In this document: positions 1 through 64,000 of the stretch, one piece after another
Layout: every line of letters begins with the position of its first letter
Position numbering within the stretch: position 1 is the first letter of the stretch
Source of the DNA: Octopus vulgaris
Lineage: Eukaryota
DNA: 64,000 nt
NCBI GenBank assembly: GCA_951406725.2
Contig: OX597829.1
Span: 34,348,001 to 34,412,000, forward strand
Direction: 5' to 3'
The notes under the pieces: model-generated
Seen by the model: only the letters and a program-made list of their open reading frames with translations
What the model was told of the DNA's origin: nothing
Database searches by the model: none
Program-made: the position numbers and the translations under genes

Positions 1-685
1 ACTGTTGAGAGAGAAAGAGAGAGATAGATGCATATCATCCCAGGCCAAGCAGACAAATGATTAGCCAAGTGCTCCTGAAAGCTTACTTATTTCAATCTAT
101 GTTTGTCTGCTATTGTTTGGAAAAAAGATGTCACTTTTCTTCTATGTATTTGTTATGCAAAAAAAGAAATCACTGACTAACTGTTAAATTAATGTTTGTA
201 TGCCTGCATGTGTGTGTGTGTATATGTATGCACACATGGATGGATGTATGTGTCTACATGTGTATGTGGAATCACATTGAGAGAAAAGGTGTATAACAGC
301 ATAATCATACTTGTGTTGCTCATCTATCAGATAAAAATATTTTTATGAAATAACAAAGATTTTTAACACTGAAGACCTGGAAATTGAAACATTTATGAAG
401 AATTACTAAACAATGTTAAACTGATTTTGCACATAATTTGGCTCTTAGCAAATAAAAGATTAATTCTACTTTGTTGAGAGAGATGTTATTAATATACATT
501 ACAGGTAGTAATTTCTGATTTTTCAATGAAATAAATTATTACAATTAAGGATTATATAATTATAATTTATTTTAAATTAATATTTGATAAATTAATTAAA
601 AATATTAATTTTGAAAATTAAGAATTTGTATATTAAGTATGATACTTTATTACTGAAGCCTAACCTGTAAATATGTTTATTACAG

Positions 686-804
686 ACTTGAATATTTTAA
701 ATTAATTGAAGAATGTGTGAGTCAGATTATTTTGCACAAACATGGTATGGATCCTGATTTCAGTTACACAAAACGATTTGAACTGGATATTGAAGACTTG
801 TTAG
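686..804 (+). CDS. dia: Diaphanous-related formin, internal exon (end of FH3/DID-dimerisation region)
   Basis: tacag|...TTAG|gtatgt. Translates LEYFKLIEECVSQIILHKHGMDPDFSYTKRFELDIEDLL, matching the Diaphanous YYKLIEECISQIVLH..G.DPDF motif. Upstream exons were not found in the window. Confidence 0.92.
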
Positions 805-1912
805 GTATGTTACCATAATGGATTTTAGCTATGTTTGGAATCTATTGTTATTATTCATTTTCACATTAGAAATTATATTTTGTGTATACATAGTCATGTA
901 TTTTCTGAGAGATGAACATTTTCATTGGGTCAGCATTATCCCTTCTGGCTACCTGTTTTATGTAAGACTGAATGTACTATAATTCAGAATATGAAGTAAA
1001 ATTAAGGAAAAAAAAAATTGAAAGAAGTTAGTTCAAGAATCTATTCATAAAATATTGTCATGAATTCAATTGTCAATGTTAGCTCTTATCTTTCTCATCA
1101 AATTCAGCATCCATGGCCAAAATAACTTAAACTTTTAGCGTCCTGTTAAAAAGTCACAATCATAAATAATGATAGTGCTGAAAATTCCTAAACATGAGTT
1201 TGTCTTTCTTTCCCAAATGCTTATAGTGTTTGTAATTGTGGTCAGATTGCTGTTAAAGTTGGTAGTATTGCAGAAAAAAGTTGTTGTGTTTTTACGTATG
1301 TGGTCATTTGTGCTAAAAAAATAATGGACATATTTAATTAATTGCATCATGATAGCTAAAGAAAAGATTACTAAAAATGTTGAAGAGAGATATTGGTAAC
1401 AAATTAAATGGAATTGGTAATAGACATGGGCATACTAAATCACAAATAAACAAAAAACAGTTTTATTTTTACTATTTATCATGAAATTTACATGCAAGCT
1501 GTTAACTTCTACCAGAAACAGTATGCTCAGACATGCCCAAATTTCATTGCCTATAGAAACAAAGTTGACTGTTCCCTTTTGTTCAGATTACTTTGTTGGG
1601 TGATTAGGTTGGTAACGACTCAGTGGAAAAATTGGAAAACAAAGACTCAACAAACTTCATCACATCCGGAAGGTATCTTTTGACAAAGAATGCCAAAGGT
1701 GTTGTGTTTGACCATTCTTCAAATAATATTTCATCCAAGTCACTTGATGAAAAATCAGACATATCAAACTTAGACATTGATATGCTTATCATCTTCAGTC
1801 CTTTGCTGCCATTAATTTGTCAAATCATTAAATACATTATCACTCAAAGAATGAGTAAGCAACCATTTTGCAAAGATATTTTTGAGCAAATACATTTTTA
1901 AAAATCCTTTAA

Positions 1913-2133
1913 TCCCTTTACTTGTAAGGTTAAATTTTATGGTTATTCCATTAATAATGTTGAATATCTACTAAAATTGAATTGGTATTTTCTGCAAGTC
2001 CTATCTAAAAAAAAAACTTGACATATCTTAACAGGCATGTCAAGTTTTGTTGAAGAATGTCATGTCTGAAACTCAATAAGGTTAAGGGTAATGAAATTTT
2101 GACTGGATATATCTGATTTCCACAGTAAAGGGG
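1913..2133. mobile_element. piggyBac-type MITE
   Basis: TTAA-(t)CCCTTTAC ... GTAAAGGGG-TTAA: short TIR with TTAA on both sides. Confidence 0.6.
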
Positions 2134-2682
2134 TTAAAAAGAACGTTAACAATAATAGTATGATTCATATGAACTCAGGCAGTACCATGCAGGTTCATAT
2201 TGTACATGATTTTGAGAGTTGATATTCATTTACTGATTCTGATCAAAGCTATTATATTTAATACATACTTATTTCATCTTCGGCTTTTGTCTCACTAAGA
2301 ATATGTTTCATTTAGAACTTATTTATCCTTGATTTTAAAATGAATTCACTAAGTTCTTTGTTGATTAGAAATCCTATTCTTCTTATATTGTTGCTTGTCA
2401 CAGTTGATGTGATCATGTGCTATTGTAGTAACCAACCTTGGGTATGAGCACATGGATGGAGGTGGCAATCATGTGAAAAACAAAATAGTTTCCTATTTTT
2501 CTATCTCACTAACTTTAGTGGAAGTGGGGGAGACAATATATCAGGTTTGACTCTTTGTAGTAAGAAAGAAATGGATTTATATTTTCATCCTTAAATTTGT
2601 GTGTGCATATAGAGATATAAATTCCTTCATATTATGATGTTACTATAGTTTATATAATTATTTCATTTCATATTCAATACAG

Positions 2683-2849
2683 AGCAAATATCAAATGATA
2701 AAGTTGGTGAAGATAATGCAAAAATTGAAGAAATGAATAAAAAGCTTGAATTAGAACTGACTGCCCGGCAAGAAGCAGAGGCCAAGTTCTTAACACTACA
2801 AGATAAAATGAAAGAATTAGAAACTGAAAATATCCAAATGAAAGAAAAG
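2683..2849 (+). CDS. dia: Diaphanous formin exon, coiled coil
   Basis: tacag|AG CAA...AAG|gtttcg. Phase 1 in, phase 0 out. EQISNDKVGEDNAKIEEMNKKLELELTARQEAEAKFLTLQDKMKELETENIQMKEK contains the Dia-like ELTARQEAEA segment. Confidence 0.9.
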
Positions 2850-4177
2850 GTTTCGTATTTTTGTTCTTTTTTTTAAAATTTAATATTAAACCTTTTAAAG
2901 AGTTTATATTCCACTTTTACTGTTCTGTTACAAAAATTATATTGAAAAATCAAACAAAAAAGACTCCTTTCTTTCCAACAAGCCTCAGAGGCTTTGGAAA
3001 GTCTCATGTGGTCCTACACTTTCACTCCTTTGAATTCTGAAATATTTAGACAATAGTAAGATACTCGTTAGAAAAGAAATGAACATAAAAATGAACAAAA
3101 GTTAAGGTAAAAAGATAGAAATTACAAGATAACAGATATATGAATGGTAAAATGTAGAATGATTCAAAATTCCCTTTAGTATTGATGAAAACAAACTAGC
3201 AGCCAAAGTTAGCTTCTTAATGTATGTCTTGACTCCCTGCTCTCTTTACCTCTCTCCCACGGTTCCCATGTCCTTATTTCAAACTTTGCTCTCATCCTTC
3301 TGCATTTATTTCTTCACCAGTCTTTCATTGACTTTCTTGGCTCAGGAATTCCAGGATAGCTACTCTACTGCCTTGCTGTTCATACTGACAGTGCCCCTCT
3401 CACACATATGTATACACACTCCCAGATATGGGACAGTTGAATTAGGTGTTTCCATTTAATTGAATAGGATCACTGTCATATTGTACCACGTTTAGGAAAA
3501 TGAAATATATAAAAGGAAAGAATAAAGATAAAATAGTTCTGGCAACGATCACGCCCTAAAGGTGTTTGGTTTTTGCCAGAACCGCCAGATCAAGATTTTG
3601 TTATTAATTAAACAATGTTGACTAATATGATTGCACGTAAGGGAACTGAAATTCCAAAACAACTGGTTTTTATTGTGATATTTGGATATTGATAATTCAA
3701 GCATAAGTCAACCATTGTTGATGACAACTAATTGATGTCACATTCATATTGGTTAAATGAACTAATTAGTTCATTTTACTAAATTCTATAAACATATTCT
3801 GTAAAAAAAAATGTGTATTTTTATTCATATTTTGAGAAGTAAAATAACTATATGTTTAAAGTATCTAAATATTTAACATTAGAATTGTAGTTGTGCTTTT
3901 TTGCTATTGGTATGGATTCAATAGATCTGCAACAGAAAATGTATATCTGTTCATTGCAATTCTGCATTATATCCTCTATGACTCTCAAATTTGCCCTTTC
4001 TAATTTATTGGCTTGTTTTAACTTGGATAATGTCCACTCGTTTACATCTGTTCACTCCTAATATATTCTAAATCCACATTAAATCTATGGACATGTGTTG
4101 TCACATTCATTCTTTTCATCAGTTTATGTCTATATCTTTGTGCAAATTATGTATAGCTTTCATTTTCTGTTTTTCAG

Positions 4178-4603
4178 ATTAATTCAGGAATTGGTGCTAT
4201 GATTAACAAAACTATTGGTGGGTCTGGTGGAAATATTCCCGTACCTCCTGCACCTCCCTTACCTGGTGGTCCTTCAGTCCCTCCTCCACCTCCACTACCC
4301 AACATGGGTGCAAATGTTCCACCTCCACCACCATTACCTGGTGGTGCTCCAAGAGCTCCTCCCTTACCTGGCAGCATACCCAGAGCACCACCTCCACCTG
4401 GTGCGCCCAGAGCACCACCTCCACCTGGTGCGCCCAGAGCACCACCTCCACCTGGTGCGCCAAGAGCACCACTTCCACCTGGAGCGCCCAGAGCACCACT
4501 TCCTCCTGGCCTTCCTGGACTAGGTGTGAAGAATGAAAAAACATTACCAAGGCGGAAGAAATACAATGTTGATGTGAAGATAAAAAGAATCAACTGGACA
4601 CAA
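4178..4603 (+). CDS. dia: Diaphanous formin exon, FH1 polyproline domain and start of FH2
   Basis: tttcag|ATT...CAA|gtatgc, 142 codons. Poly-Pro tracts followed by [20 protein letters not shown] (FH2 lasso Trp). Confidence 0.95.
4379..4510 (+). repeat. Coding 27-bp tandem repeat, about 5 units (PRAPPPPGA)
   Basis: cccagagcaccacctccacctggtgcg three times identical, then two variant units. Confidence 0.95.
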
Positions 4604-5094
4604 GTATGCTACTATTTTCTTTCCATGATTTATTTTGATTATTGATGTATCTTTCAGTACACACAGTTATATCAAGAACATGTTATTTTATCCCATTATT
4701 TGTTGTAACAATACTTTCATGCATAAACACTATGCTTAAGTCTTTTACATCATATTTCGCACAGAAATTACTTTGATGCATATGAATCAAATTCATTCTA
4801 AATGTTGGAATCAGAAAAATGTTCTGAAATAATTCAACTGCATTTGCAGTTTGAACTTATTTTAGTTTCAGATGGGCTCTTGAATTAGCAAAAGCCAAGT
4901 TTCTTTACTAAAACATTAAATCTATAAAATATAACTATTTACTCTACAGTTATTTTTTAATCACATAGAATTCTGTTTATATTTCTTTTCTCCTTTTTGT
5001 TCATAAAGAACTTTCCACTATCACATGCATGAGCTTGATATATGGAAACTCTGTGGAAGCCTGTTGTATGTATGTATGTGTGTGTTTATGTGTA

Positions 5095-5481
5095 TCATCA
5101 TCATCATTAACTCATAGATGGAATTTGTGCAGCAGATTTTTTTTCTAGTTGGATGCCCTTCCTGTCACCAACTCTCATGTGCTTCCAAACAAGGCAATGG
5201 TTACCCATGACCAGACATGCTTTCATGGAAGATTCGAAACAAAGAACACCACTTGCATTATGGTGACACTTGCTTACAACTATCGTGTGATGTCAAGGCA
5301 AGGATACAGTAACACACACACAAAGGCTTCTTTCAGCTTCCGTGTACCAAACCCACTCAAGGTTTTGGTAAACCTGAGATTTTAGAAAATACTCATCCAA
5401 GATGTCATGTAGTGGAACTGAAAACGGAATCCAGAACCATACAGTTGGGAAGCAAAATTCTTACCTTACAGCCATGCCTGC
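5095..5481 (-). mobile_element. tRNA-derived SINE head (OR2-like) joined to an RTE-like tail
   Basis: 5325-5481 is the reverse complement of the SINE head at 38217. 5095-5200 resembles the RTE 3' end with (CAT)n. Confidence 0.65.
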
Positions 5482-5501
5482 AACTTTCAATATGTATATA
5501 T

Positions 5502-5534
<33 letters not shown>

Positions 5535-5910
5535 GCAAGTGAGAAGGGATTAAATAATCTCTGCATTCACCTCAGGAAGTACTCATGCAAGTGCCACCTG
5601 ATTTTTATTACTGTATTTGCATTGATGGCAAATTTGTAAGACACCAAGATACTAGCAATCAGCTTATCCTTCTGTTCTGGATATCAATCTTTCTTTCTTT
5701 CTGTAGCATAGCTGCAGTCCAGTGACTGAAAAAAGTAATAGATAATGAAATAAGATAAAAATCTTTCATTGATAATATCACTGTATCATTGAGTGCTTTG
5801 TGTTGTCTATACTGGCTATGTAAATGTGTATATATGTAAGTCTAATAATTTTATCCAATTTCAGTTCTTTCCAATCTGTATTATAATAAGAGCCATATTT
5901 CTCTGTTTAA

Positions 5911-6131
5911 CCCTTTAGTGTTTAAACCGGCCATATCTGGCCCAAATATTCTACATGTTTTATATTCAAACTGGTGATATCTAGCCTCTCACACCTAACC
6001 TACATTGACATTCTAAAAATAAACAATCACATCATTGAAATCTCAAAGCAGCAAGGCAATGCATGATTGATTAAAAGTAATTTGAGTAAAAAAAATATTA
6101 CAATTAACAGAGTAATCTGAACACAAAAGGG
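5911..6131. mobile_element. piggyBac-type MITE
   Basis: TTAA-CCCTTTAGTGTTTA ... TGAACACAAAAGGG-TTAA. Confidence 0.7.
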
Positions 6132-6589
6132 TTAATGACAGCAACATTACAATACATAATTTGCATGATGCCACACTCATTCAGAGATAGTCAATTGGCC
6201 ATGAATATTTCCCTCTCAGATACAACAATTTACTGATGAAATGTGAAAAGATAAAGAGAGGGAGGCTGGAAGAACTACAAAGGTGATAAAAATAGTGACA
6301 GGTTTACTAAAACTGAAGGTTTGTAGTAAATCTGTTGCTATTTTTATTATGTTAATTTTGCTGTGAACTTATTTTGAATTACTGAATGCAATTCCTTTTC
6401 CACATGAAACTACTTAATTTTGGGGTGGGTAAACTATTTTAGTCAGTAAAACATTTGTGAGGAAAATATACTATTTTTCACTTAAATATTGTATGTTTGT
6501 TGATATACAAGAATTGTGAAATTATAAAAAGGAAGTCACATGAATATTCCTTTTGAATAAAACTTATTCACTGAAAAGCATCAGAGATG

Positions 6590-7900
6590 CTTTGCCTCAT
6601 GCAGAAAGGAGCTCTGTTTCAGCTGCCATGCCTATTTCCTTAGTGGCTTTTTCTAGGTGTTCCTGACCAATCTTCTGTGGGTAATAGTGCACAAAAATAG
6701 CTAGAAATTTGTGGCAGCCAACTTCAATTAGGAAGGAGGCCTTGTCAGTCAAGTCCTGATATTTGTTTTTTTTTTAGCTGGTGAGAAGTGTTGAGTCTGT
6801 CCTCACCAAGACATTGTATGTTCAACTATGGTGATTGTTTTTGCATTCCTAGAGAGCTAGAACATGTCTTGTCACGGTATGTTACTCTGGGAAGACAAGT
6901 CTGCCCTTCAGGCTCACTTGCTAGCTGCTGAACAGAAAACCTGTTTCTTACCATTGCTTTTATCTTAGGAGCCTTGTCACCTTCCCTGAGGAATCTGATA
7001 CATTTAGGTAGAAGGCTACTGTTTGTTAGCCTTAACTCTCTGCCCGTTTGTAAGTTTGGTGATTTCTGCAAGGACCTTGTCTTACCTTCAATAGGGTCAG
7101 CTTTCTGTCAGTGCCCTGCAATTCAAAGTACAAAGAGTTACCTATAGGATGGCTGTTCTTTGTCTCATATTTTAAGGTTATTTGAGATTGACAAAAGGCT
7201 AATGAAGGCACACAGGAAGAAGGACAATTTTTCCTGGCCAGTACTGAAGTTCCTTCGAGGATAATGGGCACTCAAGTACCTGGTCCCACTGTCCCTGATG
7301 GGCAAGTTTTACTGCTTTCACACAACAGTTCTCCTCTATTGAATCACGAACCCTTTGCATTTGAATTCTCTTTTGCTCCTGGCATTAGTGTTTTTTCATT
7401 TCCTGACACTGTAGTTGTTGAATCCTATCCACCCATGACAAATTATTCTTCCAATCTTCTGATGCTTCCAGTATGTTTCCACTTCCTTCACAGCTTCCTA
7501 GGGAATTACTTTCTGCTGCACTTTACAACCTTGGTATGTGTGACTTTCTCATCCTCATTCAGAAGCAATGGTACTGATTGCTCTTGCCCTGGTGGCTTTG
7601 AATTCTTCCATCACTGATGAAATTGGTTGGCAGAGCTTAGCGATCTTACTGTACAAATTGACTGAGCTGGAAGATGGGAGAGTGCCCATTTACCTTTACA
7701 TGAATTTACTGCACAGACTCTCCATTGCCTCCACCTGAGTCATAGTAAAGTCATAAAGCAAAACTGACCTTTTGCAGTCTGGATATGATGTCATACTGGA
7801 TGTACTATACTTTAAACCTTCCAAGTCACTAGCTTTTTTCAGCTGCTCTCAACCAGTTGTTTAGTTGGGTTTTGTAAAGTCTACCTTTCATTTATTCTTT
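6590..7900 (-). mobile_element. Decayed non-LTR retrotransposon 3' part, HERO-like (R2 superclade, restriction-like endonuclease)
   Basis: Minus-strand fragments with stops and frameshifts: LLYDFTMTQVEAMESLCSKFM, VNLYSKIAKLCQPISSVMEEFKATRAR, VKAVKLAHQGQW, DKVLAEI, IEVGC..F, KEIGMAAE. These fall in the order I recall for HERO-clade ORFs. Confidence 0.65.
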
Positions 7901-7917
7901 CCATATGCATATGCTAA

Positions 7918-7960
<43 letters not shown>

Positions 7961-8032
7961 TCTTGCATTCATATGATGAAATAAATTTGTGTTTGTGTAA
8001 TTATTTTTATTTATTTATTTATTTATTTATAG

Positions 8033-8147
8033 GTAAATGTGAGAAACTTTCATGAAAACTCATTTTGGGCACAAATCAATGAAGAGAAATTTGCTAATGA
8101 CAGACTTATAGATGAAATCAGAAACAGATTCAGTGTAAAAGCCCAGG
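8033..8147 (+). CDS. dia: Diaphanous formin exon, FH2 lasso/linker
   Basis: tttatag|GTA...CAG G|gttagt. VNVRNFHENSFWAQINEEKFANDRLIDEIRNRFSVKAQ carries the second lasso Trp. Confidence 0.9.
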
Positions 8148-9034
8148 GTTAGTTACTTCACTTGTTTCTACACAGTCTTTATTCAACATGTATTTTTTTA
8201 TGGAGTTATGTTGATTCTTTTCAGCTATTTTAGTGAAGGGTTGTGTCTTGTTACCTTTTCATGTAGCTACAAAGGGATTTCTCACTTTTAATGTATAGTA
8301 AGGTGCTCTATTGTGTCTTAAAGTATTTTCTTCTTAATATAGTTAACCAAGTTAGGGGTTTCAGAAAATAGAGGATACCTACCAATTGTACTTTCTTTAT
8401 GAATATATTTTATTCATTTCTTTCTTTGGTATGCAACAAAACTTTTGTAAGGAAAATGTCTGGTTGATTATATAATTTTACTTGTGCCTATCTAAGACAC
8501 CTTACAGGGATATAAGGTAAATTTATTCCCAACATGATTTGGATTGCAAACAGAAGTTTGTAATTAAGTACTTTAAGCTATTAAGATTGTTACATTTCTA
8601 TTTCCACCAACATATACAAATATATTGTCAAAAGAATATATATTTATTAATTCCAAATTATTTTATAGAATGTTAATTAGAAACCCTAGAATTTATTGTA
8701 AATCTGTGTAAATTGTTTCAACTGTCCTCATTTTTATTACACACTTTCAAATTACTCCTTTTTTTAAAGCAAGGAAATGAGTAATTGTTTGAAGCTTTAT
8801 TTTTGAAAGTACTTTAAGAAATTACACGTGAACAGTTATTAACCTTTGAGTTCTGCTCTGGTTATGAAAATGTTGAATGAATAAATAAGAGTATATTCTA
8901 ATAATTATAGAGTACTAAAATTGATCAGGAATGTAAAGACTGAACAGTGATACTTGGAAGAAATTCAAGTTCAATTTGTATAATAAAAGTTAGTGTTTGA
9001 TAATTGATTCTGGCAGTCAGGGTATTGATTTCAC

Positions 9035-9240
9035 ATTTTGGCACAAGGCTTGTAATTTTGGGGGAGGGTTAAGTTAATTAAATCAACCCCAGTGTTCAAT
9101 TGGTATTTCATTTAATCGATCCTGAAACGATGAAATGCAAAGTCAACCTTAGCAGAATTTGAACTTAGAACGTGGAGACAGATGAAATGTTGTTAAACAT
9201 TTTACCTGGTGTGCTAACGATTCTGCCAGCTCACTGTCTT
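9035..9240 (-). mobile_element. tRNA-derived SINE (OR1-like), diverged copy
   Basis: Similar to 33740-33956: atcgatcctgaaacgatgaaatgcaaagtcaacc...gaatttgaact...ttctgccagctc. Confidence 0.7.
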
Positions 9241-9514
9241 ATATCAGTCATAATATTAAAAATAATTTGTTGTTGCTTACCTCAGGGTCAGCCCTAATTA
9301 AGCAGATCTATAATCAAAAATATTCCAGCTGTGACCATTTTATTCTTTATTCTTATTAGGTGAAAGACCACCATCTGGGCAATTTTCTACTAGTTGCTAA
9401 ATATTTACACGATTCCCAATTTGTGTAATTTTTCTGGTGTTACATCTATTTTTTTTTTTTGTGTGACCTTTATTCATTTAATAGTACTCACTCGCTCAGT
9501 AGATAAATTTAGGA

Positions 9515-10346
9515 CATAATTACAGAAATATGCCCCACCTCCCAACTTCGTTTTCTCACAAGTTTCTGAAAAAATGGGTGTTTTTTTATGAAATTTTCTA
9601 CAAATCCTTTCAGCTGGTGTAGATTGCAATTATATCAGAATTTAATATGGTAAAAAAATTGTGAGGGATGGTAGATATTTCACATATCTTAACTTTGTTT
9701 CTTTATATGTTTGGATTAATTATGTAGATTAGAATTATATTGGAAAAAAAATTACTCTTGAAACTCATAAGATCCCTGCTAGCTAACTAAATGACTACAT
9801 AGAAGATGGGCTATCATGAAGTTTGTTTAAAAGAGTGATTGAGATTGTGCTAAAATAATGAAAGAAATATGTATTCAGTACTTAGTGTTAGCATTGTACT
9901 CACCCTTCTACAAAGATTTCTTTCAGAGAATTTACAAGGAAGAGAGGAATAGTTCTCAAAAGTAACTTTTTTTTCAACATAATTCAAATCTACATCATCA
10001 AAACATATGAAGAAACAAAGTTAAGATGCACAAAATATCATCCCCCTCTTGAATTTGTTTTTACATTGAATTCCAACAATAATCATTTCTACAACATCTG
10101 AAAAGTATTTGTAGAAAATTCCATTTAAAGAAAGTTATAAGGAAACAAAATTCAAACATGTGAATTATCTAAATCTCCTCTTTTCCCCTCCTCAAAAACA
10201 TTTTTTCCTACAAATTCTTATATTTTTTTACTACAAATTATTACATCTGAAACATATTTGCAGAAAATTACATTAAAAGATATTTGTTTTTCAGAAAGTT
10301 ATGAGGAAATGAAGTTAGGTTGGGGGACACACATCTATAGTTATGT
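9515..10346. mobile_element. Non-autonomous DNA transposon with imperfect ~55-bp terminal inverted repeats
   Basis: acataattacagaaatatgccccacctcccaacttcgttttctcacaagtttctgaaaa versus tttcagaaagttatgaggaaatgaagttaggttgggggacacacatctatagttatgt. Confidence 0.5.
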
Positions 10347-12344
10347 TGAGTATACACAGAGACATTAAAAAATACTACTTCAAAGCAAAATCGTTATGTT
10401 ACAGTGAATAAAAACTTGTTTTGTGATTGAATCATGAAATTGAAATCTTCAAGATTTGGACCACATTTTGATTAAAAATGTATTAAAATTGGAATTTTCT
10501 AGACAATGTAGACTTTAATAGTTGCTTCCTTTTAGTAAGAGTTACTTACTCCAAACTAACTAATAAGCAGCTTTCTCCATTATAGTATAGATGTAGTATA
10601 TCCAGGACTACATGCTCTATCCACAAATAGTGTGTAACAATGGAGATTGACTGCAATTTGTAGCAGGTTGAGTGACCATATAGTAGTTTAATCATTGCCT
10701 TATTAAATGATTTTAATTTCATGGTATCTTTAAATTGCAATATCACACACTCCTTTCTCTTAAAGCCTAGATCATTTCTTCCATTTAACTTTTGTTCAGA
10801 TCTGATTGTTTTTTCACGGGTAACACATTCAGCTCCTTCAATTAATTTTTAGATGTTTGTGATGATACTCTGTTAGGAATATATGAAAGACAATTTTGTT
10901 TGTGTGTGTGTTTGAACATACTAGAAGATAAGCTGCTTGGAAAATTCATTTGTGAATATGTTTGTGTTAGAATTTCATGAACAAATATTTCATGTGTACT
11001 TTTTATTTCTTTTTTACTAGAATCTTGTCCAATGGGAACAGGTGCTACAATTTTTTTCTTTTATATGAATATTTTAATAAGTAGTTTATCACACTGAATT
11101 TAATCCTTGTTAAGAGATGACAAGCTTGTTTCTGTGTTCATTTTTTTTTTTTTTTGTATTCTCTCCTTGTTAAAATCCGTTTTTGTTCACTAAGCCCTAT
11201 CCTTTTCTCACCCCATTTTCTTCCTGTTGTTCTTAGTATCTTTCTCACTCACTCTCTCTCATATAAAACTTGGAACACAAAACACTAAATTTGTATAACA
11301 GCATAAAAGTGAACAATCACTGAAGAAATGAGGCAGTTTTATCAAGATTTTTTTAGATAAACAAAGAGCAAAATTACAGTAACTTAATGAAAACAACGAT
11401 AAGGGAAAATAATGCACCAACATCAATTTTTAAACTATCTTAAAATACAATGCACATATTTACAAATTTATTAATTTAAAAACTTTACTGTGTCTGACTC
11501 AAAAATTATCAAAAATAAAATAAGTTGGCGTTCAAACAAGATATGAATACTTCAAAAAATTAGATTTTATATTTCTAGAAATGATTTAAGACCAAAGGAT
11601 AATTTGTCCAAAATATGATTGCCATCAATTTGTATTATATATGCATATATTTGGAGTGGCATGTGCATGCATACATGCATGCTTTTCTAAATATTATTAA
11701 ATCCTTTACTGTTTTGAAGGTATCTGTAGAAGAGATACTCCTGCTCACAGTTTACATCTGTGCTTTTTCTATATTAGAATGGATGGAATGGGTTTTATTG
11801 ACATGGTTGCTTTTACAGTTATAGATTTTATTCAAATATAACATAGCAATGGTATCTGTCAATTAAATGAACAAGGAATCTGATGCAAGTAGAGTAATGT
11901 GTCTGTGGACTTTTGCCCATAGACACAATGCAACAGCTGTAATAATACTAAAGTTTTAATTCATTACCATATGATATAGCTCCAATGGATGTCCATGTTA
12001 TTAATACATTATTCTTTGATTTTATTTTTACAATAATTTCAATATGCACAAAAATATTCTTTTTACTGTTACTTGTATATTACACATATTCTCCTGCACT
12101 CACACATATGTAACACATTTGCTCCTATTGACACGTAGACTCACATATTTTGATAGAAAACAAGCTGTAGCAACCAACTTGACCATTTTGCTACCCTCAA
12201 AAACAACTTCTTTGGTCACAAAATAACACTTTTTATTGCACCTTCATATGTATACATACTCTCAAGATACCCTTGCACTTTCATTTAAGTCCATGCATAT
12301 TATTGAACATTGTGTATATATGCTTAAATATGCATGTAGGTATA

Positions 12345-13915
12345 CAAGGTGGTATCAAAAAATTCCCGGACTAATTATGTAGCACACTAACAGGTGATAA
12401 CACACAGTTGTGTGCACAGTGAGGGCTAGCAGTGACCTTCATGAAGCAGTGTGCTGAGTGACATCACTGTATTTACTTTGCAAGTTGTAAAATTTGAGTT
12501 TTTGTGATCACATGTATGCTGTAGTCTGACATTTTGCATATATAAGAAATTGGAACAAAGAACCAACATGGAATTTTATGTTAATCCTGAGAAGTCTGCT
12601 ACAGAGACAGTGAGCATGCTTCGGCAAGCTTACACCAACGAGACAATGGGTTGTACTCATTGTTTTGAATGGCATGGGTACTTCAAAAATGGAAGAATGT
12701 CCATGGAAGATATGCCATGAGTGTCTTCCCCTGCAGAAGTGGAGAAAATTCATTGGCTTGTGCATGGGGATTGTTGGAGGACAATCAACATTGCTGATGT
12801 TGTTGATTTGTTGTATGGGTTCATGCAGGCAATCCTAATGGCTGAATTGACCATGCCAAGTTTGTCAATGTCTGTGGCATTGTGCATTGTGAATTCATCC
12901 CCTTGGACCTGAGAGTTCTACTGTAATGTTTTGAAGCATTTGAAGGAAAACATTTGGCAAAAGTGATCAGATCTGTGGAGTGCAAAGAATTGGATTCTTC
13001 TCAACAACAATGCATTCTATCACTGAGCTCTCCCGACTTGTGAGTTTCTCACCAGATACAACATGGTATCGCTTCCGTACCTGTCCTACTTGTCAGATTT
13101 AGCACCTATGGATTCCGTCTCTTCCTCAAGATGAAAATGCAGCTGAAAGGTTGCAGAAATTCATCAACTCACTTACGAAAAGCAACTTTTGGGCTGGATT
13201 CCAAAATTGGCAAGGATGCCGAGGCCAGTGTATTGCTGTGCAAGGTGATTATTTCAAAAGAGATGATGTTAAAATTTAACTAAATAAGTTATTTTTTATT
13301 AAACATAACTAGTCCAAGAATGTCAACTTGCTTATGGAAAATGACTTCCAGGCCAGTTTCCAAAAGTGGCAGGAATGCTGGGACTGTTGTATTGCTGTGC
13401 AAGATGAATATTTTGAAGGAGGTGAAGTTAAAACTTTGGTAAATAAGCAGAATTAGGAAAGTTGAAATATGTTCATCACACATTTCAACTGCTAAAAGGC
13501 AAATATACAGCAGATAGCATGGAGAAAAAAAATCTCTCTTATGGTAAAAAGGTGTAAAAACACCCAGTCCGTTCAGTATCCCCTTCTATTAGTAATCTCA
13601 GACATCAGTGTTTCAAGCTTATTGGCTATTTTTGATGAGATGTACCTAAGAGAGGCAACTCTAAACGGACTTATAAAGCTACAGCTTTATGCATAGTTCA
13701 ATCAATGTTGACTGATTTGCACTAGTTGATCGCCTGATTAAAGGAAAATAACGAATTATTAGTGCTATGCAGGGTTTATGTATAATTAGAATTAGGTAAC
13801 TTACCTAATTCTGCTCATACATAAACACTGATTAGCACTAATAATTCATTATTTTGGTAAATAAGTTATTTTTTATTAAACATAATTAGTCTGTGAACTT
13901 TTTGATACCACCTCA
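12345..13915 (+). mobile_element. Decayed mariner transposon with duplicated 3' end and nested insertion
   Basis: TA-flanked TIRs caaggtggtatcaaaaaattcccggactaattatgt / acataattagtctgtgaactttttgataccacctca. Transposase remnants: EQRTNMEF..KSATETVSMLRQAY..CFEWHGYFKNG, WILLNNNA, YLSDLAP. Confidence 0.85.
13448..13852 (-). mobile_element. Penelope-like non-autonomous insertion inside the mariner
   Basis: Flanked by direct repeat tttggtaaataag (13435-13447 / 13853-13865). Terminal fold-back at about 13747-13852. Degenerate hammerhead-like motif at 13596-13640 on the minus strand. Confidence 0.5.
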
Positions 13916-16092
13916 TATTTATTCAAATAAACACACACATTCTTTAGTTTTTGTAAATTTATCTTTTATATAATTTACTTAAAATTATCAATAAGATATC
14001 TAATTTTATCATTTCCTTTGAAGCCTATGTTCAATATTATATTAATATTAATATTAAGTTGCTTTAAATTTGTAACACTATGCTAGCTGAAATGAATATA
14101 ATTCTAACTTAAAACGAAGTAGAAAATTATCACAAGAGTTTTAATTCTGTATTTTACTATAAATAGAAGGGAAAATTTTTAGGCAATAGGTCCAAAAGTT
14201 AGATATATGCATGTGTTCTAATTCATTGTTCATCTTAAAATGATATTAATTATATTTTGTTGTGCCTAGGGAGAGTTATTAACACATGAACTCACATAAA
14301 GAATCTTGCTAACCAGATAAAAATATGAAATATTCATGATTCTTATAAAGAAATATTTCTGCCAGTCGACTTATTCTATATTGCTACCTTACAAAAATGT
14401 TGTCGATATTTCACTGCTATGTATTATTTATTTATAATATGATATATTAACACAGACATTAATTTGTAAATTGGCAGAATTATTTGAGCATCAGACAAAA
14501 TGCCTTACAGACTTCATTCTTTACATTCTGAGTTCAAATCTCACTGAGGACAACATTCTCTCCAGAGTCAACAAAGTGCTGGATGCCTCTTAAATCTACT
14601 AATGTTATTTATGCCTTCTCAATCTTTTTTATGCAAGAGTCTATAATTGGCTAAGAATACCAAACAAATCATCATCTTAGTGTGATTTGCAATATAAATG
14701 TAATGAAACCCCAACAGTTACAATATTCTTGTGAGGAGCAGTGCCACCAGATATTAATAACTTTGAAAGAAATTATGAGCAATGTCGCTAAATCCTATAA
14801 AAGAAAATGTGAAACATTTGTCAATGTCTATGACAAAAGTTAAGAAAAGAAGGCACCACTTTCTGGAACTATCTTAAGATAGTAGGATATACACTTGAGG
14901 TGCTATGAGTGGATGACACTGGTACACATGTGTAAACAATCATGAATGAAAAATTGTATTAATACCATCAAAACTAGTACAACACTCAGTTGATTACTTT
15001 GAAATTCTGATGAAGCATAAAAAAAGATTGCATTAAATGTAAATTAGTTTCATTTGAATCTTCAATAGCATATTCTTGTTTGCTTTTCCTTACTTGTCTT
15101 TACTTAACTTTTTTTTAACCCTCCCAGGCTTTTACTGCTTTTGAATTCTAAATTTCTCAAATCCTTGTTTAGTTCCCAATGTTGGTTTGCTAATATAACG
15201 ATGCTCTTTATATTTTGTAATTGTTGTTTCTTTTCTTCTACATCTGTCTCACCCCCTTTTAAATATAGTGATAATTCGAATTCTATTTCAGTTTATAGAT
15301 TCAGATAACTCAAAATGTGAAAGTACAATATGAATAACATTTTTTACATGATATATATGATCTATAGTATCATATCAAAACTAGAAGCACAGAGCAGTTG
15401 TGATAATCACAATGCACTCATTTAGTTTTTACTAAACTGCAGTAGGCTATGTTCTTTCATTACCCACAATTCACCATCATGAAACAGTATGGATGTAACC
15501 CACACATGTAAAATGCATCTTTTATGAATCCTTATAAAAATAGTAACTGACCATTTCTAAATTCCATATAATTTTTAAGGACTGTTGTGATATTTTTGGT
15601 TGCTAAGCAGGAATAAAATTTAACAACGTATCTTAAATATTATTGTCACAAAATCTTCCTGCTTTGATTGTAAATTAGATAAACTTCTTAGTAAGTGCTC
15701 CAATTAATCTACCATTACCAGTTTCCTTGAATTGCTTGAAACCAGACATGTGTGTATGTGTCTTTTGGTATGTATGTGTGTGTGTGTGCATTAATGTGTA
15801 TGTATATACATATTGGGGAAAATTAAGCTGAACATCGAAATTCATATTTAGTCCATATGTATGTTTCACCATTTGGAACTCAGTGTTAGATGTACATTTG
15901 TTTGCTTAACTAAAATTGATCATCAAGAGCACAATTTATTGCATTCTCTTATAGAGATTGACTATTAAAATTTTGGGACTACAGGCATTCTGGGATACGG
16001 CCTTGAAAGGCTTTTGCCGAACAAATCCCCCTAAGCAGTGTTGTAGGACAAACATAAAGATACACGCATGTGCATGCAGACACACACACATA

Positions 16093-18839
16093 AGGCAACT
16101 CTGCAAGCCAGATTGATTTCATCCTCACCAGTCAGCAGGATACAAGGTTGCTCTTAAATACAAAGACCCTCCCTGGTGAAGAATGTACCCCTCAGCATAG
16201 ACTAGTCATTAGTGACTTTAGACTCAAGGCCAGAAGGATGCCAATCCAGAAAAGATGGATTTGGAAGCTAAAGAACCCTTCACATGGTCAGAGATTTAGG
16301 GACATCATCATTGAGAAATTTGATGAGAGGGAGGAGGAGTTACAGACTTGGGACATAGAGGGTAACTGGAAATTCCTACAGGACAGCTTAATGAGTGCTG
16401 CAGACCAAATCTGCGGCTGGTGCAAAGTCTCTTCCAGACCTAGAGTAATGTGATGGTGGAATAATACAGTAGACAAGGCCATTAGATTAAAGAAACAGGC
16501 CTGGAAAGCCTGGAAGAGTGGGGGTAGCAGGGAGCTGTACCAGATAGCCAGAAAGGAAGCTGGGAGACAGGTATACATAGCCAAGGGAGAAGCAGAAAAG
16601 AAGTGAGGACCAAAAAACTGAAGTATTTTGGATTGCAAGACAGTGTGTGAGAGAAAATTGTGATGTCACAGGAGAGAAATGTGCCCGCATGGATAATGGT
16701 GCACTTGCTTTTAATGATTCTGCAAAGAAAGAGGCTTGGAAAAGCCATTATGAAAGACTGCCGAATGTGGAGAATGAATGGGAAGAGGAGAGCCTGCCAA
16801 ATGTTGACCGAGTTGAGGGACCAGCTACCCGAATCGATAGCACCCTGGTAGATAAAGCAATTAAGGATATGAAGTCAGGAAAAGCTCCCAGCCCATCAGG
16901 AATCACTGCTGAGATGCTTAAAATATCTGGTGGTATGAGTTATGGTCTAGTCACCCGTATTGTAAACCAGGTAGTTCACGAAGGAGTCATACCCAATGAT
17001 TAGTATAGCAGCACCATAGTCAGTTGCTTCAAAGATAAAGGTGATGCTTTAGATAGAAATAACTACAGGGGTACAGGGGTATCAAACTGCTGGATCAGGT
17101 GATGAAGGTCAAGGAGATGGTCATAGCCCAACTAATTAGGGAGAGAGTCAGTCTAGATGAGATGCAGTTTGATTTTGTGCCTGGTAGATGCACCACTGAG
17201 GCTATATTCCTGGTAAGACAACTGCAGGAGAAATACCTAGCCAAAGATAAACTCCTATACTTGGCTTTTGTTGACTTATCTGGTGGGTGATGTGGAAACT
17301 AGGGCTAGACAAGTGGTTAATAAGAGCTGTACAGGGATGCTGTCAGTAAGGTATGGGTCAGCAATGAGTATAGTGAAGAATTCCGGGTAGAAGTAGGGGT
17401 TCACCTAGGATCAGCCCTGAGCCCCTCTTATTCATCATAGTCCTCTAGGCAATAACAGGAATTCAAGACAGGCTGCCCCTGGGAGTTCCTCTATGCTGAT
17501 GTCTTGCTCTCATAGCAAAATCACTACTTGAACTAGAGAAGAAATTTCAGGTGTGGAAGCAAGGTTTAGAATTGAAGGACCTTAGCATCAGTGTTGCAAA
17601 AACCAAAGTCCTAGTAAGTAAGAAGGTGAACAAATCACAAAACCTTCAGGTAGATGGCCCTGCTTGATCTGTAGAAAAGGTGTTGGTAGAAACTCCATAA
17701 AATGTAGCCAGTATAAGCTCTGGATGCATAAAAGGTGCAGCAACATCAAAGGATGGTTAACCAGGATGATATCTTTTGTGTGTGGCAGATGCACAGGGGC
17801 TATAAACACCGAAGATGCTCAGTGACAAAGGGCCTCTCACTCAAAGTGAAAGGTAGACTGTATGATGCATGTGTGAACAGCCATGCTACATGGCAGTAAA
17901 ACATGAGCCATGACTGCTGAAGACATGGATAGGCTTGAAAGAAATGAAGCTAGCATGATCCACTAGATGTGTAATGTCAGTGTGCACACACAACACAGTG
18001 TCCTGAGAAAAATGTTGGACACAAGAAGCATTGGATATCGTGTACAAGAGTGAGAACTGTGCTGATATGGTCATGTGCTGTGTATGGATGAGGAGAGCTT
18101 TGTGAAGAAGTGTCACTCCCTAACATTGGAAGGAACCCATGGAAGAGGGAGACCCAAGAAGACACGGGATGAGATGGTGAAGCATGACCTTCGAATGTTG
18201 GGCCTCACAGAGGTAATGACATGAGACCGAGACCTCTGGAGATATGCTGTGATTGAGAAGACCCTGCAAGTAAAGTGTGATCACAGCTGTAGCCTATACC
18301 AGTGTTGCATAACCAGCCTATTTAAAAAGTATGTTTGAATCATTTGGCAACATGCCGTGCTTGAGGAGACCTATTGAGTCAACTAAAATCAAAGATCAAA
18401 ATCACAATCAAGAATGGAAATTGTAGTTGTGGTCAATGCCAGTGCTGCCTGACTGGCTCTCATGCTGGTGGCACACAAGCACCATTCATGCATGTGTTGT
18501 TGCCAGTCTCGCCTAACTGGCTCCCCATGCTGGTGGCACTCAAAAAGCACCATCTGAATTTGGTCGATGCCAGCCCCTCCCACTTCCCCCATACCGGTAG
18601 CATGTAAAAAGCAGCATCGGAACATGACTGATGTCAGTGTCGCCTGACTGGCTCCCGTGCCGGTGGCACATAAGAAGTACCCACTACACTCTCGGAATGG
18701 TTGGCATTAGGAAGGGCATCCAGCTGTAGAAACATTGCCAGATCAGATTGGAGCCAGTTGTGACCTGGCTTGTCAGTCCCCAGTCAAACTGTCCAACCCA
18801 TGCCAGCATGGAAAACGGATGTTAAACAATGATGATGAT
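16093..18839 (+). mobile_element. RTE-clade LINE, 5'-truncated and decayed
   Basis: APE end (ECTPQHRLVISDF), RT motifs (GKAPSPSGITAEMLK, QFDFVPGRCTTEAIFLVRQLQEKY, LAFVDL, LYAD), GRGRPKKT, ~65-bp internal repeats in the 3' UTR, (GAT)n tail. Confidence 0.92.
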
Positions 18840-18844
18840 ATGGG

Positions 18845-19830
18845 AAATGAAAGATGGATGATGGAATATACGAGAATTTATTTTTAATTACAACAATTGT
18901 TTCAACACATCTAGCATCGATTCCTCATGGGTGGGACACACAACAACAGGTTGAGGAGCATCCGGTGGTGCAGATGTATCTTGTCAGGTGATAAATAAAT
19001 ACAACTCATTAAAATTACTGTTCTGCAGTGTAACTTTCCGTTTTGTAGAAAGAAAAGCAGCCAGACAGAGGAAATATCTTCATTTATATAGAAGATCAAA
19101 AATAAAATCACGAATGGCAAAAAGAGAAATGAACACGCAATACAGCGAGAAAATTATAAATAATTACCGTTTACAGATATGGATGTATAAATGCCCTCGA
19201 GCAAGCTGCAAAATGTGAGTATACGCACACATGAGGTTTGGTGCACTCATGATCACAAAACGAGTTAGCTATCTACTTCGTGTTTATAAGAATGGGGAGG
19301 TTATAAGTAAACTTAAGTCATCCATACTTTAAAGTAAATTAAATTAAGTTAATGGTTACTCAAAATTCATTCTCACTGCATTGTGTGAACGTACATTTAT
19401 ATGCGTATAGGCATCTCGAGAGTTGTTCAGAAATTCTATTAATGATTTTCTTGTTAGTCCACAGAATAGACAGGGATTCCTCAGAGCAGAGACGGTATTA
19501 CTATGGACCAATTAATGCTGTACTTCATTTTGCCCTCATTTCAGTCACGATACAAAATCTGCCAAAGATGTTGAATGTCTCTTATTGATTGTCTTAAAGC
19601 TGGCAACATAGTTATGATAATAATTCTTAAATGAATCAGCCATCTGCCCAATGTAAACATATGGGCCTCCCCTTGTGTGCACGGTACATTTATATACAAG
19701 GTTTGTATTCATACAGGGATTCATCAAAGGACATTTTGATTTTTCTCTGCATGAGCATTGATCATATTTATTTGCATATAAGGCAGTCCAGACTCCATTT
19801 ATCAGCATTGTTACTGTGTTAGCTGTATCA
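18845..19830 (-). mobile_element. Penelope-like element 3' part (GIY-YIG fragment plus pLTR with hammerhead motif)
   Basis: ORF 19545-19808: CSCREKSKCPLMNPCMNTNLVYKCTV...YIGQ...FKNYYHNY..SF...STSLADFV. Its non-coding end recurs at 22850-23520 and 32230-33000. Confidence 0.8.
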
Positions 19831-19852
19831 TAAGTATATATATATATTTGAT

Positions 19853-20010
19853 GGGATTCTTTCAGTTTCTGTCTACCAAATACACTCAGAAGGCTTTAGT
19901 CAACTCTAAGCTATAATAGAAAACACTTGCCTAAAGTGACAATCAGTGGGACTGAACCCAAAACTACATGGTTGGGAAGCAAGCTTCTTACCACACAGTC
20001 ACAGTTGCAT
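19853..20010 (-). mobile_element. tRNA-derived SINE head (OR2-like)
   Basis: Reverse complement of the first ~160 nt of 38217-38610. Confidence 0.75.
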
Positions 20011-20429
20011 CTATGCATATATAATATATATTTTATTTCGGTTGAGTCAATTTCTTGCTACTCTGAGTTTCACTTGTACAGGATCTTCAGGCAGGCTATG
20101 ACAGGAAGTTTGCACATCTCTATGTAGTTTATTGTGATAGGGTATGATGATGGAGAAAATCTATGATAAAAGAAGAAAAAGAGGAAAGAAAATATAAAGG
20201 AAAAGAAAGAAGGAATGATTAAGAAAATAATATGTAATCCTGACAACATTTGAAATGAATAACAGCAGTTAAACAGATTGAAAGGTAGTAATATGGTAAA
20301 CAAAATATAGAAGAATACAAAAAATATTTAAGGAATAAATAAAAAACAGTAAGAGGTATCAGCAGAAAGTTCAAAATTGCTAAGAAATATGAAAGATGAA
20401 AAGAAATCACCGCAACATGGACGCTGATT

Positions 20430-21025
20430 TTGGAGGAATGGTCAGTAGTTCATAAAGTAACAATTGAAACTATAGTCATCCAGTACTGTTTGCAGAGGGA
20501 TAGTCAATAGTTCAAGAATTCAAAAGGTACAATTAAAGGGGTAGCCATATGGTACTACCTTTGGAGGGGTGACCAATAGTTCAGAAACTGAAAATTGAAG
20601 TGATAGTGGAGGGGTACTGTTTGTAGAGGGGTGTGTAGTCGTTCAAAATGTAACTGTTGAAGTGGTAGTCATGCAGTACAGTTTATAGAGGAGTGGTCAA
20701 TAGTTCAAAAAGTAACTAAGTGATAATCACGGGCTATTGTTTTCTTGAAATGATTCAAAACATCAAAAGCTTGACAATTGAAGTGATACTCACAGGGTAC
20801 TCTGTTAATGGATGTGGTGAATTCTTCAAGCAGTAACAATAGGAGAGGATACTTTTTTTTTTTTTGGAATGGTGGTCAGTTGTTCAAAAAGTGATAATTG
20901 AAGTGATAGTCATGGGGTACAGTTTTTGCATGAATGCTCAATATTTCAAGCATTAACTGAAGAAAAAATCATAGGGTAATGTTGGTTAGAGTGGTAGTGA
21001 AAACTTCAAAACCTAACAATTGATG
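20430..21025. repeat. Diverged ~60-bp minisatellite, about 10 units
   Basis: Approximate unit GGAGGGGTGGTCAATAGTTCAAAAAGTAACAATTGAAGTGATAGTCATGGGGTACTGTTT. Confidence 0.8.
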
Positions 21026-21034
21026 ACACTTTAT

Positions 21035-21077
<43 letters not shown>

Positions 21078-21139
21078 TATGTGTGTGTGTGTGTGTGTGT
21101 GCAAATTTTTCCCTTGTTAACAATTAACACAGAAAATTA

Positions 21140-22205
21140 TTAATTATTCCATATGGAAGGCAAATTAAATCTAATCTTCCTTTGCAGTTTCGTGAAGCTA
21201 ATATTAGGAATTTTTCAGAGAATTCTAGGTATTACTATATTATCAACTCACACATGGTTAGGATTGGTTTTTCCAACACAAAAAATCTCTTACAAATTAT
21301 CTCTTCACATAATATCAACCTATTAAATATTGATACATTTACTAATACTAACATTAATTTAGCTAATACCATCCATCCCTCTAGAAATATTGATAACAAG
21401 GTTATTGTATCTGAAGTCAATTACAACAGAATCAAGTTAATGTCAAGTAACTCTAAAATTAAAAATTCTATATACCAGTGTAAAATTACTACTCGTAATG
21501 AAGTATATTTTTATATAGGAAGCACATCTTCTCACTTATCTAAAAAAATTTCTAATCATTACTCTACATTTAGAGATAGAAATAAATGTAACAGTACAGG
21601 GCTTAGTAAATTAATTTGGGATCTAAAAGACCACAATAAACAATTTAATTTAGATTGGTTGATTCTCTCAATCTTGATACCTTATGACAAAGGCAAGGAA
21701 TTCTGTCTTCTCTGTAATTCTGAACTATTTTTAATTCTTTTTTCTAAAAATCCCCTTGTTATAGAGTGTGCATACTAATGTAAACATTGGCAGAAACACA
21801 TTTAGTTCATATATAATTTAAACATTAATTTTCTTCTTACATTTCACATTCACTAGATATATATTTTTCCTTGTCTATATGGTTTTATTTAATATACATA
21901 TAGTCATGTGCTTCTTATTTATTTAGTTTTTCTTTCCTTTATCCCTCCTCTTTCTATAGGCTGCCTCTGATGTTATATCCTATAACGTTTTTTTGAAACA
22001 ATCTTAATAGCGTTCAGTTAATCACTATACATATCCATAATTTTCTGTTAAAATGTCTTATTGACAAGTTTCATTTCTTCCCTTCCCTGAAGAGAAGATT
22101 ACATTGTTTTACACCATTTTATTCCTTTGGAATAATACCAGTGATATCTTCGAAACGTGTCAGAAGAAAAAGAATTTGAATAACACCTGCGTTTAACTCC
22201 TTTTA
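21140..22205 (+). mobile_element. Penelope-like element 3' part (GIY-YIG ORF 21182-21778 plus pLTR hammerhead)
   Basis: NSIYQCKI...YIGSTS..LSKKISNHYSTF...STGLSKLIWDLK...CLLCNSE, followed by a hammerhead motif at 22082-22166. Confidence 0.85.
22082..22166 (+). ncRNA. Type-I hammerhead ribozyme motif
   Basis: cttcc-CTGAAGA(22087-93)-GAAGAT...ATCTTC-GAAAC(22152-56)-GT-GTC-agaag. Core intact; stem I has a mismatch next to the cleavage site. Confidence 0.65.
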
Positions 22206-22453
22206 TATGTAGGTATATATATATAGAGAGAGATAATGCTGTCATTGAGACCCAAAGGTGTCAGGTAATGCTGAATAAGTGCTATAGACAGACTATAGTT
22301 AAGTTCTAGATTCGGTAATATTGTGAATAAAGGGTTCAACGTTGGTTCTATGTCAGCGTGTGTATATAAGAATTTTTTGCGTAATTAGATAAAAAACCCA
22401 AACTATTTGTATCACATCGAAACTAACTATGACTTAATTTTTCCTCTCACACC

Positions 22454-22505
22454 GTCTCCGATGAAGGGATATTATTAATTAATATCCTAGAAACAGCTGT
22501 AAGAC
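22454..22505 (+). ncRNA. Type-I hammerhead motif, U4C variant core
   Basis: gtct-CCGATGA-agggatatt..aatatccta-GAAAC-AGCT-GTA-agac. A second copy lies on the minus strand at 24278-24327. Confidence 0.6.
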
Positions 22506-22695
22506 CTATCTATAAATGCTCTAATATGTATACAGCCTTGGTTTTTTATCTTATTACACAAAAAATTCAACGTAAACACGAAGTTTCTACCTTTATAAAC
22601 AAGGAGTTACAACACCTTTACTTGTGAGATTTTTGCTGCCCTGGTAACTATTTATTTATTTTCCGTGTTAATTGTTAACAAGGTAAAATACACTC

Positions 22696-22764
<69 letters not shown>

Positions 22765-22770
<6 letters not shown>

Positions 22771-23520
22771 GTAAATGATATATGAAAGACAAGATGGAAT
22801 ATATGAGAATTTATTATTGATCATGACAATTGTTTTGACACATCAAGTCTAATGAGATCATTCCTTAATGAGAAGATCATTAATAGAATTTCTGAATGTA
22901 CTTTCACACAATGCAGTGGGAATGAATTTTAAGTAACTGTTAACATAATTTACTTTAAGGTATGGATGAATTAGGTTCAGTTTTAACCTCCCCATTCTTA
23001 TAAACACCAAGTAGCTATTTAACTCACTTTGTAATCATGAGTGCATGAATCCACACGTGCGCATATGCTTATATTTTCACAGATGCTTGTAAGAGAGAGT
23101 GTACATGTACCATGCAGCTTGCACAGGAGTGTTTCTACATCCATATTTTTTAATGGTTATTTTTAGTACTTTTCTCGCTGTATTGCATGTTCATTTCTTT
23201 TTTGCAGCTGTGATTTTATTTTTGATCTTCTATTTCCTTTGTTATGCTGCTTTTCTTTCTATGAAATGAGAAGATACATTGCGGAACTGTTATTTTAACA
23301 AGTTGTCTTTTTATCACTCAATAAGACACATCTGCACTGTCGGATGCTCCTGAAACAGCTGTTAAGTCTCCATGAGGGATCGATGCTAGATCTGTTGAAA
23401 CAATTGTCGTGATTAATAATAAATTCTTATATATTCCATCTTCTGTCTTTCATTTACCATATATATAACAATCACTGTGAAAGTGACCCTGCTTTACCAG
23501 TAAGCTACCAGCTATAAACC
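22765..23520 (+). mobile_element. Penelope-like pLTR fragment with inverted 5' partial repeat
   Basis: 22765-22844 is the reverse complement of about 23389-23468. The body matches 18845-19460 (-) and 32290-33000 (+). Confidence 0.7.
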
Positions 23521-23607
23521 ATTCGTTTTATTATCCAATATATACATGTGTGTGTATGTATGTACATATATGTCTCCCTATATACACACACATTATCTAT
23601 CTATTTA

Positions 23608-23656
<49 letters not shown>

Positions 23657-23659
<3 letters not shown>

Positions 23660-24071
23660 CAAAATAAGTAACAAGGATATCCAGAGGTAATGCAGTATGA
23701 CCATTTCATGCGACTCCATTTAATTGAACTATGTAAACATTATATCAATTTAAAATGTAGAGCAATCTTCAGCTGCATAAAAATATAGATTTTGTTAAAT
23801 TCGAAGGACTCATTTGTATAATTTTTTATCCAAAATCACCAAGAGGATCGGTAAAACATGTTATTTGTCTATCTTGTTATACTCTTGGTGATTTTGGATA
23901 AAAAATTATACAAATGAGTCCTTTGAATTTAACTAAATTCTATATTTTTATGCAGCTGAAGATTGCTCTACATTTTAAATTGATGTAATGTTTGCATTGT
24001 TCAATTACATGGAGTCGCATGAAACAATCGTACTGCATTACCTCTGGATATCCTTGTTGCTTATTTTGATT
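23657..24071. repeat. Fold-back element with ~190-bp arms, each carrying a hammerhead motif
   Basis: Arms 23657-23845 and 23882-24071 are near reverse complements with a 36-nt spacer. Confidence 0.9.
23950..24038 (+). ncRNA. Type-I hammerhead ribozyme motif with long helix II
   Basis: ATGCAG-CTGAAGA(23956-62)-long hairpin-GAAAC(24021-25)-AATC-GTA-CTGCAT. Helix I is a perfect 6 bp. Confidence 0.7.
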
Positions 24072-24170
24072 GTAATCACCTTATTTTAAATTATATGGAT
24101 AATACCATACTAAAATCTGGTGCCTTCAACTTAAGTACCATATTCATCTGAATCTAAATTTTACTGAACT

Positions 24171-24217
<47 letters not shown>

Positions 24218-25110
24218 TAACAGAATGAAATAAAAATCCAAGGCTGTGAAAGATTTCAGAACATTTATAAATAGAAGGTCTTACAGTTGTTTCTGAGATA
24301 TTGTATATATCCCTTCATCGGAAACGGTGCGAGAAAATGGATAAGCAATAGTTATTCTAGAGAAGATATGAAATAGAGAATGAAGTGGAGGAATGAAAAT
24401 AGACGTTAGATATGCAGGCATATTGTATCTGCAGTTCCATTATTTAAGCAGAATGGTATACATATAAGATTCCTGTGCCTTGTGTGTAAGTTCCAATAGT
24501 ATTTAAAATTGGTCATTCCAAGCATAGAGTTTGTACACAGTGTTATTGGATTGAGGTTTTTTTTTGAAGTGACTTAAAAGTTGGAAATGTGTTTGTAAAG
24601 TCAAATAAAAAAAACGGGAAGAGAGGGAAAAAAAAGAGAGAGAAAAAGAAAAGTGGGGATCAACCAAAAATTTTAAGCAACGATATGCCGTTTACCTCCA
24701 TTCTTTTAGATACAATAAACATAGTAAATCTACAACACTTGCCACCCACATACATCATCTCAATAATACAAATATACCCTATACTTTATCATGGTCCATA
24801 CTTGATTCAGGGCTTCCCTACCGAGGTCAGCGTTCAACCTGCAAGCTTTGCCTGAAGGAGGTGCTTCACATATTAGAGCACAACTCTCCAACACTGCTAA
24901 ATAAACATAATATGGCACTAAGCACATGCAACGACCGTTTTTTTCACACAATCAAATTCTACCACAAATCCAGATGCCTAAACGACCAAACAGTGCATTT
25001 CCATAATACCCCTTAGGTAATCCCAATAATCTTAAAAATCTACATTTTAACTCCTAATCCTTATCTAATTCCACTTTCATACTTGGATATCACAATTATT
25101 TAATTATATT

Positions 25111-25165
<55 letters not shown>

Positions 25166-25589
25166 GTATGTATGTATGCATTATTACTATTATTATTGTT
25201 TACAAACGATACACACTGCTTCAGGCAAACTAGAATATTCTCTTAGTATTTAAGTAACACTGAAGTTTTGAGAATCTGTTAACATTTCTGAAGGCAGAAA
25301 AATGTGTCTCAACTTGGCCTAATTTTGAGCATTGTTGACTTTAACCTCAAAAGTCACATAGCCTCCTGACAGTATAATGTGTGTGTGTGTGGAGAGAGAG
25401 AGCAGAGAGCTATTTTCATCCTTTAAATGTTGCTTCAGTAAAGCAAACTGATTTGCATAATGTTTTACTAGCTGCTAGTTCAATCAATTATGCGTTATTG
25501 GATTAAGCAGCATATATAGATAATTTTAAATGTGTATTTAAAGTTAAAAATCTTTTAAGTGATGCTGCATAACTTTTGCAAAATATGGA

Positions 25590-25950
25590 TATGTGTGGTA
25601 AGAAGTTTGCTTCCCAACCACATGGTCCCAGGTTTGGTCCCACAGCATGGCACCTTGGGCTAATGTATTCTACGATAGCCTCAGGCCAACCAATTCTTTA
25701 TGAATGGATTTGGTAGATGGAAACTGAATGAAGCCCTTCATATATATGTATGTGTGTGTCTTTGCATCCATGTTTACCCTTTTCCACTGCTTAGCAACAG
25801 GTGTTTATATATCCATAACATAACAGTTCACCAAAACTGACCAATAGAATAAGTACCAGGCTTAACAATATTAGTAAGTACTGGGGGTCACTTCATTTGA
25901 CTAAAATTCTTCAAGGTTGTATCACAGTGTGGCCACAGTCTAATGACTGA
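25590..25950 (+). mobile_element. tRNA-derived SINE (OR2-like)
   Basis: Colinear with 38217-38610. Confidence 0.8.
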
Positions 25951-26587
25951 AACAAGTAAAAGACGAAAAAAATATACTTGTTATCGCTTCCATGGACAGA
26001 AAAATAAGGATTGATTAATCCTGGTTTTGATTTTTGTTTGGTTCTCTTTTGAAGTCATACTTCCCCTCCCCCACCACATGTACCCATGGGGCGATATAAA
26101 GCTTATAGATATTTATAGTTCTTAATTGTAGTGGCTTCAATGAATTAATTTGACTTGTATAAATAATGGTTTGCTGAAGGCTAGATCAATTAGCAAATCT
26201 TTAAGTTTACTTTCATCTTAGCCGTTTCAGTTTCTTAAACATCATTCATTTCTATGATTGCCAGGGCGGTAAATTCTTATTGTCTCTACTTCATTAAATC
26301 ACATTTTTATTGTTTCTTAAGCAGCAATACCATTTGTATTTAAATAACATGTGTTCAAGATCATATTATTACAAATTTAAGCATTGTTTTATAAAATGAT
26401 ATGGGTTAAATGACAATGCTGTTTCTAAATATGCACTTTCAGAGACACTTACTCTTAAATTACCCTTTTAGTTTACAGTGAAATTTTCATTATCATCATC
26501 ATTTTCTAAAATGTCATTACCTTGTTCTATATGTAACTACTTTTTTTCAACACACTAATTTCTATCTAAACGTTTCTGAAATTGCAG

Positions 26588-26668
26588 AGAAAGCAGCTGT
26601 TAAAGAAAAACCAATGAAGAAAACAAAAGAATTAAAAGTTTTGGATTTAAAATCAGCACAAAATTTAT
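26588..26668 (+). CDS. dia: Diaphanous formin exon, FH2
   Basis: ttgcag|AG...TTA T|gtaaga. EKAAVKEKPMKKTKELKVLDLKSAQNL matches KELKVLDSKTAQNL of DIAPH proteins. Confidence 0.92.
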
Positions 26669-27639
26669 GTAAGAAAATATATTTTATTGCCTTACAAATT
26701 CATGTTTCTTTCTCTGTCTTGTTTAGGAAATAACACAAGTTTTAGTATTTTTTTCCTCCTGTCTTTACAATATGATTTAGTCTTTTGATGTTGTAATTAG
26801 GACATTGAACTCTTGTTCAAGGTTCTTCAGGTTCCAGGATCATCTGTGGCACATACATGAGAAGATTTGTATTTGTCATTTAAGTATGACAAATTTTTCT
26901 CCAATTAAAGAGGTTTTCTTATTTACAGCAATGAGTAATACTTCCCTATGGAATCTAGTAAACTCAATGATCTGGACCAGCAAGTTATGTCAGTTACTTT
27001 GCATTTTACAAGTGATGAAATTATGGACCATCAACTATTTAGTTACTAAACAAAATACCTGTCAATCTACTAGTTGTAACACTTGTTAAACCAGACATAT
27101 ACAGTAGGGTGGAGCGTTTTTTTTTTTTATTTTGTGATGGGGGTAGTGCAGAAAAGTTGTGAATGGACATCAAAATAACTGGTGTAAAATCATAGAACTA
27201 TGTAGTAATATCTTCTGTCTCCACATATGCATTGGAAAATGGAGAGAGTGGGAAAAAAAACACCTCTATGTATTTATTAACTATAAAATACAGTTTTCAT
27301 TGCATCTTCTTTGGGTAGCTTTTAAATGACTGTGATGAAATTACTCTGAAATATGTCTTAAACATATTTTTTTCTTTGACTTCATCTTCTGCCTCCACAA
27401 GGAGGGAGTGGGGGTGAACTGTAATTTACATCTACATGAAAATTTTTCTGAATTTGATAAATTACAATTTTTACAATATTTTTGCATATTTTGAGGCATT
27501 TGTGGAGGCAGAAGATTATTATTCCAAGTTTCATGTAACTAATTGTCAAACAGAAGTCAAATTTTGGAACAATGCAACAGGTTATAGATGTTTAAAAATG
27601 TTATGTGTAAACTTTTAACACGTTTGATAGAAAGAAACA

Positions 27640-27790
27640 AAAGACGAAGGCACATGGGGTAGACAACAAACAGATGTATTAGTATAACACTTGGGAAGTA
27701 AAAAAGTCTTTAACATTTTGAGCCTACGCTCTTCCACAGAAAGGAACACAGAAAGAAACAAGGAGAGAAAATAAAGAATGTGTAATGGCT
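27640..27790 (-). mobile_element. Penelope-like terminal fragment
   Basis: Reverse complement of 52565-52715, the 3' end of the Penelope element there. Related fragments at 28160-28270 and 54930-55050. Confidence 0.65.
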
Positions 27791-27813
27791 ACACACACAC
27801 ACACACACACACA

Positions 27814-28130
27814 TATTGTATAAAGGACCATGGGTAAGGCCAGAACAATGTGAAGTAAATGCAAGGTAAATCACAAAAAAGCAAATATGTGAATTAATGT
27901 AGACTTACCTTGTGTTCAATATTTCGGGGTTATGACCCCATTTTCAAGAGATTGAGATTGTCACCGAAGTGCACACTGGCAACAATTGTCAATTTTTTGA
28001 AAATGCGCTCATAACTCTGAAATATTGAATACAAGGTAAGTCTGCATTAATTCATATATTTGTTTTCTTGTGATTTACCTTGCGTTTACTTCACATTGTT
28101 CTGGCCTTACCCACCATCCTTTATACAATA
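27814..28130. repeat. Fold-back element with ~140-bp arms
   Basis: tattgtataaagga..ggtaaggccagaacaatgtgaagtaaa... versus ...tttacttcacattgttctggccttacc..tcctttatacaata. Confidence 0.88.
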
Positions 28131-28289
28131 AACTCTATACAATGCTTCATAGTAATGATTCCCTCCGCTTGAAACATTTAATCCTCCTTTCTTTCCTTTC
28201 CTGAGCATCTAATGACACTATACTTGTTCCACATCCTCTCGTTGTTGTGTTTTCTCTTTGTTCATGTTTGGAGTAATTATATATATATG

Positions 28290-28341
<52 letters not shown>

Positions 28342-29254
28342 AATATATATACACACACACATGCATATATATAAATATATATATATATATACGTATGCAT
28401 ACACACATATTTATATATAGATATATACACACACACTCATACGCACATACATATATATTTTTAAAAGGGTTTTAATGTGACTTCGTCTTTTAATTAGAGT
28501 AATTTCAAACGATTTCCAATGTTGTATCTTCATACTTCACTTTTAAATTTACTAGTGTAAATTTGTGAAGATATGAAACATTATATTTACCTCTGATCAG
28601 TTATAGTTAGAGAATGCAAATCTGTTTGCTCTGATTTTTTTCTTTTTTCTTTTTGAGAATACCTGCATTTCCAGCATTTTGTGATGTGTTTATGTACTCC
28701 AGTGCACCTATCATGATAGGAACAAATAAATATCTATAGTTTAGATAAAAGAGCTAGAAGTTTCTCATTTGTTCTCCATAGAAGTTCTTTTCCCAATAAC
28801 TTTTACATGACATCATATCTGACCAGTATCTGATCTCTACAATGATGCACGACTCTTGTTTCTCGCCCCATGCAACCATATTTAGTATGTTGTGCTTACT
28901 CCACATCGCTATTTTTATTAGAATGTTCCACCAGTATTCTTTATTTTTAAAGATGTGTATACTCTCTGGTTCAAGTGTGCTTTTGATATATCTTTCCTGC
29001 ACATAGTGTGTGTACATGTATGCATTTTTAATGAATATTTCTGGTTTTATTTTTCAAATTTCTCACCAAGAGAAAAAGCCAGAAAATGTTATATATGTCT
29101 CTGATCAAAATATATTGAAGAAAGTAGAAGTAGGAAAAAAAAAGTTATAGACATTACTTGAAAAATACCTTTGTAAGTTTCCCCATGTTTGAATAACCAT
29201 TCTTTTTTTTTTAGGAAATTACATTTGTTACTGAAATTTTAATTTCTTTTGCAG

Positions 29255-29451
29255 CTATATTATTAGGTTCTGTGAAACTACCTTATGAAGAAATCAAGAG
29301 GTGCATACTAGAGGTTGACCTCGATAATCTTTCTCAACATATACTTGAACAACTTCTGAATTATCTACCACCACAAGATGCTATAAATCAACTGGGCACC
29401 ATGAAAGATAACTATGATGAACTAGCTGAATCAGAACAATTTATGGTTGTG
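29255..29451 (+). CDS. dia: Diaphanous formin exon, FH2 knob
   Basis: ttgcag|CT...GTG|gtaagt. SILLGSVKLPYEEIKRCILEVD...LPPQDAINQL...ELAESEQFMVV. The conserved actin-binding Ile is present. Confidence 0.95.
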
Positions 29452-29782
29452 GTAAGTTGCATTCACTTTGTATTTTTTTTGTTGTTTTATTTTACTAATG
29501 CATTTCGTGCATTTTCATAATGATTGTTGTCATTTGTTTTACTTTTGTTTGCTGTAATTATATTTGTTTTATTTCTTTATTTTTAATAGTTTTACTTTTT
29601 CATCTAATTTCCAGAATTTCTTTACTATCATTATTTATAACTAACACTGAACACTCAATATTTCCCTTTTATATAGGGTTTTAAATTCACTGTATTTTCT
29701 GCAGATATTTAGCATTAGCAGTTGTTAATATTCCCCACGTTTCCTTTGTGCGATACTTTATGATATTGGTATAACTTAGTAA

Positions 29783-30070
29783 GACTTTGTTGTGTCTGGG
29801 GAGAATCATTATACCAATATTATTAACACATACACTGGTTCACTTCCACTTGCTTATTATTTGTCAATTGGTTCAATCTCCTACTAACTAATCAATTGTT
29901 TGTTTAATTTGGTTTGACAGTAAGTCATTTGTTTTGTTTTTGTTTGTCAAAACTCATTGCTACTTGCAACCTTTTCAATGACTTTTCAATTGACTAATAA
30001 TAAAGGAGTGGAATTGAATAAGTGTGTGTGTTAATAATATTGGCATGATGACTCCCTTGACGTAACAAAA
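29783..30070. repeat. Diverged inverted repeat, ~85-bp arms
   Basis: ccaatattattaacacatacac..ttccact..ttattatttgtcaattg versus caattgactaataa..agtggaa..gtgtgtgttaataatattgg. Confidence 0.6.
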
Positions 30071-30790
30071 TTTGTTCCAACACATTTGCAAACCAGATAC
30101 AAAACCTAAGTAAGACTTACTAAAATCAAAATACTAAAAAAAATAAACAAAAGAATGTATTATTTCACCCATTACTTCTAGAAAGTTTCATATAATTTTT
30201 TAAGTTGTAAATACTGCATCAAGTCTTTAGAATCACTATATCTGTAAGTACTAAGCAACTGTTGACACTTAAAACAGAATTCTTTCACTAGCACCTTAAT
30301 TATATTCAACTGATAGACATTCACTTGAGGACCTGACACATCCATATTGACTGGTCTCTTGTTGCCAATTTTTCTTTCATAATTTTTCACTTTTTGGAAA
30401 CCTTTAATTCTTTGTCTTTCATCTTTTTATATTATAACATCGCCTGTAATTTATATGTAATATCAGCATATGTTGTTAAATCTGTTAAATATTTTCTCTA
30501 AATAATAGTGTTTGAATTATAATGATACAATGTGTGTGTGGTTCTGTCCACCTACTGTATTGTGTGGAAGCTATGTAGACATAGGTGGGATGACAAACTG
30601 AACATATTAACATTTTTTCTTATCAGAGCTGTTACACTATACTGAAAATTATCTCTATCATTACTGTGGATGCCTTTATATTGTTAATGTATTTATTCAT
30701 CCTGTTCAGTATACACTCTGTTTTTAATGTTTGTATACAATAAAATAAATTTACTAAGATTAATAAGTTATATTTCTAATTTTTTTTCAG

Positions 30791-30877
30791 ATATCAGATA
30801 TCAAATCTGTAAATCAAAGAGTATCATCACTATTATTTCGAGTGAAGTATGAAGAAATCATTAATGACATCAAGCCT
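30791..30877 (+). CDS. dia: Diaphanous formin exon, FH2
   Basis: tttcag|ATA...CCT|gtgagt. ISDIKSVNQRVSSLLFRVKYEEIINDIKP. Confidence 0.92.
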
Positions 30878-31189
30878 GTGAGTGATTATATTTCCACTAA
30901 TTAGTTTTAATGAACAACTATAATTACAAATACCCTCAACCCTCTCAGATCTGGGCCTCTGCATCTAACCTTACCTTTCACCTGGTCTCCTGAACAAAAC
31001 AATAGTTGCACATCTAGCTCAAGAGTAATAGTTACTGGCAAAGTAATGGACAGAATAAAAAAAACAATTGAGGAGAATAACAATAATAGGCCTTTTTCTC
31101 AACCGCTGTATTTGTTAGGCAAACTAATGAACAGAATTGCAAAAGAATTCAAAATAGGTCTATCTCTCAACTAGTCATTTCTTAATATA

Positions 31190-31367
31190 TATATATTAAT
31201 TTATCCTTAAAACCACTATTGGCTAGGGCATTGTTGTAATAGGGGGCTGCCTTCTCAAAAATTCCTTTAAAGGAAAAGAGGTTAGAAACTCTGTTGATAA
31301 CGTTAGCTATCAGGTTTTTGAATACTACAATAGAGTGACAAGACTGTTTATATATAACCCCTCTAAT

Positions 31368-31398
<31 letters not shown>

Positions 31399-33000
31399 GA
31401 CCTAGGAAAATAATTTAGTCCCCCCCTCTTTCCCTTAATATAAAAGCTAACATAGGTAAAAAGATTCCTGTCTCTCCTAGACCAATGTTTTTCAGAAAAT
31501 CACAGGTAGAGCAAAATGTTTAACAGGTGCTCAGTGAAATTATCATATAGCTGCTGCCCCAATATGAAAAGCATCATTACATGAGAACAACACTAAGAGC
31601 TCACCCCCAGTTGTAACTGTCAAGACCCAGAAACCTGTCCACTCAACCAGGGATGTATGATTAATTCCTTCATATATGAGGCAGCAGTTACAGCCACACT
31701 AGATGATAAAACAACTGATAAGAAGAGCTATATCAGACTATGTGAAGGCAAATTCAAAAACTGCTATGCTAATCAAAGGATTGGGACAATTTATTGTGTT
31801 ATGAATAGTAGAATTATTGTGTAGTTTATTGCCTTGACCAATTCTTCTTGGCCTGTATTCTCGATCTGAGTCATTTTGCTTACCATAATGTTGTGTTTGT
31901 GTGCAATGTGTATTATTATTGGAGGAATTGGCAGAGTTATGTATGCTTGTGTCATGTATGTATCAAATTTTCTCACAATATCCAGCCCAAGCTAAAACAC
32001 TATTATAATATGGCGCATGTGATTCCAAAATTTTTTTATTAGCAGATAATCTAGATATTCTTGTTGAAATATCCTTAACTAATCCCTGTATTATTGAAGG
32101 TGGACGGTTGAAGATAAAATTGTCTTGAGCTAACTGGATCCTATAAAGGAGCTGTTGTGGTAGCAGACCACGAAACACGGTTGTAATTCCTCCTAACTTG
32201 GTCCATAGTAAGGTACACAAAACCATATGATATCATTTCCTGGAGATGCCGTCTCTGCTCTGAGGAAGCCCTGTCTATTCTGTGAACTAATGAGAAGATC
32301 ATTAATAGAATTTCTGAAAGACTCTCAAGATACTTACATGCATATAAATGTACTTTCACTGAATGCAGTGGGAATGAATTTGTGTAACTGCTAATGTAAT
32401 TAATAATCATTATAGACCTTAAGGTATGGATGAATTGAATTTAGCTCTAACCTCCCCATTCCTATAAACTCCAAGTAGCTATTTAATTTGCTATGTGAAC
32501 ATGTGTGCCAAGCCACACATGTGCATATGCTTATGTCTTTGTGGATGTCTGTATGAGCAAGTGTACATGTGCCATACAACCTACATGAGGGCATTTATAT
32601 ATCCATATCTATTAACTGTTATATTTAATTCATTTTTCGCTGTATTGTGTGTTCATTTCTTTGTAGCATCTGTTATTTATCTTCTACACAAATGAAGTTA
32701 TATCCTTTTAATTTGCTGCTTTTCTTTATACGAACTGAGAAGATACATTGCAAAACTGTTATTTCAATAAGTTATATCTATTTATCACACGAAGAAACAC
32801 ATCTACACCATTGGATGCTCCTGAACCAGTTGTTAAGTATTTCACCCATGAGGGATCAATGCTAGGTGGGTCAAAACAATTGTAGTAATTAAGAACAGTT
32901 CTCATATCTTCTGTCTCATTAACCAAATACACAACAAACGCTGTGAAAGTGAACATGCTTTACTAGTGAGCTACCAGGTATAAACCATAGATTCATTATC
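31190..33000. mobile_element. Cluster of Penelope-like fragments on both strands
   Basis: Minus 31205-31340 KNLIANVINRVSNL..IFEKAAPYYNNALANSGF. Plus 31420-31775 NIGK..KLSYSCCPNMKSII..CNCQDPETCPLNQGCMINSFIYEAAV..SYI. Minus 31963-32115 PPSIIQGLVKDISTRISRLSANKKILESHAPYYN. Plus 32230-33000 is a pLTR copy. Confidence 0.75.
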
Positions 33001-33033
33001 TAATACATATATGTATGTATGTATGTATGTACG

Positions 33034-33092
<59 letters not shown>

Positions 33093-33739
33093 TACAACAT
33101 GTATTAAGTACTCTTTCTCTCATTTGCAAAACAAAATGTGTGGAATATTGACTTCTCACAGCTTTGCTTGTGTTAATGGTAATATGACATTTATATTCCT
33201 TACTGACAAATGGCTGCTCAAAGACTTGTAGAATAAAAGTTACTTCAGTTGTTAAGCGGATGTAAATTAGCAACTGGAAGGGTATCCAGCTATAAAATCT
33301 TGCATGAAATACATCCCATCTAACCCATGTTACTATGGAAAAATAGATCTGAAACAATCAAACAATTATATTTTATCTTTAAAGAAGAAATCTTAAACAT
33401 GGCTTAGTTACTCAAATACTTCAGTAGCTACTCTGTTATCAGTTTTCTGCTTCATAGTACTTTTGTATAGTACTTTTATTTATTCCATTTGTAAAAATCA
33501 AACACACTTCTACCTATGTATATCATCCTCATTATTCTATGTTCATTTCTCCTTGCTTGCATGGTTTGAATGGATGCCATATCATCTTGCCACTTATTGC
33601 AGACCTTCAACCAAAGAAACCACATGTATCTGTTTTTTATGTTTTCATTTGGTATACCTTTATGGTTGAATGCCTTTCTACTACCAACCATTTAACAGTA
33701 TCATTTTGATGCATTTTATCATACCTATTTCTTTACTAC

Positions 33740-33956
33740 CCACAAGGGCCTAAACATAGAGAGGATAAACAAGGACAGACAAACGGATTAAGTCGATTAT
33801 ATCGAGCCCAGTGCGTAACTGGTACTTAATTTATCGACCCCGAAAGGATGAAAGGCAAAGTCGACCTCGGCGGAATTTGAACTCAGAATGTAACGGCAGA
33901 CAAAATACCGCTAAGCATTTCGTCCGGCGTGCTAGCGTTTCTGCCAGCTCGCCGCT
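33740..33956 (-). mobile_element. tRNA-derived SINE (OR1-like), well-preserved copy
   Basis: Minus strand gcggcgagctggcagaaacgctagcacgccggacgaaatgcttagcgg...gagttcaaattccgccgaggtcgactttgcctttcatcctttcggggtcgataaattaagtaccag. CpGs retained. Other copies at 9035, 14470, 57560 and 58530. Confidence 0.82.
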
Positions 33957-34157
33957 TTTTATCATACCATTGGCATTAGGAAGGTTGAATGCAATGAAAC
34001 TAAATATTTCCTTTTAGTTATGTAATTTTTTTAAAATTCCGAATCACTCTTCTTCCACATGAGTCATTTATATGTAGCATCCAAAGTTCGTATATTTCCA
34101 TTTTATTGCACATAATTGTTTTCGTAATTAATTATTTGTATTGATGTCTTCCATCAG

Positions 34158-34310
34158 AGTATTGTAGCCACAACACAAGCATTTGACCAAGTTAGAAGCA
34201 GTGCAAAGTTTTCCAGTATAATGACATTGATATTAAGTATTGGCAACTATATGAATACTGGGTCGAGAAATGCTGAATCAATAGGTTTTGAAATATCTTA
34301 CCTCAATAAG
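34158..34310 (+). CDS. dia: Diaphanous formin exon, FH2 post (GNYMN)
   Basis: catcag|AGT...AAG|gtatgt. SIVATTQAFDQVRSSAKFSSIMTLILSIGNYMNTGSRNAESIGFEISYLNK. Confidence 0.96.
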
Positions 34311-34377
34311 GTATGTAAAAACTGGATTATCCTTTTTTACTTTTTTTTATCAAAAAAATTTATATGATATTCATATT

Positions 34378-34700
34378 GGTTGTGTGGTAAGAAGTTTACT
34401 TCCCAGCCACCTGGTTCCAGGTTCAGTCCCACTGTGTAACACCTGAGGCAAGTGTCTTCTACTATAGCCTCAGGCTGACCAAAGCTATGTAAGTGAATTT
34501 GGTAGATAGAAACTGAAAAAAGCCTGTCGTGTGTGTCTTTGTGTCTATGTCCCCGTAACTTAGTTCAGCGAAAGAGGCTGATAGGATAAGTACCAGACTT
34601 AAAATAACAATAAGTACAGGGGTCTCAACTAAAATTCTTCAAGTGGTGCCCCAGCATGACCACAATCTAATGACTGAAACAAGTAAAAGATGAAAGATAT
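34378..34700 (+). mobile_element. tRNA-derived SINE (OR2-like)
   Basis: Colinear with 38217-38610. Confidence 0.8.
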
Positions 34701-35725
34701 TAAAGTATTATATATAAAGCATCTCAACTAGAATAACTTATTTCTCCTTTTTAATTTTGAATTATATCTATTTTTTCTAGATCTTATTTCTAATTCACTA
34801 ACACATTCTAATATTACTATCATATCTCATTTGAGTACAACCTCATGATAGTTTGTTATATTGGTCATATAATAATTTTATAATCCTGTTTTCCACCTAT
34901 CTTATCTCTCTTTTATATACCAAAGTTGTTGCTTACCAAAGCCTAAATTCTTTAAATTTCTTTTTGTTGTTAGAAATTCTGTTTATTGTCTTACCATGAA
35001 TAGTGCTATCAGTACTTATTACAACCATTACAGCTTAAATTTTTTCAGGTATGCCTGGTTAATTCACTCATTTCAATGAAAAAAAAATCATTGATGAGTG
35101 AAATGGGTCATTGTTTTATTCTATCATAGCATAAGCAATCTTCTCAGAATAAATTCCATCAAAATTTTTGTTTGATCCTCAAATTCTGATGATGTAACAA
35201 GCAGTGTGTCTTGGGCATCTAAGCTTGTCAAAACATATCCCTCTCTAGATCTGATCACAGCCATTTTTCTCTAGAAAGAGAGTAAGAGAGCCTTTTTACA
35301 AATAGAGTTTGTATATACTTTAAGGCTTGAAAACTAAATCTCTGTGAGTGAAAGGAGAAAGAGAAAAAGTTAAATGACAGCAGATCAATTTTGACATTTT
35401 TTTTTTTAATCTGAGAAACTTGTAGTGATAAAGATAAAAATTACAGTAACGCACTATACTTTCCTTCTTTGTACTTATTGCCTATTGTGTGTGCCCGTGC
35501 AAAATCTGCATGAACATATGGTATGCAAAAACACAAGACATTTCAGCTACATCATAATCATCACAAAAATTTGGTATATCATTTAAAGCAGAGACATGAT
35601 GATATTAAACAAATATTAACTTATCTTTTAAAAGGGAAGTTGTTATATATATGCATTAATAATCAAGTGAATTCTTTTAAAATTTTATATTAGTTCTCTA
35701 ACCTTAATCTTTTCCTTTTCAACAG

Positions 35726-35855
35726 TTGAAAGATACTAAAACACAAGATGGATCCATGACATTATTACATTTTATTGCACAAATTGTACAAGATGATTAT
35801 CCAGAATTAGAAAAGTTCGGAGATGATCTCACTTATATAGAGAAGGCATCGAAAT
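35726..35855 (+). CDS. dia: Diaphanous formin exon, FH2
   Basis: caacag|TTG...AAA T|gtaaat. LKDTKTQDGSMTLLHFIAQIVQDDYPELEKFGDDLTYIEKASK carries the DTK and TLLHF motifs. Confidence 0.95.
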
Positions 35856-36005
35856 GTAAATATGACAGTGATTAAACTTCTTTTAACAAACAAAACTATA
35901 AAGTTGCTTGAAATTTAAATTAAGAAGCATTCCTTAATATTACTTTTCACATAGTTATTATTCAGCAATTAGCACATTTATTGATTTCATTATGTGTGCA
36001 AGATA

Positions 36006-36220
36006 ATGGAATGCTGAAAAGTTCCTGGCTTTGAGGGTGTCATGAAAGGCCTGGTTGGAGGCCCAACCTTCTGAGTTCCTTTACAAGGCTTAGAAAAACT
36101 GAAGGACCTCTGTAATAAGTGTGTGAATCTGAGAAGGAAATATGTTAAATAAAATCATAATTAGCTGATCCTCCAGTATTTTCTTTTGCCCAAAGCCAGG
36201 AACTTTTCAGTACCCCCTTG
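36006..36220. mobile_element. Mariner-derived MITE
   Basis: TIR gctgaaaagttcctggctttg / caaagccaggaacttttcagt, TA at the right end, internal remnant of a mariner C-terminus. Confidence 0.75.
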
Positions 36221-36726
36221 TATCATCATCATATTACGTTCTCTTTCCATGTTAGCATAATTGATATTGCATTATAATTCACATTTCATTTGCTATTAGG
36301 TGTGCATTAATTTTATATTTTATTAGTCAGACATTCAACTTATACAAGTTGTGTATTTACAAATGTAAACTAAAGCATGTTTTTAGAATTTGATGGAATG
36401 TGCTATGAATGTTAAATAGGAATATTTTAAGAAACACTAGTACAAGATTTTAGCTCTTAACAAACTGAGTATGATTCTCTTTAGTTTTTCTGTTTGCTGT
36501 TGTTGATGTTTTTAAGGTAAACATAATCTACTACATTATATTTCCCCTCCTGTATAAACCTACAGCCCTTCTGTTTAATAATAATGTAAATTAATATTAA
36601 AAAAGGATAGGATATTTGAATACACAGTTTGTATGAGATAGAATTTATGTTTACAGAAAATGCATTCAATACTGTCTATTTTTTCGAATCATTTACTACT
36701 GTGATTGATGTTTTCTTTTTGTTTAG

Positions 36727-36851
36727 CTTCTGATGATCAATTACAAAAGAACTTGAAAGGCTTTAAAAAGAATTTGAACCAACTGGAATTAGATTTAAAA
36801 AATGCTGCTAATTCAAAGCTTCAAGGAGATAAATTTGTAGAAAAACTTGAA
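36727..36851 (+). CDS. dia: Diaphanous formin exon, FH2, ending at a U12-type donor
   Basis: gtttag|CT...CTT GAA|ATATCCTTT. SSDDQLQKNLKGFKKNLNQLELDLKNAANSKLQGDKFVEKLE. Confidence 0.9.
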
Positions 36852-37760
36852 ATATCCTTTGAAAAGTAAATGTTTATGTGGTGAATTATACGTATATATG
36901 TCATCAATGTTAGATGAATGAAAATGGAGTGCTCAAAGCATGTCATAGAAGATACTGTTTTTTTGTTTTTTTTATAAAACAGTAGCTGAGAGTTTGCTTC
37001 ATGAAGTTTTGTGCCAATTCAAAATCAGTAAGATTTATACTTAAGTAGCATATGGGAACCGGTATAACATTAGATTTATAAGCACTAAAATTCACTCCAT
37101 ATGGCGTAGTGGTTAAGAGCACGGGCTACTAACCCCAAGATTCCGAGTTCAATTCCAGGCAGTGACCTGAATAATAATAATAATAACATCGAAAAATAAC
37201 TTAGGAATGAGAACCCAGGTTCAAAATTTCCCCCAAGACGCCTGATGAAAGCTGGAGGGTATATCAGCCAAAACATTGTGTTAACAAAGATGAGGACAAA
37301 TATCCGTCAAATGTAAATAATGTACATAATTCCTCATCTCTTAAATACAGGACTGTATTAATCCTTTTTTCTCAAATTTATTTCCATTTTGTATCATGTA
37401 TTATTAAAATTGTCCTTTGTGTTGGTGAATTTTTTATTGAAAGTTTTTGTTTTTTTTATCAAACCTTTAATACACCACAAGTGAACACACTATAGAAACA
37501 ATTAAATAAACAAATCCATTTTTAGGTATTTTGTACTCATTATAGGATTGAGCTTTTGTGGTTTAGAAAATATTTTCAACAAGATGTTAAGAGTTAAGCT
37601 CTGTTGGGTATTGCGTGTCACTCTCCTAACATTTCTCCTACTTATTAATTCTGTTTGTAATAAACTTGCCAGTGTTTAAAAATATTTACTTTTTTATGTA
37701 TGATACAACAATTATTTTTATTTGTGTACTAAATATATTATTCCTTAGCATAGTTTTTAC
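36852..37760 (+). other. U12-type (minor spliceosome) AT-AC intron, 909 nt, phase 0
   Basis: 5' end ATATCCTTT, branch-site-like TTCCTTAGC at 37741-37749, 3' end TTTAC at 37760. Joining gives DKFVEKLE-PFLDEAK, colinear with DKFVEKMT-SFVKDAQ of DIAPH1. Confidence 0.88.
37092..37355 (+). mobile_element. tRNA-headed short element with minimal hammerhead motif, inside the U12 intron
   Basis: A box TGGCGTAGTGG and B box GAGTTCAATTCC within 37092-37165, then (AAT)n, then gacgc-CTGATGA-aagctg..cagcc-AAAA-CATT-gtgtt at 37237-37282. Confidence 0.6.
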
Positions 37761-37925
37761 CCGTTCCTGGACGAAGCCAAAACTCAGTATGATGTGTTGA
37801 ACACTATGTATAAACAGATGGATATGAAATACACAGAACTTGCAAATTATTTTTCTTTTGATAGAAAAAAATATGCATCTGAAGAATTTTTTCATGACGT
37901 AAAGGAATTTCAAAGTAGCTTTGAT
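37761..37925 (+). CDS. dia: Diaphanous formin exon, end of FH2
   Basis: tttac|CCG...GAT|gtatgt. PFLDEAKTQYDVLNTMYKQMDMKYTELANYFSFDRKKYASEEFFHDVKEFQSSFD. Confidence 0.92.
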
Positions 37926-38216
37926 GTATGTTATATTTTTCATTTTTTAAAAACTGCTTTTGAAAATATTTTAAAGGAATTGCATTTTTATGATCAATCA
38001 TAACATTTATTTTAAAAAGTTTGTAGGATGGCTTGGATTACTGGTTGTAATCATTTCTAATTCAGCTAAATACCCTCACAATTCTAACCTACATTGCCAC
38101 TAAAAACATTATAAATTTTATTATACACTGGAGAAACTAGTCCATTTAATATGTTCACTTCTTTGCAATGACAGTAAACAGCTTATAAAAAAAAATATTA
38201 AGAAAATTGGATTAAG

Positions 38217-38610
38217 GCGCAGGAGTGGCTGTGTGGTAAGTAGCTTGCTAACCAACCACATGGTTCCGGGTTCAGTCCCACTGTGTAGCATCTTGGGCAA
38301 GTGTCTTCTGCTATAGCCCCGGGCCGACCAATGCCTTGTGAGTGGATTTGGTAGATGGAAACTGAAAGAAGCCTGTCGTATATATGTATATATATATATG
38401 TGTGTGTCTGTGTTTGTCCCCCTAGCATTGTTTGACAACTGACGCTGGTGTGTCTATGTCCCCGTCACTTAGCGGTTCGGCAAAAAGAGACCGATAGAAT
38501 AAGTACTGGGCTTGCAAAGAATAAGTCCCGGGGTCGAGTTGCTCGACTAAAGGCGGTGCTCCAGCATGGCCGCAGTTAAATGACTGAAACAAGTAAAAGA
38601 GAAAAAGAGA
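38217..38610 (+). mobile_element. tRNA-derived SINE (octopus OR2/CORE-like), near full-length
   Basis: Head ggcgcaggagtggctgtgtggtaag...gggttcagtccc, CORE-like cttgggcaagtgtctt, internal (TA)(TG) tract, tail tgactgaaacaagtaaaaga. At least 7 further copies or fragments in the window. Confidence 0.85.
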
Positions 38611-39831
38611 AAGAGAAAGTCTCTGAGTGTTTGATTCACTTGAACCACATTCTTCACAATAATGCACAGACAAAATCAAAGTTTTTTTTTCTTTTACAAT
38701 ATGAAAACTTGTTAAAAGGAATTTTTTATCATCCCCATTTTGTGAAGTAATCTCTTGGTGTGTGCCATTTCTTATGTTTAAGAAATGATGACACCTTATC
38801 AAGAGGCGTTCCAATCATTGTGTTGAGAAGTATAACATTGATTTGGTGCATATAAAGTTTGAAGTACATTGCAACAAAATTTTGGGGAAGGAAGAAAACT
38901 TTTCTTCATAGTAGTTATTTAATTGATGGATCTGTTACATTTGCAATCAAGTGGCATGAACATGGACAGATAGATACAAATGGTATGGTAAAATAGAAGT
39001 CCTGAAGAGTTTTGTATAGAAAAGGAAAAGATAGAATAGATAGATAACTTTCTCTTGAATGTGGTAGAATATCAAAGTGTAACATTTTGTTTGAGAGCAC
39101 CTCTTCATTGTAGGTGTATGACAGTATAAGTAGTAATACATGTTCCCTCAGACTTTTAGTAAACAGTGTGTGCAAAAGTGTGTATCCACTGAATTGTTAA
39201 TTACTACATTATTTTTGGCAACTATGTTTTCTTCATGCATAAATTTCTTTTGTGTGCCAGTTGCAGAACATATGTGCACATAACTTAGAGTGAACAATGC
39301 TTTTAATCTTTTGGTGGCTTTGTATGGTGGTTACCCAGCTTATTTCATAATGTGAAACAGATGAGAGAAAAATATTATCCTTGGATAGAATGCCTGACTA
39401 TTTTCAGAAAACTTTCCAAGACCTAGATGATAAGCTCCCAGTAAACCATGCCTCTGCTTGTTTAAAATTTTTTCCCAGTTCCTTAAGTCAGTAAGGCTGA
39501 ACACCTGTTAATTAGGAATACTTTCATAAGAAAATGTTTGGCAGTTGAAACCATTTACATGTAATAGATTTATATTGTTATTTTTGCTCCTTTTTACAAA
39601 AAGTTCCTTATAGTTGATATTTCTATTTTAGAATGAGATTAATATTTAAATTATATAACGTTTCGTGTCTGATCATTGACAACTGTAATTTTATATGCAA
39701 AGGAGACAGAAAGTAAGCATATGTTTTGGTTGTGTTAAATGTCATCATTTTCAGTTTCTGACAGACTATATTTAATCTTTCATTGCTCTTTTTGTTCTCC
39801 ATCCACCCATTTTAAATTTCCTAACTTACAG

Positions 39832-39967
39832 CAAGCTTTGAAGGAAAACAAGCAACAAAAAGAAACACTTGCAAACATAGCACGAGCAAAAGAGGCTAAA
39901 GAAGCCCGAGAACGAGAACGAAAAGAAAAGTTGCAGCGGCAAAAGCAGTTTATGGATGTTAATGCAG
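39832..39967 (+). CDS. dia: Diaphanous formin exon, post-FH2 helix
   Basis: ttacag|CAA...GCA G|gtttgt. QALKENKQQKETLANIARAKEAKEARERERKEKLQRQKQFMDVNA. Confidence 0.93.
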
Positions 39968-40652
39968 GTTTGTTTGGTAAATTGATTTTTACTGTTCCCA
40001 GTCAGGTTTAAATTATGTAAACACTGTTTTTAATCATACTACCAGAATAGATTATCATCATCAATACCATAAGGGTAATTATGATTCTTTACGCATTTTA
40101 AATCAAGTGACTTTTAAATACAAAATGATTTATATTTCATGCCCTTTATATTGCCATAGTTCTGTCAATTTAAAACAATTTTTTTGTTTTGATTTATAAG
40201 AGAGAATATTTATGCCAAATGGAGCAGTGAATTTTGAATTTGGATTCACTCCTCCTCCTATGCCAACTTCTCAACTGCAAATTGAGCAGAATATGTCCAT
40301 GAACCAAGCTAAAAACAAACAAATTTGTACCTGTCTAGTCTATAGCATGATTTTTACCTAAAGCCATACTCTGGGTAAGGTAGGTCCAGATTAATCATGC
40401 AAATTTTGTTGGTATTCACATCATTCTTGTACATTAGAAAGTACTGATAGACTCAAAATCCTAGAAGTGTTTTGAAATTATCCTCAAGGCAAAAACTCTT
40501 AAGTTTAATTACTTATACTTTTTAAATTTTTCATAAGTTTTATAACCACAAGACGCTATAAGTCAGGATGGAAGTAATCAATTTAAACATCCCAAATTCC
40601 TTATAAAATATTCTGAACAAATTGTTGCAAAATGTCTATATATTTCCTTCAG

Positions 40653-40766
40653 ATGAACCAAATCATGGAGTTGTTGACAATCTCTTGGAGGCACTAACGA
40701 GTGGTTCAGCTTTTAATATGAACCGAGAAAAGCGAGAAGGAAAACGACGAGCTCCACGCCCAGGAG
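40653..40766 (+). CDS. dia: Diaphanous formin exon, DAD autoregulatory domain
   Basis: ttcag|AT...GGA G|gtaatt. DEPNHGVVDNLLEALTSGSAFNMNREKREGKRRAPRPG is a DAD core plus basic patch. Confidence 0.94.
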
Positions 40767-41724
40767 GTAATTTGTTTCCATTTCTTGTACCTATGGTTAT
40801 ATTGTAGATTTTTGTTGTATGATTGTAAAACAGAGAGAGTAATGTTAAGGAATTATGTGTACTCATAAAAAAGAAATAATAAGGAATATATTCACTCAAA
40901 ATCCTACATGATTTGTAAGGCCTCAAAAAATGTTGTTTAAGCCTTTAGTAAATTATAATACTCTATTTGTCTCATTGCAATGGTTTCGTTGCACTTGGAA
41001 TAGAAAAATAGATTTTTTTCCCTCTGGACACTAGCTTAACATAATGTCTATTTTGTTAAAAGAGGAAGAGACAATATTAAACTGGAACTTGTACATAATT
41101 GCCTTTTTTTAACCATTATTTTAGGTTCATTTTGTCTGAAGTGACATAATGTTACATGATGACTAATTGTTTCTTTGGATAGGTGTCCTTCTTATTGTTA
41201 ATCTTTATTTATGCCAGAAACTTATTAGACTGAGTCGGGCATAGTTATGTGAGTTGATCAAAGACTTATAACAATGTCTATGCAGTCAGATTTGAATTCA
41301 TAACCTAATGCTCAGTCATGCAGCATATTAACTGCATAATGATGGTGCACCTTAAAAAACTTAATGGTAACCAGAGTGTATGACATTTAAACTGTTTATC
41401 TCTTTAGATGAGTATATCTCTAATATATGTTTTTAATAGTTTTTTGGATTATCCTAAGTACTGAATAAGATGTTGATGCATTGGTATAGAACTATCTTTT
41501 ATGAGCTGCTAAGTGTATTGGTCATTTTAAACTTCATCCTGGTTGAAACTTCATATACTCCTTAAATTAAAAAAAATAATTCATTTATGAATGTCTTTTT
41601 TTTCTAAAATCCTTGGTGAGATGGTACTTTATATTTTCAAATTTTTGCTTCCTTTTATGACATTTTTTTATTTATTCATTTGACTATATATGTTTTATTT
41701 ATTTGCAATTTTCCCCACTGATAG

Positions 41725-41831
41725 ACAGACCATCTATACTTTCAAGATCCAGGCGTCAGGGTCGTTGTTCAGCTATGGTTACTAAAATAACTGATACTGA
41801 GGTGAAAAATAAGACCAATTTCTATGCATGA
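41725..41831 (+). CDS. dia: Candidate alternative (proximal) last coding exon of the formin
   Basis: Pyrimidine-rich acceptor ...ctgatag|AC, phase 1 compatible with the DAD exon. DRPSILSRSRRQGRCSAMVTKITDTEVKNKTNFYA*; LSRSR resembles insect Dia tails. Higher GC than its surroundings. Confidence 0.55.
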
Positions 41832-42884
41832 AATGGCATTGTTGTTGCACAGTCATATGATTTATTTTCCTTGTTCTTATTCTTTTGCTTGTTTTACATT
41901 ATTTTTTGTTAATGTCCCATATTTTAATCCTTCATATTCATTTTTCTTGGGAGTGTTTTTGTTTTGTATTATGTTATAGATTGAGCTTGACGGCCTTATC
42001 TCCAATCACTGTGTTGGGGAAGAACAGCACTTGTGAAGTTTTCTAGGTTACAAACCTTCATCATGTTATATAGATTTTTTTAGAGAATGTCTTTCTCATA
42101 GTTTAAATTCCTTTTGAATGCAAGTCAAAACAGAACTAACGAATAGATTTTATCTAGGAGAGAAAGATAAGAGAAAGAAAAGTATGAGAGAGAGAGAGAG
42201 AGTGAGTTAATGATACTCAATAGAAGACGCAAATCTAAATCAAGATGATAACTAGCTCACATTTTTTTTTTTTGTATATACTCATCAAAAATGAAAGAAG
42301 GAAGTGTACAGAGGTACTTATAAAGAGATTAAAGAAAACATTGGAAAATGTACTTAGGTTTCAATTGAGAGCAGTAGATTCACAGATGCAATGGCACATA
42401 CTTATAATACTTGGTATATGCCATGTTTCTACTATAAAAATTGATGAGAGGATTTCAATTGTCATTTTCTTAAATTTACAATACTAACTCACATCAATTT
42501 GCATGAATATTTGAACCAGTTATTAACAAACTCTCACTACAATTTTGCTATTGGTGATGCTATTCATTTTGTTTTTAGTTTATTATATCTTCTATTGCTT
42601 CATAATTTTTACATATGTAATGAAGTATATGTGTAAGCATTTCTGAGAATGAATAAGACAGAACTTCACCTTTATGGATTAACTGAGAAAAACATGATAA
42701 TTGTTTGAATATTATAGGTCAATTTATAACACATAAGTCATAGTATGTGACTAATTGTTTAATTTGTAGACAGTTTGAGAGACTGTGAAGCTTGATGTAC
42801 AGCTTTTTCATTTAGGTACAAAAGGAGAGTGGATTTGAACTGGCTATGTCTGTAATGGAGATTGAGGTAGTCATTATGTTTATA

Positions 42885-44775
42885 TCATCATCATCATCGT
42901 TTAACGTCCACTTTCCATCGGTTGGATGATTTGACTGAGGACTGGTGAACCAGATGGTTGCACCAGGCTCCAATCTGAGAGTTTCTACAGCTGGATGCCC
43001 TTCCTAATTCCAATCACTCCAAGAGTGTAGTGGGTGATTTTACGTGCCACCAGCATGAGGGCCAGTGAGACGGTACTGGCAATGGCCATGCTCAAATGGT
43101 GCTTTTTACGTGCCACCTGCACAGGAGCCAGTCCAGCGGCGCTTACAATGACCTCGCTCAAATGTTTTTTTCACATGCCACCAGCACAAGTGCCAGTAAG
43201 GCGACGCAGGTAATGATAATGCTCGAATGGTGCTCTTTACGCGCCACCGACATGGAAGCCAGTTTGTTGCTCTGGCAACGATCACGCTCGGAAGGTGCTC
43301 TTAGCGCTCCATTAACATGGATGCCAGTCATTGAATTTGATTTCAGTTTTGATTTCACTTGCCTCAACAGGTCTTTGCAAGCAGAGTTTAGTGTCCAATG
43401 AAGGAAAGGTACTCATAAGTGGGCTGGTTACACCCCTGGCATAGGCCTCGAGGTTACGGTCTCACTTGGCTTGCCGAGTCTTCTGAAGCACAGCATATTT
43501 CCAAAGGTCCTGGTCACTAGTCATTGCCTCAGTGAGGCCCAATGTTCGAAGGTCATGCTTCACCACCTCATCCCAGGTCTTCCTGGGTCTACCTCTTCCA
43601 CAGGTTCCCTCAACCACTAGGGTGTGGCACTTTTTCACACAGCTATCCTCATCCATTCTCACCACATGGCCATACCAGCACAGTCGTCTCTCTTGCACAC
43701 CACATCTGATGCTTCTTAGGTCCAACTTTTCTCTCAAGGCACTAATACTCTGTTGAGTATGCACACTGACATTACACATCCATTGGAGCATACTGGCTTC
43801 ATTCCTTGCGAGCTTACATATGTCCTCAGCAGTCACTGCCATGTAGCCTGGCTTTTCATACACATGCGTCATACAGTCTACCTTTTACTCTGAGCGAGAG
43901 GCCCTTTGTCACCAGCAGAGGTAAGAGCTCTCTGAACTTTGCCCAGGCTATTCTTATTCTAGCAGCTACACTTTCAGCGCACCCTCCCTTGCTACTGCCT
44001 TGGTCACCTAGGTAATGGAAGCTATCAACTACTTCTAGTTTTTCTCCCTGGAATATGGCGGAAGTTGTTCTCTGCACATTTTCAGTGTTTATTGCTCCTA
44101 AGCATCTGCCACATACAAAAACTATCTTCCCAGTTAGCCTTCATTTGATATTTCTGCACCTCTTATGTGTCCATAGATTACACTGGGTACATCTTATAGA
44201 GTTTCTACCTACACCTTTTCTACAGATCGAGCAGGGCCAACTACCTGAAGGGATTTGTGGTTTGCCTGCCTTCCTACTTATTAGGACTTTGGTTTTAGCT
44301 AGGTTGATTTTAAGGCCCTTCAATTCTAATCCTCGTTTCCACACTTGAAACTTCTCCTCTAGTTCTGATAGTGACTCAGCAATTAGAGCAAGATCGTCAG
44401 CATAAAGGAGCTCCCAGGGGCATCCTGTCTTGAATTCCTCTGGTATTGCCTGGAGGAGGACTATGATAAATAGGAGGGGGTTGAGGACTGAACCTTGGTG
44501 GACTCCTACCTCTACCCGGAATTCTTCACTGTACTTGTTGCCAACCCTCACCTTACTGACAGCATCCCCGACATGGCTTGCACAGCTCTCACTAACCATT
44601 CATCTATCCCTAGTTTCCTCATTGACCACCAGATAAGGGATCAGGGGACCCTGTCAAAGGCTTTCTCCATGTCAATGAAAGTCAGGTACAGAGGTTTATC
44701 TTTTGCTAGGTATTTCTCCTACAACACCCTGATTCTCTCTCACACACTGTCTTGCAACACGAAATACCTCAAGTC
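42885..44775 (-). mobile_element. RTE-clade LINE, 5'-truncated
   Basis: ORF track: VGVHQGSVLNPLLFIIV, ELLYADDLALIA, GLKINLAKTKV, LEVVDSFHYLGD, RRLCWYGHVVRM, GRGRPRKTW. (CAT)n tail at 42885. Confidence 0.93.
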
Positions 44776-44974
44776 TTTGGTCCAGTCTGAATAACAAGTT
44801 GTATATACATTAATGTTTGCTCCTATGTTTTCTATGTCTATATTTTTGAGTGCTCTAACTGAAAAACAATACATTGTACTTACATTTATGTATATCTGTG
44901 TGCTCATTTGCATTTAAGTACTCTTAAATGTAAATGAATGAAATCAATATTTGTCATCAACATATTACTTATGC

Positions 44975-47210
44975 TTTCCATACTGGATTGAGTTGGGTGG
45001 GTTGTCACAGTCAGTGAATTCTTAGAGTTCCTATCCTCTTTTAGATTGGTTAGTGGACCATATCACTCATATGCTTAAATTTTGGATGTGGTTTCTATGA
45101 CTGGATTGCCTTCCTGTCATGAGTCACTTTACTCAATGTACTGGGTGTATTATATTGTGGTGCCAACATAAGAGAGATTGTCGTGCATTGCCTTATTAAA
45201 AGCAGCTTGAATAAGAGAGAGATGAGAAAGGACCAGAGTTAGATCGAGGGAATTAAAGGAGGAAACTGATTGGAGTCCGAGAATGAAAGAGGAGAGAGAG
45301 TGATAGAAGAGGGAGCGTTGGAAGAAGTGATGGAAGAGAGACTGTAATGGTTTCTACATGTTTCTTGATGAGAAAAAAAGATCAGGTGATGAATGACCTG
45401 GTTGATAGCACAGAAGTGATGTTAAGGTACACTGAATATGAACAGATATGATGCTATGACTCATACATATGCATTTTTGTGGGAGAGGAAGAGATGTCTA
45501 GCATGTTCATAGAATATACACAAGTCACTCACTGTACTGGCAGCTCAGTACAGTGATTAGAAGAAAAGGCAGTTGGAGCAGAGTGAGCAAAGACGAGATC
45601 CAGTGCCATTTCCAGTTATATATGTAACATAGTGCAGTGAATAGGAAAGAGGACGAGTGGAGGGAGTGCAAGTCATGGGGAATGTCTGAAAGGGCTGAGT
45701 ATTGGAAATAAATAAATGAAATGAGAGGATATCAGAGAGGTGGGATGGCAGTAGGTGAAGGCATAACAATGATGTATTAGACAAGAGACCCAAATATACG
45801 TATATCTTCATGTCCACTATTCGATGCTTGCATGGGTCAAATAGTGTAGAAAGAGATGATAATGGAAATGAGAGATGGTTGTTAATTGAAAGTTGTTCTA
45901 GGAAGAGGAGGTACATGGTCATGCAAAGAATGGTGAGATATGAAATATGTGCCAATTCTACTCTCAAGTGATTACAGCAGGTGAGTAGTACCAGACAGAA
46001 GAGCGATGGAGGGATGGATGTTATAGAGATGAGATTTAGGGAATGCTTGACTGGGCAAGATGGATGCAGGGGCAGAGCCCAATACATACAAGCATAACAA
46101 AATGCTTCCAGGACCTCACTTTTTGTCATCATGGACAGATTTCCTCAAGCACAGTAAATCACCAATTATTTCAGTCCTTCTCATCTCCACCATGAGGTTC
46201 AACATTATGAGATCAGCTTTTCTGGGTCTTCTTTTACATGTTCCATCCACTTTAAGCAACCAGCACATCTTTATGCAGCTGTCCTCATCCATGAGCATCA
46301 CATAACCAAACCAATACAGTTGTCTTTCTTAAATACTACCTCTGATTCTTCTTATGCAAAATTTTTTTCTCAGTATATTAGCACTTGTTTTATATACACA
46401 CTGACATTGCACATTCAGTGGGACATGCAAGCTTCACATCTTCTGCATTCAGGGCCCATATCTCACTACCATGTAGCATTGCTGCATGCACATAAGTATC
46501 ATAGAATTAGCCTTTCACTCAGAGAGAGGGAGTGAGACCTTTCAACACCAACAGAAGCAATAGCACAGAACTTTCTCTATCCTATTCTTATTCTATCAAC
46601 TATACTTTCAGAACATCCTTCTCCACTACTAATTAGGTCATCTAGGTAACAGAAACTATCTATTACCTTTAGGGAGCCTCCAGGACATTCAAGAAAGTAC
46701 ATTTCTCAAGTGTCTTTAGTGTTTATTGCTCCTGCACATCTGCAAACAAATGCTACTTTCTCCATTAATCTTCCTGTGATTCCATTACTTCCCTTGTGTG
46801 CCCATAACTTGCACTGGATACACAATATAGAATTCTTGACTATAGCTCTCCTGTGTATCGAGCAGGACTCTGGTCTTTGTAAACTTAAGTTTGAGTCCCT
46901 GTGATTCCAGATTTTGCTTCCAACCTGTAATTCTACTACAGACTTTGCTATAAGAATGAGGTTGTCAGTACATAGTAGTTCCCAGGAGCGGCAGTTCTTA
47001 AATTTTTCTGTAATATCCTAGAGGACAATCATGAATAAGAAGGGACTGAGAACCAAGCCCTGGTAAACCCTTGTTTGTATTTTAAATCCGTTACTCTACT
47101 CATGGCTAACTCTCACCTTACAGACAGCACTCCATACATGACTTGTATGGCTTTCATGAGCCATTCATCTATCCCTAGTTTTATTAGAGACGACCAGATC
47201 ACAGAGTGAA
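44975..47210 (-). mobile_element. Older decayed RTE LINE with long purine/pyrimidine-biased 3' region
   Basis: RT remnants at 46150-47210 are colinear with 43500-44640. RTE tail motif at about 44975-45150. Confidence 0.7.
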
Positions 47211-49699
47211 AGTTTCTGTTAATGATTTTCTCTTGAAAGTAAACCATTCAAATGTAGACGGATGTGTTACCATATATATGTTTATGTAATATACTTATAT
47301 GTATTATATATATAATTTGTTTGTACGTGTGTATGAGTGTGTGTGTTCATGTCTCTTTATCTTCCCATTATACAGTTGTTGTAAACAAATATTCTTATCA
47401 GACAAGTTATGACATTTGCAATGTTCAAAGGACTAAGGAAAATTATCTACTTCGGAAAACAGGTGAGTGTTGGCCACCAGAAGTGTATGCCGTACTAGAA
47501 GTTCTGCTCAATGAATTTTGTCTGATCTATGAATGCATAGATATTTGAGCATTTAAATGGCAATGAAAAGTCTCCATCAATTTAGTACTTAGAGTTGTGT
47601 TTTATTTGTTGGAAAATGACATTGATTTGATTATATTATTTGTAAGTCACTTGATTTGCTTACTGAAACAAAGTTATCAATTAATTGGTGTCTTAGAAGT
47701 AATTTTTTACTTATTCCAAGGAGATGAGAAACAATTCATAGGTCTTAAACATCTAATTTTCTTCTGATACTAAACTAAAATACTTTAAATTATCTAGAAT
47801 ATTATATGGTTAATAATATGAAATTGTTTTGGGCATGCTTTTAATCCTGTATTTAACTATGTTCCTTACATCATTTCTTTGACTGATCTAACTTTCATTG
47901 TTCCAGCATGTTCTGTTTGTGCTCTGTTTAAACAGTTGTGTCTTTGATTATTGTCTTAAAAGTTTTCAGTTTTTCTCCCATCAATTATTGCCATGAGAAC
48001 TACATACTAAGTGTTTTAATGATTTTTAACCTATATTATATTGAGCATTTTGTGAAGTTATGATTTGAGCTATCTACTAAACTGTTTTTCATTCACATTT
48101 CCATTGTATTGTTATGAATTCAAAAACGTAATATTTCAAGCACATTTGAATAGTTTTGTTGTTTAATTTCCAAAAACATTAACACTTTAAATTCATTTAT
48201 TTTATTGGCACGATTAATAATTTGTTTTTCTTGCATATTCTTTCTGTTTTTTAATCTATTTATTTGCTTCTGGTATGTTACTAATATAATTAATTTGGCC
48301 TGCTTTTATTTGTTTATTTATTGTTTTTATTTTGTCTAAGAATGTTTTATCTCATCATCAAAAAAACTTTGTTTTTATAATATTTTATTGCAGTATCGTA
48401 TAGTGAATATTGTGATTTGTAAATGAAACCTGTAAATCTCTCTATACTAAGTTGTTATTTTTTTAAATCTTAAGATGTATTCATTGTCATGAGATGAAAT
48501 AGAAACTAACATGTTTAGCAGGCAGGGCCCTTCATAATGAAGGAATCAGAAATGTGTTGAAGGATGTATGAAAGATGTTAGAAGCTAGAAGATCACAAGT
48601 AAATATAGTTAAAAATCCAAAAATATGTGAGAGAAAGAGAAATAAAAGAAAATAAATTAGCTAAAATTACAATTTTGGTTTTTGCTACGTTGGGATTTTA
48701 AAAAATATAGTTCTTTAGGATGTATTTAAATAACAATTATTTATATTAGTGATTATACGAATGAATCCTGAGAATTTCAACCATCCTCCTCCCATACCAG
48801 CCCACAAGCTATATCATAGGGTTGAACCAAAGCACTAAAGTACAATAGATTGCAGATTTTACAAGAAATGCAATAAATAATCAAAGAAAGCAGTACAAAT
48901 TTGTCCTCAGTAATTTGGCATTAGAGAACTACATTTGAGAAGGCTAGAAAAAAATGGATGATCTCTTAGATTTGTGACTTCTGACTTTTGTAGAAAAAAT
49001 ATATACTGACTTTTATTTGTTTATTTTTTTCATTTTTTATTTTCTGTAGCATACAGTCATAGGTGCATGAAGAAAGAAGGGAGTAATAGGATGGAAAAGA
49101 AATAGTAGTATCAGGGGTTTAGCAAGAGAAGGCCAGAGAGTGATAGGAGTAAATAGGAGTAATGAGGAGAGTTAAGAAGGAGGAGATGCAGTGCTACACC
49201 ATGTTATTTATGAGTGGGGAGAATGGTGTGTGAAGTGATAAGGCGATGATGAGAAGCCAGAGTGTATTCTCAACTTGTCTTAAATAGCATAGTGATAGGA
49301 GAATTGGGGAAGGTAAGTAAAGGTTGACTGAGTGCAATTCCTCCTCATTTAATCATTATGATTCAGGAGGAAAGAGAAAAGATGAGTAAGAGAATATGTG
49401 GAGTTATGGAGAAGAAAGATATATGCACAAATCAAGTACTTTCCTCACAGTTATGGGTGACAATAATACAGTGAGTAGAGGAGATGATGAGAGATGAAAG
49501 GTTATAGAATCGATACAATATGTAGGTGAATAGATGGTGAAGTAATGATGTGAAGGTATAGAATAAGTACTGGACAAGGAGATATATGCACAAAACATGC
49601 ACTATCCCACTATTTCAACAAATATTTTACCAATTTTTTTATTTTTGTTGGTGGGGGGTCAGATCTTCTGCAGCACCATGTATATCATCTGTCAACATG

Positions 49700-50765
49700 G
49701 TCCTCTGTCATCTTTTTCATAAGCTGGAACATCTTATGGTCATTTTCCACCATCTCATCTCAAGACTTCCTCTGTCTGCCTCTTCCACAAATGCCATTCA
49801 TTTTGAGTAATTAACACTTTGCAGTTGTCATCCTCTATATGCATCATATGCCTATATTATTATAGTCTCCTCTCTTGCATGTCACATTTGATTCCCCTAA
49901 TACCCAGCTTGTCTCTCAGTTCATTTATACTCCATCATTTTTTCACAGTAGCATGACATATCCAGCAAAACATACTTGCCTCATTTCTTTCTAGTCCCTG
50001 CATCCCCCAAATTTAAGACCCATGTCTCACTGTTCTGCAACACACTTCACATACAGACATGATACAATCTACCATTTGCCTTTGAGAAAATTCCTTTGTT
50101 GCCAGCAGAAGTAATAGTTCCATGAACTTTTTCTAATCTGTTCTTATTCTAGCTACCTTGCTTTCAGAATATCTGTCTCTACTGCTGCTCTGGTCTCCTA
50201 TTAGTTGTATTTAGGGAGCCCTCTAAGCATTTGAGCAAATCTATTTACCAAGTGGTCTTAGTTCCTACTGCCCCTATACACCTACATCATATAAATACCT
50301 TTTCTATTAGCCTACATTTAATCCTACTATACTTTTTGTGTGTTCATTGTTTACACTGGACATACCTTATGGTATATCTACTCCTTTTATTTTCACTAAG
50401 TTTACTTCAACAACTTTCAGTCCCTGATTTTGTTTGTATGTCTGGAATTTCTGCTTCACTTCTTTTACTGATTCTGTCATATGCATTGAGTTGTCAGCAT
50501 ATAGGAGTTCTTAAGTGTAGCTAATCCCAAATACTCTGCTATAGCTTGGAGGACTATAATAAATAGAGGGTAAGGTTGAGAACTGAGCCCTGATATATCC
50601 CCACCTGCACATTCAATTCATTACTGATTTTAACGTTACTGACTGCCCCTTTGCAGTCACAAACCATTCATTTATACTTAATTTCCTTAGTGACCAAATC
50701 ACAGTACAAGGGACCTTATCAAAGCTTACTCCAGATCAATAAAGGTGTATGGGCTTATTCCTAGC
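49700..50765 (-). mobile_element. Old decayed RTE LINE fragment
   Basis: Colinear, diverged similarity to 43540-44710. Confidence 0.65.
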
Positions 50766-50789
50766 CACAGAAAAGATGGCATCATGATG

Positions 50790-52730
50790 TTCATCATAGT
50801 GCATTTCCCTTGATCTTCGACCCAAACCTCAACCTGTCACATCCACACTCGTTTGTCTGGCTGAACTTGACCTCTCACTCAACTGTTTCTCGTTTACTGG
50901 TGATTCTTACCAGCAGATCTTGGGAGTGGCCATGGGAACAAGAATGGGCCTGTTCGGTGGCTATGTTGAGGCCCAAATATTCTAAAGTTTCTCTGGTCCC
51001 ACTCCCGAACTACATGGCTGTTATATTGACGACTGTATCGGTGAAACCTCACCTTCCCACGAACATCTAGACTCCTTCCTGTCTTTTGTCAAATCTTTCC
51101 ATCCTGCCCTCCACTTCTCCTGCACTATCTCTAACACCTCTGTCTCCTTTCTTGACATTTTGGTCAGCATTCATCACTCCACTCTTGCCACCTCCACCCA
51201 CTACAAATATACAGATTCACACTCATACCTCAACTTCTCCTCCCACCCTAAACACACCAAACTTTCCATCCCCTATTCCCAATTCCTCCTTCTACGCAGG
51301 ATCCGCAGTGATGACCATGACTTTGAGACTCAGTCTCAACATGTGGCTCGCCACTTCATCCTACGGGAATATCCCCTCACTACTATCCACACTACTCTTG
51401 CTAGAGCACGTTCCGTGGACCATGCATCTACTCTCCCCCTCGAACCTGCCCCACCGTCTCCTGTTTCCCCTCATCTACCACCCTCTCCAACACACCAATC
51501 TCTGAGCCTTCCCGCAACTCCAGTCCAACCCCTCCACTTTGCACATCTTCCTTAACTGACCCGCTCCCCTCCTTCAAATGATCCCACAACCTACAAGACC
51601 TTTTGGTCCACAGCTTCTTCCCTAACCCAATCTCCCATCCTGGCTCATTCCCTTGCTCCCACCTACGCTGCTGCACTTGCCCTTACCTCTCCAACACCAC
51701 CCTCACTGGCACCACCATCGACCCTTTCACATCACCGACTCCTTTACCTGCTCTTCTACTGCATCTCCTGCTCTCTCTGCCCTCCTCTATACATTGGGCA
51801 AATGGGACACTGCTTGGCTGACCAGTTCAAGGAACACCTTCGAGACATCCAACTTGGCAATGACACCCTGGTCTCGCACCATTTCCACTCTACCAGTCAC
51901 TCTTTGCAACACCTGTCTGTGTTTGGATTGTCCTTGCACAGGGCCCATCTGAACTCTTGTCTTTGACGTGAACAGGGGTTAATCTTCTCTCTTCACTCCT
52001 TTGCACCACATAGGCTCAACTCTTCATCTAACCCTCCGCCCTTCTCCTCTCTTCCTTTCACACCTACTTCCTCCCACCCACCTCTCCTCTCTTGCTCCTA
52101 CTTCTCTTCACTCCTACTCTCCTCTCTTCTCTTGACTCCTACCCACCTCCCTTCCCCTCTCCCTTCATTGTAACCCCTCCCTCGTAACCCCCTTACACAA
52201 TCCAACCCCACCCTTATCCATCCAACCCCACCCATCCCTTACTCCCACCTCTACCCCCTACAATCAGCCTAACCCACACCCCACCCTTGCTTTCCCCACT
52301 CTCACCTCCCCCACATCCCAACACCACCACACCATACCACACAACACCACATCACACCATCACACACACACCAGCACTGACCTCTTCCCAGCACCACACC
52401 ATCGTCCACATACCTACATACACACACATCAAAGTGACCAGCCCTCTTCAACACACATACATGCATGTGTACCTTCATTTTGGGATCACCACTACTTTAT
52501 TATCTCCCCTCCTTCCTAGCTCTCTTGTGTGACCATTCTGTCCAACATTCGCCATGATAGATCGCTAGCCACTACACATTCTTTATTTTCTCTCCTTGTT
52601 TCTTTCTGTGGAAAGAGCATAGGCTTGAAACGTTAAAGACTTTTTCACTTCCCAAGCGTTAAACTAATACATTTGTTTGTTATCTACACCACCTGTCTTC
52701 ATCTTTTGTTTTTTTGTGAATTCTCCCCAT
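50790..52730 (+). mobile_element. Penelope-like retroelement (RT plus GIY-YIG, decayed) with C-rich 3' region
   Basis: QILGVAMGTRMG, YIDDCIG, VSFLDILV, YKYTDSHSYLNFSSHPKHTKLSIPYSQFLLLRRI, PCSHLRCCTCPY, IGQMG..LADQFKEH..VSHHF. Confidence 0.85.
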
Positions 52731-53280
52731 ATTAACTATTTGGTTCAGTATGATACATTTGTGTGTGACATGCTTATTGTAGCAGCCCATTTCATACAAT
52801 TGATAGGAAAAAATACTTTTGATTTTGGATTTCCCTTCTGTTTTTGATAACAGCACAAACAATCCACACCCAGCTCTTACCAAAATCAGTGATGACAACA
52901 TATGTCATATTATTTTTGTTAGAAAAGAAAAATTTTCATATTTAACATTGGAAATTTTGTTCACTTGTCCACCACACCATTTTGAATTAACTGCTAAGAT
53001 TTTAAAGTAATAAGTGCCTATTTATAAATCATTGTATCAAACTTGAAGAAATAGAATGCCATGCAAGCTGTAACATAACTGATATTAAAGTTGTTCAACA
53101 AGTAATAAATGTGGGACTTCTTTTTGCCTTTCATTTCTCTCCCAATTTAGTGCTTATAATGTTTAACTTTTGTTTAATATTTATTTCCAGTTTCAAGTGT
53201 TTGCTGTTTATCAAATTCTGTTAATTAATGTTTAATTTTTGTTTGTTTAAATTATCTTTTTCTCTTTCTTATTTCCCTAG

Positions 53281-53354
53281 GTGCTGAGAGACGGGCTCAC
53301 ATAAGACCCCGCGTCTGTATGACCCGAGAAACAAGTGGCACGTCAGTTTGTTGA
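53281..53354 (+). CDS. dia: Distal last coding exon of the formin
   Basis: Strong polypyrimidine tract and ccctag|GT, phase 1. GAERRAHIRPRVCMTRETSGTSVC* resembles the GAERRAQL...MTRE tail of Drosophila Dia. Confidence 0.85.
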
Positions 53355-53364
53355 TACCTTAAGC

Positions 53365-54021
53365 AATAAAAGAATTTTGCCATTTTATATATTCCCTTTC
53401 TTCTGAGTAACGGAAACTGATTAAAAAAACGAAAGATAATCAAGTCATCCAATGTATAAAAATACATGTTAATTTAATCTTCTAATTGTTCATCTCAAAA
53501 GCAAAAGTTTTTAAATGAAATTAATAAATGTGAGGGAATGCAGGGAAAAAATTCAGTCATTTTTATGATTAAGTTTTTTCATGTATTTCTTAAGAATTTT
53601 TAGTTTTTTTTTTTTTTTTTCAATACCCCCACAAAGTCATTCATAAAACTCAGAATATATATCTGATGTTTATTTTTGGCTTAAGTTTCTCTAGACACGT
53701 GACATAATGTAAAGTTTCACACATCTGTGCTCATGTCAAACTTTCAAAAATATACTGAAATGCAAGTGTAATTTGTATGTCTATCTGTGTGTGTAAAAGA
53801 AATAGGCAAAGAGATATGAATAATTATGGATGTTAAAATTATAATTCAAACTTTCATTAATCATTGCATTTTGGAAATAAAAAAAAAAAATAGGGACCAA
53901 TATGAGATGTATGGATGAGTTCCTGTCACAATCTAAAATTCTCCTTTGCAATATTTTAATGCATTTTTCACTCTATAAGCCAAATTTGTGCACTACCACT
54001 GCACACTCTTATGTGAATAAA
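53365..54021 (+). promoter_or_regulatory. Candidate polyadenylation signals in the 3' UTR
   Basis: AATAAA at 53365, 53523 and 54016, downstream of the stop. The AT-rich background makes this weak evidence. Confidence 0.3.
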
Positions 54022-54863
54022 ACTTTAAGCAGACAAGGTTCATAGCTTGTTCTGCTGCAACTTGAAAGTTTTATTATCATTTAGTTAACTTCATTAACAT
54101 TGAAAATAGATGTTGTGTCAAAGGTTGTTGTTTTCAATGCTCGTTAGTTCCAGATCAGCATTGATGAAGCAAATTGGCTATCAAAATTGTTCCAGATATG
54201 ACTAGCCTAATTTGTTTTCTACAGTTTTTTATGTTCATAAACTTTTGCCATTCATCTCATAAACAACAAAGCAGTGTAGAGCATAATTTTCAGTGCATTG
54301 CTTTTGACCAAAGATGAGCTTGCATCATCATATCTTTTTGGAAACTTTAACCAGCTTGTGGAAAAGTTGCAAGCTCTATTATGTAGATACCATTGAGAGA
54401 TTCAAAATGTGAAGTGCAAGACTTTGGTAAGGTAATGTAGGACTGTGAGGTCTGTCTAAACTAAGGTCAACAAATACTTATATTTTTTTCAGACATTGTT
54501 TATAGAACTATATATATCCTTCCTTCTTTGCAATGGCAGAATGTGATGTATGAGAGATTTGACTGCTGTTTCTTAAAGGTTGGTGGGTTCACTCTTCTAT
54601 GCTTATGTAGAAATTGCCTCAGTAGGTTGTAGAAGATGACATTGTTGGTATAATTATTCCATTTCAGAATAACAGTAACTTAACTAAAAGAACTTTGTTC
54701 AAAGAGCAACAGCTTTTGCTGATGTGAAAGATATAGTCACACATACACATGTGATCCGTGCAAGAGTGGAAAAATGAGAATTAAAATGATGATAATGATA
54801 TTCACATGTCCATACACACACATAAATATAGATATAATTGTGTGCAGATGAGTGTGTGTGTGT

Positions 54864-54911
<48 letters not shown>

Positions 54912-55504
54912 ATAAACTTTTTTGTTCTCCGTTTTTTTCCTTTCAACCCTTTCTGTTAAAGAGCATAGGCTCAAAATGTCAAAGATTTTTGCATTCTTTT
55001 CAAGCATCAATCTAATACGCCTGCATGTTGTTTTGTCACTTGTTTTTGTCTTTTGTTTTCTGCAGAGTAGTTGATGTTTGGAAGGGCATCCAGCCATAAA
55101 ATCCCTGCCAAAACAGATACAGTAGCCCAGAGTAGTCTTCTACCTGGCTGGCTCCTGTCAACCGTCCTACCCATGCATGCATGGAAAATGGATGTTAAAT
55201 GATGATGATGTATACACACACACACACATACTGATTTGCTTAATAGAAATGAGGGAAGAATAAATCAGTAAATGCTGCAGAGTATACAGTTTATGTAAAA
55301 TGAATGTTTCTCTTGGGATCTTCAGGTGAAATCTTCATTGAATAAATAATGGTATAATCAGCTAAAACTAAAATGTTATTTTGAAAAGCTGCAATGCAAA
55401 ACTTGATATAAACATCTTGAAAACTCAGCTCTTTTTATTATTGTTATTTTATTGTAACTATGCTTTATGTATTAAGTGTCCTTGCTGTATATTAACAAGG
55501 AGAT

Positions 55505-56335
55505 ATCTTTTGTCTTTTACTTTTTTCATTCATTGGACTGTTGCCATGCTGGGGCACAACCTTATCTCCAGCACTTATTTTTTTAAGTCAGGTACTTTTT
55601 CTTTCAATATCTTTTTTGAACCACTAAGTTATGGGGGCACAAGCAAATGAACATTGGTTGTCAAGCAGTTGATGGAGGCAAACAGACATATATATTTTAC
55701 AGCTTCCACACAGTTTCTGTCTACCAAGATGACCCAGAAGGCATTAGTCAGCCTAAAGCTATAGTTGAAGACACTTGCTCATGTTGCTGTGCCATGGGCT
55801 GAACCCAAAACCATGTAGTTGTAAAACAAGCTCCTTAACTGCAAAGCCATACCTGCACACACACACACATATGTATATATACATATATATGCATATTAAT
55901 GTATTATTAATGTGTGCATGTATATTTGTAGGTATGTGTATTTATTCTTTTGCTTGTTTCAGTCATTGAACTGTAGCTGTACTTTAGCATCTCTTCAAAG
56001 GGTTCAGTCTAAGCCTGGTATGTTTTCTGCCAGTTTCTTTCTGTCAAATTTTTATTACGACATAAGCAAACACTGGTTATCAAGTGGTGAGAAACAAACG
56101 TGCACACACACACACACACACACGCATACACACACACACACATGATGAGCTTCCATAGTTTCTATCTGCCAGATGCACTTGTAAAGTATTGGTTGACCTG
56201 AGACCCTAGTAAAAGAAGAAAACTTCTTAACACATAGCAATACCTTTGTGTGATTGAGAACTGAGGCTGTATTTCTGGGTTCAATCGAACCATGAACAAA
56301 GAAGATTTCTTAACCTTACACCCATGCCCACACCT
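55505..56335 (-). mobile_element. Two adjacent diverged OR2-like SINE copies
   Basis: Reverse-complement similarity to 38217-38610 at about 55505-55857 and 55940-56335. Confidence 0.65.
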
Positions 56336-59300
56336 AAGTTTTGTGAAGATAGTCTCAAAAACGAATTTAGCATTCAAAGCATGAAGTAAAAGACAATCAT
56401 GCAGATATTAATTTTAATGCTCATTTTTGCTGAATTACTATGATAAAAAATAGACAAAATATTGGAATGAACTAGGTCAATCAGATCTCTCATAATACAT
56501 GAAAAAAATTATGTAAATACTGTATTTTATACATGAAGTCTTAGCTTGCAAAAATTGATACAAAATGAATTTGAGCAAAACTATAATTGTTATGTCTGAT
56601 ACAGTGATGTATGGCAAATCAAGGGTAACTACTGTCTAATGTGTATGAAAAATGAATTTGACTTCAATGAACTAATACTGTATTAACTTAAGGTGAATGA
56701 AAACATTGAATTTGCTCTGGCATTTACCATATAGCATTTAATCTAGCTCTCTATTATTTGCACTAACTATACCATCCTCATGCATAAATTGTTACAAGTG
56801 AGAGATATACACTTATCTATTCTAGATATTGTATCTTATATCTAATAAGGAGAATGAAGAATTTGAACATTCAAACTTTATGTTCATTTCCAGTTAGCTT
56901 ATTCATAATAATTGTCTGACACGTGTTTCAGTTGTACTAATTGCATATTGTTGCATATTTATATGCAGCAGCATATAGATATATGCACACACTCACACAC
57001 ACACAGAGTCTGAAGTTTTGACTGATGTGACCCAAAAATGTGAAAATGACAACCATTCAGTTGCTAAACTCACAGGGATTTTGTATTATTGCTATTTCAA
57101 AATAATTTTAAAATTGTCCTGAAATATATTCTTAGATAAAACTCTCTCATATCCTCTGTGGTGTGTTACATATTTTCTTCATTTTTACAAATATTGCAAC
57201 TCCTAAGATTTAAAGACATTGAGTTAGATAACGATTGATGATTATTGAAGTAAGAAAAAATTATATACTGATCTTGTGTGAGTTACATGCACCACTGATA
57301 CTGGTATTATCATTGGAAAATGTTTAACTATAATATAATTTAATTCACCTCCCCTGTAAATTTTCAACCTCTGTACAGTAAACCACCAAACTATGAATCA
57401 AAGAGGGAAACCTCTATACTATTCCTAGAAAAAGCAGTCAAATTTCCTTAAAAAATATTTCTTTTCTTTTGTTAACTTGCTACAAATTGATCAGAACTTG
57501 ATCACTGATGAGATTATCTATCTTCAATTTACAAGAATTAATAATAATTATAATAATGGTTTCACATTTTGTTACAATGCCCAGAAATTTGGGGGAGGAG
57601 ATAAGTTAATTGCATCAACCCCAGTGCTCAGCTGGTATTTATTTTATATTGACCCTGAAAGAATGAAAGGGCCTGGGATTTATTTTATATTGCCCCTGAA
57701 AGAATGAAAGGCAAAGTCAACTCAGGTGGAACTTGAAATCAGCACATAAAGACATGAAATGTCAAACACAATTAGAAGAGCACAGCCTGTAGTAAAACAG
57801 ATTGACTTTATTTATTGAACAATATTTCAACAGCACATCTGTCTTCCTCAGATTCAAAATGAGTCAAGAATGATGAAAAATTATGATACACAAATATTTA
57901 GCTGGACTATATATACTATGCTTCTTCCTAGACACAAAAAGACTTCAAGTTTCATTTGTCCATAACTGGTTTAAACAAGAAAAAAGTAAAAAAAAGGAAA
58001 GAACTGTTATCAAATGTTTTGTATAAGTCTAATGGAATTCTGTAATTTTGTTCATCCCCTTAGAATATGACACAAATAACTCACAAATATATTTATCTTC
58101 ACATGTTTTGAGGATTGAAAGTTTGGTAGAGACAGAATATTTTCTAGGAATGTGTAATTTAAGTTGTTCATTAAAGTTACAATCGTTTGTAGTGACATGC
58201 TCAGCAAGTTCCATTGAAACAGTGTTATAGTTCCTGACATTATATTTATGGCCATTTTTTTTTTTTTATGTGCAGCCAACAAGATTTTTAACTTGAGGAA
58301 GAGACATAGTGTTGAAATATTGTTCTAAAAACATAGTAAAGCTGTATTTTGTTACACCTCATGCTCTTCTAATTGTATATTTACCTTCGTAAAGAATTAA
58401 ATAAATCTTCGTAAATAACAATAAGAAGAGTACGATGTGATTTGTAATAGAGATTGTTTATTTACCTTCATGAAGAGTTACATCAATCTTTATAAATTAT
58501 CAAAATCTATAGATGATGATAATAACAGATTCAAATTTTGGCCCAAGGTCAGTAATTTTAGGGGAGGTAGTAAGTTTATTACATTGACCCCAGTGCTTAA
58601 ATGGTACTTATTTTATCAATCCCAAGATGAACAGCAACGTCAACCTCTGGAAACTGAACTCAGAATGTAAAGCTAGAAGAGAAGCCACTAAGCATTTTGT
58701 CCAATGTGCTGATTGTGCCTGCTCACTGCCATGCTGATAATGATAGTTTGAATTCTGTGAAATATTTTCGTTAAAAAAATCTCTTTCCACCTACAAAGCA
58801 ATATAATGTTTAATAGATTCATAATAACATTTCTCCTCTTCAATCCATAAATTCTTTTTACTATCCATTTTACCATCTGCCATTATCTTATAATATGTAG
58901 TGAAGTGCCAGTTGTTTTCCATAATAACATTGATTCGTGTTTCTTAGCTGGTTCAAATTGGTGTTTTACTGATGATTTTAGAGCAGAAACTGAAAATTGT
59001 GATGTATTGCTGTGTGTTAGACTACTACAAGTTCTTGAATTCTGATGATTATTATTGATTAATGATAGTTAACTTTTCATGTTACCTAAGACTTGTATAT
59101 GAGCAACTGTCTTGAGCAAATTGTTTATATTTGCATGTAGATACATACATTATGCTCCTCTATCTGTGTTATGAATTGACTTTTTTTTTTCATTTCTGCC
59201 TAAAAATGATAGAAAAGTAAAAGGCAAAAATTTCCAAGATTTTTGCTCCGATGTTATATTTCCTCCATGCAGTTACTTTAACACTAGAGGTATGGATGAA

Positions 59301-60360
59301 TCTAAGTGTGTTATTATGTCCTACAATTTAAATGTTTTATATTGTCACTTCATATCATACCAGATATTTTGTATATGAATAAACCTTGTTTTATATTTGA
59401 TCATTATGTATTTTATATTTCATGATTGTAAGAGCTTGTTTCAGTTTTTTACCTTATATATCAACTTACTGCCCGAATTTTACAGACTGTGATATGTCAC
59501 CTTGATTGCCTTAAAATTTTTTCTATTCTGAGTAGGGGCGGGGGAGACATTGATTGAGAAACAAAAGTAGCAAGTAACAATAATTAAAAAATGAGAGAAT
59601 ATTGAAATAAATTTCTAATCATAAGAATTGGATTTGAAAATATTTTCTAGTATTACAATTGTATAACTGTACACTAATGGGATAATATGTAAATGAATGC
59701 ATAAAACTGCAAGAGTCTAGAAAAAGTATCTATTTATGATATTTAAAAGAAAGAAATAGAAAACATAACAAAATATAATGTACTGTTGTATGTAATTTGC
59801 TAGTGTACATAACACTAATAACACCAGCTATTAAACTTATATTCATATCCATTTTAGAATTTAGATGTCTGAATCTACATCTCATCATTGCAAGAGTATG
59901 TCTCTCCTTAATGATTTATTACATAAAATATTTCAATTTATTTTTATTAATTTAAAAGAGTGAATAATTTCAAGATTTAAAGAATTTTTAAATGCGAAGA
60001 TATTTCTGAAGTGACAATTTAAACCAATTAAAAATACGATTTTTTTTTCCCAAATGGGGCAACTGTTATAAATTCATAAAGTTGATATTTTACTTGGTTT
60101 AGTGTGTGCATATGACTGTAAATATATGTTGTTAACTGTGCAAATTAACTTTTTTTAACTACTTAATTTGAACAAAAAATGTTTTATAAAAATTGTCAAA
60201 AACTCTTTTAATTCAAATTACGATAAATGTAAACAAAGTTTGCTTTTAGAAGCACTGAGATGTATTGAAACAAACTTTGTTTACATTTATCATAATTTGA
60301 ATTTAACATACAGCATCTTATAAAGCTAGATTTATAAGTTCAAAAATTGTGAATCAACTT

Positions 60361-60439
60361 GTCAGCGGGCAGTTTAGCTTAATGGTAAAGCATTTGACCG
60401 GTAATCACATGAGTTCGAGTCTCATGGCTGGCTGTTGAC
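60361..60439 (+). pseudogene. tRNA-like sequence (SINE head or tRNA pseudogene)
   Basis: A box TAGCTTAATGG and B box GAGTTCGAGTCTC. The cloverleaf is incomplete. Confidence 0.45.
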
Positions 60440-60599
60440 AAATTTTTCCACAAAATATGGATATTTTATCCTGATCCTGCTGTTCTATCAGCATTATTCT
60501 GCATTTGAGAATAAATTATTTCCTTATCTATATCTTTCTTTTAGTTCAGTTTTATTTCAGTCATCGTATTTTCTTTGTAACAATTTATATACATACATA

Positions 60600-60954
60600 C
60601 AGTGGCAGACTGTGTCTAAAAATATTGGTTGCCAGGAGACTAAGGGGGCCCACCCACAACTACAAGTAGGCCCACCTGCAACTACAAGTGGGCCCACCTT
60701 CAACTACAAGGGGGCCTACCTGTAACTATAAAGCTATCATTTAATTTTTTTTTCTGTTAAAAGTATTCTTTTCAACTGTCTACAAACACACCCAGGCTGA
60801 AATAATGCATTTTTCCAGCAGTGAATAAAAAATTTTGAAACTTGAGGGGATGGGCCCCTTAGATACTAACATGGATCCCCCCATATATGGATTCTAATGG
60901 TACAGGGGCCCACTTGCCATCGGGCAAGCTGGCAACTTGGCCAGTCCGCCACTG
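60600..60954. mobile_element. hAT-type MITE with internal 21-bp tandem repeat
   Basis: TIR cagtggcagactg / cagtccgccactg, 8-bp direct repeat catacata on both sides, about 4 units of gggcccacctgcaactacaag. Confidence 0.8.
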
Positions 60955-61011
60955 CATACATATATGTATATGTGTGTATCTTTTAATTCCTTTTTTCTTC
61001 CTATATATATA

Positions 61012-61380
61012 TTCTTTTATTTCAGTCATTTGACTGCAGCCATTCTGAAGCACTGCTTTAAAGGGTTTTTTATTTGAAGAAATTGACCCTAGGATTTATT
61101 CTTCATAAGCCTAGTACTTATTTTATCAGTCTCTTTTGCCAAACTGCTCAGTCACAGGGACATAAACACACCAACATCAGTTGTCAAGCAATGGTAGGGG
61201 ACAAACATGTACTTATATATACAACAGGCTTCTTTCAGTTTCCATCAATCAAATCAACTCACAAGGCTTTGGTCAGCTTGAGGCTATAGTAGAAGACATT
61301 TGGCCAAGCTGCCATGCAGTGGAACTGAACCCGGAACCATGTAGTTTGGGAAGCAAGTTTCTTGCCCCACCTGTGCCTAT
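61012..61380 (-). mobile_element. tRNA-derived SINE (OR2-like)
   Basis: Reverse complement of 38217-38610. Confidence 0.8.
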
Positions 61381-61399
61381 CATATATATATATATATTA

Positions 61400-61880
61400 A
61401 TAATGATAAGGAAAACAGAGTTTTTCCACATCTGTAATTTTATTACACAGTTATTTACAGCATTCTTTCTGGACCTACGTATATTTCAGCTGCATCAACT
61501 GTTCTCTGTTAGATGTACAATTTCATCAGGGTCCTTATTTACTGCTATCTCTGTGTCTGAGGGGTTATCCAGGGTGAAAAGTGCATCATCCTTGTATAGA
61601 TCCCCTCCTATTTCAGGGAATTCTCTGTTTATGCTAAATAGTTAGAAGATTCCTACTAAGTCCCTAACTTGTGCGGAGTCTGTTGATCCCATAGTAATAT
61701 TGAACATCTCCAGTTTCTCCTTTCTAACCCAGTACTTATCTTCAAATTTGATAACTCATTTTCTAACCACTAAGATAATGCCTATCTCTTCTCTAGTTAG
61801 TTCAGGGTTGTTTCTAACAAACATGAGTGCCTTATTTAGGAGGATGGGATTTATAGAAGAGTAATAGTAATATCCATTTG
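61400..61880 (-). mobile_element. Penelope-like RT fragment fused to a pLTR with hammerhead
   Basis: Minus strand YYSSINPILLNKALMF...FNITMGSTDSAQVRDLVGIF...GGDLYKDDAL, then a hammerhead at 61471-61534. Confidence 0.75.
61471..61534 (-). ncRNA. Type-I hammerhead ribozyme motif
   Basis: GGACC-CTGATGA-aattgtacatc..gatgcagct-GAAAT-ATAC-GTA-GGTCC. Helix I is a perfect 5 bp. Confidence 0.65.
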
Positions 61881-62053
61881 CATAAAAGTGCGGTTTCAGT
61901 AGCAAATGAAAAATACTGAACTGATTTTGAAAATGCTAAAATCATATATGTAAAATATATCTGGTAGCAAGTTTTTATAGAAATTTCACTACCAGTGACC
62001 TAGCATGTATAAAAAGTCAATAGACAACATATTCTCAATATAAAATAGTGTAC

Positions 62054-62492
62054 ATTTAAACACAAGAGAAACTACCTTTAACAGTAGTTTTACACGCTAG
62101 AAGGAGCAGTCAAAACGACCAAAACCACATTTACGTATATGATTTTAGCATTTTGAAGACCAGTTTGGTGTTTTGCATTTTCTGTCGACTGAAACTGTGC
62201 TTGGATGGTGAATTTGAAAAATTATAATATATAATGATGAGACATGTGTTATTTGTCTCTAAATTATATGTTAATGTTATGGTGCAATTACTCATGAGAA
62301 TTTCACCTAGCAAATTATTTTATTTGCCAAATAAAATTCGAAACCTAGGTATAACTGTAAAAAAATAACAAGGTAAAAGTTTTTATTTTTCATTCCATTT
62401 GAAATTGCTCTTAAATGTGGTCTTGGCTGTTTTGACTGCTTTTTCTAGCATGTAAAAGTACCTGTTAAAGGTAGTTTCTCTTGTGTTTAAAT
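62054..62492. mobile_element. MITE-like element with ~80-bp terminal inverted repeats
   Basis: atttaaacacaagagaaactacctttaacag...aaaccacattta versus taaatgtggtctt...ctgttaaaggtagtttctcttgtgtttaaat. Confidence 0.75.
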
Positions 62493-62845
62493 ATATATAT
62501 GTCTATATATATAGAGGTCTATATATATGTGTGTGTGTCTATATATCTATATATATGTCTATATATATATATATGTCTCTACATATGTCTTTATATATAT
62601 ATATATAAAATATTAGAAAAAAACCCATCTTTTATCAATTCAAAATGAATAATTAAATTACACCATCTAGAAAATTACATATAATTGAAAAGTTTAAATT
62701 AAAATAACAATAAAACGTGAAGATTAAGTAAATTACAAAAATAATAAAAATGTATATAATAGGTAGGAAAACGACACATGTTACGCTGCTATATTTAAGA
62801 AATGATTATAGTAGTATATATATATATATATATATATATATGTCT

Positions 62846-62875
62846 ACTAGCAGAGATACCTGGTGTTGCCCGTCT
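62846..62875 (-). mobile_element. Possible Helitron 3' terminus
   Basis: Minus strand cgggcaacaccaggtatctctg-CTAG-t: an imperfect GC hairpin upstream of CTAG|T. The 5' end was not located. Confidence 0.4.
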
Positions 62876-64000
62876 TACATGCAATTGAAGAATTAGACTT
62901 TTCTGTTATATTTTTTTGTAATGAACTGGAATACCTATGTTTTGAATTTCATCAAAATTGCAGATGAGGGTTATTTCCATCTTTACACACCCTAAAAAAA
63001 TTGTAATCGTGCCACATATATCCCATACTACTGATTTTTATGCGCATATTCCAAAATTCCAGTCTTATAGAACCTGTTAAAAGGATTTTGCTCCTGAAAA
63101 ATAGAGGTCATGGAGCTGTAAAATGTGAGAGTTAAGGCCCCTATTGGGGGTAGGTGTCTTAATATCAACCAAAGAAGTTGAATTGTTGAAAATATTTTTA
63201 ACTTGGGTCATATCTATTGTTTGAATTTCTTTGAAATAGGAAATATATGTTCAGTGGGTTTGAAAAAGAGAGCAAAGCTACAGGAAACCAAAAGACGAAT
63301 GATCACAATAAGCAGTCATCTACCCTACGCTAGTTGTTACCACTCCCAAAAGAGGATTCCTCACCATCCAGGTGACAGGTACAGCTGTAAGATGCATTAC
63401 GAATCTATAGCAATTGGAAGGGCATGACCCAACTGAAATAAACATTAACAACTGTGCGATGTGAGGGCTAAGGAGAAATGAAAGTGTCACCTCTGGAGTT
63501 TGCAAATAACCACTATACTGATACGTAACTGGACAGAATAAATTTACAATCTATAAATGTCTTTGAATAACCAGTCACTCATCTGGGAAGGCCTTGAAAT
63601 CAATGTTACCATCTGGGGACTATGTGTGACCTAGTGATAATAAAAAGACTGAAAGGAGGTCTGCAACCAAATAACTTTACTCAATACTTTGCAACTGAAT
63701 CAGTGGAGGCAAAGATGCCTCTCATTTACTTGACAGTTTATGCACCACATTGCAGAAATCACAATCTAAGTGTATGTCAAAGCAAACTCTTACACTGTTG
63801 TACCATTGAATTACAAATAATGCTCATCTTTTATGCTCGGGTGACCCTACAGCTTCCAAGAGTGCAACTGTATTCATCTTTGCTTAGATAAAATGACTAA
63901 ATTGTGGGTGTTAAGTCCCCATGAAGGGGTCTTTCTAACTTGTAAGAAGATAAAATTTTATAAATATTACTTCATTTATGTGTAAAATCTATGGATAAAA

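What the first reader, a model, noticed from the sequence alone, without database searches (positions are those of the whole stretch)
18885..24330. Dense cluster of type-I hammerhead ribozyme motifs from four unrelated families in one formin intron
Seen: seven motifs of the form helix I - CUGANGA - helix II - GAAA - tiny helix III - NUH - helix I within 5.5 kb, at 18887-18992(-), 22082-22166(+), 22454-22505(+), 23313-23414(+, decayed), 23690-23778(-), 23950-24038(+) and 24278-24327(-). Their helix sequences differ between families, yet all keep the core spacing and a palindromic or near-palindromic helix III loop (AATT, AGCT, AATC, GT). Established: Penelope pLTRs and retrozymes carry minimal type-I hammerheads thought to cleave as dimers. 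Inference: this genome hosts a diverse hammerhead and retrozyme repertoire, and sense-strand copies sit in the dia pre-mRNA where they could cut the 18-kb intron co-transcriptionally.
Basis: partly seen in the sequence, partly recalled or inferred. Interest (0 to 1): 0.72.

Follow-up and report, generated by a model that had tools for sequence, protein, structure and literature searches.

The report
Pile-up of Penelope retroelement hammerhead ends
This stretch of an animal gene's intron is a pile of six broken jumping-gene ends (likely Hydra-type Penelope elements), each carrying the small self-cutting RNA motif already known from such elements; most copies are damaged, on the wrong strand or predicted to be zipped shut, so they likely do not cut the gene's RNA, but two of the four families carry C instead of the usual U at one core position in most of their copies.

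Summary
All seven motifs are at the stated places and far above chance, but only 3 of 7 have the textbook CUGANGA core; 2 have CCGAUGA and 2 are decayed. They are the 3' ends of six truncated Penelope-like element (PLE) insertions from four families, three tied to RT and GIY-YIG remnants with Hydra-clade motifs, one likely; none is a tandem retrozyme. The pile-up is real (7 in 5.5 kb; at most 3 in 200 sampled windows) and is best explained by nested insertion at (TA)n ends. The 18,440-nt formin intron is confirmed by a spliced contig. Intron cutting is unlikely: the four sense copies belong to four families with incompatible dimer palindromes, one is dead, one is weakened, and one is predicted locked in a ~200-bp hairpin; clustered A>G changes suggest RNA editing instead. 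The one unusual point: C4 is the source state in families A (190 C : 61 U genome-wide) and C (71 : 18 of 100), absent from the published PLE tables I read. This scan has noted the same C4 variant and Hydra-type ends before, in this genome and others.

The parts
8148..26587 (+). 18,440-nt GT..AG intron of a Diaphanous-type formin gene that holds the cluster
   Evidence: contig X11 record 9 joins 8040-8146 to 26587-26668; splice dinucleotides; FH2 hit E 2.4e-14 in a later exon; DAD-like stretch at 40667 (motif recalled)
18838..19846 (-). insertion A1: 5'-truncated family A PLE end with GIY-YIG remnant (19548-19895, CxCX5C linker)
   Evidence: 81% over 1074 nt to L037/L295; translation
18887..18992 (-). 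family A hammerhead, antisense to the gene, core CUGACAA (G8A), predicted dead
21140..22225 (+). insertion B: 5'-truncated family B PLE end with GIY-YIG remnant (21128-21778), preceded by (TA)n(TG)n
   Evidence: 87-89% over ~1120 nt to L067, L071, L081; translation
22082..22166 (+). family B hammerhead, sense; core intact, 2 nt lost from the helix III palindrome, C.A mismatch beside the cut site (after 22161)
22240..22568 (+). insertion C1, likely nested in the end-tail junction of B: inverted 3' end plus tail (about 22240-22400) and forward end (22406-22568); B-type tail resumes at about 22545-22690
   Evidence: blast map; tails read by eye
22454..22505 (+). family C hammerhead, sense; core CCGAUGA (U4C), intact 8-nt palindrome, equal to the family majority; putative cut after 22501; best candidate for activity
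22785..23590 (+). insertion A2: inverted half motif (22787-22849, -), main copy 22895-23467 and tail
23313..23414 (+). family A hammerhead, sense; core UCAAUAA (C3U, G5A, G8A), predicted dead; its 3' half pairs with 22811-22836 and shows five A>G changes in one contig
23654..24210 (.). insertion D: head-to-head pair (arms 92% complementary) plus tail; predicted ~200-bp hairpin of -284 kcal/mol in the pre-mRNA
23690..23778 (-). family D hammerhead, antisense; core intact, helix III altered
23950..24038 (+). family D hammerhead, sense; core intact, palindrome broken, predicted sequestered by the upstream inverted arm; putative cut after 24032
24202..25070 (-). insertion C2: family C end (24202-24650, -) with an inverted GIY-YIG piece (24657-25070, +)
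24278..24327 (-). family C hammerhead, antisense; core CCGAUGA, palindrome broken

Best explanation
The cluster is a pile of six truncated Penelope-like retroelement ends, likely of the Hydra clade, that likely inserted one beside or inside another at (TA)n tracts; their hammerheads are predicted to have served the source elements by cutting as same-family dimers and are here likely passive passengers that do not cut the formin pre-mRNA. Mechanism in steps: (1) shown: each motif sits about 50-70 nt before the (TA)n end of an element whose longer copies carry RT and C-terminal GIY-YIG remnants (A, B, C; D from one locus). (2) Inferred: target-primed insertion with 5' truncation and inversion gave the short head-to-head stubs, and each new end supplied a fresh TA-rich target. 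(3) Predicted: the family-specific 8-nt palindrome forms helix III only between two copies of the same family. (4) Predicted: in this intron no sense copy has such a partner, and inverted arms turn two of them into long double-stranded RNA, likely edited by ADAR.
For: Each family has at least 2,465-2,976 first-look candidates in the genome. Upstream GIY-YIG and RT pieces were found for A (L295, L296), B (L298) and C (L299, L300), and an endonuclease upstream of D in L294. CxCX5C linker in A and C; CxxC..E..N..CxH in A, B, C, as defined for Hydra in PMC8557442 section 11. By eye, the family B and C RT pieces resemble the printed Hydra-1_Obim protein. (TA)5+ lies within 150 nt of the 3' end in 62 of 113 family loci against 685 of 5000 random windows. 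An inverted second copy is present in 19 of 113 loci. With no palindrome demanded, 20 of 30 descriptor hits in the sampled 1 Mb had a self-complementary helix III, against 8 of 54 hits in shuffles over all six cores tried. Helix III hetero-duplexes among the four sense copies are -2.2 to 0 kcal/mol, against -6 to -11 for family homodimers. The D sense core is paired to the inverted arm with P about 1, and helix I falls from P 0.28 to 0. Five A>G changes lie at 23403-23422 in one contig, all in predicted duplex, where 25-28 of 28 family copies have A. A spliced contig spans the intron. Metazoan PLE hammerheads showed no monomer cleavage and low dimer cleavage (PMC4209133); one needed the element's protein (PMC11167929).
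Against: The density is extreme: 7 full motifs in 5.5 kb against a mean of 0.32 and a maximum of 3 in 200 sampled windows (the library favours these four families). Different families do not generally co-cluster: 8 other-family hits in 113 loci against 5.1 expected, P 0.14. The cluster's TA-tract density (7 in 6.4 kb) is about the sampled genome mean (12 per 10 kb). So the nested-target explanation is inferred and not sufficient on its own. Copy C1 equals its family majority and could dimerise in trans with other family C transcripts. A spliced product does not exclude cutting, since introns cut by slow hammerheads are still spliced (PMC2995048). The editing signal is one contig of depth 3.3 without DNA of the same animal. 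Pfam found no RT family in the fragments; B shows no cysteine linker in the copies read.
Confidence: 0.85

Rival explanations
1. One or more sense copies (best: C1 at 22454) really cut the formin pre-mRNA, by dimerising in trans with transcripts of other copies of the same family or with help of a protein, and so tune formin output.
For: C1 has its family's full motif and the strongest palindrome (-11.1 kcal/mol), and the family-majority homodimer folds as a double hammerhead. 1,812 genomic matches of a 22-nt family C core pattern. Short family C contigs occur in runs guessed to be RNA.
Against: U4C considerably lowers activity in vitro (PMC3088659). C1 also has an A.A pair at the base of helix II. 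Helix I of C1 has P below 0.01 in local context, and the antisense C2 copy can pair with C1 at -118 kcal/mol once transcribed. Published PLE hammerheads are slow even as dimers. Nothing suggests selection on this locus.
Confidence: 0.08
2. The motifs are non-autonomous retrozymes that spread through circular RNA.
For: Most copies are short (median shared upstream stretch under 300 nt). A 3 x 460-nt tandem holding the D motif exists elsewhere (L113). Animal retrozymes are reported to derive from PLE pLTRs (bioRxiv 10.64898/2026.07.22.740005).
Against: No tandem units in the cluster. 5' ends of copies vary widely, as expected of truncation, and longer copies run into RT/endonuclease frames. Partial copies show no clear peak at the cut site (7 of 37 D partial hits within 4 nt, range -94 to +15).
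Confidence: 0.04
3. The pile-up was retained by selection because its inverted repeats form double-stranded RNA that affects splicing or editing of the formin transcript.
For: Long predicted duplexes (D pair -284, A1+A2 -283, C1+C2 -118 kcal/mol) and ADAR-like changes.
Against: Inverted stubs are a normal by-product of PLE insertion (19 of 113 loci; PMC8557442), and editing of repeat duplexes is expected without function (own knowledge). The cluster is 1.5-13 kb from either splice site.
Confidence: 0.03

Closest known systems
Hydra-clade PLEs and their hammerheads (Craig et al. 2021, PMC8557442, section 11, Files S1/S2; includes Hydra-1_Obim from Octopus bimaculoides)
   Same: C-terminal GIY-YIG with CxCX5C linker and CxxC/CxH motifs, (TA)n insertion, inverted 5'-truncated copies, 3' type I hammerhead with an 8-9-nt near-palindromic helix III; U.U pair at the base of helix II as in family D.
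   Different: All 26 Hydra rows of File S2 have U4, whereas families A and C have C4. Helix II arms of A, B and D (58-77 nt) are much longer than in that table. None of the four motifs is the Hydra-1_Obim motif. Family C is at least 3.4 kb against 'generally under 3 kb'.
[quoted passage not shown]
   Same: Type I, short helix I, palindromic 15.2-16.2 region, mostly solitary truncated copies or opposite-strand pairs 100-700 bp apart, thousands per genome, dimer design.
   Different: Their consensus is CUGANGAH with G10.1-C11.1. C and D lack that pair, A and B lack the extra nucleotide, and no CCGA core occurs in their supplementary file 2.
Non-LTR retrozymes (Cervera and De la Pena 2020, PMC7229834, search listing only; bioRxiv 10.64898/2026.07.22.740005)
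   Same: Type I hammerhead in dispersed animal repeats; related to PLE pLTRs.
   Different: Retrozymes are non-coding tandem repeats; these are single or inverted ends of coding elements.
U4C hammerhead variant of a viroid (cited in Perreault et al. 2011, PMC3088659)
   Same: Same core change; reported as much slower in vitro yet sufficient in vivo.
   Different: There it is a variant in an RNA pathogen; here it is the source state of whole retroelement families with hundreds to thousands of copies.

Membership tests
PLE-type minimal type I hammerhead | core CUGANGA ... GAAA ... NUH with type I closure | tested here: met
   Met in families B and D (27-29 of 29 copies per core position). A and C fit except C4. 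2 of 7 window copies are decayed.
PLE-type minimal type I hammerhead | U at core position 4 | tested here: not met
   Not met in families A and C: A 190 C4: 61 U4: 44 G5A; C 71: 18: 10 (+1 double) of the first 100 of 1,812.
PLE-type minimal type I hammerhead | self-complementary helix III segment for dimer formation | tested here: met
   Family words are self-complementary, -6 to -11 kcal/mol; dimer folds; intact in 3 of 7 window copies.
PLE-type minimal type I hammerhead | self-cleavage as dimer | not testable with these tools
   Needs a bench assay; only contigs were available, which cannot show RNA ends.
Rfam hammerhead families | covariance-model score at gathering threshold | tested here: not met
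   No hammerhead family hit at gathering score or E up to 10.
Penelope-like element | RT followed by C-terminal GIY-YIG endonuclease upstream of the pLTR | tested here: met
   A, B, C: RT pieces and EN in order. Pfam GIY-YIG E 5.6e-4, below cut-off, for C; no Pfam RT hit; Atlas leads PF26215 and RVT_1 11%. D: EN in one locus only (L294).
Penelope-like element | 5' truncation, inverted copies and tail | tested here: met
Hydra clade of PLEs | CxCX5C linker before GIY-YIG | tested here: met
   A and C met; D has lost the first C in the one copy read; B shows none in the 3 copies read.
Hydra clade of PLEs | CxxC and CxH around the conserved E and N, no CCHH | tested here: met
   By eye in A, B, C; D is cut after CxxC.
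Hydra clade of PLEs | insertion into (TA)n | tested here: met
   62 of 113 loci against 685 of 5000 random windows.
Hydra clade of PLEs | RWK and DKT motifs; placement in the RT tree | not tested
   No full-length copy was recovered among the 12 extended loci; no tree was built.
Non-LTR retrozyme | non-coding head-to-tail tandem units each with a hammerhead | tested here: not met
   No such tandem in 18.8-25.1 kb; families run into coding frames.

The most novel reading that the evidence does not exclude
C4-core hammerheads are a functional, repeatedly evolved variant of Hydra-clade ribozymes that cut only as dimers; because helix III is a family-specific palindrome, thousands of intronic sense copies such as C1 could be switched on in trans by other transcripts of the same family, nicking host pre-mRNAs genome-wide.
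Probability: 0.08. Interest if true: 0.75.

Novelty: new variant of a known kind. Interest (0 to 1): 0.28.

Why it matters
The cluster itself is ordinary retroelement debris. What matters is the side result. Whether PLE hammerheads need to cut at all is open (PMC8557442, PMC11167929). This genome offers sister families that spread with U4 or with C4 at a nearly invariant core position, all with the same dimer design, so cleavage rate can be compared directly with success in transposition. Descriptors that fix U4 would miss a sizeable share: 7 of 30 stringent hits in the sampled 1 Mb had C4. Canonical-looking U4 copies in these families are likely CpG decay products, a trap for genome scans.

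Tried and rejected
Rfam: no hammerhead hit. Pfam: no RT family in 8 fragments, GIY-YIG below cut-off in 1, none in the window's own EN pieces. PDB sequence search: nothing. Homolog search: nothing for the family B RT piece; 2 proteins for the family C piece, one an Octopus bimaculoides protein at 75% with an unrelated automatic name. I first read the elements as Neptune-like (recalled) and changed to Hydra after reading PMC8557442 section 11. The first walk upstream for D hit the inverted arm and gave no link; the second gave one locus. Test for copies starting at the cut site: no clear peak (samples small and chosen by other queries). Test for general co-clustering of families: not significant. 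Family A had 0 profile hits in the sampled 1 Mb, so its copy number rests. No RNA holder was listed on record (RNA is a guess for all runs laid), and contigs cannot show RNA ends. Lunse, Weinberg and Breaker 2017 (RNA Biol 14:1499) was not held under DOI, PMC id or PubMed id; it may already report C4, so the novelty of C4 is provisional. A guessed id fetched an unrelated paper. Supplement file 1 of PMC4209133 was not searchable. Literature searches for C4: 'hammerhead'+'U4C' (only PMC3088659), 'hammerhead'+'CCGAUGA' (one unrelated paper), Penelope+hammerhead+CCGA+consensus, octopus or cephalopod with hammerhead. Pair indices for helix II of B, and the frame of the exon translation, were off by one; those numbers are not used.
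Full report
Setting. The window is G000:C16:34348001-34412000 of a 2.8-Gb genome, octopus-like by its closest named protein relative. It holds a Diaphanous-type formin on the + strand: a proline-rich FH1 exon at 4157-4600, an FH2 hit at E 2.4e-14 and a DAD-like stretch at 40667 (motif recalled). The cluster lies in one intron, 8148-26587, 18,440 nt, GT..AG. A 1,475-nt contig of a run guessed to be RNA joins the two flanking exons.

Observation. In 100 shuffles of the window a strict descriptor gave 0.09 hits and a relaxed one 0.54, against 2 and 7 real. Only 22082+, 23690- and 23950+ have CUGANGA. 22454+ and 24278- have CCGAUGA, 18887- has G8A, and 23313+ has three core changes. A half motif lies at 22787-22849(-). 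Rfam does not recognise any of them.

What they belong to. Searches of the genome with each motif gave 2,465-2,976 first-look candidates per family (30 loci each fetched). Copies share a fixed 3' end 50-70 nt after the motif, often followed by (TA)n or a short tail, and have variable 5' ends. Walking upstream linked A, B and C to GIY-YIG and RT remnants, and D to an endonuclease in one locus. A and C have the CxCX5C linker and A, B, C the CxxC..E..N..CxH pattern. These, with (TA)n insertion, define the Hydra clade in PMC8557442 (passages, section 11 and supplement parts read), which lists an octopus member. By eye the B and C RT pieces resemble the printed Hydra-1_Obim protein; no tree was built. 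Mapping gives six insertions: A1 18838-19846(-), B 21140-22225(+), C1 likely nested in B's end-tail junction, A2 22785-23590 with an inverted arm, D 23654-24210 head-to-head, and C2 24202-25070 with an inverted endonuclease piece. Five are back to back, mostly separated by TA-rich tracts.

How unusual the density is. I fetched 100 evenly spaced 10-kb stretches. A library of 85 motifs found 60 copies in that 1 Mb, at most 3 in any of 200 windows of 5.5 kb (mean 0.32), against 7 here (the library favours these four families, and the two windows per stretch overlap by 1 kb). Scaled up, that is roughly 170,000 motif copies in the genome (extrapolation). So the pile-up is real. Family ends abut (TA)5+ in 62 of 113 loci against 685 of 5000 random windows, and 19 of 113 loci carry an inverted twin, which explains pairs and the target. 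Against a simple story, other families were not enriched beside family loci (8 seen, 5.1 expected, P 0.14), and TA tracts are no denser here than the sampled mean. Repeated nesting at freshly made ends is my inference.

Dimer design. Without asking for it, 20 of 30 stringent hits in the sampled 1 Mb had a self-complementary helix III segment, against 8 of 54 in shuffles. The four family words differ, yet each is self-complementary (-6.0 to -11.1 kcal/mol). The family-majority homodimers of C and D fold with open cores, own helix II and an 8-bp shared helix III; A and B dimers are also favoured by 9-10 kcal/mol but with alternative pairings. This matches PMC4209133 (parts 1-2 of the text and part 2 of supplement file 2 read), where a monomer did not cut and dimers cut weakly; PMC6765202 (passages); and PMC11167929 (passages), where cleavage needed the element's protein and was not needed for insertion in vitro.

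Could they cut the intron? Three copies are antisense. The four sense copies come from four families, and their helix III hetero-duplexes are -2.2 to 0 kcal/mol. A2 is dead by sequence. B has lost 2 nt of its palindrome and has a mismatch beside the cut site. D2 has a broken palindrome and is predicted to be wholly paired with its upstream inverted twin (-284 kcal/mol; helix I probability 0.28 alone, 0 in context). C1 equals its family majority and is the only candidate. It would need a partner in trans and has C4. One contig of depth 3.3 (run X3) covers 23292-23536 with 6 differences; the five listed are all A>G within 23403-23422, each in the predicted duplex with 22811-22830, where 25-28 of 28 family copies have A. 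That looks like ADAR editing but lacks matched DNA. A spliced product does not by itself exclude slow cutting (PMC2995048, passages).

The C4 core. In family A the genome holds 190 exact matches with C4-G5, 61 with U4 and 44 with G5A. In family C, of the first 100 of 1,812 matches 71 are CCGA, 18 CTGA, 10 CCAA and 1 CTAA (counted by hand). Loss on both letters of the CG pair, at about the rate of other CpG sites (0.25 and 0.20 in A), and no G5A in 58 copies of B and D, show C4 was the source state; the modest excess of U4 over G5A leaves room for a U4 subfamily. A second sample of C chosen by an upstream stretch gave C4 in 19 of 21. In the sampled 1 Mb, CCGANGA gave 11 hits (shuffles 0 in 5 of 5) from four families, while CAGA and CGGA cores gave 0. 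All 26 Hydra rows of File S2 of PMC8557442 and the 44 rows I read in the supplement of PMC4209133 have U4; both used a descriptor from the 2014 paper. U4C is known from a viroid as slow in vitro but viable (PMC3088659, passages). Lunse et al. 2017 could not be read and may bear on this. Of the 2026 retrozyme preprint I read part 1 of 5.

Earlier notes of this scan report the same C4 variant, Hydra-type ends and long helix II arms at other places in this genome and in other genomes. They agree with what I tested but are not independent evidence. One note named the Hydra clade before I checked it.

Verdict. A real but ordinary pile of PLE ends. Retrozymes are not supported and intron cutting is unlikely. 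The family-wide C4 core is a modest, testable variant. Interest 0.28.

Noticed in passing
window 61476-61529 (-): Canonical-core type I hammerhead motif of a fifth family, with 5-bp helix I and an imperfect palindrome.
   Followed up: no
window 32759-32916 (+) and 37231-37286: A further decayed family A copy, and a decayed motif of another family whose GAAA box is lost.
   Followed up: partly
window 31185-31824 and 50986-51966: Other PLE-like RT and endonuclease remnants; 31597-31824 has a CxCX5C linker.
   Followed up: partly
window 23403-23422: Five clustered A>G differences in one low-depth contig, all inside a predicted intronic duplex; looks like A-to-I editing.
   Followed up: partly
L113:1014-2398 (G000:C29 near 24.63 Mb): Three 460-nt tandem units, 99% alike, each holding a family D hammerhead; a dimer-competent, retrozyme-like layout.
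   Followed up: no
L162, L165, L168, L175 (sampled stretches): Families with the U3-A8 covariant core and perfect palindromes.
   Followed up: no
L132, L152, L169, L187, L205, L207, L217: An abundant very small C4 family (7 copies in 1 Mb, plus 2 with U4) with a 12-nt helix II arm.
   Followed up: no
window 60368-60433 (+): tRNA-like match at 32.6 bits lacking a full anticodon arm, likely a tRNA-derived repeat.
   Followed up: no
window 27814-28130: Another intronic inverted repeat, arms 142 nt, 89% complementary, 33 nt apart.
   Followed up: no
window 16094-18280 and 43460-44794: Two copies of a LINE-like element in opposite orientation, about 80% alike.
   Followed up: no
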